Shown: positions 1-64,000 of the stretch, in pieces
Layout of the letters: every line of letters starts with the position of its first letter
How positions within the stretch are numbered: the first letter of the stretch is position 1
From: an uncultured virus (IMG/VR IMGVR_UViG_3300014656_001812)
Lineage: Duplodnaviria > Heunggongvirae > Uroviricota > Caudoviricetes
IMG/VR virus record: IMGVR_UViG_3300014656_001812
DNA length: 64,000 nucleotides
Direction: 5' to 3' (one strand)
Notes under the pieces: model-generated
The model's input: only the letters and a program-made list of their open reading frames with translations
What the model was told of the DNA's origin: nothing
Databases searched by the model: none
Program-made: the position numbers and the translations under genes

Positions 1-1224
1 AAGGTTTGCTGGATGAGCGACGATATAAGTTCGATGGCCACAGGATACAGTAATGAGAGTCGTCAGATATGTTTCGGATTACGAGATGCGGGCCATGAGG
101 TTGTGTTTCTTGGATGCCATGCTCCTCAGTTCTATGACCACGAATATGAAGGTATGAAGATACATTCAATTATGGGTACGGGTCACCGCGCGAGTGTGCA
201 ACAGATACTTGCTTCTGAAAAGCCCGATGTATTCATTACATTCTGGGACTTAAGGAAATTGATGCACATAATGCAAATGGATCGCTTCATTAAGTGTCCT
301 TGGTTAATGTACTATCTTTTAGACGATAAACCATTGCCCTGGGAATATCTCAGGATGTATCGCGTGCCTCAACTGACGATAGTGCCAGGCTCTAAATTCC
401 TCAAGGGTCTCTATGATGATGCTGGTATTGAAACGGCTGATGCTGTACAATTAGGAACAGATACTGATTTCTTTAAGCCATTAGACCCAGAAATACGTAG
501 GAAATTGAAGCGCGCGACGCTTGGCGGAGAGTGCGTCAATAAGACGGTCTTTGGTTTTGTTGGCAAGAATATGCCAAGGAAGAACATTCCTTTATTGATG
601 GAAGCCTTTTGTTCTCTTCCTAATGAAGTAAGGAAAGCTTCTATCTTGATGTTACATACACAAGCCCAACCTATTGAGATGGGACCACAAGGGCCCGTGA
701 TGATAGGCCATGACTTGCTGAACCTGAGGAAGTTTCAGTATAAATCTGACAACATTATTTTCTCTGGCCCCGATGGACGTATAGACTTTGATATGAATAG
801 CGTATATAATGTATTTGATTATGGCATTAGCGCGACCTTCCAAGAAGGATGGGGAAAAACTTCAACCGAATCGATGGCGGCGGGATTACCTATGATAATC
901 ACTGATGTATCCACAGCTTCTGAGATATGTGGGGAAGACTGGCCATTTATTGTGCCAGCAGGTGCTACTAACCTTTATCCTGGCGTCTCTATTAACGCCA
1001 GTTATCCTTCTGTTGAGACGATGGCACAAAAGATGGAAGAGGCTTTCTATATTCATAGAGATGAGCCCGCGCGCTATCAGGAACTATGCGAATATAGTAG
1101 ACAGAGGATATTAGACAGCATGACCCTACAGCATACGATAGATGGATGGTTGAAAGTATTAGATGATGCCAAGGACCGTGCAGGTTGGAAAGATGAGTAT
1201 ATGTTTGAGGAGGTTGTGATATAA
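1..1224 (+). CDS. GT4 (GT-B fold) glycosyltransferase, probably 5'-truncated by the window edge
   Basis: Frame is open from base 1 (KVCWMSDD...TGY). Motifs GFVGKNMPRKN and EGWGKTSTESMAAG match the GT4 E-x7-E signature. Confidence 0.9.
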   Translation, partial: KVCWMSDDISSMATGYSNESRQICFGLRDAGHEVVFLGCHAPQFYDHEYEGMKIHSIMGTGHRASVQQILASEKPDVFITFWDLRKLMHIMQMDRFIKCPWLMYYLLDDKPLPWEYLRMYRVPQLTIVPGSKFLKGLYDDAGIETADAVQLGTDTDFFKPLDPEIRRKLKRATLGGECVNKTVFGFVGKNMPRKNIPLLMEAFCSLPNEVRKASILMLHTQAQPIEMGPQGPVMIGHDLLNLRKFQYKSDNIIFSGPDGRIDFDMNSVYNVFDYGISATFQEGWGKTSTESMAAGLPMIITDVSTASEICGEDWPFIVPAGATNLYPGVSINASYPSVETMAQKMEEAFYIHRDEPARYQELCEYSRQRILDSMTLQHTIDGWLKVLDDAKDRAGWKDEYMFEEVVI

Positions 1225-1466
1225 TGGAAGAGAAAAAGAAATGGAGAATCACTTCCTTCTTTGGTCACGAACACGCTTCGTGTGGTGAATATCATCCTAA
1301 TAATGTTACTGAGACAGAGGAAATGACGCGAGACGAAATTGTTGAACACGTCAAGGAAATTCGATTACTTGGAATATGGACAGAAGAGGGAGATACCATT
1401 ATATCTAGGACGCCATATATAATAGTAGCCAAGGTTATAAAAGAGTGGAAGGAGGATAAAGATTGA
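1224..1466 (+). CDS. hypothetical protein (80 aa)
   Basis: TAATG-coupled to the upstream gene, with a GAGGAGG Shine-Dalgarno upstream. Confidence 0.7.
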   Translation: MEEKKKWRITSFFGHEHASCGEYHPNNVTETEEMTRDEIVEHVKEIRLLGIWTEEGDTIISRTPYIIVAKVIKEWKEDKD

Positions 1467-2569
1467 TAGTTCTAAGATTCCCCGCGTGGGGACAGACAGG
1501 ATATAGTCGCATTGGATGGGGTTTCGCTAAAGCGTTGTATGACATCGCGCCCGATGAACTTGTGATTCATCCCGTGATGTGGGCCACGATGCAGGATATC
1601 TATCTACCAGAAGATTATCAGCGTATCCTACAGCATTGTCGTCCCAAGACTGGTGGTCTCAATCCTTATGAGGATACCCTCGTATGTTTCCAATTGCCAT
1701 CTGATGTAGCAAAGGCGCCAGTCCTTCCTAATACCTTTGTCTATACTATGCTGGAGACTACGGGCATCGCGCCTCAATGGGCAGAGATAATCAACTCTAT
1801 CAAGGGTTGTATAGTCCCTTGTGCGGGGAACATACAATCATTTAAGAGTTGTGGTGCTAATAATGTTCAGTGTGTGCCACCCGCCGCCGATTATAGCATC
1901 TTCAATCCCGAACCTCGTGATGGCGCGCTTGTATTAGAGAATCTCAACAAGTTCAATGTCTTCTGTTCAGTTCAGGTTAGTCCGCGCAAGAACCTACCCG
2001 AACTCGTCTCTGCTTATTGTGATACCTTCGGCAAAGAGAAGGATGCGACGCTATTCGTCAAGGCTCACGGACAAGGTTATAGCACCGTAGAGATGTTTGA
2101 CATCGCTGATGAGGTCAAGCGCCTGAAGAAAGGTATGAAAGCCAATATTGTTCTTATTTATGATACTGTGAGTGATTATGAGTTGGCTGACATCTATAGA
2201 CAGATGGATATGTATATGACGGCGTCCTTCGGCGAGTCGTGGGACTATCCCCGCTTTGAGTCGTTGGTATGTGGTGTTCCTGCTATAGGCACGGCATTTA
2301 TAGGACCTGATATGTATCTCTCAGATGAAGCATTTAGAGTGAAGTATCAGTTGATGGACGTCGGCGCGCCACCTAACCCGATATATACAACGGGGCAGAT
2401 GTGGGCGCGACCAGAGCCTATTGACTTGCGTAGGAAGATGACGGCAGTATATAAGAATCCAAAGATGTATAAAGATAAAGCCTTAAAGTTGTCAGAGAAG
2501 ATTAGAGAGACCTATACCTGGGAGAAGAGCGCGAAGGCTCTCTTGGATATAGTGAAGAAGGAGAAATGA
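1463..2569 (+). CDS. GT4 glycosyltransferase
   Basis: TTG start after AGGAGG. Motifs TGY, YTMLET, RKNL and GESWDYPRFESLVCG (E-x7-E), with a C-terminal YTWE. Confidence 0.88.
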   Translation: MIVLRFPAWGQTGYSRIGWGFAKALYDIAPDELVIHPVMWATMQDIYLPEDYQRILQHCRPKTGGLNPYEDTLVCFQLPSDVAKAPVLPNTFVYTMLETTGIAPQWAEIINSIKGCIVPCAGNIQSFKSCGANNVQCVPPAADYSIFNPEPRDGALVLENLNKFNVFCSVQVSPRKNLPELVSAYCDTFGKEKDATLFVKAHGQGYSTVEMFDIADEVKRLKKGMKANIVLIYDTVSDYELADIYRQMDMYMTASFGESWDYPRFESLVCGVPAIGTAFIGPDMYLSDEAFRVKYQLMDVGAPPNPIYTTGQMWARPEPIDLRRKMTAVYKNPKMYKDKALKLSEKIRETYTWEKSAKALLDIVKKEK

Positions 2570-2570
2570 T

Positions 2571-2885
2571 ATGGAAGAGAAATTGATTGTATGGGAATGT
2601 GAATCAAGTACTGATGATATGAACATTCTCGTGCCAGGCTATCCAGAAGCATTTTTGGGAGTTGAGCCAGACCCATATAGTGATTACAAATTCATTATGC
2701 GTGTGCTTCTGAATACAGGAAATCCTGACCACTTGATTACCTTCAAGATTATATCCAATGAACCCTTGGTATTCGACCACGCTAGATTGACGCTTAAGGA
2801 ATCGTATCTTGGAACTATGATAAGAGAAGAAAGAAGGGTTTATATATTTGTTGATGGTATAAAACCTTGTAAGGAAGGAGTATAA
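2571..2885 (+). CDS. hypothetical protein
   Basis: Fills the operon gap, has an AAGGAG SD and is coupled to the next gene. Confidence 0.7.
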   Translation: MEEKLIVWECESSTDDMNILVPGYPEAFLGVEPDPYSDYKFIMRVLLNTGNPDHLITFKIISNEPLVFDHARLTLKESYLGTMIREERRVYIFVDGIKPCKEGV

Positions 2886-3628
2886 TGAAGGTTAGTGCAA
2901 TAATTCCAACTTGGAATCTCTCATCTAAACTGGACAAATGTCTTGAACATCTGTATAAGTATACAGATATGGACAAGGTTCAGATTATTATAGTAGACAA
3001 TGGCTCTAATGATGAGACGTTTCATATGGTGATGGACAAGTATTTTAGGCACGGCACAGATTCATACTTGAAGTTGGCAAGGAACCACGGCTTTGGTGAG
3101 GCTTCTAATATGGGAGCACGCGCCTCGGATGGCGAACTCTTGCTATTCCTCAACAATGATGTTTATGTCTCAGAAGAAGGGTGGCTTGATAATATGGCGT
3201 CAGAAATCTTAGCAGGGGCAACCATAGTAGGGCATAAGTTACTATATGCTAATGATACCATACAGCACGCGGGCATATTCTTCAATGTCCAAGGGATTCC
3301 TCTTCATTTATGGAGAGGCAAGCCTGCTGATTATGAGCCGACGCTTCATACCAAGAGACTGACAGCCGTCACGGGTGCTTGTATGATGATATGTTCAGAT
3401 GACTTCTCTCGTCTAGGGGGTTTTGATACTTCATATATCAATGGCTTCGAAGACATTGATCTGTGTTTCAAGTCTGTCTCAATGAGCGGTCGCATAAGTT
3501 GTTGTATGGATAGTAAGATATATCACGATGAGTGTAGCACACCATCTAGGAGAGACTTTGATGCGCGCAACGCACAGATATTTGTATCTAGATGGTTCGC
3601 GCCACAGGTTCGTGGAGGTAGTGAATGA
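2885..3628 (+). CDS. GT2 glycosyltransferase
   Basis: Motifs IIPTWN, VDNGSND, LFLNND, AVTGAC, GGFD and FEDIDLC. Confidence 0.93.
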   Translation: MKVSAIIPTWNLSSKLDKCLEHLYKYTDMDKVQIIIVDNGSNDETFHMVMDKYFRHGTDSYLKLARNHGFGEASNMGARASDGELLLFLNNDVYVSEEGWLDNMASEILAGATIVGHKLLYANDTIQHAGIFFNVQGIPLHLWRGKPADYEPTLHTKRLTAVTGACMMICSDDFSRLGGFDTSYINGFEDIDLCFKSVSMSGRISCCMDSKIYHDECSTPSRRDFDARNAQIFVSRWFAPQVRGGSE

Positions 3629-4359
3629 TAACTGGAATTATGTTGTTTGATGACAGCACTGATGTTGCCAATGTTCGTGAGACAGTTGGGTCTCTAACAA
3701 CGTCTTCTTCCAATGTTGAATGGAACATAGCGCTTATTGCTGGAGGGGAAGAAGCATTTGGTAAGGTTGAGGATATATTATGTCCACACTCTCTCGCCGA
3801 ATATCCAACAGATATGAATGTAGAGGAAGTCTATAATGAGATGATGGCTCGCTCGCTCGGCAGCGATGTCTTTTGTATATGTAAGCCAGACTTACATATG
3901 AATTCAGACAAATGGGATGATGAGGTTGAGTTTGTCCTGTCTAATAGTGGGCGCGTAGGTCTACTCGCTGCTAACACTGAACACGAAAGCCTATGTCAGA
4001 TAGTGCCAGGACTAGGCTATGATGCTAGATTCAGAATTGGAAATATACAGACACCTCAAGGCGTTGTATCTGTTGACCTCGCGCCAGGACCACTTCCAAT
4101 TCGTGGAGATATGTTGTTCATACCCCAGAGAACCTTTGAAATGCTAGGCTTCTTTTCTGGTGGATATCTTGACCCCGAAGGCTATGTCGTTGACTACTGC
4201 TGGCGCTTGGCTATGACAGGATTATTCAAGGGTTATCTTCCATCGTTGAATCTGGTGAGGCGCACGGAAGAGCCAGATATGTCATTATTGACGGAGTATA
4301 ATGCTGACTTCATAGAGAAGGTTCAGCGTCGGTATGAAGATTTCTATGTAGGAGAGTGA
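3625..4359 (+). CDS. divergent GT-A/GT2-like protein
   Basis: Remnants of GT2 motifs (YNEMM..S, CICKPD, FEMLGFF, VVDYCWRL) in a glycosyltransferase context. Confidence 0.55.
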   Translation: MITGIMLFDDSTDVANVRETVGSLTTSSSNVEWNIALIAGGEEAFGKVEDILCPHSLAEYPTDMNVEEVYNEMMARSLGSDVFCICKPDLHMNSDKWDDEVEFVLSNSGRVGLLAANTEHESLCQIVPGLGYDARFRIGNIQTPQGVVSVDLAPGPLPIRGDMLFIPQRTFEMLGFFSGGYLDPEGYVVDYCWRLAMTGLFKGYLPSLNLVRRTEEPDMSLLTEYNADFIEKVQRRYEDFYVGE

Positions 4360-4363
4360 TAGT

Positions 4364-4468
4364 ATGCGTCATCCGCGCAAGAAGCCTCCCGTTCGTAAAG
4401 AGATTCCTCGGCAGGATGAGCAGTGGAAGGCTGACAAGAACGGTAAGCGTGAAAAGAAGGAGAAGTAG
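4364..4468 (+). CDS. small basic protein, 34 aa (MRHPRKKPPVRKEIPRQDEQWKADKNGKREKKEK); not in the ORF track
   Basis: ATG at 4364 after AGGAG; TAG ends at 4468 and abuts the next ATG. It fills the only gap in the operon. Confidence 0.6.
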   Translation: MRHPRKKPPVRKEIPRQDEQWKADKNGKREKKEK

Positions 4469-5599
4469 ATGATACCTCTGTTCAAGGTCTTTATGTCTGA
4501 TAAAGTACCTGAAACTATCGGCAAAGTTTTGATGAGTGGATACATCGGCCAAGGTCCTAAGGTAGATGAATTCGAGGGCGTGCTTCGTGAATATTTCAAT
4601 CACGATTATATATTGACACTTAATAATGGCACTGCCGGACTACACTTAGCATTACATATGCTTCGCAATCCGTCTCCTGGTTCTTGGTGCGACCGACGAG
4701 TTGTGTTGTCTACTCCTCAAACCTGTCTTGCTACCAATACTCCTATCATACAGGAAGGATTCAAGATACGATGGGTGGATGTGAATCCCAACACAATGAA
4801 TATAGACCTCACTGATCTTGCCAGAAAGATAGATGAGAATGTAGCAGGGATAACATTTGTCCATTGGGGCGGCTCGCCTGTTGATTTGAATGGTGTCAAC
4901 GAGGTGCTAGACAATGCCGAAAAGATGTATGGGTATCGTCCGTTCATTATAGAGGACTGCGCTCACGCACTTGGAGCGACATATGACAACAAACTCATAG
5001 GCACTCACGGTAACTATTGTATGTTCAGTCTACAGGCTATCAAGCACATTACCGCCATAGATGGTGGGCTCTTGCTGACACCAAATATTGAATCATATTG
5101 CAGAGGTAAGTTGCTTCGTTGGTACGGCATAGATAGAGAGACGAACAGAAAGAATTTTCGTTGTGAATTAGATGTCGCCGAAGCGGGATTTAAATATCAT
5201 ATGAATGATGTTTGTGCTACCGTAGGTATGGAGAACTTCAAGAGTCTTGATGCTATCTTGAGAGCACAGCGAGGGAATGCCAACTATTATGATGAGAACC
5301 TCAAAGATATTCCAGGAGTTGAACTCATAGAGGTCCTGCCTGATGCTGAAAGCGCCTACTGGCTCTATACTATAAAGGTAGAAGACCGCGCTGGCTTTAT
5401 GGAGAGTATGAAGGCTCACGATATAATGGTTAGTCAGGTTCATCAGCGTAATGATATACATAGTTGTATGGATAGATATAGGTCTTTACTTCCGGGACTA
5501 GATGCTCTATGTAGGAAAAATGTGTGCATCCCGGTGGGATGGTGGATAGACGAAGAGAACAGAAAGTACATTGTTGAGACGATTAAGAGAGGATGGTGA
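4469..5599 (+). CDS. DegT/DnrJ/EryC1/StrS family PLP-dependent sugar aminotransferase
   Basis: Motifs GPKVDEFE, NNGTAGLHLAL, IIEDCAHALG, FSLQAIKHIT (PLP lysine) and GFKYHMND. Confidence 0.95.
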   Translation: MIPLFKVFMSDKVPETIGKVLMSGYIGQGPKVDEFEGVLREYFNHDYILTLNNGTAGLHLALHMLRNPSPGSWCDRRVVLSTPQTCLATNTPIIQEGFKIRWVDVNPNTMNIDLTDLARKIDENVAGITFVHWGGSPVDLNGVNEVLDNAEKMYGYRPFIIEDCAHALGATYDNKLIGTHGNYCMFSLQAIKHITAIDGGLLLTPNIESYCRGKLLRWYGIDRETNRKNFRCELDVAEAGFKYHMNDVCATVGMENFKSLDAILRAQRGNANYYDENLKDIPGVELIEVLPDAESAYWLYTIKVEDRAGFMESMKAHDIMVSQVHQRNDIHSCMDRYRSLLPGLDALCRKNVCIPVGWWIDEENRKYIVETIKRGW

Positions 5600-6198
5600 T
5601 GGAAGCAATAGCAGAAAATCCTTATGTAGGATGGAACGAGGACATAAAGAAATACCTAGGTCGATGTTCTGATGAACATGTTTATATAGGAAATCAGGTA
5701 ATCTTTACCTGTCCCCAGTATGTGGAGCTAGATCATCATGTTAGAATTGATCCATTTACCTTGGTTACCGCGCGCCTGCAGATTGGACATCATTCTCATG
5801 TTGGATCGCATGTCCTGATAGGAGGTGGCTCTGGAAGCAAGGTTAAGATGGGGAAATGGACAACACTAGTCTATGGATCCAAACTCCTATGCGGATCTGA
5901 AGACGCGACAGGAGAACATGGTCCTATAAATGCCCCTTGGGGGAATAATAAGGTCATTAGTGGGGACATTACTATAGAAGACTTTGGAGTTGTATTTAGT
6001 AACTGTCTTATAATGCCCGGCATCACAATACCTGAGGGATGTGTAATCGGTGCAGGAAGTACTATTACCAAGAAAATGTCTAGTCATCTGGAGCCCTGGA
6101 GTGTATACCTCGGCACGCCCCCAAGACTTCTTTATAGAAGGAACAAAGGAAAGATACTAGAACTAGCAGAAGATCCGAAATTCTTGAAATTTGGATAG
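5593..6198 (+). CDS. hexapeptide-repeat (left-handed beta-helix) acyl/acetyltransferase
   Basis: Hexapeptide repeats; ITIEDF..IMPGITIPEGCVIGAGS; PWSVYLGTPPR. Confidence 0.9.
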   Translation: MVMEAIAENPYVGWNEDIKKYLGRCSDEHVYIGNQVIFTCPQYVELDHHVRIDPFTLVTARLQIGHHSHVGSHVLIGGGSGSKVKMGKWTTLVYGSKLLCGSEDATGEHGPINAPWGNNKVISGDITIEDFGVVFSNCLIMPGITIPEGCVIGAGSTITKKMSSHLEPWSVYLGTPPRLLYRRNKGKILELAEDPKFLKFG

Positions 6199-6202
6199 AT
6201 AG

Positions 6203-6955
6203 ATGAAAATACTAATATTGTTGCTATACTATAATCGTCCTAATATGGTGAAGAACGCCCTATATTCTATAAAAGACTCTACCCATACAGACTGGGAACT
6301 AGCATTTATGGATGATGGTAGTGATAAGAGCGCATTGAACGTGGTAGCAGACGTTTTGGGTGAGGATCTTCGTAAAGTCAAGTATTATAATACTAAGGAT
6401 AGTGTAGAAGATAAGAGACAGCGGGAGAGTGGATTCTATGGAGGCAGCATCATTGGAAAGCATATGAATGATGCTATACAAGAATCAGATGCTGACATAT
6501 GTATCCTGTTATGCGATGATGACGCACTACTTCCAGACTATATGTCCAACTTGTCTAAGTATTTCACAGAACATCCTGAAGTGATGTATGCCTATTCTCA
6601 TATTGTTCCATATGATCCATTAAAGGAGAGCGCGCTGAGAATAGATCCTTCCAGACCATTGGTAGGAGAATTATTAGGCGCTGCTCAAGCATTCAATTCT
6701 AGGACAGAACCGACAAATCCTGTGTGTCACTTGGATGCTTCTCAGGTTGTATGGAGGAGAGAATGTAATCTCGCTGGGTGTTGGTTCGGTTTCCCTCGTA
6801 CAAAGAATCTTGATGAGAGTATATACCATGGTCTGTTCAATAAGTATGGGGTATGTGCTTTCACTGGATTCCGCGGACAGTTTAAAGGTATACACTTTAA
6901 CCAACTTTGTCGTCTCGACGCTAACAGTTATGCTATAATTGACAAGGAGGAATGA
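6203..6955 (+). CDS. GT2 glycosyltransferase
   Basis: Motifs YYNRP, DWELAFMDDGSD and LCDDD. Confidence 0.88.
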   Translation: MKILILLLYYNRPNMVKNALYSIKDSTHTDWELAFMDDGSDKSALNVVADVLGEDLRKVKYYNTKDSVEDKRQRESGFYGGSIIGKHMNDAIQESDADICILLCDDDALLPDYMSNLSKYFTEHPEVMYAYSHIVPYDPLKESALRIDPSRPLVGELLGAAQAFNSRTEPTNPVCHLDASQVVWRRECNLAGCWFGFPRTKNLDESIYHGLFNKYGVCAFTGFRGQFKGIHFNQLCRLDANSYAIIDKEE

Positions 6956-7830
6956 TGAATTTATCCCACGCTGAAAGAAATATCTTGTCTGAATTGATGG
7001 CGTCTGTTAGTGAGAAGTGTGGCACTACGTATTCGGAAGTGTCTACTGGTTCGCCTAATGAGATAAGCCTCAAGGGGCCTTTGTCCTTCTCTGGCAATCA
7101 ACGTATCTGTATTCCTGGCATCGCTATTGATGGCGAACCGAAGAATATGATTGGTATATATTCCTCGTGTGAGGACTTTGTCTTGGTGAACTCAGTGGCA
7201 CGCACGGCGAAAGCACATTATGAAGAATTAGAGAAAACCAGAACATATTTTATCATTTGTGGCAGTGAGAAGTACATTGATGGAGGAATGAAAACATTCA
7301 ATGGTATTGTTGGAGATGTAGTTGTCCCTTGTTTGGTCAACAATGTCTCTACAATGACGGAAGCCGCTCAGACTTGTGGTACTATGATTGGCGACGGCGC
7401 GTTGGCGAGATGCTTGATGTTATCAAGTCGTCCCATAGTATATTGGTATGGCTCTGGATATTCATACGTTGTCCCTGGCAAAGGAAAGCCCAGTATGGCA
7501 TTGTCTCAGAATTACATTGCGCCCAAGAATACTGGTCAGAATATTCTTGCTGATCCTATATGGATGGCTATTAAGATGAAAGTAGTCGCCACCACCGAAT
7601 TAGAACTTAGAACCAAAGTGAATGACGAAGCATATTGGGCGGGCATCGAACGTGACATATTGACAAGAATGATAATGATATGTGAGGAGAATGGTACTAC
7701 ATATCATGAATATAAGACTCTCGTTACTGGACTTGGGCGTGGCATAATAGAAGCAGATGAAAATATCTCGCTCGAGGCGATCATAGAGAACATATGTCAA
7801 CGAATATCGATAGGATCTGCGGGCTACTAG
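6952..7830 (+). CDS. hypothetical protein
   Basis: Long ORF with an AAGGAGG SD; no recognised motif. Confidence 0.7.
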   Translation: MMNLSHAERNILSELMASVSEKCGTTYSEVSTGSPNEISLKGPLSFSGNQRICIPGIAIDGEPKNMIGIYSSCEDFVLVNSVARTAKAHYEELEKTRTYFIICGSEKYIDGGMKTFNGIVGDVVVPCLVNNVSTMTEAAQTCGTMIGDGALARCLMLSSRPIVYWYGSGYSYVVPGKGKPSMALSQNYIAPKNTGQNILADPIWMAIKMKVVATTELELRTKVNDEAYWAGIERDILTRMIMICEENGTTYHEYKTLVTGLGRGIIEADENISLEAIIENICQRISIGSAGY

Positions 7831-8690
7831 TCAGGCTTGGAGTAGTTCAGTTCACTATTACTGGAGACCATATTCGTTGTCAGTGTCCTATCCACGGCGG
7901 GGATAATCCTACATCGCTGGCTATCAATTATAGGAATGGACTATACTTCTGTCACTCTAATTGTTCTCCCGAAGAGAGGAGTGGTGGGCTGGTTAAACTT
8001 ATCTGTTTATCCATGGGATGTTCATCTGAAGAGGCCGCGATATTACTAGCGGGCATAGAATTAGACCCCTCGTCAATATCTAAGCCACAGAAGGCACCCA
8101 TAGTTCCTTTGAGTCAACAAGAGATAGACAACTTTGAGCAGAAAACGACACATTGTTATGGATATAGGGGATATGAGCCTAAGACTATAGAAGAATTCAA
8201 TATCAGAAAAGGAGTAGATTATCCTTACTCTGATAGAGTCTGGGTTCCCTTAAATGATAGAGAAGGGTGGACTATAGGATATAAAGGGAGAGCCACAAGC
8301 GCCGATATGGGTAGTAAGTATATCTTTCTGCCCCGTGGAGTGCCTAAGTCGCAACTGCTCTTTAACCTTCATAGGATTAAAGAGTCTTGCTGGATCGTGG
8401 TATGCGAAGGCGAGTTTGACTGTATTAATCTCCATAGGAATGGCTACCCCTGCGTCGCTACTATGTCAAGCAAGGCATCTGCGACACAATTAGAACTGCT
8501 CTCTGGTTTTGATAGAGTAGTAGTATTCTATGACAATGATGAAGCGGGCCATGCGGGCGCGGATGAACTGGAGAATCAGTTAAAGAATATCGTAGGTATA
8601 GTATTTCCACCCCCATTTAAAGACGCTGGAGACTTGACGCAAGAAGAACTATATGATATAATAGGGAGATATGTTGATGGAACTGGTTAA
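7794..8690 (+). CDS. dnaG: DnaG-like DNA primase (CHC2 zinc finger + TOPRIM)
   Basis: CPIH...CHSNC zinc finger; TOPRIM motifs CEGEFD, YDNDEAG and KDAGD. Confidence 0.92.
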   Translation: MSTNIDRICGLLVRLGVVQFTITGDHIRCQCPIHGGDNPTSLAINYRNGLYFCHSNCSPEERSGGLVKLICLSMGCSSEEAAILLAGIELDPSSISKPQKAPIVPLSQQEIDNFEQKTTHCYGYRGYEPKTIEEFNIRKGVDYPYSDRVWVPLNDREGWTIGYKGRATSADMGSKYIFLPRGVPKSQLLFNLHRIKESCWIVVCEGEFDCINLHRNGYPCVATMSSKASATQLELLSGFDRVVVFYDNDEAGHAGADELENQLKNIVGIVFPPPFKDAGDLTQEELYDIIGRYVDGTG

Positions 8691-8705
8691 GATAGGGAGT
8701 ATAGT

Positions 8706-8981
8706 ATGACATATTTAGAAAGAACAATGCAACCAACGGCGGATAGGATACTTCTTGAGGTTATCAAGGAAGAGTCTGTCCAAGGTATTATCTTGCCCGA
8801 ATTGGCAATGAGAAAGGCGGGCGAGCCATTCGTCGGTGTCGCCGTGGCCATTGGTCCTGAATGTGAATTCGTTCAGGTAGGAGATATGGTTTTATTCTTA
8901 GGTGGAGTTCAGGTGTGGAATAGAAAGGATCACCTGGCACTTATAAAAGAATTTGATATTATAGCGGTTCACGGTGAATGA
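8706..8981 (+). CDS. groES: GroES/Cpn10 co-chaperonin
   Basis: Motifs PTADRILL, GIILP, VAIGP, VQVGDMVLF and EFDIIA. Confidence 0.88.
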   Translation: MTYLERTMQPTADRILLEVIKEESVQGIILPELAMRKAGEPFVGVAVAIGPECEFVQVGDMVLFLGGVQVWNRKDHLALIKEFDIIAVHGE

Positions 8982-9216
8982 TATGAAATGTCCTAATTGT
9001 GGGAGCGAAGAGATATTTGCCGTCGGCACTATATATGCAGAGGTATTAGATATCTCAGATGATGGAGATGTTGATATTGATAACGTCTGTATCTCGGAAC
9101 AGATTGATTGGAATGATGCGCGAATTATGTGTACTAATTGTCAATACGAATGGGAAAATGTATATGCCTTAATGGAAGGCGTAGTAGAGACGACAGATCT
9201 GGAGGAAGACCAGTGA
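8974..9216 (+). CDS. small acidic zinc-ribbon protein
   Basis: CPNC...CTNC. Confidence 0.7.
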   Translation: MNDMKCPNCGSEEIFAVGTIYAEVLDISDDGDVDIDNVCISEQIDWNDARIMCTNCQYEWENVYALMEGVVETTDLEEDQ

Positions 9217-9845
9217 TTATAGGACTGATGGGTCGTGCTGGAAGTGGTAAGGATACCGCGGCGCGTTATCTTGTGGAGAAGTACGGCTTCACGGAGCTAA
9301 AGAACGCCCGTATGCTAAAGAGAATCGTTGAGATTTATATGAAAGAAGGAGAGATTCTTCCCGAGGAACTCTATGCGATACTGCTTCCTAATGAGGATAA
9401 AGATGTAGAACTGGAGCATATAAGCGAACTGATAAAGATTATAGACAAGCCAGAATTAGAAGAAGCCACGCGTCGTCGGTATCTCCAGATTGTAGTGGGT
9501 AGTTTATGTAGGCTGATGGATAAAGATATATTCGCATTCGATACAGCAACGGCGGTTCGTTATACTAATAAAGACTTCGTCGTCTCTGATGTTAGATATC
9601 CTAACGAGCATAGACTCTTGAAATCATATGGTGATGATGTAGTATTAGTATATCTTGACCGTCCCTCCGAAGCAATAGCAAAAGTTCGTCCTGATGTGAC
9701 CCCTGTGGTCGCTCGGCATTCCAGTGAAGGCTCTGTCTTCCCTGAAGATGCCGACTATGTCTTCACTGGTGATGGGATAGAGAATCTCTTAGAATTCATA
9801 GATGAAGTTATGGAGAAGGAATCTAATAAAGAAAATGGTATATAA
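9213..9845 (+). CDS. phage deoxynucleoside monophosphate kinase
   Basis: GTG start at 9213 after GGAGG; P-loop GRAGSGKDT; VVSDVRYPNE motif. Confidence 0.9.
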   Translation: MIIGLMGRAGSGKDTAARYLVEKYGFTELKNARMLKRIVEIYMKEGEILPEELYAILLPNEDKDVELEHISELIKIIDKPELEEATRRRYLQIVVGSLCRLMDKDIFAFDTATAVRYTNKDFVVSDVRYPNEHRLLKSYGDDVVLVYLDRPSEAIAKVRPDVTPVVARHSSEGSVFPEDADYVFTGDGIENLLEFIDEVMEKESNKENGI

Positions 9846-10242
9846 TGACCCAGAATTCACTGCCGACCTTATGTTCTTATTCGAGCCCTTGTTGAACAAG
9901 GTATGTGTAAAAGAGATACTAACACCTGGGGACTTACATAGGGCCTTGTCGTCATTAGATGAAGCCGTAGAAAGATTAGAGCCTCTTCTTGCTACACATC
10001 GCACCATTAAAGACGAGATGATAAGACAAGCCGATGCGCGTGAGCGAGACCTATATATTAGCAATAGGACTGGTTCTCAGAAGTTGAGGGAGAAAGAGGC
10101 TAAGAGGGAAGCGTTTGACCCAGAATGGAGAGAGTTGATGGCTGTCAATAGCGCCAGACTTGAGTATCTCTGGTCAGTTAAGAACCGTACAGATTGGAAG
10201 AGAGAAGCGATTAGAATGATAGCGAGAAATATCGGGAGGTAA
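9835..10242 (+). CDS. hypothetical helical protein (possibly UvsY-like recombination mediator)
   Basis: Coiled-coil character and a replication/recombination context; the functional call is weak. Confidence 0.45.
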   Translation: MVYNDPEFTADLMFLFEPLLNKVCVKEILTPGDLHRALSSLDEAVERLEPLLATHRTIKDEMIRQADARERDLYISNRTGSQKLREKEAKREAFDPEWRELMAVNSARLEYLWSVKNRTDWKREAIRMIARNIGR

Positions 10243-10244
10243 TA

Positions 10245-10613
10245 ATGGCAAGAGATTATAAATTCTTTAAGCCACACGAACAACTATTTTCTGGAGGAGT
10301 GTTTAGATTCGTTTGCCTATTTGGCTATAATGTAGAGTATCTAACATACAAAGACTCAACCGAGCAGAAAGGCGCGTTGTTATACGAATTAACGCATTCT
10401 GACAAAGAGGCTGTTGACTTTGTTCAGTTGACCCCATACTCTGATGGAGCCATAGGTGGGGCCTTCGTAGGCATCCATCCCTTTGACATTTTGGTCAAAG
10501 GCTGGACGTTAGAAGAGACAGACGAATTTCTTCGCGGGAAACTGAAGAAGTGGGGATTTAACATACCAGATGATCTGGATGCCATTTGTGCCGAGTATGT
10601 GTTTGAGGCATAA
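10245..10613 (+). CDS. hypothetical protein
   Basis: GGGAGG SD; coupled to the next gene. Confidence 0.7.
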   Translation: MARDYKFFKPHEQLFSGGVFRFVCLFGYNVEYLTYKDSTEQKGALLYELTHSDKEAVDFVQLTPYSDGAIGGAFVGIHPFDILVKGWTLEETDEFLRGKLKKWGFNIPDDLDAICAEYVFEA

Positions 10614-11098
10614 TGTCTGAAATCAAGACAATCAAGAGACAACCAGGCCCTAAGGCGTTCGAGAAAGAAGTAGAGAACGACATAAATGGCTATACTACCA
10701 TTAATTCTGGTGGTATGATAGGTTGGACTGCTGATGTCTATAATAGGGCTCTACACGTTGAATGTAAGTTCACGTCTAAGCCATATATAGATTTTAAGGC
10801 TGATTGGCTAGAGAAGAACTATGACGAGGCCGTAAGGGAGCAACGCGTGCCCGTTGTAGCCGTGCGCATTACTAATGAATATGGGGGATACTTTGCCTTT
10901 GTTCCTAACTTAGAGGACAGGATGACGGTAGGGATGAATAAAACAATAAGGCTCCGTAATGGAGACCTTGAACGACTAAGGATATTAGGACAGAGTATTC
11001 GGTCGCCAGGTATGCCCGTTTCCTATGTGGTAATATCTGGCGCTGAACTATGTGAGTTCGCCTATGAGTGCGCTAAGAGGATGGGAATTGACCTATAG
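10613..11098 (+). CDS. PD-(D/E)XK nuclease, Hjc/Holliday junction resolvase-like
   Basis: FEKEV...SGG...ADV...VECK. Confidence 0.75.
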   Translation: MSEIKTIKRQPGPKAFEKEVENDINGYTTINSGGMIGWTADVYNRALHVECKFTSKPYIDFKADWLEKNYDEAVREQRVPVVAVRITNEYGGYFAFVPNLEDRMTVGMNKTIRLRNGDLERLRILGQSIRSPGMPVSYVVISGAELCEFAYECAKRMGIDL

Positions 11099-11111
11099 CG
11101 TGCCTTTATTT

Positions 11112-12020
11112 TTATATTTTATCCTCTTCGGCAACCTTCTCTCTGAGCTTTACTAGTAGAGCTTTCTTCTTCTTCACTATAGTATTAGGGTGATAACCTA
11201 ATATTTTTGCTATCTCCCTCTGGGTATGGCCGTCAATCCACTTCAACTTGATGAACAAACGTTCCTCAGTAGTGAGTATATCGTATGGCACTTCGCAGGT
11301 GATTCCTACTATCCATAAGTCATCTATTATTACCTCTGAGGTTAAGGGTAATGTAGTGTTTTTCTCAAGGATGCCTAGGGGGATTTTTTGTCCCTCAGTA
11401 GTATACTTAAATGTCCCACAATTAGCCACCGATGCTTCCGTCATCCCATCAATATATTCTAAGAAGAACCCTCCCTTATGATTCTCATGCAGCCAGCGCT
11501 TCAGCCAATCTTTGACTCCCCACTTAAAACACGCCCTGATATATCCACTAAAGGGTACCTTCACTACATCTTTCCATTTATAGATAAGCACAAGGAATAT
11601 GGTTCTCAGTTCTTGTAATACCTCATCATCTGAGAGATCTAAACAGGCATAGTATATCAGAGATGCTTTCTCGTGAAGCTCCCTTAAAGCCTCATTTCCT
11701 GGGTTGTTGCGACGTAGGTTACGTCGAATCTTTTTAGCAGAGATTAAAGCTTCTTTGTTCTTAGTGCCTATAAAAGCAGAAATCAGTGACCTCACGCTAT
11801 CATTATGCATGTTATATTTATTTCTCTTAATAAGGTAGAAGAACGTATCGATAACTAGAGAATATATCTCTAGAAGTTTAGCTCCAGCATGGGAGTCTCC
11901 ATTTTGATAAGAAGTAGCAAGTTCCTTGAGATCTTTATCTGAGTATTCCTTTCGAAGCTCGAGATAGATTCGCTGTCTTTCTTTGCGTATATATGTGGAA
12001 CTATCTGTTGTTCTATTCAT
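11112..12020 (-). CDS. phage sigma70-family RNA polymerase sigma factor
   Basis: N-terminal YQNGD..A..LL; region-2-like DEVLQE...FSGYI; region 4 HTH LTTEER...TQREIAKILG. Confidence 0.82.
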   Translation of the reverse strand: MNRTTDSSTYIRKERQRIYLELRKEYSDKDLKELATSYQNGDSHAGAKLLEIYSLVIDTFFYLIKRNKYNMHNDSVRSLISAFIGTKNKEALISAKKIRRNLRRNNPGNEALRELHEKASLIYYACLDLSDDEVLQELRTIFLVLIYKWKDVVKVPFSGYIRACFKWGVKDWLKRWLHENHKGGFFLEYIDGMTEASVANCGTFKYTTEGQKIPLGILEKNTTLPLTSEVIIDDLWIVGITCEVPYDILTTEERLFIKLKWIDGHTQREIAKILGYHPNTIVKKKKALLVKLREKVAEEDKI

Positions 12021-12543
12021 TTAGCACGATATGAGCTATAACCAGCGCGTCAGCTGCGTGGTCAGTCATTGGAGTATTCGTAAGCTTAGAAGCAAGGTTA
12101 AATACCTTGATTTTATTAGGTAGAATCTTTGGTTGTCCAACAAGAGGACCACGCTTATATCTATCACCAGCCCATAGATCGGGGCAATCTAGGAATGGAT
12201 TCTCTCCTTTAGCCCACTTCTTGACGGTAGTAGGAGAAACAGACTTAAACTTAGCATTATAATAATAGGCAAGGAGTTTCAAGACACCCTGAATTTCAGA
12301 AAGACGAATCAATGTCTTGGGATCTTTGCTAAAGAAAACAGACTCTACGGCAAGAATAATAGGATGATCAAGTTCATAATGATAAGCAAAGATAGTATCT
12401 AGAGTATCATAGTGATCAGCTAAAATCCGCCCATCAGGATGATAGTCAAAGTGAGTAAGTGTAGTAAGTCTGATTTCCCTGCCATCATCAAGAACACATA
12501 TGCCAGTAGCCCTAATAGACGGATCAATACCAATAATTAACAT
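12013..12543 (-). CDS. ruvC: RuvC-like Holliday junction resolvase
   Basis: Motifs IGIDPSIRATG, AVES and DHAADALVIA. Confidence 0.9.
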   Translation of the reverse strand: MLIIGIDPSIRATGICVLDDGREIRLTTLTHFDYHPDGRILADHYDTLDTIFAYHYELDHPIILAVESVFFSKDPKTLIRLSEIQGVLKLLAYYYNAKFKSVSPTTVKKWAKGENPFLDCPDLWAGDRYKRGPLVGQPKILPNKIKVFNLASKLTNTPMTDHAADALVIAHIVLNE

Positions 12544-12779
12544 TAATCAGAATCACCAAGTCCATTGATTAAGTCTGAATCAAATCTAAGTTTGCGGAGT
12601 TCTAACAAGGCAAAAGAGACAGCCTCATCTTTGCTTTTCCCCCTGGAAAGGGCCGCCTCGTAGGCGAAACGAAATATCACTAACTCCGCTGAAGTTATAT
12701 CAAGACTACTATCATTGACATCGGCATCAAAGTCATCAGTTAAATAGAGCAATCCATCAACGAATTTTGGTCCAGACAT
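12543..12779 (-). CDS. hypothetical protein
   Basis: Fills the gap and is TAATG-coupled to ruvC. Confidence 0.65.
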   Translation of the reverse strand: MSGPKFVDGLLYLTDDFDADVNDSSLDITSAELVIFRFAYEAALSRGKSKDEAVSFALLELRKLRFDSDLINGLGDSD

Positions 12780-12790
12780 AATAGCCCCCG

Positions 12791-13786
12791 TTATCCATCA
12801 TCTAGACATTGGTCTCTATATGAACAGTATCGACACTGCCAGTCCGCATAATTCTCTTTAGCAAAAGTCTCGTATCTCTTAACGCTCTTACGTTTGTCCT
12901 TCTCTCGAGCGGCTTTAGCCTCAACTTTGTATTCTTCATACATACTGCGAAGTTGGTCATCTGAATAGCGAGGATGGTAGTCGCACGCAACAAGTTTACT
13001 ATCTTTGATATGGGCATGTATGATATTGAATCGATCCATAACAGAAGATATTGTGATGCCTGGATAATCAACGCCATCTACAATGAGATGGTCATTATGT
13101 AATTCGACGATGTGAAATGTCCCGAAGGGCGAGCGACCATCTTTGCCTTTAAGATACTGAGATGTAACTCCCCTATCATCATACCTCAATAGAAACTTAT
13201 TAATCTTTATAGATTCAGAAGAACCATCAGAAGGAAGTAAACAGGCCACGACTTGACCCGACCTGTAGGATAAAGTCTGCCCCAAGCACCAGTCTTGTTG
13301 AGATAACATATGAAGATAAAGCATAACCTGTATGTGATGAGAAGATTGTCCAATGCCAGAAACACATTGAGACCACGGAAAGTACCCGTGGAAGGTCTTG
13401 AACTCTACGCCTAATAGCTCGCCCTTATAGCGTATAATAGAGTCAAGTTCACCTGAAACTGTAATGCCATCGCCGAAATCATAACGAATCTTTACATTTG
13501 GAGCAACGAGAAGCCCGCCCTGAGCCAATACCTTTTGATGCATAGACTCGATAGACTTTCCGATATTCCAAGTCATAAAGTTATACTCGTCTGGTTCTCT
13601 CTTATTCTCTGTACCAAGCATCGAGTACTGGATGTCACGAAGGCACTTGCCGTGAACCTTACCATCGTCATCGACACAACTCGCCTCCGTAGGCCAGAAA
13701 TTATCCCTTGAGTGCAGGTTAGACCGAACAGATTCACGCATCAATCCAGTATAAAGATTAGTAATTTCACATCCTAATTCTGTCAT
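12791..13786 (-). CDS. Cas4-like PD-(D/E)XK exonuclease with Fe-S cysteines
   Basis: N-terminal KCLR; GELD, EFKT and QVMLY; C-terminal CRYCSYRDQC. Confidence 0.85.
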   Translation of the reverse strand: MTELGCEITNLYTGLMRESVRSNLHSRDNFWPTEASCVDDDGKVHGKCLRDIQYSMLGTENKREPDEYNFMTWNIGKSIESMHQKVLAQGGLLVAPNVKIRYDFGDGITVSGELDSIIRYKGELLGVEFKTFHGYFPWSQCVSGIGQSSHHIQVMLYLHMLSQQDWCLGQTLSYRSGQVVACLLPSDGSSESIKINKFLLRYDDRGVTSQYLKGKDGRSPFGTFHIVELHNDHLIVDGVDYPGITISSVMDRFNIIHAHIKDSKLVACDYHPRYSDDQLRSMYEEYKVEAKAAREKDKRKSVKRYETFAKENYADWQCRYCSYRDQCLDDG

Positions 13787-13827
13787 TATTCTCCTCTAAT
13801 ATTTTTATAGCCTTTATATATAAACTC

Positions 13828-14490
13828 TTACGCATCAATACCCTTACAAATATATTTCATATTATATCTACATTTAGTGTCTTTAGCAGGACACCCAAGC
13901 AATGTCTCAGCTAATTTAATTCCCCCAGGAATACGTTCAGTGTCGTGCGTAAATAAGATATATTTATCATCTAACAGACTAATGACTGACAGTAGATCCT
14001 TGCGAAATGCTTTCTCAGTATGAAGCCCATCTATAAAAACATAGTCAAGCTTCTCCTTGGAGAAGTCAAAAATCGAACCGAGGGAGGCCAATGTATCTGT
14101 AGGGCTCCAGCCTATGAAAGGAAACACAGTATCAAGATTATAAAATTTAATCAACTGATGTATAGATTTCCATCCATAAGAATCTGGATTTCCTATTTTT
14201 CCCCATTCTTCGTCAAGATAACAATCGAGTGTAACAAGTTTCCCTCGTGTCTGCTTCATAGCACGTCCAGTTACCATGGCTGAGATACCAGCTCCGGTGG
14301 CTATTTCATAGCCTCTAGTAAGATTATGAGAAACTATCAAATCATAGATAAAATTAGCTTCATCTTCACTGATAGATGAAGGAAAGTGATGATCAGCCAT
14401 TCGAATTATATGCTCTTCTTCCTTTCTCTCATATGTCACTTCCCAGTTCTGGGACTGCATTATAAGTTCATCGAAATCTATCATTTTCAT
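13828..14490 (-). CDS. class I SAM-dependent methyltransferase (Methyltransf_24-like)
   Basis: Motifs YEIATGAGIS, TLD, DYVFIDGLH and HDT. Confidence 0.88.
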   Translation of the reverse strand: MKMIDFDELIMQSQNWEVTYERKEEEHIIRMADHHFPSSISEDEANFIYDLIVSHNLTRGYEIATGAGISAMVTGRAMKQTRGKLVTLDCYLDEEWGKIGNPDSYGWKSIHQLIKFYNLDTVFPFIGWSPTDTLASLGSIFDFSKEKLDYVFIDGLHTEKAFRKDLLSVISLLDDKYILFTHDTERIPGGIKLAETLLGCPAKDTKCRYNMKYICKGIDA

Positions 14491-14519
14491 AAGTCCTCAA
14501 CTCAACGATATCCACTATA

Positions 14520-14548
14520 ATTATACCATAATTAAGAAGGATAGTCAA
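14520..14548 (-). promoter_or_regulatory. sigma70-type promoter with extended -10
   Basis: The minus strand reads TTGACT-N17-TATAAT with TG at -15/-14, upstream of the GAGGA SD and the ATG at 14490. Confidence 0.85.
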
Positions 14549-14551
14549 GAC

Positions 14552-15589
14552 CTAGCTATTAGACAAGACAAGAATCACCGCATCAGGGTATCCATCAGGG
14601 GCACCAAGCATTACATCATCACAGGCATTATATGGAGGAAAAATAGGCATCTGTCCCATTTGCCCACCTCCAAATACTTCAGGAGGACTAAAATGGACAG
14701 TAAATCTATACCAAGATGTATCGTAATATCCACTAGTATATGTAGATTTCTCGTCGTACCCATTAGTATTGAAAATCAGATGGCCGTCAACATTGGTATT
14801 CCTGATTATATCTTCTCCTTTAGTCCTGTTGGAACCATAGGCGTAAAGAATGTAGGTAGTTATCCTCGAGAGCCTAAACGATCTATCCCACACATCAAAT
14901 TCTCCTGTTCGTAACTTATAACCGGAAAGCATTGGTCCAAATGATCTATATCCAAAGTTGCCGGGCCAGTGGACGATAGTACTCCCATTAGAAGGGTCAT
15001 CAGAATATATGATAAAGGGAGAATCGGCTTTCCTATCAGGAATCGCGCGCCCGCTCCAAGTCCATTTCAAATAACCAGAACCTAAAGCACCATCAATATA
15101 TCCAGTAGACCAGAGACTCGTCTTTTTGCCATATTCAGACCAGAAGTAGCGAGGATCACCAAGACCATTGCCCATTGTCATTCCTGACCAACCAAATCTA
15201 ACATCTCCAGTTCCAGGTTCTCCAATCCATCCCGTCCATTCTAAAGCATCCCTGCCACTAGTAAATGGATTATGCGGATAAGACTTAATATATCCATAGG
15301 CTATGAGGGGATCAGCAACATCAGGATTCAGACCTCCCCCTGTCCTGAACAATCCTCGTGCATAGTTAGCATCGTCGCCACCAAGGATATAACGCGGATA
15401 CTTTCCAGAATGATCTACAGCATACCTCTCAAGAGAGATCTGAATTGAATGTAGATTCGACTTTACCTCAGCTTCCTTCGCCTTTTCCTTGGCACGCATG
15501 AATTTAGGCAAGGCGATTGTTATTAAAATGGCAATAATAGTAACAACAACTAATAATTCAATGAGTGTAAATCCACGTTGGCGACTCAT
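14552..15589 (-). CDS. type IV pilin / T2SS pseudopilin-like protein (paralog B)
   Basis: Likely start MSRQRG|FTLIELLVVVTIIAILITIALP (class III signal, E+5) after an AAAGGGG SD. The ORF track starts at 15616. Confidence 0.88.
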   Translation of the reverse strand: MSRQRGFTLIELLVVVTIIAILITIALPKFMRAKEKAKEAEVKSNLHSIQISLERYAVDHSGKYPRYILGGDDANYARGLFRTGGGLNPDVADPLIAYGYIKSYPHNPFTSGRDALEWTGWIGEPGTGDVRFGWSGMTMGNGLGDPRYFWSEYGKKTSLWSTGYIDGALGSGYLKWTWSGRAIPDRKADSPFIIYSDDPSNGSTIVHWPGNFGYRSFGPMLSGYKLRTGEFDVWDRSFRLSRITTYILYAYGSNRTKGEDIIRNTNVDGHLIFNTNGYDEKSTYTSGYYDTSWYRFTVHFSPPEVFGGGQMGQMPIFPPYNACDDVMLGAPDGYPDAVILVLSNS

Positions 15590-15616
15590 AAGCCATTCCC
15601 CCTTTGAACCTGTCAA

Positions 15617-16891
15617 CTACCCTCGATTCAATTTAGTGGAAGCCGCAGCATAATCAAGTAGCTTCCTTTTGTTCTTCATTAGCTCTTCTCCACTGATAGT
15701 ATCAAGCTTTATCAACGGAGGAAAAAGAGACTCCCCCTCGGAGGTATTAATAAAGAAGTTATACTTCTCAAGATCCTTATCTATTATAGAAACCCCATAC
15801 TTATCAGGATATTTCCATATATCGCTACCAGGAAGAGGCACAAAGGTCTTCAGAGCAAGACTCGTATAGGGAACCGAATCGAGAAATTCTATATCCTTAT
15901 CTGTCGTCTCAGGCGTAGTACCAGGAAGCCCCATCATCATTAATACCCTCGTCTTGAGGCCCGTGCTATAAGCATTGACAAGAGCATCCCTACTATCATT
16001 AACCTTTATCTTCTTATCAAGAAGGTTAAGTACATCTTGATCGCCAGACTCTACACCAAAAGAGACCTCAATACATCCACTATCTCTCATCATCTGAAAT
16101 AATTCTACATCATTTGGAAGAACCCTGATACTGGCTCTCCAATAGATAGGCCAGTCTAATTTATTAATTTCCTCACACAATTCCTGAAGCCACCCTCTCT
16201 TAGTGGTAATAGAATCATCAACAAAGCGGAATCTGTTTACTCCATATCTCTTTATCTCTATAATTTCTTGGATAACATTACCAGCAGACCTTTCTCTAAG
16301 AGAGCGGTTCCATATCCCACTAGAAGCACAAAAGGCACAGTTATATGGACATCCTCGGCTCGCAGCAATAAGCGTAGATTCGCCATCGTATTGAGAATCT
16401 AAAAATATATTCCCACCCTGTTTCTTTAATAGTTCCCTAGCGGGAAAAGATATTGTATCTAAGTCATCTATAAACTTATCAGCCTTAAAATATCTTTCTT
16501 TAGATCCACCTAAGATCTCCTCTATCACATTAGATATAATAGATTCTGCTTCGTTCTGGACAATAGTATGGACGTTGTAATTATAGAATTCAGGAGAGAG
16601 CGTCGCACCCGCGCCACCAACAACAATATGAAACTGTTCACAAAGAACATCCGCCATCTTATTAACGGTAGGAATATCTAAAGACGTCCCAGTAAAGCAA
16701 AGAATTCCTTGACTATACTCCTCTTTAAGATACCTGCAAGCATCAAATATCTTATAGCAAGAGAGATCCTCGAATGACACATCATTAGTCTTCTTAAGAG
16801 CAGACGCTACATACATAAGCCCTAGTTGAAGCATAATACCAGGACGTACGAGATACGGTTGAGGAGGATTAATAAGTACTATAGGCATCAC
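15617..16891 (-). CDS. B12-binding radical SAM protein
   Basis: N-terminal cobalamin-binding-like domain (LINPP, LGLMYVAS, VVGG); SRGCPYNCAFC; FVDD; GVESG. Confidence 0.92.
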   Translation of the reverse strand: MMPIVLINPPQPYLVRPGIMLQLGLMYVASALKKTNDVSFEDLSCYKIFDACRYLKEEYSQGILCFTGTSLDIPTVNKMADVLCEQFHIVVGGAGATLSPEFYNYNVHTIVQNEAESIISNVIEEILGGSKERYFKADKFIDDLDTISFPARELLKKQGGNIFLDSQYDGESTLIAASRGCPYNCAFCASSGIWNRSLRERSAGNVIQEIIEIKRYGVNRFRFVDDSITTKRGWLQELCEEINKLDWPIYWRASIRVLPNDVELFQMMRDSGCIEVSFGVESGDQDVLNLLDKKIKVNDSRDALVNAYSTGLKTRVLMMMGLPGTTPETTDKDIEFLDSVPYTSLALKTFVPLPGSDIWKYPDKYGVSIIDKDLEKYNFFINTSEGESLFPPLIKLDTISGEELMKNKRKLLDYAAASTKLNRG

Positions 16892-17649
16892 AATGGAGCA
16901 CCGTATGTTTCTACATCAGAACCATATATATATTTAGATCTAGGAACTAGTTTATTGTATCTCTCAGTCAGTTCTTCCTCAGACAAAAAGTGATATGTGC
17001 CCCATCCTTTCTTAATTCTGTTTTGTTTATCCGTTTCGGAAATCTTATTCTTGATCTGGAGCTTACGGGAGAGAACTTCTGGCCAAGGAGACCAAGAATA
17101 TACACAAATATAAGAGCCATCTAGCACATCACAGGCAAACCCAGTTTTATGTCTTCCTATGTCGTATTGTCCATCTTCATAACAATGTACGGCCCTCTTG
17201 TGAGAAGCCTTATTATTATCAATGAATCCGTGGCACTTTTGCTCCAGCAGAGAGCCAGTTGAATCAAATGTACTGGGAGAGATATCAACCATAGTATAGG
17301 TTTTCTCTTGTATAAACGCTTTATTTGTTGCCTCATCTACTAATTGAGAAGTATCCATAAATAGAAATTCAGTAGTATTCAGAGCTACTTTCCAGCCGGA
17401 AATCTCCTTCTCCTTCTTCATTATTTCAGCAGATGCTGATTCTACCATAAACCACTCATTCTCAGATTCTACAATCTCCCAAGTAGGACAAATCTCTTTG
17501 ATTATTTCCACACTTCTATCAGTAGAAGCATAGTTAATCATTATCCCGTGATCGGCTATGGTCTTATGATGAGCCAACCAATGGGGCAATAGCAGTTCTT
17601 CATTGTAGAAATGGGATACGACAGTAAGCTTAGACATTTTATACCTCAA
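16888..17649 (-). CDS. GT-A fold glycosyltransferase (Glyco_tranf_2_4-like)
   Basis: Motifs FYNEELLLPHWLAHH, STDRSVEI, LNTTEFL and GRH. Confidence 0.78.
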   Translation of the reverse strand: MRYKMSKLTVVSHFYNEELLLPHWLAHHKTIADHGIMINYASTDRSVEIIKEICPTWEIVESENEWFMVESASAEIMKKEKEISGWKVALNTTEFLFMDTSQLVDEATNKAFIQEKTYTMVDISPSTFDSTGSLLEQKCHGFIDNNKASHKRAVHCYEDGQYDIGRHKTGFACDVLDGSYICVYSWSPWPEVLSRKLQIKNKISETDKQNRIKKGWGTYHFLSEEELTERYNKLVPRSKYIYGSDVETYGAPL

Positions 17650-17655
17650 TAAAGA

Positions 17656-18846
17656 TTATTGATTCGCTACCCAGTTAGCAGAGAGAGGATTGAATCCACC
17701 TCCATCTCCTATGAGACACAGGACTATTCCATCGGGCACACCATCTGGCGCCCCATACATATAGGGCTCTCCTCCGCTAACAGTATTCTCATATGGATAA
17801 CTAGGCTGAGGATTTAGTCCTGGCTTATTCTCGGGCATACCCCCATATGTATAGAACCAACCACCAAAAGTTAAGGGAAGTCCCCATCCAGTCCCCTTGT
17901 TCTGATTGCCGAAGAGACCCTCTGCCCCACCGTAGATTCCTACGGGGCATCCATTGATGACCGCATTCTCATTCCAAGGAGGTGGCAACTTGAAGTATAC
18001 CTGCGCGCCGTTCGTATATGTATGTTCTAATCTTATGACATCATATCCATCAGACCTAAATGACCCATAGGCTCCCATAATATAGGTAGCAGGACGAGAC
18101 CTGAAGGCGGTATCACCAGGATACCCCCACCCATGCCCATCAGGTCTCTCCATGAATTTCCAACCTGCTCTATAATAGAAATTTCCAGGCCAGTATGTCT
18201 TTAACCATCCCTTACCATTAGGATTCCTTCTACCTCCAAACATATAATGGACACCAACAGGATCAGAATCCCAACTAGGAAAGCCAAGGAAAGAAGCATC
18301 AGGAAGCGTCAAGGATGTATCAACCAAGGTGCGATTAGGATTTCGCGGGCCATTGCTATCTTTAAAAAAGGCAGGATCAGTGAGACCCATACCCATTAGG
18401 TTCCCTTTGTATCCAAACCGAGGGTCACCAAGGCCAGTAACAGAATCAAATGTTCCTTCAATGATCACCCTTCCCTCATCAACAAAAGGATTAGAAGGAT
18501 AACTATTAATATAGGCATAATGAATTAATGGATCAACAACAAAGTCGGGAAAGAATGTATTGCCAAATTTATTTAGGTATTGCGAAGAAGAAGGGTGCTC
18601 ATCTTTAATCGAGTGCCATACGTCCCACCCCTGAGAATCTCCACCAATGAGAAACGAGGGATAGTATCCCCTATCCACAGCATACCTTTCCACCGCGATC
18701 TGGATGGTGTGCAGATTGGCCTTGGCTTCGACTTCCTTGGCTTTGTCCTTCGCCTTGATGTAGTTAGGGAGAGCAATAGCCGCGAGAATGCCAATTATTG
18801 TAATCGTAACAAGCAATTCTATAAGCGTAAATCCCCTTTGTCGCAT
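17656..18846 (-). CDS. type IV pilin / T2SS pseudopilin-like protein (paralog A)
   Basis: MRQRG|FTLIELLVTITIIGILAAIALP, with ATG at 18846 after an AGGTGA SD. It shares many motifs with paralog B. Confidence 0.9.
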   Translation of the reverse strand: MRQRGFTLIELLVTITIIGILAAIALPNYIKAKDKAKEVEAKANLHTIQIAVERYAVDRGYYPSFLIGGDSQGWDVWHSIKDEHPSSSQYLNKFGNTFFPDFVVDPLIHYAYINSYPSNPFVDEGRVIIEGTFDSVTGLGDPRFGYKGNLMGMGLTDPAFFKDSNGPRNPNRTLVDTSLTLPDASFLGFPSWDSDPVGVHYMFGGRRNPNGKGWLKTYWPGNFYYRAGWKFMERPDGHGWGYPGDTAFRSRPATYIMGAYGSFRSDGYDVIRLEHTYTNGAQVYFKLPPPWNENAVINGCPVGIYGGAEGLFGNQNKGTGWGLPLTFGGWFYTYGGMPENKPGLNPQPSYPYENTVSGGEPYMYGAPDGVPDGIVLCLIGDGGGFNPLSANWVANQ

Positions 18847-18857
18847 CGTAATCACCT

Positions 18858-18892
18858 AAACTAAAAGACCCCCTTCAGAGGCACGGGAGTCT
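18858..18892 (-). terminator. putative intrinsic terminator directly upstream of the pilin A SD
   Basis: Minus strand AGACTCCC-N11-GGGGGTCT (8-bp stem with one G-U pair) followed by TTTAGTTT. Confidence 0.6.
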
Positions 18893-18948
18893 ATGTTGTA
18901 AGGAGTGCGCGCGTGCGTGCCTCCTATACTTAGAATAAGAAAAGATTA

Positions 18949-20100
18949 CTAAGGAATACACCTCCTCGGCGCATCAAGAGCAACTATATCATCGCTAGAA
19001 TCGTCAATATCAGTAGTATTAGCCCACGTCAAAGGATTAGAATAATATTGGTATTCAATATTAGGTAAGTAATAGGAATTGATATCTCCCCTTGGTACAG
19101 AGAAGTCCTTCTTGATGACAAATATCCTGAGATTATTATGTTGGTCTATTGTAATCTGCGGACAACAGAAGCCCATTGGAGGTAGACTTAACATAGAAAG
19201 TATTTCTATATCTAGAGGTTCCTCCCATCCATTCCTTGTGCGCCTTCTATATACAAGGGTATAAGCAGCAGCTACCGAATCATAATTGACTATGACAACA
19301 TGGAATGTATCATCATTTGGATTATGTGTGACGGCATAATCGTGTGTCAATGTATCAGAAGCAATATAAACCACTTCTTGCTGTGGCCAAGCAGTACTAG
19401 AATTACCATCCCAAATAGACATATATAATATATTAGAATCGGTGAAGAAAGCAAATACATTATTATAATTATCACATATAATTTCTGGGCTCGCCCCCGC
19501 CGCCTTAATAGTATTCTGCCAATCAATAGGTAGCGTCGGCTCAGCAGAGGGCCCAAAATAGGTTAGTCCAGCAGTGACAGTATCAACACCGGCAATATGT
19601 ATAGTACCAGCTAAGGTTTTATCCAAGTCAAAGCTATAACCAGTATCGGCGATTCTAGCACCTGGAGATTGTACAACACCTAAAGCCGGCGTACCAGTTT
19701 CGGTACGAATACTAAATATATCAAAGAAATTAGACGAATCTTTCTTTGCTACGGCCCAAACATAGTTCTGTCTTACCTTTACATCAACGGAATCGTAATC
19801 AACAGACGTATAATCATCTAGCACAGACCAGGCACCACCTGCTCTCCAACCCGTATCGGCATTCGTCCATAATTCAAGATCTAAAGAACCACTCTCTACT
19901 ATCATATATCCCCAAGTACCAGTTGGTAGCCAGCACCACCCTGTACGCTGAGGAAGAGTCTGAGCAGAAAAAAAGTCCATGCCTACAGATGTACGCGACC
20001 AGGTACTATTTATATCGTCATAGAACGCGACACGCAGTTCATATGCACTACCAAGATTTACATAAAACGCTAAGGGCCAAATATCTCCTCTATCGCTCAT
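18949..20100 (-). CDS. putative beta-rich (propeller-like) virion/receptor-binding protein
   Basis: Repeated beta-hairpin blades (GTIHIA, NNVFAFF, DTFHVV, NNLRIF); lies at the end of the structural operon. Confidence 0.55.
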   Translation of the reverse strand: MSDRGDIWPLAFYVNLGSAYELRVAFYDDINSTWSRTSVGMDFFSAQTLPQRTGWCWLPTGTWGYMIVESGSLDLELWTNADTGWRAGGAWSVLDDYTSVDYDSVDVKVRQNYVWAVAKKDSSNFFDIFSIRTETGTPALGVVQSPGARIADTGYSFDLDKTLAGTIHIAGVDTVTAGLTYFGPSAEPTLPIDWQNTIKAAGASPEIICDNYNNVFAFFTDSNILYMSIWDGNSSTAWPQQEVVYIASDTLTHDYAVTHNPNDDTFHVVIVNYDSVAAAYTLVYRRRTRNGWEEPLDIEILSMLSLPPMGFCCPQITIDQHNNLRIFVIKKDFSVPRGDINSYYLPNIEYQYYSNPLTWANTTDIDDSSDDIVALDAPRRCIP

Positions 20101-20108
20101 ACATCACC

Positions 20109-21542
20109 TTAAACATACCATACAGTAACCATAACATCGGCGTCATAATCATTATAGATATCAACCGTCAGATTGCCACTAGACTTATATGTATCAATTA
20201 TTATTAACTTCCCAGCGACAGGACCTTCTTTGTCATCCAATTTCCAGACTCTATCAGAGTCAAGATACCTATATTGGACATCTATCCAATGATTTATGGC
20301 AGCATCGCCTATTGCGCCGCAATCAATGCTCGTAGTCCTCAGTATCTGACAAGTAGTCTCCAAAGAACTAGATAAGCCTCCCCCTCCTCCACTGAAACCA
20401 GATATTCCAGAGAATCCTGACGCTCCGACGGGACCAGAATATCCACTAATTCCTGACCATCCACTATAACCAGAAATGCCCGAATACCCACTAAATCCTG
20501 AATCTCCTTTGGTACCGGGTGCACCACCGGCTCCACTATAGCCAGAAAAACCACTGTATCCCGAGAATCCGCTATAGCCAGAAGTACCAATACCAGTATC
20601 GCCAGAATAACCACTATAGCCTGATGTGCCAGGGGGACCAGTATCACCAATCTCTCCTTGAACCCCACTATATCCAGAGTACCCTGACAATCCCGAATAT
20701 CCGCTCTCTGCCGCCGCGCCGTCTTGGCCACTATATCCAGAAAAGCCAGAATAACCTGAGCGGCCAGAATATCCACTAAGACCTTGAAGCCCCTGAGCGC
20801 CAGGACTACCAGAATATCCGCTGTACCCGGAAAGACCACTATAGCCAGAAGTTCCTGCTCCACTAATGCCCGAATATCCTGACACGCCGGGCGGAGCCCA
20901 GCCAAAACCAATGAAATCACCATTGGTAAATGAATTATTGCTTGCTTGGTAATCTACTTCGTATTTATGATATCCTACAAGAGCTCCTTCTCCGGTAATG
21001 ACATAATGAGCAAATGTAGTCTCGTCTCTATCATCAAATATACGGACGTGACCTTCTATTATATCATCAAGGACTCCCTGTACGTTCGCGCCATTCCTAT
21101 CGGTGTCGCTAATATAAATTTCAGTGACGGCGGCCATTGATACATTATTGAACTGTATCGTACCAGTAGCAGGTGGCTCTGAAACAGCAGAATTATAATT
21201 ATATAGTAATGTCCACCCGCCAGTGATCCCTCTGTATCCGCTATAACCAGAATATCCACTATAACCAGAGTATCCAGAAATACCAGACGCACCAGTGGGA
21301 CCACTAAAACCGCTAAAGCCAGAATAGCCAGATTCTCCGCCACCGCTGCCTCCAGAACCAGCAAGCCCCGCAGGACCACGTGCGCCACTGTATCCCGAGA
21401 AACCCCGTGGACCCTGAGGTCCTTTACGCCCCTTAGGACCACCATAGCCACTATAACCAGAAGGGCCCAATGGCCCCACTACTGGTTCGTCAAACTCCCG
21501 AGGAGTATCGACTACATCTTCTTCAAATAAAGGTAAAGGCAT
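20109..21542 (-). CDS. collagen-like tail/capsid fibre with Gly-x-Ser triplets
   Basis: Two G-x-y blocks dominated by SGY/SGF/SGI, flanking a globular PPATGTIQFNN domain. Confidence 0.85.
   Translation of the reverse strand: MPLPLFEEDVVDTPREFDEPVVGPLGPSGYSGYGGPKGRKGPQGPRGFSGYSGARGPAGLAGSGGSGGGESGYSGFSGFSGPTGASGISGYSGYSGYSGYSGYRGITGGWTLLYNYNSAVSEPPATGTIQFNNVSMAAVTEIYISDTDRNGANVQGVLDDIIEGHVRIFDDRDETTFAHYVITGEGALVGYHKYEVDYQASNNSFTNGDFIGFGWAPPGVSGYSGISGAGTSGYSGLSGYSGYSGSPGAQGLQGLSGYSGRSGYSGFSGYSGQDGAAAESGYSGLSGYSGYSGVQGEIGDTGPPGTSGYSGYSGDTGIGTSGYSGFSGYSGFSGYSGAGGAPGTKGDSGFSGYSGISGYSGWSGISGYSGPVGASGFSGISGFSGGGGGLSSSLETTCQILRTTSIDCGAIGDAAINHWIDVQYRYLDSDRVWKLDDKEGPVAGKLIIIDTYKSSGNLTVDIYNDYDADVMVTVWYV
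20380..20885 (-). repeat. 9-nt periodic coding repeat (SGY/SGF), block 2
   Basis: Degenerate units such as gaatatcca/ctatagcca/ctataacca, in frame within the CDS. Boundaries approximate. Confidence 0.8.
21225..21470 (-). repeat. 9-nt periodic coding repeat (SGY/collagen), block 1
   Basis: Encodes SGYSGYSGYSGYSGY and GPKGRKGPQGPRG. Boundaries approximate. Confidence 0.8.
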
Positions 21543-21545
21543 TAT

Positions 21546-22745
21546 TTAACCCAATTCATTATCAACAGCCGCGTGCCAATGCACATACACGCCGCTAAAC
21601 ATGCTGGCATTATCTTCTGCACACACAAAATAGAATGTAAAACCATTCGAATTCTTATTATGAATAAAGGGACCACTAATGCCAGTGCTACTTACAATCC
21701 AATCAGGATTTGTATCTTCGGCCCTCACTGTCATTTGTATAATCGGGGATTGCCCCATAGTAGCAAAGGCAAACGGAGAATCAAAGGCAACAGTATATGA
21801 ATAGAGATATACTCCATCAGAGAGTTGTGAAGAGATACCCTGTAGGTCTGGCGTCTCGCTCGCCTTATATGCGTAAGCGTGCGACATCCTAGTCATTATA
21901 CCAGTAGATGAATCCGCTAGTCCAAGAGTCGTTAATTTACTATCAGCGTTCGCGGTTGCGTTAATATCGCCATAGAAGATTCTATTATCAGTCTGTTGCT
22001 GACTATTGAGCCAGTTAATCATTCCTACAACATTTTGATATGGAGCACTAGTCACAAAAGGATTATCTGGCCAATTTCTTATCTCCATAACGGCAGCAGC
22101 AGCATTCGCGGTGCCCGTACCTTTAGCCAAAAGAGAAACGCGATCCAAAGCATAGGTTAAATGCCCTAGAACAGCCTCCATTGATCTCTCAGCCCGCGTA
22201 ATACCATATCCTTCTATGACTCCTCCACCATAAGGATAGGGATTAGTACCAGTAATATACTCCCCATCATAGTACACATTGCGTTCTAGTTTACGCACGC
22301 GAGCCCAACTATATGTACCAGTAGTATATGTCATCCACAAGGCAGTAGCGATATTAAAGTTTGGATCTTCAACAATAGTATCATATCCTATATAGTCATT
22401 CATAAACTGCCAGAAAAGATTCTTAACACTTCTAAGTTCCCAATCTATATCAAGAATAGCCCTGTAAGCATCCTGCATATGGACACCGTACACAGGACTA
22501 TTGGGGATGATATAGGAATCCCAGCTGTCCGTGGCAAAAGAGAATGTACCAACTGGCATTGGTCCATATTCATCAGACCAGCACCTACGAAGAATCGCCT
22601 GTCGCATATTGCGACTCGTTGGCGCTTGACTAGGACCATGACTAGCACCATTGACCAATAGATTATAGCTTCCACGAGTCGCATCCAGCCGTCCACGTAT
22701 AGCACTGGTGTCCTTCATCGTAGCAATTGTGGCGCTTACAGTCAT
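21546..22745 (-). CDS. putative tail fibre / structural protein
   Basis: C-terminal VAFDSPF...P.I...SNGFT...VHWHA resembles fibre-tip (gp53/H-type lectin-like) domains. Confidence 0.6.
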   Translation of the reverse strand: MTVSATIATMKDTSAIRGRLDATRGSYNLLVNGASHGPSQAPTSRNMRQAILRRCWSDEYGPMPVGTFSFATDSWDSYIIPNSPVYGVHMQDAYRAILDIDWELRSVKNLFWQFMNDYIGYDTIVEDPNFNIATALWMTYTTGTYSWARVRKLERNVYYDGEYITGTNPYPYGGGVIEGYGITRAERSMEAVLGHLTYALDRVSLLAKGTGTANAAAAVMEIRNWPDNPFVTSAPYQNVVGMINWLNSQQQTDNRIFYGDINATANADSKLTTLGLADSSTGIMTRMSHAYAYKASETPDLQGISSQLSDGVYLYSYTVAFDSPFAFATMGQSPIIQMTVRAEDTNPDWIVSSTGISGPFIHNKNSNGFTFYFVCAEDNASMFSGVYVHWHAAVDNELG

Positions 22746-22754
22746 ATTCTTACT

Positions 22755-23153
22755 CTACTCCTTCTTTAGAACAGCGACTCTAATATTATCAAGTTGTATG
22801 AACTTGAACTTGTCGCCTAGTTCCCCAGTGAGATATTTCTGTACTATATGTGAACCAAATCCAGGCATATGTACAGTAACATTATCAAAACTATCTATAT
22901 CCACATCTATGGTCTGTGCGCGTTGCAGTACACCAGAAAATTTATGCGACCCAAGCTTATCAAAGAATTCGTCGTACAATTCTTGCGCCACAGACTCTTT
23001 TGGTTCATTTACAACAAGAGGGGCAATCTCTACGATGTCAATAACAGTATTCAGTTCTGATTCTCCTGATTCGTGCAGGTCTGAGATTTCTTCCTCTGTT
23101 GCCTCTCCTGTCTGCTTCTTCCTCTTCTTCTTGGTTTTCTCCTCTTCAGCCAT
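22755..23153 (-). CDS. hypothetical protein with a charged N-terminus
   Basis: AAGGAGA SD; same strand as the operon. Confidence 0.7.
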   Translation of the reverse strand: MAEEEKTKKKRKKQTGEATEEEISDLHESGESELNTVIDIVEIAPLVVNEPKESVAQELYDEFFDKLGSHKFSGVLQRAQTIDVDIDSFDNVTVHMPGFGSHIVQKYLTGELGDKFKFIQLDNIRVAVLKKE

Positions 23154-23214
23154 CGTATAGTCTCCTTAATAGATTTGTTAATTTGTCGAGAATGAATAAT
23201 ATTCAAACTACTCA

Positions 23215-23616
23215 TTATGTTTTATCCCAAAATGAAACTTTGGTTCCTGCGCGGATATCAACGTGAGTGAAATTTTTGTAGTATCCTACGCCTCCGCCTT
23301 CTCCAATATAATGAAGTCGTGCTGTCATAAATCCTCTAACAAACTGCTGAACCTGTGCAGAAGTCATTCCTTTAATCTGAATATCCGCGGCGTTAGCCTT
23401 TAGATGCTGGCTCTTTGTTGCCCCACCGCACGCCTTATTGTAAGCGGTGGTGCGATACCCAGACGTAATACGAATACTCTTACCTATGACATCCCTCATA
23501 GGCTGTAAAATTTCCTCAACGATACGCCTCACATTCGGCTTATACTCTTCTGGAACTTCCGCTCCGTCTCGGCAATTGAACTCTGAATACGAGAAATTTT
23601 TACTGATATCTCCCAT
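23215..23616 (-). CDS. peptidase M15A family zinc peptidase (probable endolysin)
   Basis: Motifs ITSGYR, SQH, AADI and GVGYY..FTHVDIR. Confidence 0.92.
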   Translation of the reverse strand: MGDISKNFSYSEFNCRDGAEVPEEYKPNVRRIVEEILQPMRDVIGKSIRITSGYRTTAYNKACGGATKSQHLKANAADIQIKGMTSAQVQQFVRGFMTARLHYIGEGGGVGYYKNFTHVDIRAGTKVSFWDKT

Positions 23617-23825
23617 TATACTCCTCCATTCTCTGGTTCTTCTTCTAGTGCTTCAGAACCATAGACCTTATTAAGTAGATAAATCACTGCATATATTGAG
23701 AAAACAAGGATGTAATGCCACGGTTGCGTCGCGCCATTCGTTGATAAAACATAAATTGTAAGGACGAACGCAATAGCCACGCGCGACGACATCCTTTGTA
23801 TAACCCCAGTTAGTAATTCAACCAT
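23616..23825 (-). CDS. putative holin (two hydrophobic segments)
   Basis: 69 aa with two TM-like stretches, coupled to the endolysin. Confidence 0.55.
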   Translation of the reverse strand: MVELLTGVIQRMSSRVAIAFVLTIYVLSTNGATQPWHYILVFSIYAVIYLLNKVYGSEALEEEPENGGV

Positions 23826-23833
23826 TTTGTCAC

Positions 23834-24076
23834 CTAGCTAAGAAATCTTGATAGAATCGCAAAAGCCGCGGCCAACACTCCCCCAAGGGCTCCCCAGATA
23901 CCCGCCTTAACTTTAAGCATAGCTATCTCTACCTGAATTACATTCAGTTTCTTATTATATTCTTCAAGTAATTTATTATGTCTTTCTAGCTCGGCCAAGA
24001 CAAGTCGAGAGTATTCATTCCACCCATTTGTGTGCTTACTATCAGTAGGCTGGGATTGCTCTAAATTATCATTCAT
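23834..24076 (-). CDS. putative holin-like membrane protein (coiled coil + C-terminal TM)
   Basis: LKVKAGIWGALGGVLAAAFAIL; lysis cassette context. Confidence 0.55.
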   Translation of the reverse strand: MNDNLEQSQPTDSKHTNGWNEYSRLVLAELERHNKLLEEYNKKLNVIQVEIAMLKVKAGIWGALGGVLAAAFAILSRFLS

Positions 24077-24078
24077 AG

Positions 24079-25005
24079 CTATCTCCTAATAATAATCTTA
24101 TGTAGGGCCATAGTCGACTCGGGCATAGTCACACGAATGGTAGATTTCATCACATCAGCAGACGCCGTCGCGGACACAAGCGTCACAGTCTGCCCAACAA
24201 CATCATACTTATAGTATTCTATTGACCTAACTATAGGCATAGGCAAGGGCGTTATAATGAAGTCGCTTGTTAGTGTCTGTCCTATGTGCTTAACACTGAA
24301 GGCATCTATTCCTTTTATAGCATCATACCCAGAAATCTTTACTCTGACGGCTGTCGCTCTAATATTACTAAGATATAGGTCATATATCCGTCTCGATGTA
24401 TCGATGAATAGAGTAGTCCAAGTCGAAGGGCTCTCGGGCGCGAAGCTATACTCGAAGCGCTTTATATAACTTCCAGCAGTAGGAATAATTCTAATATTAT
24501 TAAGATATTGAGTTGTATACTGATGGAGATATACCGTAACATTGATATCAGAATCACATTCAGCTATCCACGGCTTATTATTGAGCCAGGCATCGTTCCT
24601 AGAGACAGTATGAACAGTATCTCCAGATTCTACGAGTAATCTATCAGACATCCTTTCTTCAGAATGGATAATAGTCTTGGCGATACTTCCAAATTTATTA
24701 TCTATAGGCACGCCGTCTGAAGCAATAGTATAGCGACCTCCCCCTAGAACTATAGCATCGCTTGTCATAAACGGAGTGATGACCATACTATCAGGACGGG
24801 GGACGCTAGCGAGACTATCTCTTATAGTAGATTGTAAGGTTTCTCGCTCATTGATAAGAGCACCAGAATGTTTCATCATTACCGAGACATCTCTCGCCGC
24901 CTTGACCAGAGAATAATGTGTATTGTTATACTTCTCAATTAGAGAATTACATAACAGATTAATATCTCTTGAATTAAGACCACCAGAATATATAAATCGT
25001 GTCAT
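24079..25005 (-). CDS. virion structural protein
   Basis: Long ORF in the tail/baseplate operon. Confidence 0.6.
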   Translation of the reverse strand: MTRFIYSGGLNSRDINLLCNSLIEKYNNTHYSLVKAARDVSVMMKHSGALINERETLQSTIRDSLASVPRPDSMVITPFMTSDAIVLGGGRYTIASDGVPIDNKFGSIAKTIIHSEERMSDRLLVESGDTVHTVSRNDAWLNNKPWIAECDSDINVTVYLHQYTTQYLNNIRIIPTAGSYIKRFEYSFAPESPSTWTTLFIDTSRRIYDLYLSNIRATAVRVKISGYDAIKGIDAFSVKHIGQTLTSDFIITPLPMPIVRSIEYYKYDVVGQTVTLVSATASADVMKSTIRVTMPESTMALHKIIIRR

Positions 25006-26234
25006 ACTTTCGGCTCCTTATGATAGACTACAAATGGACGAATGCCATAGTCTGAGGGCAGCATCGCTGTACTCGTACTGCTAGGAACACCGATATACGA
25101 TCCGTTCTCTGGTGATCCTACTATTTTGAGATAGATATAACCAAATGAGGAAACAGGATTATCCTGAACAAGCGGATCTATATTAATTTTAATGCGCTCG
25201 TAATCATCACCAGAATCCAAAGTAATTCTACGGCTCACGATATGTTTCCATATGAATGTGGCATATGTATCCACGAATTCGGTAGGGGGAAGAGAAGGAT
25301 AAATATAAGTAGCATAATATATATTAACATATCTTGTCTTGTTAGTCAAAGGTCTCAAATAGAGATACAGATAACCATAGCGATATCCACTAGGAGGAAC
25401 TTCCACATAACAAATCCTATTATCCCCAAATAGACTAGGATTTTCCCAAGGCAAAATGGGCATCGTATTGAGACGATAGAGATAGTCACCAGATATATCG
25501 AATGACGCAATCTGCTCATTGTAATGCGAGTAAGAAGAAGCCACATCCTCAATGTGATCCTGTTGAGCAACTTTTCCTATCAAGGAAGACATATTGGTAT
25601 GTTTCCTTGTTGTGCTAGAAATATGATCAGACAAAGAATTAAGTCTAAATGTCCTGATGGTATCTCCATAGAAGAAATTATAGTCCATAAGAGTGGAACT
25701 TTCTACACCACTAACAACGGCAATGATGTCATCCCACGGATTATATGAATACGATATACTAGATTCTGTACTACTATTGCCCGCCGCGTCAAAAGATCTA
25801 AAGCCTATAGAATTGACACCGCTATAAAGCTCTACACTACCGTAAAATATACCATATTTATCGGTATCAATCGTCGTTAGTCCATTGGTAGAAGATACTG
25901 TTACCGCGCCACTCTCGTTGATAACTCCTTGAAAGAACAAAGTACCAGTAGAAGTACTAGAATACCAGAGAGAAGGCGTAGATGGACAGATGAAATCTCC
26001 AAATATTGTAGTCGTCGAGACATCCCCAACATCATTGGAGAGATATATATAGTTTAGTCCGTCATATACTACAACATTAGTGGTCCAGTCACCCTCAACG
26101 ATATATGCAACATGGTCAGCAGACCCATACACAGGATGGGACACTGTTATAAAGGCAACGCTACCATCAGAACGCCCCTTTAGGAGCACTGATTGAGACG
26201 AGACAGGGGCATATGGATATGTAAGCCTAATCAT
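25002..26234 (-). CDS. Ig-like domain virion protein
   Basis: Ig-like signatures GDWTTNV..YDGLN and VELYSGVNSI..SFDAAGNSS. Confidence 0.7.
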   Translation of the reverse strand: MIRLTYPYAPVSSQSVLLKGRSDGSVAFITVSHPVYGSADHVAYIVEGDWTTNVVVYDGLNYIYLSNDVGDVSTTTIFGDFICPSTPSLWYSSTSTGTLFFQGVINESGAVTVSSTNGLTTIDTDKYGIFYGSVELYSGVNSIGFRSFDAAGNSSTESSISYSYNPWDDIIAVVSGVESSTLMDYNFFYGDTIRTFRLNSLSDHISSTTRKHTNMSSLIGKVAQQDHIEDVASSYSHYNEQIASFDISGDYLYRLNTMPILPWENPSLFGDNRICYVEVPPSGYRYGYLYLYLRPLTNKTRYVNIYYATYIYPSLPPTEFVDTYATFIWKHIVSRRITLDSGDDYERIKINIDPLVQDNPVSSFGYIYLKIVGSPENGSYIGVPSSTSTAMLPSDYGIRPFVVYHKEPKV

Positions 26235-26640
26235 TATATCCTCTCTTCTTCCAGCGAGACTTCATTTTGGCATATATAGAGGGAGATTGTTCTCTCACCT
26301 TTTGAATAAGGAGTTTGTGACATAAGACTTCCTCGTGCCACACCACAATCAGAGTGATTTTCTTCTCTTTACACTGACGCGCCTTCTCCTTGTCTCTGTT
26401 CTTCATCTTCTCAAATCCAGAGATACTCTTATGAAAGAACTTTACATAATTAGTATGCTGTTGTCCGTGATGCTCGAATGCTAACTTTAGACTAGGGATA
26501 TAAAAATCCAGTTGTTTAGGATAACCCTTGGGTGTTAATAAGAAAGAGTGAAAACCGTTCTGTACCCAAGTAAGTTCCCCGAACAGGTCCCTAAGCAATG
26601 AAAAAAGCTTTGTCTCCCTTGTAAATTGTGATTTACGCAT
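26227..26640 (-). CDS. Vsr/DUF559-like endonuclease (possible homing endonuclease)
   Basis: QLDFYIPSLKLAFEHHGQQH..FFHK...RDKEK..C...ITLIVV; strongly basic. Confidence 0.78.
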   Translation of the reverse strand: MRKSQFTRETKLFSLLRDLFGELTWVQNGFHSFLLTPKGYPKQLDFYIPSLKLAFEHHGQQHTNYVKFFHKSISGFEKMKNRDKEKARQCKEKKITLIVVWHEEVLCHKLLIQKVREQSPSIYAKMKSRWKKRGYND

Positions 26641-28561
26641 TGAGCGTTACCGAGAAATCCTGTAGCACAGGCGTCCAATCAGAACTTGTTCTCTTAAGAC
26701 GAGCAACGAGCCTCATATCTGTTACATAACTCTCAGCTACAGACTCATATGCCATAGCTAAAGGGTATACATTTCTATAAAAGACAAGATCATATGTACC
26801 CGCTCCACGGCGACGTATCCCCGCGTGATTAGCAGACAAATTCCTACGGGCAAACAGAACATCATCATATGGAACAAGTTTCAAAAATCCCTGCTCGTAG
26901 GATATGAGATGTTTCAAGAATTCCTTACAAAGATTCTGTAGATTAACGACAGTAGCATTAGTAGCAGACCTATCGGTAGCGTAACCAAGATTCCAGCGAT
27001 AACCTACAAGATCTATTTTATTGAACTGACCAGGAACTAGAGAAAGCCTGACGCGAATCTCTTCCTTTATAGAACCAGCATTAACAGAAAGGATGGAGTT
27101 ACCATTTAAGTAAATCTGTCCTCGTACATTCTTACAATATATATATGTATCTATATCAAGACTTGATAACCCCATTGGATAGACATAGAAGGTGGCCTTG
27201 ACATTATGATTATCCAGATTTTTATCTCGTAAAACGATATCGCCACTGGGATTAGGATCATTTGGCCATGTCATTATATGAAAAGAAAATCTTCGCTCGA
27301 ATACACTTACACCGGGAGGGAGATTGTACCAGTCATTGATTGATGGATGATGCTTCTGATATGGATAAGTATATGACGAATACTTAAAACGCAATATCGC
27401 GGGTGCCATTATAAGACTACTTAAAGCTATATCCTGAAGTTTTATGGTATCAAACCATAATTTGTCTATATTGAGCCGAGAACGCCACCTAACTTCTGAT
27501 ATTATAGGCTGTGAACGGTTAAACGATAGAGTATCTCCGGGACGAATGAAAAGCTCGTTATCACTAGTATCTTTAGCTACCAAAGCAAAAGTAGTAGAGT
27601 CTAAGTTAACACCATTTACGTCAAATCTCACGCTTCTGGCGAATACCGGCTCTTTGATGAGATTCTTACTAGTCCAAGTAGCTCTCTCTTCATATTCTTG
27701 ATTCGAGATATATAGACGAGAGAACCCAATGGTACAAATATTCTCTTGATTTAAATAGACAGTGGGATTCGATATATCAATATGTATCTTTTCGGCGAGA
27801 GAGAAGATATTAGCTACAATGTCTCTACCAATAGACCCCTGTTCTGGATACGTGATTACTCCTTTATATTCGGACAATATCTCTATCTTTGAGCCGAACA
27901 TCGCAACACAAGAGAGAGAGAGCTGACGCGCCGCAGATTTTAGAGTACAAGTAATTCTATATTTAATAGTAGCAGGAGACTCTGTAATAACAGTTCTTGC
28001 CCAAACATTGTGGAATAAAATACCCGAACCCTTATCTCCAGTATCAGATATGATTCCTGCACCTAAAAGCATTTTCGAACTAATATCAAAATCAATAGCA
28101 TTATTAGAGAGAACAAATGGTAATTGAATAGATGAGCCATTTGGAAGCGTATAGACTTCCGAATGCCTGAAATCCGTTATATCTGGATCGGAGAAGAGCC
28201 AACAACTAGCACCAACCGTCTTATTGGTCGAATCTATCTCTTTCTCTTTAGCAATTAGATGAAGTTTCCGTATGTGCCCATCAAGAGAATCAAGCTCGTG
28301 AAATATAACCTTATCATTTAGATACAAGGATAAAAGTTCTTCGTTGAGAGAATGAAATAGATAGTCGAGATCATAACGTGCATTATTAGCCCAAGAACTT
28401 ATATCCATCGGAGAGGACCTGCCGTCTTCAGCAAATTCTGGTTCGCGGGCAATAGGAGGATTGTCTGCTATATAAAGACTTTCTATAATATTCGATCCTT
28501 CTGGTCTCTCTCCTGATACAAGAAGCCCGTGTTTAAGGCGCTTTTTTAACCATTCCCTCAT
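26633..28561 (-). CDS. baseplate/tail structural protein
   Basis: Long ORF; C-terminal RLVARLKR...TPVLQDF pattern shared with neighbouring structural proteins. Confidence 0.6.
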   Translation of the reverse strand: MREWLKKRLKHGLLVSGERPEGSNIIESLYIADNPPIAREPEFAEDGRSSPMDISSWANNARYDLDYLFHSLNEELLSLYLNDKVIFHELDSLDGHIRKLHLIAKEKEIDSTNKTVGASCWLFSDPDITDFRHSEVYTLPNGSSIQLPFVLSNNAIDFDISSKMLLGAGIISDTGDKGSGILFHNVWARTVITESPATIKYRITCTLKSAARQLSLSCVAMFGSKIEILSEYKGVITYPEQGSIGRDIVANIFSLAEKIHIDISNPTVYLNQENICTIGFSRLYISNQEYEERATWTSKNLIKEPVFARSVRFDVNGVNLDSTTFALVAKDTSDNELFIRPGDTLSFNRSQPIISEVRWRSRLNIDKLWFDTIKLQDIALSSLIMAPAILRFKYSSYTYPYQKHHPSINDWYNLPPGVSVFERRFSFHIMTWPNDPNPSGDIVLRDKNLDNHNVKATFYVYPMGLSSLDIDTYIYCKNVRGQIYLNGNSILSVNAGSIKEEIRVRLSLVPGQFNKIDLVGYRWNLGYATDRSATNATVVNLQNLCKEFLKHLISYEQGFLKLVPYDDVLFARRNLSANHAGIRRRGAGTYDLVFYRNVYPLAMAYESVAESYVTDMRLVARLKRTSSDWTPVLQDFSVTLNA

Positions 28562-28565
28562 AATA

Positions 28566-30566
28566 TCACCATACTACATCTACGCCAGTATCTCCGCTAG
28601 AATAATATGAACCAGGAATATCCGGATCCATAATAATCGATTCATAAAATGGATCTTCAGATTCAGTAACATATAAAACAAGATCGTGATAGCCATAGTT
28701 AAGGATAGGAATACTTCGATATGGATCTGAATCAAGTAGTAGCTCATAATTATAAAATGTTGGTGAATAATTCGAAGAGCCCTTATTGATCACAGTAATT
28801 CTGAATCTGACAGTAGAGGGATGCGGCTCCATCCTTATAAAAACCGCATTATCTTCATCTGGAGCGGTATTGATATAATACACTTGTGGATCTGTCCCAT
28901 CTCCATTCATTGGAGTAATGTCATGCCAGGCTTTATCATCGAAACTAACACTAAACTTAATGACAAGATCATTAGCGTCAATCCCGTGTCTATCGTAGTC
29001 AACATTAACTCTTACATTCCTAGCACCATTAACAAGAAATGGAACGGAAGTTATGTCCATTGTTCTCTTATAGTCTCTATGATAGAAACTGATATCTCTA
29101 ATAGGAATGCACCATCTCTTGCCCCCCATGAGTTCGAAACCGACATCTGTCCACGCTTTCTTAGGAATAGCCCAATCAGGAATATCGATTATACCAGATA
29201 AGGAAGCATCAGAAATGGAAAGCCTTTCTAGTTGGTCAAGATGTCCATATTTATGCAAAGCTGTGGGTATTCTCTTTTCGTATCTATAGAGAGTATCTGT
29301 CAATTGTTCCATAGAGATAGAAAATTCAGCCATAAACTTTGCATATTTATGAGCCAATAGACACGAAAAACTATTAGGTTGTACAAGAGTAATGAAAATA
29401 TATCGCAATTTAATGGGTGAAAATGATATCATAGCAGACGCTCCGGGCGCATTACTAGTTTCATTTAGATGAAGGAACGTAGCATTATACGTTAAGTCTA
29501 CTATATTGCCATCCACCATTCCCCGAACGCTCGATATATACGGAGGAGTAAATCCTTTGTAAGGAAGAACAGGAGTACTAATAAGAATAGTGTCTATAAT
29601 CTGATCTCCGATATCAAACGTCAACATCATTCCAAGAGGAGGCACGCCTTGCCACAACTGGAAGTCATCCTTTGTCAACCAGTTAGCATAGTTAAAGTTC
29701 GATACCTCTCCTGTTTCATCGAATATAGTTAGTCCTGGTCTCTTATACCAAGGTTTGCCATTAGTATAGTCTAGTCCATGTCCTCCTGTAAAATTCTCAA
29801 TAGGCATAGTATATTTGCCATTTTGGTCGAGTATCCGATTGGCATAGTTGAATACACCGACGGCACTCTGTAAGTCGAGTCTATATCTAACCATTAACGG
29901 AAGCTTGCACGATTCATATTCAAATACAGTAAGGGCATCCTGGTCGCTGATAGCCTCAGGAGAACCATTATATGCTAACTCCCCCGTTCTCTTTATGTCT
30001 CCCTTCTCTATATATGACTGAAAGTTATTGCCAGGCTCTCCATTCCCTTGTATAGAAACAGAATTAATCGAGACAACCTCTTCTTTATATGTATCAATCA
30101 TGAGAACGCCATTCTTAATTGCAAACCCAGAGCTACGAACTACATCTATCATCGAAGAATTATTGAATTCATCAACTATGTGAGAGACATGTATGCTTCT
30201 TGTAGCATGTATCTCAGAAATAGCATGAGAAAGAGAATTGAACCTAGATTGTATATCTCTGATTGCTATCTGGGAAGAATTATATAACTCGGCAGAAGCT
30301 ACATTAACTACTTTCTCCATTCGTAGTACTTTCCCTATATCTGTTCTAAATGTAGAGATGGCCTTATTGAGTAGCCTTGGACTAAATAAATCTCCTGCTT
30401 TTGGCTCATATGGAACGAAATTGCCAGCAAGCAGACGAGATATGACGCTACTCATAATAGTCTCAAGGTCAAAGGCATCGTAATCATCCTCTCCTTTATC
30501 CGCAGAAAGGAGATCCACAGTTCGAATGAGTTCATCACGAATAAAGCCAGTGAGACGATAATCCAT
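28566..30566 (-). CDS. baseplate/tail structural protein
   Basis: Helical N-terminus, then a beta-rich region with IKFSVSFDD..W..I.P and VRFRI...SPTFYNYEL. Confidence 0.6.
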   Translation of the reverse strand: MDYRLTGFIRDELIRTVDLLSADKGEDDYDAFDLETIMSSVISRLLAGNFVPYEPKAGDLFSPRLLNKAISTFRTDIGKVLRMEKVVNVASAELYNSSQIAIRDIQSRFNSLSHAISEIHATRSIHVSHIVDEFNNSSMIDVVRSSGFAIKNGVLMIDTYKEEVVSINSVSIQGNGEPGNNFQSYIEKGDIKRTGELAYNGSPEAISDQDALTVFEYESCKLPLMVRYRLDLQSAVGVFNYANRILDQNGKYTMPIENFTGGHGLDYTNGKPWYKRPGLTIFDETGEVSNFNYANWLTKDDFQLWQGVPPLGMMLTFDIGDQIIDTILISTPVLPYKGFTPPYISSVRGMVDGNIVDLTYNATFLHLNETSNAPGASAMISFSPIKLRYIFITLVQPNSFSCLLAHKYAKFMAEFSISMEQLTDTLYRYEKRIPTALHKYGHLDQLERLSISDASLSGIIDIPDWAIPKKAWTDVGFELMGGKRWCIPIRDISFYHRDYKRTMDITSVPFLVNGARNVRVNVDYDRHGIDANDLVIKFSVSFDDKAWHDITPMNGDGTDPQVYYINTAPDEDNAVFIRMEPHPSTVRFRITVINKGSSNYSPTFYNYELLLDSDPYRSIPILNYGYHDLVLYVTESEDPFYESIIMDPDIPGSYYSSGDTGVDVVW

Positions 30567-33500
30567 TAGAATGACTCCGATTTATTAAGGACCGAGTATG
30601 CGCTAATAAAAGGCGGCGCACCGCTATTCTTAAGTTTCAAAACCAATCTCAAATCAGGAGCAAGAGATCCATATGTAACTTCCATTGTCCCATTGCTAGG
30701 TAACATATTGAATTTTATAGAATCTCCAATATGAATAAATTCGTACACGGGATAATCTTCAGGATCGAATTGTCGTAAAGACCTCTGTGTTGAGGAACGA
30801 TAGTCGGTTAGATTCCATATATATGGCGTTTTTCTGTCTAAAGACTTTGCCTTGTATGATAGATGGGAATAAGCACCATAGACAGTAATCGCACTGCTCA
30901 CTAAGTCAATGAACGAATCAGTAAATTCGATATATCCCTCATCAAAATTAATACTATAGTTCATACTAAGATGTGGCATTGTAATATAGTCGCCCATGCC
31001 TGGCCCATAAGAAATAACTGCTTCATTGCTATATCCACCAGATGAGATATTAACAGAAGAAAGATCTGTAATAATACCTGGGTTGCCTTCGGAATCAGAG
31101 AGTTCGATTGTAACATCCAGCCATACCTTATCTCCATCCCATTTATTATGTGGAGACTGATATATCTTATCTGTTATTTGAGTAAAAAGCTTCTTGTTTG
31201 TCTTTGGAATTACTACGGTCATAGTGGGAAAGTAGTATTCTTCAGCATTCTGATCGTGATATATGATATTTTCCCCATCGATAAAACGTATAGATAAAGG
31301 ATGTGCCATGCCACTGCTAAGGCCGACATTAGCGTTAAAGCTAGGATCATTATCTATTAAAGCCAGGTCTACATACGGAACCCGAGCAAGCTTTACGGAG
31401 TTGTTCCTAATCTCTCCCATATTGAATTCCTCTACATATCGATTCGGGACATAAGGAGCCGAAAGGATATTAACATCTGGATATGATAAAGAATATTGGG
31501 TTATGTGAAATGTTAAGAATCCATTTGAGACAAAGGAAGGAGAAACACCAGAATATGCTTCTAAGACCGTACGTATTTTTCCAGATGTCGGTGAAGTAGT
31601 TTCTGTTACCTGTCCATATGGTAGATCTGCATTCACTATATCATAACTAATACATTTATCATTATCGATAAATATCATCGCCCGATTATTAATACAGGAA
31701 AGAGAAACATGTCTGACAGAACTAGACATATCAAGACCTGTTTCATTTCTGGCAAGGAAAGATAAAGAGGATGCTCCTCTCATAAGGAAAGCGGTTCCAC
31801 TAATATCAACGCCCATAACGAAACCACCCTGTGAAGCATATCGAGGCACGGCATCTGTATAAAAATGACAAGCTATATATGGCAACAATGGACCGCCAGT
31901 AATTCCAAAAGTAGCAGAAGTGTAATTTATCTCTCCGCTACCTGATGCCTGAAGACGAGCAGTAACTATAAAATCATTATATGTGAGGCTTGTATATATG
32001 CTTCCGTCAAATCTTCCTACTTTGGCTGTAGTATAGAAAAGACCTCCAGTACTTGAGACAGTCCCCGTGTCAGGATAGAATCTCCACGCATATGGTTGAA
32101 ATTCCTCGTTTAGACAGGTTATAGTAAAGTCAACATTTGTGCCCGGATTAATTCTCCCTATAGAATCATGAGATAGAGCCGCCATATAAAGACCATTAAG
32201 AGGATTACTAGCCTCCTGCGAATACAGATATATAGGACGACCCAAAGTAATAGGAAAGTCCTCCCATGAATAAGAATCATTTACCGAGAGGTACGCCTCT
32301 ATGATATTAGAAGTATAGTTAATATCAGATGCCGAGCCATAATTCAACGTAGCAATGAATGTTTCATCAACGATCACATTGAATTTAGCAAGAGAATGGC
32401 TGAAGTACTTCGTTTGCCCAATGAAATTATTATGTCCAGATATAGATTCTGGGATTTCATATTTATCATATACTATACCATCAAGAGCAGAATACTCTAG
32501 ATTAATATCAATCTTCCTCGGACTATTAGAAATATCGAATCTGTTCGAGACATAAAGACCATGATCGAGGTAATGATTTAGAGTTATGTCTATGTCTTTT
32601 ATGCCTATAGAATACTTCAGATAGAATAACTTATTGACGGTAGTAGAAATATATTTATCTATAGCATGATTAATCGCAGCGAGAATGTTTGGCTTGTCTT
32701 GAGTATGAGTAGCACTTATATATTCGAACATGTCTGATAGAATAGCTAAATACAGACGATATCCGGGATAATTTTCATCATATCTAGATAATAGATCAGA
32801 TAGATCCGGAGGATGTAAGAACATCTGTAATAGTCCAGTTAGTTCCCGATCGCTCTCACGAATATTATTGCCTAATAATATATAGTATGGTTGATATAGA
32901 TAGAGTCGTAGCTTAGCGCCTCTAGCTGCTCTGTCAGATACATTATGCTGGTACATACCGGCTATTGTCTTGCCCCAAGGAATATCAATAGAAGTTGGCC
33001 CATCAAGATATAGCACGTCATCAGAATCCATTAACGAATCGACGGCGCCATCCTCAGAAATACATTCCATATTAACTACATAGAATGGAGAAGTAGATAA
33101 GGGATCAATAGAAATTGTATTGAATAACCGCGATTGAAAGAAATCAATATCAAGGACTAAGCCTACTCCGCTACCCATCTTATAATTGCCATTGCTATCT
33201 TTCGGAGACCAGGAAGGTAAAACATTTATTGGATGGGTAGATGAAGCTTCAATAAACCATGTACTATATGGGTTGCCATCAAGAATATTCTGAAGACCAT
33301 AGTCATAGTCTGAGAATCCGCCGCATTGCTTAATAACGGTGGCACTAGCCAGGACTTTATCACCAAAACGTACACAACTAATGGACTTATTCAGGGCCGG
33401 TCCTATCGTGTGCCCAACACTATCCCAGTATGCCCGTTTATAACCCTTATAATATACAGGATTGGTCTCAAACGATATCTCATCTATGAAGTTTTCGTAT

Positions 33501-33778
33501 ATAAATTCGGTAGCAGTACCAGGCTGATACTTAGAGAGCAATTCTTTTGTCTTTATATTTAATGCATTACGAATAGATTCTATATCTCTCAACACAGTAT
33601 GAACAGAACTAGCAAGATAAGTAGCCAATTTGTCATGATTAGAATACAACTTGCGCAGATTATCGGTAAAGGCAAGGGCTCGCATACGGATGTCATTAAC
33701 ATGAACTGGTCCAGTATCAAGGACAGAAATATAATCATTTATCTGTAAAAGGTCCATCTCTTCTTGAAAACTATTCAT
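30566..33778 (-). CDS. large baseplate/tail structural protein
   Basis: 1070 aa; discoidin-like NILDGNPYSTW; C-terminal LRLVLKL...PFISAYSV. Confidence 0.6.
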   Translation of the reverse strand: MNSFQEEMDLLQINDYISVLDTGPVHVNDIRMRALAFTDNLRKLYSNHDKLATYLASSVHTVLRDIESIRNALNIKTKELLSKYQPGTATEFIYENFIDEISFETNPVYYKGYKRAYWDSVGHTIGPALNKSISCVRFGDKVLASATVIKQCGGFSDYDYGLQNILDGNPYSTWFIEASSTHPINVLPSWSPKDSNGNYKMGSGVGLVLDIDFFQSRLFNTISIDPLSTSPFYVVNMECISEDGAVDSLMDSDDVLYLDGPTSIDIPWGKTIAGMYQHNVSDRAARGAKLRLYLYQPYYILLGNNIRESDRELTGLLQMFLHPPDLSDLLSRYDENYPGYRLYLAILSDMFEYISATHTQDKPNILAAINHAIDKYISTTVNKLFYLKYSIGIKDIDITLNHYLDHGLYVSNRFDISNSPRKIDINLEYSALDGIVYDKYEIPESISGHNNFIGQTKYFSHSLAKFNVIVDETFIATLNYGSASDINYTSNIIEAYLSVNDSYSWEDFPITLGRPIYLYSQEASNPLNGLYMAALSHDSIGRINPGTNVDFTITCLNEEFQPYAWRFYPDTGTVSSTGGLFYTTAKVGRFDGSIYTSLTYNDFIVTARLQASGSGEINYTSATFGITGGPLLPYIACHFYTDAVPRYASQGGFVMGVDISGTAFLMRGASSLSFLARNETGLDMSSSVRHVSLSCINNRAMIFIDNDKCISYDIVNADLPYGQVTETTSPTSGKIRTVLEAYSGVSPSFVSNGFLTFHITQYSLSYPDVNILSAPYVPNRYVEEFNMGEIRNNSVKLARVPYVDLALIDNDPSFNANVGLSSGMAHPLSIRFIDGENIIYHDQNAEEYYFPTMTVVIPKTNKKLFTQITDKIYQSPHNKWDGDKVWLDVTIELSDSEGNPGIITDLSSVNISSGGYSNEAVISYGPGMGDYITMPHLSMNYSINFDEGYIEFTDSFIDLVSSAITVYGAYSHLSYKAKSLDRKTPYIWNLTDYRSSTQRSLRQFDPEDYPVYEFIHIGDSIKFNMLPSNGTMEVTYGSLAPDLRLVLKLKNSGAPPFISAYSVLNKSESF

Positions 33779-36008
33779 ACTTTATCACGTATTCAACCCC
33801 GGCGGCGATGAACTTGCTCACAACGCTATCGAGATATTCCTGAGTAATGATGCCACTATTCAATTGGTCATTAATCAACGAAGGAAGATGTACAACAACA
33901 GCGCCAGCGATTGGATAACTATCATCTGCATGTTTATCCCATACATTGGTACTACTGATATGTTCTCCTCCTTTTCTTCTCGAATCATAGTACTGTGTTG
34001 TAATAGGAGAAGAATTAGGTATAAGATTTATAATTGCTAGGCGCAGAGCTAGCGGGTTGTAGCCATTTGAATATGAAAGGAACATCGAAGAGTCGAATGT
34101 ATGTAGTAATGTAGTTCCCGTATAGTCAATACGATATACCGGGTAATATTGTCCATCTATTAAGTGTTCTATATAGATAATACTAGGAATAGAATAAAGA
34201 TGTACCGTCTTATTAAATAGAAGATAACTCGGAGCATACATCGCCGCTACGTTACGCATCTGTAATTGTGAATATACCCCAGAAGTTTCAAGAATGCCTA
34301 CATTCTTATCAAACTGATACGAACCAATTAGTGTGGAACTCCAACTGTCTACTATAATAGGATCATTAACTATCCCTTTCAGATGAGTGTACCATAAAGT
34401 AGGAGACACACTTCCTAGAGGAATGAGATTCTCGAACGTAGATGAATATCCTATAAAATGCCCCTCCATGGGATTAAAATCCAATCTATAGTTAAGTGCG
34501 GGAGTATCATAGCCACGATATACTTCCCAATATTTAATATATTGGTAGTTCACATATATTTCTGACGATTCGGCAATGGTCTTGAGACTAGCGATATTAT
34601 CCTTATCAACAACTATTGTTCTATTTCTTGGATCAATGACAATATCTGGATCTGGGGTATCAAAAGTATAATCGGATATTATCCCATCTAATGTATCAGA
34701 AGTATATATTTTGACTCTGCTTCCAGGACCAAGATACACAGGTCCATTTTCTAAAACAAGTGTATCGTCTGAAATTACTATCGCAGGCTCACCATTAACA
34801 TCTACAGGAGACGGGGAAACGTCGCCGATATGGTATTCAAGCACTATACGAACAGTACCAGACGAATCTTCTCCCATTGGCTCAAATAGAATACTACCCA
34901 CGACATCAAGGAAATCATTCTGTAAAATAGTTGTATCGTAACCAAGCCGGTCGAGATACTTAATAGTGCTACTAAGAGTCTCAATCATCCTAAAGCGCCC
35001 TCCGCACGCTTCAAGATACCAGGGAGAAGCAAGGACATTATGCAGATAGTTGATACGGATATTAACATCTCCACGGCCAAAGATATTATAAGCAAGAAAC
35101 AGCGGGCGTGATCTTTGATACATATATTTATATTCCCCGCCCGCGGCATAACAATAAACATCAGTTACATCATCTGGTATCTGATGTGGAAGTACCTCTT
35201 CAACATAATTAGGCATATGATCTATGACACTTGATCCAGATAGAGTCGCAGCATTATAGTTAACATAGTATGAATATTTGTTGAATGGACCAAAGTTCCC
35301 ATAGACGACCAAACGATGAGCATTGCCACGAGAACCACTAATCGTTAAGAGGTAGTCCTCACCAGGTATTAACTCTTCCCCGTCGGATCTGATAATGCTG
35401 ACATCATCGCCTATATAGAATCTTAATGCTCTAAAAGCAGTACCAGATTTGTCTCTGATGCTTGGTATATAATTTCCTTCTTTAAGTTCAGATGTATAGT
35501 GAAGTTTGCCAAGAATATATCTAAAGAAGAACGGTGAAGGAGAATCCGTCAGTGAAAACGAATCGCCGGCCTTTCTCAGGGAACAAAACGTAGTACTATA
35601 TGGCATTGGAAGAGGATAGACAGTACCAGTAAGACGAATCCAACTCAGTGGAGCAGTTATGTTTTTATTGTACATTTCCTGATCAAATGTTCCGATAATA
35701 CTTACGCATTGTTCAGGATTAGATGTACTATCTTCATAATATGCCAGGTTCAAAGATGTGCTAGTATCTACAGAATAGGCAGTATGAAAAATTAACGAAC
35801 GATTAGGGATCCCAGAGAATATCGACGTATGAGGAACATCGGATTCGATATCACAAAAGTCATATACCCAAGGAAGATGTGCATCAATTATTGTAGATGG
35901 ACTAGAATAAGTATATGTATCAGATATACCAGAAAAGAGCCGAGACAGATAACTGTCGATTGGCTCGGAAGAAGGAATGCCGTATGCGTTGGTCGAACTA
36001 AATCTCAT
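33771..36008 (-). CDS. baseplate/tail structural protein
   Basis: C-terminal DSRRKGG...YPIAGAVVVHLP...AAGV; structural operon context. Confidence 0.6.
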   Translation of the reverse strand: MRFSSTNAYGIPSSEPIDSYLSRLFSGISDTYTYSSPSTIIDAHLPWVYDFCDIESDVPHTSIFSGIPNRSLIFHTAYSVDTSTSLNLAYYEDSTSNPEQCVSIIGTFDQEMYNKNITAPLSWIRLTGTVYPLPMPYSTTFCSLRKAGDSFSLTDSPSPFFFRYILGKLHYTSELKEGNYIPSIRDKSGTAFRALRFYIGDDVSIIRSDGEELIPGEDYLLTISGSRGNAHRLVVYGNFGPFNKYSYYVNYNAATLSGSSVIDHMPNYVEEVLPHQIPDDVTDVYCYAAGGEYKYMYQRSRPLFLAYNIFGRGDVNIRINYLHNVLASPWYLEACGGRFRMIETLSSTIKYLDRLGYDTTILQNDFLDVVGSILFEPMGEDSSGTVRIVLEYHIGDVSPSPVDVNGEPAIVISDDTLVLENGPVYLGPGSRVKIYTSDTLDGIISDYTFDTPDPDIVIDPRNRTIVVDKDNIASLKTIAESSEIYVNYQYIKYWEVYRGYDTPALNYRLDFNPMEGHFIGYSSTFENLIPLGSVSPTLWYTHLKGIVNDPIIVDSWSSTLIGSYQFDKNVGILETSGVYSQLQMRNVAAMYAPSYLLFNKTVHLYSIPSIIYIEHLIDGQYYPVYRIDYTGTTLLHTFDSSMFLSYSNGYNPLALRLAIINLIPNSSPITTQYYDSRRKGGEHISSTNVWDKHADDSYPIAGAVVVHLPSLINDQLNSGIITQEYLDSVVSKFIAAGVEYVIKYE

Positions 36009-38434
36009 TCTAGGCTACTCGATATCTGATGGAATAGATCATAAGGAGGAGAGGCGTCTCCTTTGTATAAAAGAGCATAGCCTCTGGTATCATCAGTAGT
36101 TAGTTTGATAAGCAATGCCACACCATGATAAGATGTATTGTGCTTAAGATAGTAGACACATATGCCATGTTCATCTGTACTCGGTTTCAGCCCAATTATA
36201 CTTGTACTAGCAGGGGCTCCAATAATATAGCCCCCACCAGAATTAATTATATCATAGACATTGAGCATAGTAGACTGGCCTACAGATGGATGACCAGACG
36301 AATCTTTGATCACACCAACAATATAGTTCCCTTGACTTTGGATCATTCTAGAATCACTAAAAACATCTATTTTTTGCGTCTGCTCGTGTTTTGAAGATAG
36401 ACAGATAAATCTATTAGTCATCCCTGTGACCATAGGATTTACCGATACATTAATGTTCCTGTACTTTGTAATAGTGCGTTCATATATAATAGACGGAAGA
36501 TTGTAGCTTTTATCAAATGTAATAAGTGGTGTCCCTGACATCTTCTCTATAGAATAGGAATCTTTGATTCTATAATGTACATCAAGGCTACCTGTATAGT
36601 CAAGAACCGACAACCTATTGCTACCATCATTAATATATGAGACAGGAGGAATAGTATAAAGAATATCAATGTTATTGTATGACAACAAGTGGATATAATT
36701 ATCAACATCAACATAGATTGTATCATTTGTAAATATATCAGGAACCTGTCTTGCCGGCCGATTATGAACATCAAATGATAGTTTATGCAAAAGACCATCT
36801 GTCAAAACCAACAAATTGTCGGTCTCATAGGAGAGATCCACAACACCACCCGAAAGAGTACTACATCCACAAGGAACGAAGAATTCATTGTCCCGAACTA
36901 TCTCTACTAGCTTTGTATCTCTAATATGATAATTATGCTCGACGAGATCAGGATCGGTATATGTAAATGTACCAGAAATATTGATTCCGATAAATATAGT
37001 ATCATTTTTAGAAGCAATACCAGCAATCGTTGCGTGGGTCGTGACATCGGCTATGGCCGTAGACGGCACGCTACCTGTAAATGTGACACTAAAATTAGCT
37101 ATATCACTAATAGTAAATTTATCGATTTCAACATAGCGATCCATCAATTGGTCTAGCGTCCTGAAATGGCAATCTAGCCCAAGACCATCTGTTGTCAGCA
37201 ACATAACTCGATTATCGTGCTCACATATGCCCCGAATCTCTATGTTGGTACTAGACCATACGGCCCGATTATTCTTCCAGAGAACATTTCTATCATCTGA
37301 CATATAATAGAAACCATTTATCCGTTTAGCATATCTTATCTCTCCGATACCAGGACCAACCAATAAGGAAAGATCCTGAACGACATTGTCCTGTACATCG
37401 TAATATATTTTATCTCTCGTCTTATTAGATCCATCAATAGAATTGACGCCGTGTATATCTCTGGAACTAAATACTGACAATTCACTCGGTAGATTAATAT
37501 GAGTAGGACCATTATATCTAGGATCAAGGGTGGCAGTCATTGATTCTACATTAGGAAGACCAAAATCAACAAATCCTATCACGTGTCCCGCTACGATATC
37601 ATCAGGAGGAAGCCAGGTACTAAATGTTAGTCCTAATTTTCCTATCCACGTAGGCCAACTGTATATATCAGTAACAAGACCTGTAGGAGCCTCAAATGTT
37701 GGGCGCGCGAAGAGATAATTCTCGTTATCATCTATAGAATACCATCCGGTATGGACGCCTGGATTCCATTCATGCTCCTTCTTAACATTGAGGAGTCGAA
37801 GAGTTGGCGGAACATACATTGTTAGGAGAGCAAATTGTGTTGATATAGCACCAATATATCCGGGCACAGTAGTCTGAAATCGCAATCTTCCATTGTCTAC
37901 ATCCCACCAGTCCAAAGTTCCTGTCTGAACGTGTGTGAATGTAGTACAAGATGCTGGATAGTAATATCCATTCGCGCCGCTTGCAAGGGCATCAAGGTTA
38001 TCCGCCCCAAAAACAATATGAAGCTGGACGAACGGAGATTCCAGTAGTTTTTTGTCTTCGGGACGCAATTTATGAGAGAATATATTAGTTCCTGCTCCAT
38101 GATACTGTGCTAGCGTTCCGCTATCGCCATAAGAGAACGGATAAAGGTATTTAGCATAATGGGCAGGGTCTACGAAGACACGTATACATTCATCAGCATT
38201 AGTCCAAGCGATATAGTTATCTGTCTCATCTAGATATGACTCATGCAGACTTTCAGTTTCTTCTCCTACGATACGAACACGAGATTCAAAGTCATAAGAA
38301 CCGTAGGCCTGGATAGTGGCTAGAGAATCAAATGGGTGAGCTCCTACGTGCGAGTCGATGTAAGCAGAGTTGGCAAATGCCTCAACATTTATTGTCATCC
38401 AAATAGTGCCGAGAGGAGGCCCAGGATCAGGCAT
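36005..38434 (-). CDS. virion structural protein
   Basis: 809 aa, beta-rich, WNPGVHTGWY motif; operon context. Confidence 0.58.
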   Translation of the reverse strand: MPDPGPPLGTIWMTINVEAFANSAYIDSHVGAHPFDSLATIQAYGSYDFESRVRIVGEETESLHESYLDETDNYIAWTNADECIRVFVDPAHYAKYLYPFSYGDSGTLAQYHGAGTNIFSHKLRPEDKKLLESPFVQLHIVFGADNLDALASGANGYYYPASCTTFTHVQTGTLDWWDVDNGRLRFQTTVPGYIGAISTQFALLTMYVPPTLRLLNVKKEHEWNPGVHTGWYSIDDNENYLFARPTFEAPTGLVTDIYSWPTWIGKLGLTFSTWLPPDDIVAGHVIGFVDFGLPNVESMTATLDPRYNGPTHINLPSELSVFSSRDIHGVNSIDGSNKTRDKIYYDVQDNVVQDLSLLVGPGIGEIRYAKRINGFYYMSDDRNVLWKNNRAVWSSTNIEIRGICEHDNRVMLLTTDGLGLDCHFRTLDQLMDRYVEIDKFTISDIANFSVTFTGSVPSTAIADVTTHATIAGIASKNDTIFIGINISGTFTYTDPDLVEHNYHIRDTKLVEIVRDNEFFVPCGCSTLSGGVVDLSYETDNLLVLTDGLLHKLSFDVHNRPARQVPDIFTNDTIYVDVDNYIHLLSYNNIDILYTIPPVSYINDGSNRLSVLDYTGSLDVHYRIKDSYSIEKMSGTPLITFDKSYNLPSIIYERTITKYRNINVSVNPMVTGMTNRFICLSSKHEQTQKIDVFSDSRMIQSQGNYIVGVIKDSSGHPSVGQSTMLNVYDIINSGGGYIIGAPASTSIIGLKPSTDEHGICVYYLKHNTSYHGVALLIKLTTDDTRGYALLYKGDASPPYDLFHQISSSLE

Positions 38435-41168
38435 CTATAATCACCTTTGCTATACCACATGTAGAAGAGATATTAATAGGAGTGCCAGTTACAGGAATAT
38501 AGTCGATTTCACCATCTATTTCGGCTATATATTGTTGTGTATACTGTCCCCAACCAGATATTTCATCAAGAGGAATGGTCACGGTAGTAGACACAGGAAT
38601 GTCTTCATATAGTTTTGACGCTATCTCAAGCATCGTCCAAACAGTGGCCGTATATACTCCACCAGAGAATGACATCGGAGGAACTATACCGCTATGACAA
38701 AGCCCACCATAAGTTATTACAGAAGATGTCCAGTAAGTACTATAATTAGATCGTATCTGAAGCAACCAGTCAGGATATGTAGGAAGAAAAACATATCCAT
38801 TTGATATACCATAGTTATTAGCATTTGGATCCCCATCGCTTCCGCTCCATGCATCAGTTACATAGCCCTGTGCGCCGCCATTAGAACGAGTTATAATTAA
38901 ATGCCCAGCCCCACTAAGAATTGATTCTGTATACTTTATCCAGTGAGCATAGAAATTTGATATATGGCTCATAAATGGACGATACGTCCCTGCCGTGGCT
39001 GATGTCATCCAGTTGACATATGCTATATGTCCAGTACTACTATCCATCGTATATTTAAACTGCCCAACGACTCCTGATCCTGCGTTCCACGGAAGAGGAG
39101 GTATCCAGAAAAACATAGGATACGAACCACTTAAGTCAAGCTGAACATAGTTATGATAGGCGGTGGAAGTTATTAATGGTGCAGGGAGATGCCAATACCC
39201 ACCGCTATCAAAATCCCGCGACATCTGAATGGGAACAGCAGACATTTCGCCACGTCGGATATGACTTAAGGGCGTATGACGAAAAGTAATATTATATATT
39301 CCAATATCGTTAGGAAAAACGAGCCTATCGGATTCTATCTGGTACTGCTCTATTATGCTAGCGGTAGATGAATCAGCAAGAGAAGGAATATCGGCTATAA
39401 GTTCTTCTATCTGCGATATAATAGAACTACTTCCTCTATCGTATGAATGGATATATGTAGGAATGCCATTGGCATAGATTACATCTCTGTTATCATATAG
39501 CAAATTATCGTAGCCAATTCTCAAACGAGCCAAGTCCGCCTTCAATCTAACCTTTATCCATAATTTTTGTGGCTTAGTTATGAGACATTGTACAATGGTG
39601 CCAGTCTTTACTATATGAGTAGAGAATATATCGGTATCTGGAAGATACGGAGGAGCGATGCCCCAATCGTCATTAGTATAAAAAAGATAGTCTACATCAA
39701 ATTCTCGTTTCTTTATTCTACGGAGACTTTCTTGCCATGTACCAGTGCCAAACTGAGGCATTAGGTCGGTTATGTCTGTATACCCATCTTGTTCAAGTGG
39801 CATCCATTTATAGTGTCGCCACCAGACATGTCCAGCCCCATCGGCAACCATGCTCGCCGACCAATTGTCCCTATCTGTAACATATCTACGAGGCTTATTC
39901 ACATAAATATAGTAATATCCATCATTTGTTATTGCAGATACAGGGTCATTATAGTATGTTTTTCCAGAATATTCGGGCTCATCTCCTTCGTAGTAATATA
40001 CGCCACTAACAAAGATTCTTTCTCTAGTTGCCCAGAGATGTTGCCATCCAGGAATGCTAGCACTATGGTTGATAGTGAATTGATACATTCCCTGATCGAC
40101 ACCAAGTCCTATCCAGGCGGTTCCTGTAACCCTTCCTTCTGAATATGTAACAGACCTTGAAGCCAAAGATATTCCATCGACATAAGTACTATCGAGAATC
40201 TGAGTCTCATTTTCTCTTAGAATGATGTCATCCTTAGATATGGTAAAGCTATATTGATTGACAGTATTCTTCAGGAATACCTGACCGTCAAGGCTGATAG
40301 GAGGATGAGGAATATCATGAATATTGCTATGTACTCCGCTATTATAGAATATCTCACAGTTCTCAGACAAATAATCAACATGACTATAATATAATGGATT
40401 ATTAGTCATACCAAAGCGGGGCAAGAATTTATCGACAGCACAAGCCCCAACGCAGACCGTTCCAACGGTACTAGTATCAGACGGCTTATCATTGGCACAC
40501 CAAAATTTAACTGTATATGTTGCATTGGCGGAGGCGCTGAAATGACAAGTAAATAACTGTCTAAATTCCTGATTAGCCTTGTACTCGGCTCCTCCAAGAG
40601 CAGCTCCGTACCATCCCCCCTCTCTAAGATACCACGCCTTAGCAGCACAAATATTATATGTACTACCACTATGTTCATATATCTCAAACCAGAGATAGCT
40701 GATTTTATCATTTGCAGGCAAAGAAGGGTGATCTTTATATGGAAGTACTGGCATGTGTACTAGCGCATGACATGCTTGTGCTGATGTAAATGTAGAACTC
40801 AGTAGTAATGTCCCAGAGTAATGTATAGTGCGCCAATCAGGATGTAATGGATCCTGTATTACATCATGTCCATAAAGATATCCCTTCCACGACATGAGGT
40901 CTCCATTAATAACGAATGGAGAATTAGCATTATAACGAGAATAATAGGGGACTTCTAGATATGTATTGAAGAATAATCGATTTCTGACAAAGCCTTGGAA
41001 GTTTAAATCGAAAGTAAATTTCTTAGGTAAATAGCCTTCGTTAATGGTGCTAGAAACCATCGCATATTTAGATACGACAACATCAGCAGAAACGTTCTCG
41101 CAAAGAGAAGGTCTCTTTACGTGAAGATCTAAGTTGTCTCCTATACCAGGTGTTCGACTACTCATCAC
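38427..41168 (-). CDS. virion structural protein
   Basis: 913 aa, rich in aromatic residues, Ser and Thr; operon context. Confidence 0.58.
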   Translation of the reverse strand: MMSSRTPGIGDNLDLHVKRPSLCENVSADVVVSKYAMVSSTINEGYLPKKFTFDLNFQGFVRNRLFFNTYLEVPYYSRYNANSPFVINGDLMSWKGYLYGHDVIQDPLHPDWRTIHYSGTLLLSSTFTSAQACHALVHMPVLPYKDHPSLPANDKISYLWFEIYEHSGSTYNICAAKAWYLREGGWYGAALGGAEYKANQEFRQLFTCHFSASANATYTVKFWCANDKPSDTSTVGTVCVGACAVDKFLPRFGMTNNPLYYSHVDYLSENCEIFYNSGVHSNIHDIPHPPISLDGQVFLKNTVNQYSFTISKDDIILRENETQILDSTYVDGISLASRSVTYSEGRVTGTAWIGLGVDQGMYQFTINHSASIPGWQHLWATRERIFVSGVYYYEGDEPEYSGKTYYNDPVSAITNDGYYYIYVNKPRRYVTDRDNWSASMVADGAGHVWWRHYKWMPLEQDGYTDITDLMPQFGTGTWQESLRRIKKREFDVDYLFYTNDDWGIAPPYLPDTDIFSTHIVKTGTIVQCLITKPQKLWIKVRLKADLARLRIGYDNLLYDNRDVIYANGIPTYIHSYDRGSSSIISQIEELIADIPSLADSSTASIIEQYQIESDRLVFPNDIGIYNITFRHTPLSHIRRGEMSAVPIQMSRDFDSGGYWHLPAPLITSTAYHNYVQLDLSGSYPMFFWIPPLPWNAGSGVVGQFKYTMDSSTGHIAYVNWMTSATAGTYRPFMSHISNFYAHWIKYTESILSGAGHLIITRSNGGAQGYVTDAWSGSDGDPNANNYGISNGYVFLPTYPDWLLQIRSNYSTYWTSSVITYGGLCHSGIVPPMSFSGGVYTATVWTMLEIASKLYEDIPVSTTVTIPLDEISGWGQYTQQYIAEIDGEIDYIPVTGTPINISSTCGIAKVIIDA

Positions 41169-42612
41169 TAAGTTTCGTCACATAATCAAAAGTAGAGCTA
41201 TCTATAGAAGTTCTGCCCCACACAAATTTCCCGAAGGAACGGCCAATATGTGAGAATAACTTCGCTACTTCATTAAGAGTTCCTAATGGTCTACCAAAGT
41301 CGTCGTGATATTTCATTATAAATCCCTTTGAATATGTACCATAGACATTAACAGTAAGACCTGCTGTATTGGTACTTGAAAGCCCCAGTTCGCGGGCTAT
41401 CGCGAGACTTGCGCCCATAAACGTAGAGTTGCCAATCTTGCTATAGTTACCATCGAATGCTATGCCACCATATGTTCCAGACAGATTGATAGTAGAGAAG
41501 ACATCGAGGGCGCGATTCCTAAGAGACTCGTCTGATTCAAGATATAGCCTAGAGAGATTCAAATATAGAGAGAGGTCGTCTAGAGCATTCCATATATGAT
41601 GTATGCTCACAGGACAAGAATATCTTCCATTTATAACAACACTATTATACTTACCGTTATTGAATCTAAGATATAACTGAGCATTCACAGAGTCAAAGTA
41701 ATACAGGTCGAATACTGTTCCTGTATTCTGCGGGCGCATATCATAGTTATTCAGAACCCAGTCGTGCTTTGTCGTAGCACTCATCAGCATCTGTCCATCG
41801 GAATGAACAGACGTCACTGCTTCGACTGGCACTTCGACCATTCCTATCCAAGAGAGATAAGGATTACAGGTATTAATAAATAGAGACATTGTTAGATTAT
41901 TAACATCGGAAGAGACGTCATTGACTCCTTCCTGAACTCCGCCATAGACGCGCTGACCGGCAGAATATGGATTCTTTGTCATATCCATCCATTCTGGCAT
42001 TCCAAATGGTCCAGTAAAGAGGGGATGAACGCCCCCGATAGGATAAAATGTACTAGGGACTACCTGTCCATCATAATCATTGAGGACAGGGAAATATGCG
42101 TGGACTGGGACGGTCGCTGTTATCGGCTTCTGTAATGTCGCCTGTAAATCAATAAATGATTTGGCAACATCAAGAAAGTCATTAGTTAATATAAAGTAAC
42201 CAGTACACTGTAATCGTAGGAATACTGTGAACGGAATATATGTTTCTTCTCTGCCACCTAACCATACAGTGGCAGTCATATTTCCTACACCAGTAGCACT
42301 AAAGAATTCAGCGTGGACAGGAAGGAAAGATATTTGGGGCTTCATCAACTGGACACGGAGGAAGCCAAACTCTGAAATAGGATATCCCAATTCTGTAGTT
42401 AGCCCATATGTAGTAGAGCCACTATTTGTTTCCCATAGGTAGACAGTAAGATATGTGGACGTTGCCGATACATCTGTGTATGTAGCCTCTGCCGCGGTAA
42501 TGGTAGCGGAGATATCTGCACAATATAGTTCAGTTGAACTATGATGTATAGCAAAATCAAAGAAGGTCGGTATATAGGCGATTGAACCGAATGTGGCAGA
42601 TCCGCTAGCCAT
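41158..42612 (-). CDS. baseplate wedge-like structural protein
   Basis: HHIWNALDDL..LSRL..ESDESLRNR...IARELGL resembles myophage baseplate wedge proteins. Confidence 0.62.
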   Translation of the reverse strand: MASGSATFGSIAYIPTFFDFAIHHSSTELYCADISATITAAEATYTDVSATSTYLTVYLWETNSGSTTYGLTTELGYPISEFGFLRVQLMKPQISFLPVHAEFFSATGVGNMTATVWLGGREETYIPFTVFLRLQCTGYFILTNDFLDVAKSFIDLQATLQKPITATVPVHAYFPVLNDYDGQVVPSTFYPIGGVHPLFTGPFGMPEWMDMTKNPYSAGQRVYGGVQEGVNDVSSDVNNLTMSLFINTCNPYLSWIGMVEVPVEAVTSVHSDGQMLMSATTKHDWVLNNYDMRPQNTGTVFDLYYFDSVNAQLYLRFNNGKYNSVVINGRYSCPVSIHHIWNALDDLSLYLNLSRLYLESDESLRNRALDVFSTINLSGTYGGIAFDGNYSKIGNSTFMGASLAIARELGLSSTNTAGLTVNVYGTYSKGFIMKYHDDFGRPLGTLNEVAKLFSHIGRSFGKFVWGRTSIDSSTFDYVTKLSDE

Positions 42613-42615
42613 TAA

Positions 42616-43497
42616 TTAATCTCCTATAGGCAGTAACGAATTAGTACCCGAACTAGATTCAGGGTTATAGCTAAACCGAATTTGAAACCCAGGATAAGTT
42701 CCCGTAGGAAACGCAGTTGAAATGTACCTCCTCGCCCATACAGATACACTAGACCCAGAAGCAAGATCTCCGAGGGAAGTTCCATCAATGCGAGAGAAGG
42801 GCTGACTATAGACGTATCCAACAGCATTAGTTATATCATCATCCGATGTCCCAGGAGCAATAGAGAAAGGATACACAGGAGGAAACGCAGGGGGACCATC
42901 AACGCCTTCAACTCCATAGTACATATGAACTCGTAGATTTTGTGCTGTAGCCGTGCCAGAATTATATATAAAGATTTTACGATATTCAGTAACACCATTT
43001 GCCGTGGGAATCGTAACCGTTTCGGAGAATGGCAGTGCGTCTATAACAATACCTGTATCAATAACTCCACCAAGTCCTCCTCCTGGAGTGGCGGGGTGAA
43101 AACTAGCAGTAGGCGCGAAATCGCCCATCCACAAGAAAAAGACATTACCGCCGCCAGAAGGAACGAGATCCGTGTAATTATTTATTATAATAGCAACGGA
43201 ATCTTCATAAGCAGGAATAGACGTATAGGCTACCGTTGCCGTACAGGTAGTCCAAGAATGTATGCTATCAATAGTGGACGTATAGAGTGAAATATATGAT
43301 TCGCTACATTTCCAACTTCCAGAAGCAGGAGAAACAAACGATACATCAGACGGCCCTTGTGTAGTTCCAATAGCGCCACCGCTCCAACTCCAGAGAGACC
43401 CACAAGGAGAATAGTATAGGGTAGAGGAGGTTATTGTGCCTCCTCCATCGGCGACCGTAAGCAACTTCCACATAGCCGAGCCAGTCGGTGCTGTCAT
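42616..43497 (-). CDS. virion structural protein
   Basis: TEYRKIFIYN...LGDLASGSSVSVWARR; Gly/Ser/Thr-rich. Confidence 0.6.
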   Translation of the reverse strand: MTAPTGSAMWKLLTVADGGGTITSSTLYYSPCGSLWSWSGGAIGTTQGPSDVSFVSPASGSWKCSESYISLYTSTIDSIHSWTTCTATVAYTSIPAYEDSVAIIINNYTDLVPSGGGNVFFLWMGDFAPTASFHPATPGGGLGGVIDTGIVIDALPFSETVTIPTANGVTEYRKIFIYNSGTATAQNLRVHMYYGVEGVDGPPAFPPVYPFSIAPGTSDDDITNAVGYVYSQPFSRIDGTSLGDLASGSSVSVWARRYISTAFPTGTYPGFQIRFSYNPESSSGTNSLLPIGD

Positions 43498-43964
43498 TAT
43501 AACATTACCCTCGAACCGCTAAGACTAATGAGCAATCTATAAATATGTCCAGCAGGCATTCCGTCTCTTCCCCTTGCCCTAACATAGACGGCGCGCGCCT
43601 GCTTTACGGGTCTTTCTAACCTATATGGTCCAGCATATATATCTCCGTTAAAAGTAAAGCCAATGCTACCAGAAACAGGCTCACAATAGGCGGCAGTAGA
43701 GGACGCTAGTTGTACCCAATCAGCATAACCTTCCTCTGTCTCGCTACTACCAGATATCATTATATGAACGTCTCTATAAGCATAGCGATAACTTACGTGA
43801 CCAACAAAGAACTGAATCCAAGGACCCCATCCCCACGCGCCACCAGAGGTTATACCACATTCACATACAACAGGATCATAATCAAACGCAGTGACCCCAT
43901 CCCAATTAAGGATACCAGTAGAGACACTATCGTGAAGCTGGTAATCTTTATATAGTATCAGCAC
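43497..43964 (-). CDS. hypothetical structural protein
   Basis: Coupled ORF within the operon. Confidence 0.6.
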   Translation of the reverse strand: MLILYKDYQLHDSVSTGILNWDGVTAFDYDPVVCECGITSGGAWGWGPWIQFFVGHVSYRYAYRDVHIMISGSSETEEGYADWVQLASSTAAYCEPVSGSIGFTFNGDIYAGPYRLERPVKQARAVYVRARGRDGMPAGHIYRLLISLSGSRVML

Positions 43965-44428
43965 AGGAGACCCTCTCTTATCTCGATTCTAGATTTATTA
44001 TCTATAACCTTTACGTGACCATTGTATTCTACAATAGCGCTACAATTAGACGCGTCGCACTCTATGGATACTACCTCGTCCATTATTATAGATAGAGAGA
44101 TGGCTCTGCGAGAGCCATTATGGAATATAGACTGAACCAAATCACAGCCAGCAACGGGACGAGTAGTCTTAACTAACTGCGTACCATGGAACATATCTGT
44201 ACGTTGTAGAAAAGGAGAAGGTCTAATTGTTCTAGAAAGAGCATCAATCCTTAGTCCGTCAATATCAAAGTAAAGATGTATTGGAATATTTTGTACGTGT
44301 ATACTGTCCTCTGTTAATACCGCTACTCTATCAGGAGAAATTAGCCAGAGTTCGCAGAACTCATCAGGATTGAATTGTTCCCGATTCGCGAATATACTCT
44401 GTCCATTCTTCATCACGGCTTTCCACAT
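43958..44428 (-). CDS. hypothetical protein; probable start MWKAVMKNG at 44428
   Basis: The ORF track starts at 44494, but that 5' part is overlapped by a better-placed zinc-finger ORF. Confidence 0.55.
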   Translation of the reverse strand: MWKAVMKNGQSIFANREQFNPDEFCELWLISPDRVAVLTEDSIHVQNIPIHLYFDIDGLRIDALSRTIRPSPFLQRTDMFHGTQLVKTTRPVAGCDLVQSIFHNGSRRAISLSIIMDEVVSIECDASNCSAIVEYNGHVKVIDNKSRIEIREGLLC

Positions 44429-44522
44429 ACTCATCGCAGTGCGCGCAGTATCCATTAATAAGGAGAAGACCGCAGTCCGGACATCTTTGGGCATCAGAGG
44501 GACCGCGGTAAATCCATATCAT
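44364..44522 (-). CDS. 52-aa zinc-finger protein (MIWIYRGPSDAQRCPDCGLLLINGYCAHCDEY...); not in the ORF track
   Basis: ATG 3 nt after the upstream stop; CPDC-x8-CAHC; acidic tail; TGA at 44364-44366. Confidence 0.65.
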   Translation of the reverse strand: MIWIYRGPSDAQRCPDCGLLLINGYCAHCDEYVESRDEEWTEYIRESGTIQS

Positions 44523-44525
44523 AGT

Positions 44526-45617
44526 TTAATATTTATAAGTTAAAGCATAAAGCCCTGTGTCTTGCCCTTGAACCTGCGCGTCGTATGGTACCACTATCCG
44601 AAGATTTACAATGGCGCCACCAGACGGAACATTATAATAGCTATTAAGTCTATTCATAGTTCCGCTAGTACCACTGTCATTAGCGTCTGGTATGCCGTCG
44701 CTATCTACGGCGGGCAGAGACAGGTTTCCTATTTCTGTACTCCCCCCAATCCTATGAGCAACAACACCAGCGACATTCCAACCAAGAGCTGTGTATGCTG
44801 TATCGGTACTGGAATATAGATAATCAACGTCTATACCCCTGTCTGTTGGCAACGCAATACCACCACTACCATAACCTTGTGTTGATGTAGATGAAACAAT
44901 AGTAACTACCGCGCCAGCAACAGTATAGCCAGTAGTATATGGCAATTCTTGTAGATAGGCATATGAGGAGAGGTATGTATCATTCGTTACGGCACTGTTG
45001 AGTGTAAAGCCGCCGTCGCTATAGGTAATGCTACCTTCTGTAAATGATACGACACCAACTGTCGCGCCACTGAGAGTGTAGAGACGAACAATAGGAATAG
45101 GATTGCCACCAACACCACTACCAGAATACTTACTATTCTGATTCTGAATAGCAAATATTCCGCTGCCAGAGTTAACAAGAGTAAGAGGAACAATTGCTGT
45201 CGAGCTATCATTCCCAGTTATATTGGTCCATCTGACACGGGTATTAGGAGTAGAGCCACTAAGGGTAGGGGTATTATATAGCGTGACATATGTAACTCCA
45301 CCATCCCCAAAATGGAACTCCTGCTTTATCCACCCAATCTTGTTGACATTCTGCGCCTGTACCATTCTGAAGTGGGCTATGAGATGTCCCATACCAGCAC
45401 TAGGCGGAGGATATACGCCAGAACTCGCAGCGGTAGTATAGACATCCAGCTTAGTGTCGTAAGCGTCTGATACACCCCCTGTCCCATCAAAGTTGTTCAC
45501 GAATACAAGTTGTTCAGCGGTGGAACTCTCTCCTTGGGCGACCTGCCCGTAGTCGTGTAGATAAACATTGTCGTAACCGGCGTTCATCCGGCGCAACGAA
45601 ATAATAGGTGCACTCAT
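44526..45617 (-). CDS. virion structural protein
   Basis: DYGQV..GESST...VNNFDG...VSDA; Gly/Ser/Thr-rich; follows baseplate J. Confidence 0.62.
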   Translation of the reverse strand: MSAPIISLRRMNAGYDNVYLHDYGQVAQGESSTAEQLVFVNNFDGTGGVSDAYDTKLDVYTTAASSGVYPPPSAGMGHLIAHFRMVQAQNVNKIGWIKQEFHFGDGGVTYVTLYNTPTLSGSTPNTRVRWTNITGNDSSTAIVPLTLVNSGSGIFAIQNQNSKYSGSGVGGNPIPIVRLYTLSGATVGVVSFTEGSITYSDGGFTLNSAVTNDTYLSSYAYLQELPYTTGYTVAGAVVTIVSSTSTQGYGSGGIALPTDRGIDVDYLYSSTDTAYTALGWNVAGVVAHRIGGSTEIGNLSLPAVDSDGIPDANDSGTSGTMNRLNSYYNVPSGGAIVNLRIVVPYDAQVQGQDTGLYALTYKY

Positions 45618-46447
45618 TCTGAATATCTCCTCATTCGAATATCGATAGCCTTGTCAACGAATCTGTCTGGTATAAGCTTCTCGTTATCCTTAGTCTCTAT
45701 ACAATATGTCACGGGCTTGCCATTGACCAAGACTTCTTCTACCCTAAAAGAAGCCTTGTGTATACGTACATGCCACTGAAAAATTGCTGTTATATCGTCT
45801 AGACATAACCGCTCCCCTATCTCTGTCTGTACAATTCGGTCTCGTATCTGATTGGTAATATTAGATGCGAGTGTTGGATTGATGGAATTAACGAATACGA
45901 CAGCCCTGACTCTAACGTCAAGGTATTCGGGTCTGCTGACATATAAAGAAATCCCTTCGGCTAATCTTGGTGCTATAGAATCATATACTAAATCTAGTTG
46001 TGATTGAGTTGGGATAACTCCGTTCTGGGCCTCCACGAATGCGGCGACCGTCGCAGGCCCGTAGAATCCAGAATGTATTTTAACATCGCTTACTCCTGGA
46101 ACATTAAGTGCGGCCACTCTAATGGCAATAATGTTATCCCGCGCCGCCTGATTAATGGCAGTGACGATGCGATATCTGAATGTCTCAAGTGGTTCCCCTG
46201 ATAATTGACTAATGCCGAAAAGACCACCTATAGCATTAAGAGATGAAGATGAGGTGGCAGTAGAAACAAATGCTTCTCTAGAGAACTCAACGAGCCTATC
46301 TGACAAGCGACTTATAGAGGTGTTAGACATCTCTAGGAATGCTCTGACAAGCCCCCCCGGTGTCGCAACGATGTCGGCTTCCTTCAATTTCTCAATAGAG
46401 GAAGACATCAACTCTGAAAATGAAAGTCCATAAAAATCAATTGGCAT
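45614..46447 (-). CDS. baseplate J/gp47-like protein
   Basis: FVSTAT...LNAIG.LFG...GEPLETFRYRI...AALNVPGVSDV. Confidence 0.85.
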   Translation of the reverse strand: MPIDFYGLSFSELMSSSIEKLKEADIVATPGGLVRAFLEMSNTSISRLSDRLVEFSREAFVSTATSSSSLNAIGGLFGISQLSGEPLETFRYRIVTAINQAARDNIIAIRVAALNVPGVSDVKIHSGFYGPATVAAFVEAQNGVIPTQSQLDLVYDSIAPRLAEGISLYVSRPEYLDVRVRAVVFVNSINPTLASNITNQIRDRIVQTEIGERLCLDDITAIFQWHVRIHKASFRVEEVLVNGKPVTYCIETKDNEKLIPDRFVDKAIDIRMRRYSE

Positions 46448-46455
46448 TTTTTGTC

Positions 46456-46887
46456 TTACCCAAATACAAAATTACTCTGATCTATCAGAAATCCCTCGTC
46501 TAGGTCATAAGAGAACGAAAACACAAAGTCTAGTCCAGGCTGAATAGAATATACGAAGACTCCCAATCGCGTCACAGATAAGGGCACGACTCTAACGACG
46601 AAGTCATCAGAGACTCTACTCACAGCCCTAGAGACTGATATCTGTATAGCATTCTTCAGTTCTAAAGTATTGGGGCGTCCGATATAGCGATCTATATCGT
46701 GACCGATATCAGAATGTATTGTGAATGAGCGTATTGTTGTTCTGAGTGATATAATGATCTGCTGTATTATATGGCGCTTAGATGCTGGATATATATCATT
46801 TGGAACTGGATAATAAGAAGCATCGATTGCGTCGCCACTATCGACCATAAGATCGCCATCATCTGTCATAGCAAATTCCTTAGGCAT
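46456..46887 (-). CDS. baseplate wedge gp25/W-like protein
   Basis: DGDL...SGD...QQI..LRT...HSDIG.D...YIG.PN; likely start MPKEF after GGGAG. Confidence 0.75.
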   Translation of the reverse strand: MPKEFAMTDDGDLMVDSGDAIDASYYPVPNDIYPASKRHIIQQIIISLRTTIRSFTIHSDIGHDIDRYIGRPNTLELKNAIQISVSRAVSRVSDDFVVRVVPLSVTRLGVFVYSIQPGLDFVFSFSYDLDEGFLIDQSNFVFG

Positions 46888-46912
46888 ACCGTGCTCCCGT
46901 CTATTAATAAGG

Positions 46913-48466
46913 TTATTCTTGCTCAGATATTGGCTCTTTATCAATCATTGGGTCAGAGAATTTGGACGTAATCATTGATATATTCTGGGTCACGATGCGT
47001 CCTACTTCTACGAGTCTTGACTTAAAGACCTCTTGGAATGGATATGAGCGCATTTCTCCTGGTCGTATGTGATGCTCATCCGTCGCGTGAGCAAGATGCT
47101 TATGAGCAAGATACTTCTTCCTGATTTCCTTTAAGGCAGACAAAACGCTCACGTGGGGAGTCTTATGATCAATTAGAATATGCCAGTCATCGACACTCTG
47201 AAGATCGGGACCCTCCTCTGGATGATCGCTATCAGCAGTATCGTTGGCAACTGGTTTGCTGGTCATTCTTTCTGAGCCACCCCACCTGTCATTAGTGATA
47301 AACTGCCCATCAAGCATCTGGTCATTATAGTCATTGCTCATAAAGGTGGTGACGTCCTCATAGGCACCGCCCGCAAGACGTCCTGTCCCTTGGATAATAG
47401 AGTTTAACTTTACCCCATACTTACCCTCCCCCATCAGCGGTCCCATTACCTTATAGTCCGAGACATCAGGAAGCATCATCAGATCAATCTTGGCGCCCTC
47501 TATAGCCTCTTGGCGAGCCATAAATTCGTGCCTGTTTACCATACCTTCGTTATATTGACTAGGCACGTGGACACCATCGGTATCCTCTACATCTTCATAG
47601 GATACAAGGTTATCATTCAGCGGCGCGCCGTTCCATCTCACATTCTGAGCAACTATATCTATGGTATCTGCTTGTAGTATCAAGTGACGACTCGTGCGGT
47701 TCATATATATACTGACACCATCATCAACTGATAGACCAATGACATCGTCCTTCATAGTAATCTCAGCATTGCCGTCCTTCTGCGCCCAGCCTCTCTGATC
47801 AGAGTGCTTCGGTCTCTCTAGGTCTATAGAGGACTTCAGGTAATTAGCCCACCTCTCCTTGAGATCGCCGTGCGCACGCAGAGCATCAGAAGGCGCATTC
47901 CCCTTCATACCAGACGGGTAGGCATTGGCAACCTGCGAATCAGACTGAGAGAAACTAGTAATATCTGAGAATAACTGGTGAGCAGGACCAAGGACATAGA
48001 AGCGTTTATTGACAGTTAAGCCGTGGACAATGGTAGCCTGAAAGGGTACCTTGACGAAGTAATCTCTGAAGTTCTTGAGAGAGTTGACAGGAAAGCCCTT
48101 CTCTGCCATCTTTACCATCTCATTATTGATGATTTTTATGGCATCTTCCTTAGAGACCTTCGGGCTAATCGTAGATTTAGACTCGTGTATGACATCCATC
48201 CAGTAGGGATTTGTGACATCTCCGCCACGCGCCGCCTGAACTACGTGTCCTATAAAATCAGGCTCAGGATTCTCAGGCGTAGAGCCATTGATGTATCTAT
48301 AACTCGCGCTCGGCAGGATAACATCACAGGTCTGATTATTATATCCCTCTCCAGACACAAAGTTATACGCTAGTGCCATTGGATGATACTCCAGATGATT
48401 CTGAAGCATACTAGGAACCGTATCCTGAATGCCATTACTGATGAGTTGCTCTATCTGTCGTCTCAT
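46913..48466 (-). CDS. putative baseplate hub/spike-associated protein
   Basis: Positioned between the tail lysin and the gp25-like gene. Confidence 0.45.
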   Translation of the reverse strand: MRRQIEQLISNGIQDTVPSMLQNHLEYHPMALAYNFVSGEGYNNQTCDVILPSASYRYINGSTPENPEPDFIGHVVQAARGGDVTNPYWMDVIHESKSTISPKVSKEDAIKIINNEMVKMAEKGFPVNSLKNFRDYFVKVPFQATIVHGLTVNKRFYVLGPAHQLFSDITSFSQSDSQVANAYPSGMKGNAPSDALRAHGDLKERWANYLKSSIDLERPKHSDQRGWAQKDGNAEITMKDDVIGLSVDDGVSIYMNRTSRHLILQADTIDIVAQNVRWNGAPLNDNLVSYEDVEDTDGVHVPSQYNEGMVNRHEFMARQEAIEGAKIDLMMLPDVSDYKVMGPLMGEGKYGVKLNSIIQGTGRLAGGAYEDVTTFMSNDYNDQMLDGQFITNDRWGGSERMTSKPVANDTADSDHPEEGPDLQSVDDWHILIDHKTPHVSVLSALKEIRKKYLAHKHLAHATDEHHIRPGEMRSYPFQEVFKSRLVEVGRIVTQNISMITSKFSDPMIDKEPISEQE

Positions 48467-48475
48467 ATTGCCACC

Positions 48476-51400
48476 TTAATATACAATAATACCAATGATT
48501 TTCTTATAATTACCAGACCAAGTCTTGGTATACTTATTGGATGCGAGATATTCTCTTCTGGCGACAAGCCCATCTCCTGTATTCCCTTCAATAGTAGATA
48601 TAATACCAGGAGTAGAATATTCAGCTATTCCGATATGATAGCCACTGTTTGATGCTGTAGTTCTAAAAATAACTATGGCACCACGAGGGACATTCTGAAC
48701 ATACTCTATAGGAACCCATCTACCAGCAGATTCAGCACTGGTCTTATATGGGATAGGACTAGCACTATGAGGTAATCCAGTACTGCCTACTGTCTCTTCT
48801 GCCTTGACAATGCACCACGAAACGAATGCCGCGCACCAGGCATAACCAGTCCCAAGACCAGTAGTAGCAAGATAAGCAGTAACCGCATCTCCTGTATTGT
48901 TTGGCCCTTCTTTGACACCAACTTGAGACTGGGCCATCTCTAATACGGCCGTCATTGCTGGAGTTCCCTCCACAATAGTAGGTATACCCTTAAGGTTAGT
49001 ATCCCCTGAAGTACTCGGAAATACCATTCCTGCTGAACCAGCCGAACCAGTTGGTCTGTCCTTCGCAGTAGATGTAGCAGCCATCCCCGCGCACATCGTC
49101 TTCACAATATTAGGACCATAACTAACGCTATCAAATCTCTCTATAGTAGAGGTATCTGCGAAGAAGAAGAAAGATAAGACATCAAGGACGCCTTTGGTAG
49201 ATTTACTAGCCTTTGTAGTGACGGGCTCACCTACCACCGAACCGCCGTGTCCATCTATCCCAGCAGAAAATTCGCCACAATTTAGGAGCATTGGATACAT
49301 AGAGATACATCGCGTGGCGGTGAGTTTACTGATAATTTTACCTAAGATACCAGTAACACCAAGGCCAAGAACAGTGAGCACTACTCCCACAGGATTGAGT
49401 TGTCCAAGCGTCCGCGCCGACTTAAATGCATTTACAACACCCTTACCTGTGCCTGCTAGTCCTCTACCTAAAGGAATTCCAACCTTTGCTAGTCCTTCGG
49501 CGGCCTTCACTTCTTTCCATAGCCCAACAATTTTAGGTCCCGCTGTCCACATACTCTTAACTACCCCAACAGTTCCCTTGCCCATTCTATACGATACGGA
49601 ACTATTAAGTGGATGTAATGAAGCGCCTGTCTCTGTAGCAAGACTCTTGAAAATACTTGCCATTGTCCATTTAGGCCATATCTTCGCGACTCCAAGGTCA
49701 ATGCCGATACCTCCTCCTAGTCCTGCTAGTCCTTTATAACCAGTCCCGTGAGGATTCCCAGTAGCATATTTGGCAACAGAAGCAAGGATTCCTGTTAACG
49801 CATTATTAGTCACTTGCGCCGCGGTCGTCGTCACCTCATTATCAGCCATTATCCTTGTTCCCATTGCGAATAACAGAGAAATCAAAGGGAACGCATAAGG
49901 GTCAAATGCCTGCGTCATCAGGTTAGGCTTCACAGCAGTATGCATACCAAGGTCAGCGGAGAAGATGTGTGTGACGCGCCCAACCTCAAAGAGACCTGTC
50001 ATTCCTGTATCTGGATCGTTCAAGAGACCAAGGTCGAATGGCTGTATAGACGTATCCCCAATAATAGATATCTGTCCTTGATACATCTCTCGCATATGAT
50101 CACGTAACGCACCGATGGCAACCATAATCATATCGTCCCAGTTCCAATGGAAGGCGACATTTGCTACTAGCCCACCAAACATATTCTCCCAAGCATTAGT
50201 CCTGATACCAGTCTCAAGGATGGTAATCTTTTGTTCCGCTGGCACTATCCCAGCGTCAACATAGACTCTCTGATCTCCCTTTGACTTACCCACACTGGAG
50301 AGAGGAGTAATTACATTAAATAGATAGCGCGACGACGCCACTACAGAGTTCATTACAATATTATGATCAGCAAAGATATGGGCCTGCATAAAGGGCTTCC
50401 ACCGCGCACATATCTTGTTGAATTCCCGCTCTTCTTTTGGCACCCTCATCTGAGAGTAAGAAGCAGTATCTGGATCATCTGGAGTCAAAAGCCCAGCAAA
50501 CCACGACTCTGTAGTAGAAGGCAGGGTATTAGGATCTGGAGTATAGGTTTGCTCACGAGGAACACCAGGATTAAAGTATTCATAACAATGTTCGTATCTT
50601 GCTAGACCATAGAAGAGAGTAGACCGATTCTCAAATGGCCGCGCGGCTACGATATAATCAGGCGTTGACCATTGATATGTCTTCAGAACATCCCAGACAC
50701 TCTTATCAAATATATTCTCTGGCCTATAGTTTATCTCTTGTGCTACCTTACCAGCATGCGCCGCCCCTGGTGCAGCTTGGGCAGCAATGACAGGGAGGGC
50801 TGCGAAGGCGGAGGGATCGGTTGTGGAAGGAGCAGCAGCATCGACATCAGCAGGACTAGTCAGAGTAAGATTAATTGGATCATAGATATTGATGAAGATT
50901 TCCCCATATTTGCCAAGAGTCTTGATTCTGTCTTCTGGCACACAGAATGGTCGCCAGCCAGCAGCCATATTAAACCCTGGTTCGTCTGGGAAATCACCTC
51001 CAACATCTTTTGTAGTTCTTAGAGCATCATCTACAATTTTCTGACGCAAATTAGCAAGGTCTTTTGCTTCCTGAGAATCGCGAGGAACCCATAACGTTGA
51101 CAATCGGTTAGTATCAGGAAAAGTCCCAACATCCATATAGGTACCATATGCTGTGCCATAGACACTTGGATCAAAATGATATCTCTCATAGACATAATAC
51201 GTTAGTTTCTCCCCAAGACTAATGGTAGGAAGACCAAATTCAAGGACCGTAATCCTATGAGACATCCCTTGGTGCTGACCAGTATATGTTTTATCTTCAT
51301 AAGTTGCTACGGGCGTTCCGTGTTCTAGGGCCCACAAAGCAAAATATTTTCTTATCTCATCTTGGGTAGCAGTTAGTGTGTTATCTAATCGTAGAGTGCC

Positions 51401-54400
51401 GTATCTTGTATCTGACCTTTTAATCAACGTCGGCCATAAGCTTGGATCATCTAATGGCTTATTTGTTTGCCAATGTACACTCACCCCGTCTAGAAAAGCC
51501 AACCAGGCCTGATTAACATTTATATTGCGGGAACGACTAAAGTTTTCTACTATGGCACCTATTTCATGGTCTCCAAATGATACCAGGGCCTTCGTCTCTT
51601 CTTGCTTCCTATATGTAGCTCTTGCTTCAGCAAGAGAGCTTTCACCTTTGGCAGCGCTTAATCCAAAATGTTGTATACCAAATGGATTATCATAACTTTG
51701 ACGAGGATATGCTCCAGCAGCTAATTGACCTATTAAACCCAATCCGCCGCGCGTATTGAAAATTAAATCCCATACATTTAGAGTATCTTTGGTAACGGGA
51801 TTAATAGAATCAAGATCTACTTCTTCGCTCATCTTGATGCTATCATTCATTTTATTCAGTAATTCTACAGTATCACTTTGACATATGACACGCAATTGCG
51901 CGCCGCCACCATTAACTTCAGTAACTTTACCACTGAATACAACTGGAAGGCGCTCTGGATTGGCGCCGTAGCCCATTGCTATTCTAATCCTATGCCCAGG
52001 CTTGAGGAATATACTATGAGATATATCATACGCAAATGTTTGCTCATCTGTGACCTTCTTTAATATCTCCTGAATATCCTTCCTTACCCATCCTTTACCA
52101 AATAGAGTACCAAAACTAATATGACTAATAATGTTGCCAAGTTCTGTCATAAAATCCTGTGAATACTTACCAACAAAGGACATATTGCTAGAATGCAATA
52201 TGCCTAGGTCGGCTATTGGATTCTGATAGTAGCCGTGAACATTAGAAAGGATAACCTCGGCGGTATCTTGACTCGTCGCGCCATCTCTATCAACATTGAT
52301 CCTGAGGATTCTATTCGCGCCATAGAAGTTATCAGATATTCTGTATCCAAAGTGGACGACGAACTCTTGAGCGATTATGAAGTGAAAGGCGGGGAACAAT
52401 TGGACTAACCTATTAGAGACATCGTATCTATTGTAATCAATGAAGTGTCGAGAGGCATCCTTATTCTGAAGACCAAAGGAAACCATAGTCTCCTTTTCTT
52501 CCTCGGTCTCTTTAACAAGAGAAGTCCTACCCGTCATAGTCATAATATTCTTATTGACCTCATCTGCGGTCATTTGCTCGGGGTCTGAACCCTCGCCGTA
52601 ATCTACCCTCGTCTCTCCTTCTTGTTCTCCTTCCTGTGGCATATCCTTTGGATCATATATTATATAGAAGTCAGGATCTACATATTCATCCTTATAGAAA
52701 TAGGTGAGAAGAGGCTCATAGCCAGGAGTATAGCCCGCCGCTTCAAGTTCGCTCCACAAGGGAAGAACTATATCGGGATAGTTAGAATGCTCTATTAGCC
52801 CTTCTCGAATCTTGAACCAACCTTTATTTATATCAATAACATCTTGAGAATTCCTGCCATCTAACATTGTAAGGTCAGTAAGACCTGTCCTCTCTCTATG
52901 AACTGGCTCATAGTCAAGTTCCTTTGGTATCGCGCGCACCTTCTGCTCTATGTCATATTCTACCAACTGAAGGTCTATCTCATAGAGATTAGGCTGTTCC
53001 TCAACTGAGCGCATAGTCATATTCGTGATGATGAACTCGCGCACCTTGAACAACTTAGAGAGATACTTGCATCTGAAGCCAACGAAGCCCATCATCAACT
53101 GCTTATCATAATTCTTTAGTATATACTGAGTTCCTTCATATATACTATAGAGCAATGCGATATCATCTTCATTAGTGGATCTGAATTTGACGCTGAATAC
53201 TACATCGCCGCTGCCAAGATGCTGATATACGGGACTGATGGTCTTCTTAGATTGTGTATGGACAGTAGCAAAGTTATTTTCCAGTGCCGCACCGAAGCCA
53301 ACCATATATGTATCAGGAAGAACATATGTCTCATAGTTCTGCCTATAGAACCATGGATCAACGAGGTCGGCAAAGCACTGCGGTAGATCTCCCTCTTTTA
53401 TTTGATCCAGCATTGTGGCGGTGCTATATACAGAAATCAATGCGCCAAGTAATCCACCGAGGTTATTGGTAAGAGCAGTAGGCGGTAATGCAAAGCTTAT
53501 ATCTCTCAATACAGTCTGACAGAATCGTCGCCATTGTTGAACTACATTAGGATCTTTTTCCTCTCTCTCTATATTTCTAATCAATTTCGCAAATGCACGC
53601 ACCCTTGCTGTTTCATCTGTAATAGCGGCGACGGTATTTATCCACGCATCCCAGCCAGGAAGCCCCCAGGGTTTAGCGAGCATTATGATGCCAGGTACAT
53701 TTGCTTCTATCTGTAGATTATTAACAAGATGAGGCCATCTATCTATTATATCTGCTAGTGCTTCTGGAGAGGATTCTAAATCTATCTCATCTTCCCACGC
53801 TCCGTGTGGGGTCTCTGCGGCTCGTAACTTATGTTCCTTTGCCCATTCTTCAGTAAAGCCATCTCTATATATACCATCTAAGAAATCCTTTATTGTTAGT
53901 AAATCTTCTGGGCCACTAAAGTCTGCGAAGATACTCTTATCATCATATAGTTCAACACCATTGATTGCTAAAGAATATGCATACTCGCGTTGCATCCTCA
54001 ATACTTCATTGAGTTCTTTTATAAATTCCTCTGGCACCACCTCAAAGACATAGTCCAGTTCAGCGGGCGGATCGAAACTATCTAATGATATAGGTTCCTC
54101 TACAACCTGTCCATCCTTGAAGCGCGTTCTTACATACTTAGAAGGAATAAAGTCTTCCAGATACCATCTATACATATCGTAGTCTATACTCATCGCCATA
54201 TTGGGATTGAATCCTATAGTATAGAAATCGAATGGCAATAGTTGTATGGCGCACATAAAGAGACCAGGGAAGTTAGGCACGGCGCTGACATTGATAGACT
54301 GCAGGGCAACATCTGTGATGCCCAAGGAACCATTTATGTATGTATTATTAATAGCAACAAATGGCGTATTCCTGAATTGACGCACCAGCATTTCCAGTTC

Positions 54401-55114
54401 TTCTATATTAAAGACTACAAAGTCTATCCTGAGGACATCACGAATATTGCCTCTATTGACCTTATCCGTCCCACGGTCGCGCAGGCGAGGATATGCTTTG
54501 AAATCTGTCTGCTTTATTATCTGTATAGAGGTAGGTAGGTAGTCTATATTACATAGGCCTATATTGAAGAATCGCTCAGCGAGGTCGTGACCCTTCTCGT
54601 GTTCTTTTTGTAGATGATCTACTAATGTTTTTGGTGCTGTTGGAGCAGGATCTACCATGGGCGTAGGTTGAGAAGAAGAAGGAAGCGATGCTAAAAGTTT
54701 TAACAGTTCCCTTGCCCATTTCTTAAGGATATCAATAACTCTTGGTTTTGTAGTATCTACTTTAGAAACATCTGTTGGAGCATTGTGCGTAGGACGAGGA
54801 AGACTACTAACTTTTGGAACATCTGCTGGTTCCCACCATATTTCCCATTCAAGAAGAGCTTTCTGGCAAGCGGCTTCCCAATCCATAACTGGAGCTCCCG
54901 GCGGGCTATGTCCCTGAAATCCAGGATATGTCCATTGAAGAGTCCCGGGATATTCCAAAGACTCTTCTAGAAAGGCTCCAGGAAACATATATTGATGAAC
55001 CAGGTGGGAAAAGTCAACCGTGCCGATTAGGAGAAGAAGCTTTTCCTTTTCTGCATCTGTTAAAATATCTGCTTCTGGTCTACTAAATCGAGGTGTAGAT
55101 TCAATGACTCCCAT
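48476..55114 (-). CDS. 2212-aa tail/baseplate hub protein with a C-terminal CHAP (NlpC/P60) peptidoglycan hydrolase
   Basis: LKPGHRIRIAMGYG...VFSGKVTEV resembles hub proteins; C-terminal AWCAAFVSWC, HIGI and TIEGNT. Confidence 0.82.
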   Translation of the reverse strand: MGVIESTPRFSRPEADILTDAEKEKLLLLIGTVDFSHLVHQYMFPGAFLEESLEYPGTLQWTYPGFQGHSPPGAPVMDWEAACQKALLEWEIWWEPADVPKVSSLPRPTHNAPTDVSKVDTTKPRVIDILKKWARELLKLLASLPSSSQPTPMVDPAPTAPKTLVDHLQKEHEKGHDLAERFFNIGLCNIDYLPTSIQIIKQTDFKAYPRLRDRGTDKVNRGNIRDVLRIDFVVFNIEELEMLVRQFRNTPFVAINNTYINGSLGITDVALQSINVSAVPNFPGLFMCAIQLLPFDFYTIGFNPNMAMSIDYDMYRWYLEDFIPSKYVRTRFKDGQVVEEPISLDSFDPPAELDYVFEVVPEEFIKELNEVLRMQREYAYSLAINGVELYDDKSIFADFSGPEDLLTIKDFLDGIYRDGFTEEWAKEHKLRAAETPHGAWEDEIDLESSPEALADIIDRWPHLVNNLQIEANVPGIIMLAKPWGLPGWDAWINTVAAITDETARVRAFAKLIRNIEREEKDPNVVQQWRRFCQTVLRDISFALPPTALTNNLGGLLGALISVYSTATMLDQIKEGDLPQCFADLVDPWFYRQNYETYVLPDTYMVGFGAALENNFATVHTQSKKTISPVYQHLGSGDVVFSVKFRSTNEDDIALLYSIYEGTQYILKNYDKQLMMGFVGFRCKYLSKLFKVREFIITNMTMRSVEEQPNLYEIDLQLVEYDIEQKVRAIPKELDYEPVHRERTGLTDLTMLDGRNSQDVIDINKGWFKIREGLIEHSNYPDIVLPLWSELEAAGYTPGYEPLLTYFYKDEYVDPDFYIIYDPKDMPQEGEQEGETRVDYGEGSDPEQMTADEVNKNIMTMTGRTSLVKETEEEKETMVSFGLQNKDASRHFIDYNRYDVSNRLVQLFPAFHFIIAQEFVVHFGYRISDNFYGANRILRINVDRDGATSQDTAEVILSNVHGYYQNPIADLGILHSSNMSFVGKYSQDFMTELGNIISHISFGTLFGKGWVRKDIQEILKKVTDEQTFAYDISHSIFLKPGHRIRIAMGYGANPERLPVVFSGKVTEVNGGGAQLRVICQSDTVELLNKMNDSIKMSEEVDLDSINPVTKDTLNVWDLIFNTRGGLGLIGQLAAGAYPRQSYDNPFGIQHFGLSAAKGESSLAEARATYRKQEETKALVSFGDHEIGAIVENFSRSRNINVNQAWLAFLDGVSVHWQTNKPLDDPSLWPTLIKRSDTRYGTLRLDNTLTATQDEIRKYFALWALEHGTPVATYEDKTYTGQHQGMSHRITVLEFGLPTISLGEKLTYYVYERYHFDPSVYGTAYGTYMDVGTFPDTNRLSTLWVPRDSQEAKDLANLRQKIVDDALRTTKDVGGDFPDEPGFNMAAGWRPFCVPEDRIKTLGKYGEIFINIYDPINLTLTSPADVDAAAPSTTDPSAFAALPVIAAQAAPGAAHAGKVAQEINYRPENIFDKSVWDVLKTYQWSTPDYIVAARPFENRSTLFYGLARYEHCYEYFNPGVPREQTYTPDPNTLPSTTESWFAGLLTPDDPDTASYSQMRVPKEEREFNKICARWKPFMQAHIFADHNIVMNSVVASSRYLFNVITPLSSVGKSKGDQRVYVDAGIVPAEQKITILETGIRTNAWENMFGGLVANVAFHWNWDDMIMVAIGALRDHMREMYQGQISIIGDTSIQPFDLGLLNDPDTGMTGLFEVGRVTHIFSADLGMHTAVKPNLMTQAFDPYAFPLISLLFAMGTRIMADNEVTTTAAQVTNNALTGILASVAKYATGNPHGTGYKGLAGLGGGIGIDLGVAKIWPKWTMASIFKSLATETGASLHPLNSSVSYRMGKGTVGVVKSMWTAGPKIVGLWKEVKAAEGLAKVGIPLGRGLAGTGKGVVNAFKSARTLGQLNPVGVVLTVLGLGVTGILGKIISKLTATRCISMYPMLLNCGEFSAGIDGHGGSVVGEPVTTKASKSTKGVLDVLSFFFFADTSTIERFDSVSYGPNIVKTMCAGMAATSTAKDRPTGSAGSAGMVFPSTSGDTNLKGIPTIVEGTPAMTAVLEMAQSQVGVKEGPNNTGDAVTAYLATTGLGTGYAWCAAFVSWCIVKAEETVGSTGLPHSASPIPYKTSAESAGRWVPIEYVQNVPRGAIVIFRTTASNSGYHIGIAEYSTPGIISTIEGNTGDGLVARREYLASNKYTKTWSGNYKKIIGIIVY

Positions 55115-55127
55115 TATTAATCTCCAT

Positions 55128-58100
55128 TTACAAAGCTGACTTTAATGTATCTCGTAGTGAATACTCATCTATATATGTTCTCTGATTAATAGAGGTATTA
55201 TATCTATATGCTTCTGCGCGTGGAGGCTGTGGCTCCAATAAAGACGCTCTCTTCCTTCTCAATGGCTTAAAGTATCCACTACCTTCCTTGCTAGCATATA
55301 TAGTTACCAACCCTTTGGGATGTCTAGCGACGGCGCCACCCTTTGCTAACATTTGACCAGCGTGTCCGCCGATGCCTGTCATTACATACCTAAGATAACC
55401 CCTTTCTGTATCTACATCCATAGAGTCATACTTTTGTACTCGTGGATCTTCTAATCCAACACTGGTATAATAGTCTCTCAGTAGCGCATTCTCTTGTCGT
55501 TGCTCGCCCTTATGAGCAAGGTCTTTCATTCCTACCATTTCTGCGGTATTAAATAATAATGCTCCACCAAGCAACGCGGCACCAGCAAACAAGACATTAC
55601 GATTACTCATTACATCTTTCAGGAGACTACCGTGCGCGAGATCCCGTATATTAGATTTGAATGGAGTGACGACACGCGGTGCTGGGTTAAGCATCTTATA
55701 AAACATATCATCAATGACGTCATTCTGAGCCATAATGAGGTCGAATGTCTCTTGGTGGGTCTTACGAAGCATGGTTGAAAGTTCTGCTACTTTCTTGGCA
55801 GTCCCTGGATCCGCCCCTTGTAAGGCCTTATAATCACGAGCATCTACTCTATCTATAATGGCCTTAAGTATTTCATTAGGACGCTCATCCCCTGTAACTC
55901 CCATGGTCCGTATATATGCCGCAGCCTCTTGGGTCATCGTCCCCTGAGTAATAAATTCTTGTATAGATAAAGGTAGTCCTTCTATATTGGTCATACCCAT
56001 CGGTCCAACGGCCTCGGACTTACTAATCTGAAAGACACCAAAAGCTTCCACTACCCGAGGAGAGAACTTGCCAAGAGCACCAGACATAGAAGGAACAGTA
56101 GCCCCTCCCTTTTTCATCGTGTCTTCTACAACTTCAAGATTCCGAGCTATATGAGCAAAATTTAATACGACGGTTCCTTGTTCCATTTTTGTACGTAAAG
56201 CATCTTCTACTTGTGCACGAATAATAGGATCTTTTAGCCCGCGCGTCGCCATAAGGCTATCTATGAGATTATCCGTAAATTCTTCTGCTCCTGGTGCAGC
56301 CTTGCCAAGAATTTTTTGCTGAGCAGATACTTTTAGCCACCCGTGCACACCATGTTTTTCCCCAACGGGATATTCAATACCAAGCATCGGCTTCTTTCCT
56401 AGCCCTCCTGGTATAAGTTTAAAACTCACTATGTCATCGGCGGGACGAAGGGCAGAACCTGTAGTTCCCATTCCTACATCGGCTGGCTTCTTGAATGCAC
56501 TCACTGCCTCCTGAATACGCTTTTGTCTTTCTACAATATTACCTTCAGTCTCGGCTAATATTATCTGAACTTTCTTAGCCTCCTCCTCTGTTAAATTCAG
56601 AGTATCTGACATTAGTTTATTCTTAGAAGGAATGATAAAGGCATATTCAGAGTCGGCAAATGTTACAGGAAAATCTGAGCCCCTTTTCTTCAGTTCATTG
56701 GCCAATACTTCATCTACATTAATCATAGTAAATTGTTCTTTTGTCCATTGTAGATACAGCGCATGATCGCGGGAATTCACCTTCGCGCCCATCATCGTCA
56801 AATGATTCGCAACGTCAAGGGCAAAGGACTCATTAGTAGCAGTATTGAGATGCCTATATAGCGCGACACCCTTCTCTGGTATAGAAGCATTGACGCCACC
56901 ATACAATGGCGAGCCAGGCATAGTGTCCCGTAGCCTTTTCACTTCCTGCCGTAGACCCGTCATTATGTCTCTATTCTGTTCTCCTATCATTGTGTTGGTA
57001 AGTTCAGTTAAGGACATCGTATTCATTGTTGCTTGGCCATCAATCATCTTGACTATAGGATTACCAGTAGCATCTTTTAATTGGCGCGCATAGCGATTGA
57101 TAGTATCAAGATACTCATTGTGCGCTCCTCTAAGGAACTCTAAGTTCCCTATCATATCTCTCTTCCGCCTAGACACGGGAAGATATACCATTGTAGAGCC
57201 AGGCTCTTTGAACTCGGGCGAGAAGGCCTCTATTATCTGTTTTACCTGCCATTGAGAAAACTTAGACTTCTCTCCTGTCTCTGAAGGCCTTAGGAGATCG
57301 TCTATAAATTCAGATATAGTTCTATGTTGATACTTGTATGTGCCAGGCTTTTCCTGAGGAATATAACGCCCATATCTAATATCCTGTCCTTCTATCCATT
57401 TCTGGTGTAGATACGCTCTAAGTTCTTCCTTCTCCTCCTTTCCAAGTTTCTCCATAGGCGTGAATAGCCAAGGCTTGGCCTCCTCACTTGTTAGCCTAGG
57501 CACCCCTAAGTCTATAGGAGTTATGGCCTCTTTAGCCTTTTGCACCTGCTGACTAAGGATTCTTTCTAGGTATCCAGGAGGAGTAGCCGTCTCTCCTTTT
57601 TCATACATACGCGCGCGCTTCAGGGCAATATATATATCCAATTCCTCTAAATTCTTTTGACCCCTGACAATATCATATCCCTTTCTGTTCAGTGTACGAA
57701 GCCCGCCTTTCTCAACCATAAGCCTAGACAGTATTGGAAGATGTTCCTTGAGTTCCTTTGGAAGATACTTCCATCCAGCATCATTGTTTTCATTAAGGAT
57801 GCGTATTATTGCCTCGGCATTATCATTGCCATTCATCATCATATCTGTCCATAATGTAATGGCTTCTTTATGAGGAAACTGCATCATCCTTGGCTTCGCG
57901 GCATCTATGGCCATCTGGTTCATAGCGTGAATGACCATATCAGTCTTGGCCTTGAACCGCGCTGGATCGCCTATCTTATCCAGACCTTGACCAAAGAATA
58001 AGACCTCATTATAGGCATCCATTAGATTTCTAATTGTGCCTGCCTCTTGCATTAATAACTTTGACTGATCTCGCTGAACTATCCTAGCATATACCTGATC

Positions 58101-59240
58101 ATAATTCAAGAGCTCAACTGGTGTATTAGTCATCAAAGGCTGCTTGAGGATTGTGTCTGTGGGTATATCCTTTAGCCACGATTTCTTCACGTGCGCCATT
58201 TCCCAGAAGATAGCCTGCTCATTCTGATACAATTGTCCAGTATCTTTATGTGTTAATGTTTTAAGATTGATATGATTAAGTTGGTTCTGGATTTCTTCCA
58301 TATTGATATCATCAAGTCTACCAAAAGCGCGGGTAATCAGCATCCTGCGATGATACTCAAGCCATTCATCGGCGCCCGTAATACCTTTATGCCGAGCAAA
58401 TGCGAGCGTCTGCTTTGCTAGACTCGTTAAATTATGAGCTTCTGCACTAAAAGCAAATGACTTTGTTATATCAGCATCCCAGTCCATATTCATCAGAGTA
58501 TATTGAATTGGATTGACATAGGCAGACATCTTCGCGGCGGTATTATCCGCTATCATCCAGACGCTCTCATAGGCATTTGGTGTTCTAAGGCTCATTCCTG
58601 GAATAACTTGGAATCCTGACTGGCCCTCTGATTGTATCATTAACTTCTTAAATTTCAAGTCTTTAGAGAGTTCCTTATTCATAGATTCCATTATGTCAGG
58701 ACTAACGAACATTATATTAGCATCGGCAAGAAGACGACTATCGCGCGCCCACTGCGGAAAATCAGTCTCTGATAATGTATTATGAACAGCATCCATAATC
58801 TTCTTTTGCATATCAGAAGACATAGCATAATGGCGGCTCTCAAATGGTCTCATATGCAACTGCATACCTGGAGCGCCAGGAGATATTATTTTCTTCGCCG
58901 ACTTAACGAAGTCATCTATCTCCGCCTTCTTCAGCCTTTGCATAAAACTACTATCAATTTTCTGTCCAGTTAGAGCGGCCGCCGCCGCGCGAACACCATA
59001 TGAAGAAGACTCTTTTAAATTAATCGTCCCATCATCTTTCTGCCACCAATGAAGACTAAACAGATGCCTTTTGCCAAATATATCTTCATATCCAAATAGC
59101 ATAGGAAAGGAAGACTTATGATGCATCATTATAGCATCTATTCTCTCGCGATAGGTGCGGAGATCCTTGACATTATGAGCAACAGCCTGCCCAAGGTGGA
59201 CAATCTCTGTCTGAAGCTGAAGAATATCAAGACCTACCAT
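55128..59240 (-). CDS. large protein with an RNA polymerase beta-prime-like catalytic motif (putative virion RNAP subunit)
   Basis: SLRTP...YVNPIQYTLMNMDWDAD parallels R.P...NP......NADFDGD of two-barrel polymerases. Confidence 0.62.
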   Translation of the reverse strand: MVGLDILQLQTEIVHLGQAVAHNVKDLRTYRERIDAIMMHHKSSFPMLFGYEDIFGKRHLFSLHWWQKDDGTINLKESSSYGVRAAAAALTGQKIDSSFMQRLKKAEIDDFVKSAKKIISPGAPGMQLHMRPFESRHYAMSSDMQKKIMDAVHNTLSETDFPQWARDSRLLADANIMFVSPDIMESMNKELSKDLKFKKLMIQSEGQSGFQVIPGMSLRTPNAYESVWMIADNTAAKMSAYVNPIQYTLMNMDWDADITKSFAFSAEAHNLTSLAKQTLAFARHKGITGADEWLEYHRRMLITRAFGRLDDINMEEIQNQLNHINLKTLTHKDTGQLYQNEQAIFWEMAHVKKSWLKDIPTDTILKQPLMTNTPVELLNYDQVYARIVQRDQSKLLMQEAGTIRNLMDAYNEVLFFGQGLDKIGDPARFKAKTDMVIHAMNQMAIDAAKPRMMQFPHKEAITLWTDMMMNGNDNAEAIIRILNENNDAGWKYLPKELKEHLPILSRLMVEKGGLRTLNRKGYDIVRGQKNLEELDIYIALKRARMYEKGETATPPGYLERILSQQVQKAKEAITPIDLGVPRLTSEEAKPWLFTPMEKLGKEEKEELRAYLHQKWIEGQDIRYGRYIPQEKPGTYKYQHRTISEFIDDLLRPSETGEKSKFSQWQVKQIIEAFSPEFKEPGSTMVYLPVSRRKRDMIGNLEFLRGAHNEYLDTINRYARQLKDATGNPIVKMIDGQATMNTMSLTELTNTMIGEQNRDIMTGLRQEVKRLRDTMPGSPLYGGVNASIPEKGVALYRHLNTATNESFALDVANHLTMMGAKVNSRDHALYLQWTKEQFTMINVDEVLANELKKRGSDFPVTFADSEYAFIIPSKNKLMSDTLNLTEEEAKKVQIILAETEGNIVERQKRIQEAVSAFKKPADVGMGTTGSALRPADDIVSFKLIPGGLGKKPMLGIEYPVGEKHGVHGWLKVSAQQKILGKAAPGAEEFTDNLIDSLMATRGLKDPIIRAQVEDALRTKMEQGTVVLNFAHIARNLEVVEDTMKKGGATVPSMSGALGKFSPRVVEAFGVFQISKSEAVGPMGMTNIEGLPLSIQEFITQGTMTQEAAAYIRTMGVTGDERPNEILKAIIDRVDARDYKALQGADPGTAKKVAELSTMLRKTHQETFDLIMAQNDVIDDMFYKMLNPAPRVVTPFKSNIRDLAHGSLLKDVMSNRNVLFAGAALLGGALLFNTAEMVGMKDLAHKGEQRQENALLRDYYTSVGLEDPRVQKYDSMDVDTERGYLRYVMTGIGGHAGQMLAKGGAVARHPKGLVTIYASKEGSGYFKPLRRKRASLLEPQPPRAEAYRYNTSINQRTYIDEYSLRDTLKSAL

Positions 59241-62200
59241 TAGATTAAATTAGCCTCCAATGCCTGTGCTACTTGATATGCCGATATATTGCTAGAAGAT
59301 ATAGAAGCTCCGCCATATTCTCTATTGATCATACTAGTTATAGCCGCCATCTTTTCAGTAGGCAGAGCAGTATCAACGTGAACAACCCTGTCCCTCATTT
59401 TCTGAGGAGGATGCTGTATCTGATACTCGGGATCGTCTTGAATATGAAATGTAGGATCTGGCGCGCCGAGGTTAGCTACACCAATCATCGCGGCGGCTAG
59501 TCCTATCGCGGCCATTGTTCTTGATCTACCCGTATGAATCAAGGGGCGCATAAGCTCATCTGGTATTCTGATATAATCACCAGGAGCAGTCTTAACAGGA
59601 GAAAGCAACCCAAGAAAGTCGTGAAGAAGGGGATCCTCCATACGTACAGCCTGATTCCTCGCCCTCTGCCAAGCCCCCAATCCTGGCTTTTCTCCACCAA
59701 GAAATTGAGTAATCAGACCTCTCTCAATAGAAGGATCCTGATGACGAACTCCTTCCGCCCACTTCCTCTTGCCTAGCAAGACATCTGCAAATTGATAAGC
59801 AAATATATGTTTCTCAGTGAGACGAAAATTCTCCATATCAAAGATATCATTTAGAAGAACCTTAATATTTTCCTTATGGATCTTAATATCTTCGTTCCAT
59901 AAGAAGTCTTTCTCTCCTCTCCTAGAATTGATAAGATTGAAGACCTCATCAATATTCGTTACAGGAGTGCCAAATTTCTGGCTGACAGCGCCGAGAAGGG
60001 CATCTCCATATTCTGCTAATCCCCTAGCTATATCTCTCTGCATTGTATCATGGTCTGCCATCTTTATACCAAGCCTAACTTGCTGACCCATAACGGTTTC
60101 ATCTATAGCTAGAAATGTTCGCGCGAGCTCAGCGGCTGTATTCTCTGGCCCAGCTGTGCGTGTCGGTTCAAGCCTTGTCCATATATCCTTCTTTAGATCG
60201 GTTGTGTCTTTCATCTTCTCTAGTAATTTATGTTGCCACTCATCTCCTAACACTCCGAAGGCATTACTAGATATAAATGTCATAGCACCAGAGATTTTTT
60301 CCATTAAACCGATGGCCTCTTCTGCCCCAGCGTATCCTCCCAACAGATCAAGCATAGCTTTTGCAGTTAGCATAGCGCTAGCACTTCCATCTATACTTTC
60401 GCCCGCAAGATCTTTTATTCCTTTTTCTACGTTCGTTTCCCTCATAATAGCAGATATTACATTATATTTTTCTTCGTTGGCAAGAAGTTTCATATTCTGA
60501 TGCATTATTTCAAAGTAAGAAGCAGTGGCGGCAAAACTTTCGTGGCGCAGATCTCTGACATCCGTTAGCCGACGGCGCGCAGTATCTACCGCGAAGGCAG
60601 CAAGATCTCCCATTCCTCCTTCAAATGTCTTCAAAGGAAGACCTTCTCTTACTACCTGCGGATCCATCACCAATCTTACTGTGCGATCTGCCCGTAAAAG
60701 ATCCTGAAAATGGTATCCTATATTTCCATCTGTTAGTTCCTCTAATCCAACAAATTTATATGGATTTTTAGGGTGCATAGCGGCGCGATCAAAGCGCAAT
60801 GATTCTCTATGTGGACCTTTCTGCTTAAAAACAGTGGCAATATTCTTAGACGATTCTTCCATCCGTATACCGGGTATCTTATCTAAATCTTGAGTAGAAA
60901 CTACAATCTCCCCAAGATTGAATATACTTTTTCCAGACGCAGCATCAACATTATAGTTAGTGATGAGACTCCTGGCATTAGCATCAGCAGTGAGAGTAGT
61001 TAATAGATTTACAGTTGCAGCTACATCGCCAAGAACATTGTGCATTTCCGTCGTTGCGCGAGGGACCATTAATCCAAGAGCAGAGTGCCGAACGTTTATT
61101 CCTTTGGCATCAAGTCCACCAATTAATGTAGTAAGTTCACTAGGTCTCATCTTAGAGAACATCTGGTGCATTTGTCTAGTAGCCGTAAGAGTATCAATGG
61201 CGCGTCCGAACTCAAGGTCCCATCCCCATTGTCGAAGAATTAGTCTATCAAAGTTTAGGTAGTTATGGCCAGCCTCAACTGCGTCGGCAAGGGGCACGCC
61301 AATCTTAGTAAACTCCCCCTTCACCGTAGATGTAATCTCGCCCATAGTTGCTAATTTTGTTCCAGCGGGCGTTGTGCTTACATATCTCTCGAATATCTCT
61401 TCTACATTCTTCGGGGCGACGAATATTTTTCTATTATTCCCAATCTCTTTGCCTTCGTGTATCACTCCTGCCTTAACCATTTGCTTTATAAGCATTTCGC
61501 TTTCACTAGAGGTAAATGGAAAGAGGTCTGTCGGGCCAGCCTTCTTCATAAACCTTTCTATTTCTACCTTACCAATATCCTCTAGTTTTCCTGTGTATTC
61601 CATTCCTTGGAATTGTTGTGCGAGCTTCAGGTAGTCTTGCCATATCTCGGCCTCTGCGCCGTGAGGTACTTGTAGTCTAAATACCTTTGTTACAGCCTCG
61701 GGACCGTTACCAATTTGTATACCAATTTCATAAGGAAGAAGAGGAACTCTATCGGCGAGACCAATAGTTTCTATATCAACAAACATAGTCTTCTTAGCAT
61801 ACTTAGCCTGGAAGTCTCTCATAATCTCAGAGAAATCCATCGCCTCGCCGTAGCCCAACTCCTTTAATGGATACTTCTTAAGCAAAGCCGCTTGGTGTGC
61901 AACATCTCCCATTATAGAAGCAGACTCTTTAGCACCTACTTGATGTATCAAACCAAACGCTTCTACATTCTGTCCTGGTTGAAGACTAATCTGGAAGGCA
62001 TCGTGGTACAATGAGAAGATATCATGAAGTTCTTTATCGACATTGTGTATAGTTAGTTGTGTTCCTTCTTTTCTAAGAAGTCTATCTTTTATAGCGGGTA
62101 TCGTACCTCCATTTTCTGCCATCCAAGGTTCTCTTAATTCACTAAGAACATTGCTTTGTTCAGTGGTAAGTGGTCCAGTCGTCTTATCTAGTATCTTAGT

Positions 62201-62890
62201 TATCTCATCAATATCAGTATGAGGATCTCTCTTTATAAGAGTCTTAGATGCGGGTGTCTGGAATATAACTCCACCAAGTTCTGCCTCTATGATGCCACCA
62301 GGACGACTCGTATATGGCACTGGCTTGCGCAACTTAGGGCCTAGAACATTATCAAGATTATCACCAGGACCACTTTCTGTTATCCATCCCCTCATAGCAG
62401 CGGGTTCAGTAGTCCCGCGCGATTCTATGAGAGCCTTGAATCCTTCAATCTCGGATATATAATCAGATATAACTGGTCTCGCGCCACTGCCTAGTCCCAT
62501 TGCCTCTTGTAGGGGTCCAAGAATCTTTGTGTCTTTCAAGTCAGGCGCGGTAGGACCATCAAGAACCTTAGACAAACTACGAAGGCCTTTTAGCATTCCT
62601 GTGTCAAGTTCTTCTTCGACGACATTATGAGGGATGCCCCTCCCATCGCTTGATATAACGATATAGTCGCCTGGACCTATCTTTGATATAGCCCACGATT
62701 CTGCCGATTGTCCAGTATATTCAGCCTGAGGCATATATGTAATAGTAGCAACGCCACCCATAACATCAACAATATATACCAAGTCCCTATGAACAATGGC
62801 CGCAACATTCTGCTGATCAGTAATGATAGGAGAACTAAAATATGATCTCTTCATTATGAATAGTAGACCATTGAGGTTAGATACAGGCAT
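59240..62890 (-). CDS. large protein with an internal DEDDh (DnaQ-like) 3'-5' exonuclease domain
   Basis: FVDIETIG (ExoI), GHNYLNFD (ExoII), IDTL and HNVLGDV (ExoIII). Confidence 0.78.
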   Translation of the reverse strand: MPVSNLNGLLFIMKRSYFSSPIITDQQNVAAIVHRDLVYIVDVMGGVATITYMPQAEYTGQSAESWAISKIGPGDYIVISSDGRGIPHNVVEEELDTGMLKGLRSLSKVLDGPTAPDLKDTKILGPLQEAMGLGSGARPVISDYISEIEGFKALIESRGTTEPAAMRGWITESGPGDNLDNVLGPKLRKPVPYTSRPGGIIEAELGGVIFQTPASKTLIKRDPHTDIDEITKILDKTTGPLTTEQSNVLSELREPWMAENGGTIPAIKDRLLRKEGTQLTIHNVDKELHDIFSLYHDAFQISLQPGQNVEAFGLIHQVGAKESASIMGDVAHQAALLKKYPLKELGYGEAMDFSEIMRDFQAKYAKKTMFVDIETIGLADRVPLLPYEIGIQIGNGPEAVTKVFRLQVPHGAEAEIWQDYLKLAQQFQGMEYTGKLEDIGKVEIERFMKKAGPTDLFPFTSSESEMLIKQMVKAGVIHEGKEIGNNRKIFVAPKNVEEIFERYVSTTPAGTKLATMGEITSTVKGEFTKIGVPLADAVEAGHNYLNFDRLILRQWGWDLEFGRAIDTLTATRQMHQMFSKMRPSELTTLIGGLDAKGINVRHSALGLMVPRATTEMHNVLGDVAATVNLLTTLTADANARSLITNYNVDAASGKSIFNLGEIVVSTQDLDKIPGIRMEESSKNIATVFKQKGPHRESLRFDRAAMHPKNPYKFVGLEELTDGNIGYHFQDLLRADRTVRLVMDPQVVREGLPLKTFEGGMGDLAAFAVDTARRRLTDVRDLRHESFAATASYFEIMHQNMKLLANEEKYNVISAIMRETNVEKGIKDLAGESIDGSASAMLTAKAMLDLLGGYAGAEEAIGLMEKISGAMTFISSNAFGVLGDEWQHKLLEKMKDTTDLKKDIWTRLEPTRTAGPENTAAELARTFLAIDETVMGQQVRLGIKMADHDTMQRDIARGLAEYGDALLGAVSQKFGTPVTNIDEVFNLINSRRGEKDFLWNEDIKIHKENIKVLLNDIFDMENFRLTEKHIFAYQFADVLLGKRKWAEGVRHQDPSIERGLITQFLGGEKPGLGAWQRARNQAVRMEDPLLHDFLGLLSPVKTAPGDYIRIPDELMRPLIHTGRSRTMAAIGLAAAMIGVANLGAPDPTFHIQDDPEYQIQHPPQKMRDRVVHVDTALPTEKMAAITSMINREYGGASISSSNISAYQVAQALEANLI

Positions 62891-63987
62891 TACAGATATC
62901 CTCCCATAAGGATATTCTCAGCATAATATTTAGTACGATCCTCTTTAATATTGAAGTGAACATCTATCCTGCTATTATAAGTATTAGATTCTAGAACTTT
63001 AATATTGAAATTTTCAATATTATTAGATACAAACATTTCAGTCAGCTTTGTCTTAACATCAGGAGTGCGCCTATGTATTGATGGCAAACATTCAAGTTCT
63101 CCTTCTCTACCAGAAGGCCACAGATTGAGTTCGTGAGCATCTATTGCTAGATCATGCGCAACATTTACCTTAAAGTCATCCAAAGAAGTATCAGGATTCC
63201 ATATTTCGTGATCTGGCGAGGGCAACCAATGAGATTGGAAATAATCTATTAGATTAATCTTGGGCTGTGACTTATGCCATTGTAGCATTAGTGCCCGCCT
63301 TGTATCACTAGGAACTTTCTTTAGTATTTCTTCCTGTTCTTCTTCACCGGCATCCAGCCATGAAGGAATATATCCACGCATTCTTTTGGGTAGCGCGCGC
63401 ATCATTTGGGCAACACTTGATCTCGTATCAAGGGCTACTACAGTTGATTCATATTGGTGTTTATAATATAATCCTTTCTGTATAATGTCAGGTAATCCAG
63501 CAAGATCACCAGACTGAAGCATATTCAATATCTGATCTGCTTGATCATATGCTCCAGCAACTTCCTGATCTTCTATTATAATTTCTGGCGGTATATTTTG
63601 AAGTTTATCGGTAGAAGAAACAATGTCTGCTAATTTCTTCAGGTTAATACCAAGATACTCATCAGAGAGATCCGAAGCGTGCTCAAATAACATCTTGAAC
63701 TTTATATATTTAATCCTATCGAACCACTCTTCTATATCTCTCATCTGTCTCTCATCTCTGGGAATATAGGTCCTTCCAATTGAACTTGGATTAAGAGCAG
63801 TACGTAAGAGAGATGTAGCAAGACCTATCGCAGCACCATAGACACCCCCTGTCATTGAACGGCGCGCACCTCTGGTAAGATTAAGGACAACACCAACGGC
63901 AGCGCCAGCGGTAGCCGCGGGTAATGGATCTTTACTACTCAGAGCAGTGTATGTAGCCTTAACGTGCTTAAATAAATTAAATCCCAT
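62890..63987 (-). CDS. hypothetical virion-associated protein
   Basis: Complete ORF with Gly/Ala-rich N-terminal helices, coupled to the next giant gene. Confidence 0.65.
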   Translation of the reverse strand: MGFNLFKHVKATYTALSSKDPLPAATAGAAVGVVLNLTRGARRSMTGGVYGAAIGLATSLLRTALNPSSIGRTYIPRDERQMRDIEEWFDRIKYIKFKMLFEHASDLSDEYLGINLKKLADIVSSTDKLQNIPPEIIIEDQEVAGAYDQADQILNMLQSGDLAGLPDIIQKGLYYKHQYESTVVALDTRSSVAQMMRALPKRMRGYIPSWLDAGEEEQEEILKKVPSDTRRALMLQWHKSQPKINLIDYFQSHWLPSPDHEIWNPDTSLDDFKVNVAHDLAIDAHELNLWPSGREGELECLPSIHRRTPDVKTKLTEMFVSNNIENFNIKVLESNTYNSRIDVHFNIKEDRTKYYAENILMGGYL

Positions 63988-64000
63988 ATATTGATCGCCA

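Follow-up and report, generated by a model that had tools for sequence, protein, structure and literature searches.

A putatively host-derived pair of pilin-like proteins encoded by large tailed phages of groundwater bacteria

A tailed-phage contig from groundwater carries a cassette in which two paralogous prepilin-like genes flank a glycosyltransferase (GT)-like gene and a radical-SAM (rSAM) gene. Our preferred reading, held with moderate confidence, is that large tailed phages possess a host-derived A/B pair of pilin-like proteins, that these would be processed and assembled by host machinery, and that they would remodel the surface filaments of the infected cell, the GT-like, rSAM and Methyltransf_24 genes not being devoted to pilin tailoring. 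The window, that is, the whole stretch of DNA analyzed, comprises 64 kb out of a contig that is 116 kb or longer, and its matches to baseplate, tail-fibre, endolysin, primase and RuvC families (PHROGs) confirm the phage origin that an earlier note had assigned to the cassette. The relevant features are as follows:

21542 to 18949, minus strand: upstream same-strand genes, one for a 477-aa tail-fibre-like protein with collagen repeats, the other for a 383-aa unknown protein
18855 to 17656, minus strand: pilA-type prepilin-like protein, 399 aa from GTG, with leader MITMRQRG/FTLIE, then a long alpha-1 helix, and a large head rich in Gly and aromatic residues
17649 to 16888, minus strand: GT-A-fold glycosyltransferase-like protein, 253 aa, of a family very common in viral contigs
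16891 to 15617, minus strand: rSAM enzyme of the B12-binding type (class B), 424 aa, with cluster motif CPYNCAFC
15616 to 14552, minus strand: pilB-type prepilin-like protein, 354 aa from TTG, N_methyl E 5.1e-10
14490 to 13828, minus strand: class I SAM methyltransferase (Methyltransf_24), PF13578 E 1.5e-9
13 to 7830, plus strand: second glycan-modification block of the same phage, with two GT4-like and two GT2 genes, a DegT aminotransferase and a hexapeptide acyltransferase (Pfam, PHROG)

The GTG start of pilA lies at 18855, and position 18846, the end given in the earlier note, corresponds to the ATG at M4; pilB has an alternative start, the ATG at M10, which yields the leader MSRQRG/FTLIE. 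As the earlier note had stated, the window holds no prepilin peptidase, assembly ATPase or platform gene: neither the 49 ORFs scanned with Pfam nor the 48 scanned with PHROGs matched prepilin peptidase, T2SS/T4P ATPase, platform or secretin families. The six-frame translation of the window contains two prepilin motifs only, and the window showed no integrase.

A contig from a third study spans pilB, rSAM, GT and pilA without any difference, and the same junctions occur in contigs from four runs and three studies. Because the third-study contig bridges these junctions identically, a chimeric assembly, including the chimeric host insert named beforehand as a possibility, is unlikely. That the pilin genes might be passive host DNA or an assembly artifact with no role in the phage is a highly improbable account, already largely refuted. 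The GC content of pilA (0.458) does exceed that of the cassette GT, rSAM and methyltransferase genes (0.37-0.40) and is similar to that of the bacterial pilin relatives (0.43-0.52), but pilB (0.428) is close to the window mean (0.419), and this account is further opposed by the recurring junctions and by the conservation of the pair in at least four phage types, where it has diverged to about 50% identity and forms well-supported phage-only clades.

Aligned end to end, the pilA and pilB products share 35% identity (BLASTP E 2e-43), and the shared motifs listed in the earlier note are all visible in this alignment. Both proteins display a class III signal, MITMRQRG/FTLIELLV and (M)SRQRG/FTLIELLV, respectively, with a short basic leader ending in Gly, F at +1, Glu at +5 and then a hydrophobic stretch, and both score above the cut-offs of Pfam N_methyl (E 8.7e-10 for pilA, 5.1e-10 for pilB) and TIGR02532; together with the ORFs and the paralogy, these matches bear out the gene arrangement first noticed, down to the methyltransferase gene next to it. 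In an AF2 model, the alpha-1 helix spans residues 11-62. The family profile matched 23 pilin or pseudopilin sequences in the PDB (best E 1.2e-15), with profile matches of E 1e-15 to 1e-11 confined to residues 4-68, and the whole predicted model gave a weak but consistent match to the pilin fold. The head of about 330 residues had no PDB sequence match, no Pfam family and no Foldseek match at E<=1e-3. Like the major T2SS pseudopilin GspG and the type IVa major pilins (Myxococcus PilA, Geobacter PilA-N), the two proteins combine a leader-G/FTLIE junction with G at mature position 14, P at 22, an alpha-1 of 50-60 residues and an ERY..D..YP motif; unlike these proteins, only their N-terminal ~65 residues match. 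Scores for the GspG equivalog TIGR01710 (pilA 53.9, pilB 46.3; cut-off 88.85) and for the Myxococcus-type PilA NF041775 (57.6 and 46.2; cut-off 400) led us to reject both assignments. Membership of the DUF1559/SBP_bac_10 "PulG-like" family, an expanded set of pseudopilins in Planctomycetota and relatives, was likewise rejected, PF07596 being absent from both pilins at E<=0.01; an Atlas structure row of a DUF1559 cluster reached a TM of 0.37-0.42 only.

Both proteins belong to an uncharacterized family of ~380-aa GspG/PilA-like proteins with at least 1717 matches at E<=1e-3. Its cellular carriers are uncultured bacteria, in which the genes often form tandem arrays (1-7 copies) in a chromosomal setting of ribosomal proteins, TrmD and DnaK; adjacent A-to-B pairs occur in two bacterial loci (L101 and L125), and no pilus ATPase, platform, secretin or prepilin peptidase gene was found beside family members in the 20 bacterial loci examined. 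In the phylogeny, phage A sequences form a clade of 12 rows (support 100) whose sister is a group of 57 bacterial rows, while the phage B clade, which includes pilB, comprises 4 rows (SH-aLRT 99) and is sister (99) to 6 bacterial rows. A single clade for all 16 phage rows, a group named after the tree had been seen, was rejected (delta lnL 49.4, p-AU 0.0056). Judged from these sequences, the pair is host-derived and the A/B split is older than its capture. With its phage context, its bacterial sister clades and no machinery genes among the scanned window ORFs, the pair has the makings of virus-encoded pilins.

Over the stalk (residues 8-61), identity to the 109 bacterial rows is 86%, compared with 39% for the head, and the full alignment of 126 rows, which takes in those from phages, has 41 invariant columns. 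Because the stalk is so much closer to the bacterial members than the head, it is plausible that the phage pilins use host machinery, and this part of the earlier interpretation stands, together with the assignment of the two proteins as class III pilin paralogues. Both phage pilins would enter the host inner membrane via the class III signal and the alpha-1 helix, and the host prepilin peptidase would cleave both at G/F. The host type IV pilus or pseudopilus machinery would then polymerize the phage subunits beside, or instead of, the many host paralogues, and the surface filament would thereby expose different head domains. The pay-off would most likely be receptor masking or superinfection exclusion, or phage-phage competition, as shown for P-FimU (PMC12952977); alternatively, it may lie in filament-mediated adhesion, as with SNJ2 (PMC12426801). 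It is unlikely, in our estimate, that the phage pilins are instead poison or decoy subunits that block the pilus or T2SS of the host or sequester its prepilin peptidase, shutting the filament down instead of being displayed. A stalk close to the host's would suit such a role, and truncated phage PilA-like proteins are discussed as possible inhibitors of assembly in PMC12952977, but both proteins here have full-size heads and retain all 41 family-invariant positions, and the heads are conserved across phages (48-55% identity for both), which would be needless for a mere blocker.

The A-type/B-type pair is kept in three other phage types (L001/L088, L091 and L092/L136), in which the middle gene encodes a trypsin-like (Trypsin_2) peptidase, giving the order A-peptidase-B. 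Their second pilins are 48-54% identical to pilB (L001, L091 and L092 compared), no GT or rSAM homologue was found in any of these loci, and the whole 27.6-kb L001 record lacks a Radical_SAM match. The slot between the pilin genes is variable: the related phages have the peptidase in it, and here it would hold part of a sugar toolkit. In L001 and L091 the pair lies ~5 kb upstream of the large terminase gene, and in our window it comes after the same-strand tail-fibre-like genes (477-aa protein, Collagen E 4.1e-28, tail-fibre PHROGs E 6.9e-37). Both placements would suit pilin-like proteins acting in the virion or infection apparatus, where they might, for instance, assist the tail fibres by recognizing the host filament through head-head contacts. 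We nevertheless regard this as very unlikely, given that a cleavable class III signal, E5 and the 86%-identical membrane-spanning stalk would be pointless in a virion protein, that no phage tail protein in BFVD matched the pilin-like proteins structurally at E<=1e-3, and that DNA-metabolism genes lie on the opposite flank.

Other systems with virus-encoded pilins have already been published, and the earlier note, which knew of no described system with this layout, is outdated on this point. Sztanko et al. (Cell Rep 2026, PMC12952977) describe P-FimU, a prophage FimU, as well as PilA-like proteins from phages of Pseudomonas and Xylella; for these proteins, entry into the pilus of the host and a block to adsorption have been demonstrated or suggested. 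PilA-like genes are present in nontemperate phages too, and the truncated proteins mentioned above are those of lytic Pseudomonas phages. Like them, the present pilins are phage-encoded, related to host pilins and, within the window, devoid of assembly genes. However, P-FimU and the PilA-like proteins are ordinary-size minor or major pilins encoded by single genes, whereas we find a heterotypic A/B pair of ~40-kDa subunits with a variable middle gene, in phages of uncultured groundwater bacteria. The second precedent, PilA1/PilA2 of SNJ2, a pleolipovirus of archaea (Xiang et al., Cell Rep 2025, PMC12426801), consists of two tandem pilins that hijack the host PilB/PilC machinery and are close to host chromosomal pilins, their genes having been captured from the host. 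The likeness lies in two virus-encoded pilins phylogenetically near host ones; the SNJ2 pair, as described there, arose by duplication within a temperate archaeal membrane virus, while the present A and B types diverged before capture and are carried by tailed phages of bacteria, with no integrase seen in the window. That phages use pilins of their own to remodel host pili in competition with other phages is a recent finding, and the present case widens this concept to large tailed phages whose hosts are uncultured groundwater bacteria and to an uncharacterized, highly expanded family of ~40-kDa pilin-like proteins. Conserved among hosts as well as phages, the A/B pairing may point to a heteromeric filament, and the two phage-selected subunits, with a partner peptidase in related phages, provide a handle on this abundant bacterial family.

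The earlier note had further taken pilin-GT-rSAM-pilin as a tailoring unit, in which the GT, the B12 rSAM and the downstream methyltransferase would glycosylate or methylate both phage pilins before their entry into the host pilus or T2SS. The cassette is packed like an operon, with a 6-bp gap between pilA and GT, a 4-bp overlap between GT and rSAM, and a 0-bp gap between rSAM and pilB, which would also fit a co-function of the pilins with the two enzymes. Moreover, bacterial members of the pilin family sometimes adjoin glycosyltransferase genes, namely three GT4 directly upstream (L108/L109) or a TMEM260-like O-mannosyltransferase (L101, L135). The proposed co-occurrence of pilin, GT and rSAM across phage contigs nevertheless fails: the three other phage types pair their pilins with a peptidase and neither enzyme, a prepilin motif stands beside 0 of 80 viral GT-family loci and 0 of 11 viral rSAM-family loci, and none of the 80 GT loci has an rSAM homologue nearby. 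Since the pair occurs without GT and rSAM, and relatives of these occur without a prepilin, the latter an outcome that the earlier note had itself named as refuting its idea, the tailoring unit is not supported, and we consider it improbable; gene adjacency in phage genomes is not to be taken as a tailoring pathway.

The relatives of rSAM reside instead in nucleotide-sugar clusters: GT1/GT2, epimerase, DegT, Methyltransf_24, FkbM or sulfotransferase genes surround them in 7 of the 8 loci examined, and one viral locus (L140) shows the order GT1, GT2, epimerase, rSAM, DegT, Methyltransf_24, with FkbM two genes further on. A DegT homologue is present in 24 of the 80 viral GT loci, and in other phages the relatives of rSAM and GT are found together with homologues of the genes in the 13 to 7830 block. 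The GT-A-like enzyme, the B12 rSAM and Methyltransf_24, the last of which is probably part of the glycan toolkit, thus have relatives inside phage glycan-modification gene sets (GT2/GT4, DegT, epimerase, methyltransferases) and resemble a common phage sugar-modification toolkit rather than a dedicated pilin-tailoring set. In contrast to such sets, the three genes here lie apart from the main block (13 to 7830), with GT and rSAM inserted between pilA and pilB. A further, rather doubtful reading would make A-x-B a unit for converting filaments, in which the two phage subunits build a separate heteromeric tip or fibre on infected cells and the variable middle gene supplies a maturation activity specific to the module; in most phages this would be the trypsin-like peptidase, secreted, and here a protein glycosyltransferase of GT-A type working with the B12 rSAM. 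If true, this would be the first phage-encoded pathway that tailors pilins post-translationally.

The enzyme labels given earlier hold in part. Radical_SAM is clear (PF04055, 72.6 bits against a cut-off of 29.5, E 5.6e-20), with the CxxxCxxC motif present as CPYNCAFC, while the B12-binding match (24.2 bits, residues 16-122) falls below its cut-off of 32.1; viral relatives with 27-35% identity score 44-60 bits on that domain. At E<=1e-30 we found 951 representative relatives, the nearest 45% identical, and no NCBIfam equivalog was reached, the best partial matches being PhpK, ApyD, BchE and AprD4. For the GT-like protein, the sequence score is marginal (Glyco_tranf_2_4, 27.5 bits, exactly the cut-off), whereas the predicted structure has a clear GT-A fold with the Rossmann-like character of GT-A enzymes. 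The family alignment (50 sequences) contains no invariant D-x-D, and its invariant residues include D44, N91, T93 and E94; by our reading, the LNTTEF stretch, which contains the last three, would occupy the usual DxD position.

The earlier note had described, between two prepilin-like genes, a glycosyltransferase-like (GT) and a B12-type radical-SAM (rSAM) gene, followed by a methyltransferase; ORFs and profile matches confirmed this cassette.

Genes of the cassette, in window coordinates
18855..17656, minus strand: pilA, prepilin-like protein, 399 aa; matches N_methyl (E 8.7e-10) and TIGR02532
17649..16888, minus strand: GT-like protein, 253 aa
16891..15617, minus strand: radical-SAM protein, 424 aa
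15616..14552, minus strand: pilB, prepilin-like protein, 354 aa; matches N_methyl (E 5.1e-10) and TIGR02532
14490..13828, minus strand: Methyltransf_24 protein

A 6-bp gap separates pilA from the GT gene, GT and rSAM overlap by 4 bp, rSAM and pilB abut (0-bp gap), and 61 bp lie between pilB and the Methyltransf_24 gene. Both pilins score above the Pfam N_methyl cut-off and carry RQRG|FTLIE, the only two prepilin motifs in a six-frame translation of the window; full-length identity between the two is 35% (E 2e-43), and every shared motif listed in the earlier note is visible in their alignment. The note's observation that the window holds no assembly machinery also stands: among 49 ORFs (Pfam) or 48 ORFs (PHROG) there was no match to a prepilin peptidase, T2SS/T4P ATPase, platform protein or secretin, nor to an integrase. 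The scans for sigma-70 promoters in the region (40 sites against 36.1 expected, not above chance) and for terminators (15 against 8.0 ± 4.0) give no usable operon boundaries. Between pilB and the methyltransferase gene there is a near-consensus promoter-like site (14520-14548, minus strand; 11/12, with TG), and between a 383-aa gene and pilA a terminator-like hairpin (18868-18882, minus strand).

PHROG and Pfam matches identify the window as phage DNA, with structural and lysis genes (baseplate wedge/Baseplate_J, collagen-repeat tail fibre, M15 endolysin), DNA-metabolism genes (primase, dNMP kinase, RuvC-like and Cas4-like nucleases) and a sigma-like factor; no tRNA was found in it. Contigs carrying the proteins reach 116,150 bp, so the window covers only part of the phage genome. 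The stretch was recovered from public groundwater metagenomes in four runs from three studies, two of the runs being possible sources; no RNA run was listed among them. A 2346-nt contig of the third study is identical over 15456-17801 and bridges the pilB/rSAM, rSAM/GT and GT/pilA junctions, and further contigs bridge Methyltransf_24/pilB and GT/pilA. Because these contigs span the cassette junctions, a chimeric assembly, such as the host insert that the earlier note had considered, is unlikely.

The pilin pair recurs in related phages, in the order pilA orthologue, Trypsin_2 peptidase, pilB orthologue (L001, identical to L088, a 27.6-kb IMG/VR record with a CheckV estimate of 20% completeness; L091; and L092/L136). 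Their pilA and pilB orthologues are 49-55% and 48-54% identical to those of the window, respectively, and a large terminase gene lies a few kb downstream in L001 and L091. The peptidase (242-277 aa) has no homologue in the window; AKHI, DW and G-SGSP stretches are conserved in it, and most copies have a lipobox-like LLASCA N terminus.

Trypsin_2 peptidase genes between the phage pilins
L001, 1555-2388
L091, 6286-7050
L092, 1505-2233
L136, 453-1181

This peptidase also gave weak PADLOC matches to protease domains of defence systems. Neither GT nor rSAM has a homologue in any of these contigs (tblastn, E<=1e-4), and no Radical_SAM match occurs anywhere in the L001 record.

The earlier note had raised the possibility that GT and rSAM tailor the pilins between which they sit, and had suggested looking for co-occurrence. 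We consider dedicated tailoring unlikely, as the pair exists in L001, L091 and L092/L136 with neither gene, and no prepilin motif was found in the 80 retained GT-relative viral loci (856 kb) or in the 11 viral contigs with rSAM relatives (23-35% identity). The GT-like family is very common in phages, relatives being encoded in 297 viral stretches; an rSAM homologue occurs in 0 of the 80 loci, and a DegT aminotransferase homologue in 24. Across 50 sequences N91, T93 and E94 (LNTTEF) are invariant and no DxD is; the protein may be a non-canonical GT-A enzyme. The rSAM protein carries CxxxCxxC, and its B12-binding match stays below threshold; it reaches no NCBIfam equivalog and falls in a broad subfamily with 951 representatives at E<=1e-30. 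In seven of eight loci examined its relatives lie amid glycan-type genes (GT1/GT2/GT9, epimerase/dehydratase, UDP-glucose dehydrogenase, DegT, Methyltransf_24, FkbM or sulfotransferase); the closest (L139, 35%) lies amid RecA-like and SbcC-like genes. The window has its own glycan block at 13-7830 (plus strand), followed by the primase gene, with two GT4-like and two GT2 genes, a DegT/EryC1 aminotransferase (E 1e-64) and a hexapeptide acyltransferase. From these neighbourhoods and this block we conclude that the GT, rSAM and methyltransferase genes are part of a phage sugar-modification toolkit; the position of GT and rSAM between the pilins is peculiar to the window phage. In one phage B12-rSAM relative (L143:6548-8605, 685 aa) the enzyme is joined to a class I methyltransferase domain; its gene lies between GT9 and GT2 genes, just downstream of a Mu-type portal gene.

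The pilins belong to a family of at least 1717 proteins (E<=1e-3), most of 370-410 aa; members with a name are annotated as prepilin-type or T2SS proteins and come from unclassified "bacterium" MAGs. Solved pilins (Geobacter PilA-N, Myxococcus PilA, PulG and others) align to residues 4-68 only (best E 1.2e-15), scores fall far short of the equivalog cut-offs for GspG and Myxococcus PilA, and no Pfam family covers the head. An AlphaFold2 model from a 126-row alignment is confident (pLDDT 85.4, pTM 0.86; helix 11-62), and at E<=1e-3 neither Foldseek, beyond the helix, nor BFVD gave a match; we read the model as a pilin scaffold carrying large insertions. Forty-one columns are invariant across all 126 rows, phage rows included, and mean identity of the phage proteins to the 109 bacterial rows is 86% in the stalk (residues 8-61) and 39% in the head. 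Neither tblastn of pilA and pilB against 50,697 GenBank phage records nor single-protein searches of viral contigs found a relative; alignment-based searches of viral contigs found a full-length one in L001 only. PADLOC returned nothing meaningful for either pilin. The nearest Atlas cluster, of N_methyl proteins with some labelled Uroviricota, is a lead only.

In a 91-row tree, the 12 phage A-type (pilA-side) rows form one clade (SH-aLRT 100) whose sister is a group of 57 bacterial rows, and the four phage B-type rows form another (support 99), sister (99) to six bacterial B rows that include the B genes of bacterial loci L101 and L125. Constraining all 16 phage rows to a single clade lowers lnL by 49.4 (p-AU 0.0056), for a group defined post hoc with the tree already seen. 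From the two phage clades, each with its own bacterial sister, it follows that the A/B split predates the phage copies and that the pair in phages parallels one in bacteria. Pairs of adjacent genes, A-type to B-type, are present in L101 (7327-8514, 8540-9805) and L125 (3092-4231, 4309-5454).

A search with an alignment of the head alone (A2) brought up 52 metagenome loci. In the 20 whose neighbours were scanned, the family genes, single or in tandem with up to seven copies, adjoin housekeeping genes (S16, RimM, TrmD, L19, LepB, RNase HII, DnaK/GrpE, tRNA synthetase), and in none do they adjoin pilus or T2SS machinery. L125:3092-11623 is an array of seven family genes alternating A- and B-type, and L121:7-6752 one of six B-side genes; the L101 and L125 arrays share upstream synteny (lepB, rnhB, UPF0102, TPR protein). 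Family members also adjoin a Ser/Thr kinase and a TMEM260-like O-mannosyltransferase (L101:12575-15990, L135:1951-5208) or lie directly downstream of three GT4 genes (L108:6147-9657, identical to L109), neighbours hinting that the host proteins may be glycoproteins. The TrmD of L101 has a few relatives at 72-82% identity, the next being at 53%; the nearest named one (72%) is labelled "Candidatus Dadabacteria". A search of genome contigs for the host lineage was dominated by generic pilin matches confined to the N terminus (residues 1 to ~170) and did not identify it, and five genomes with such matches, searched whole, gave N-terminal matches only.

Taken together, the phage pilin pair is host-derived, is conserved in several phages, has a host-like stalk and keeps the class III signal in full, together with the residues invariant in the family; that its genes are passive cargo appears most improbable. 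Host peptidase would process both proteins and host machinery would polymerise them, altering the surface of the filaments on infected cells. The benefit is likely to be receptor masking or competition between phages, or otherwise adhesion, by analogy with prophage-encoded P-FimU and the PilA-like genes of lytic phages (PMC12952977) and with PilA1/2 of the archaeal pleolipovirus SNJ2 (PMC12426801). That the phage proteins act instead as poison or decoy subunits of the filament seems unlikely to us, and a role in the virion less likely still. Since virus-encoded pilins are in print, the concept is already known, and the earlier note's remark that it knew of no described system with this layout is outdated; a literature search on metagenomic phage pseudopilins found nothing relevant. 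New are the uncharacterised pilin-like family of ~40 kDa, which is highly expanded among uncultured bacteria, a heterotypic A/B pair that is conserved around a variable middle gene, and the groundwater phage setting for virus-encoded pilin-like proteins.

Elsewhere in the window, the tail-fibre-like protein at 20109-21542 (minus strand) is collagen-repeat and Ser/Gly/Tyr-rich (SGYSG); its repeats give rise to long spurious ORFs on the other strand and in further reading frames. An HNH/homing-endonuclease-like gene (26227-26640, minus strand) lies within a block of large structural genes. A 2212-aa protein (48476-55114, minus strand) matches phrog_20474 strongly (E 2.6e-96) and has an endolysin-like part and, C-terminally, a CHAP domain; it is probably either a lysin associated with the tail or a giant structural protein.
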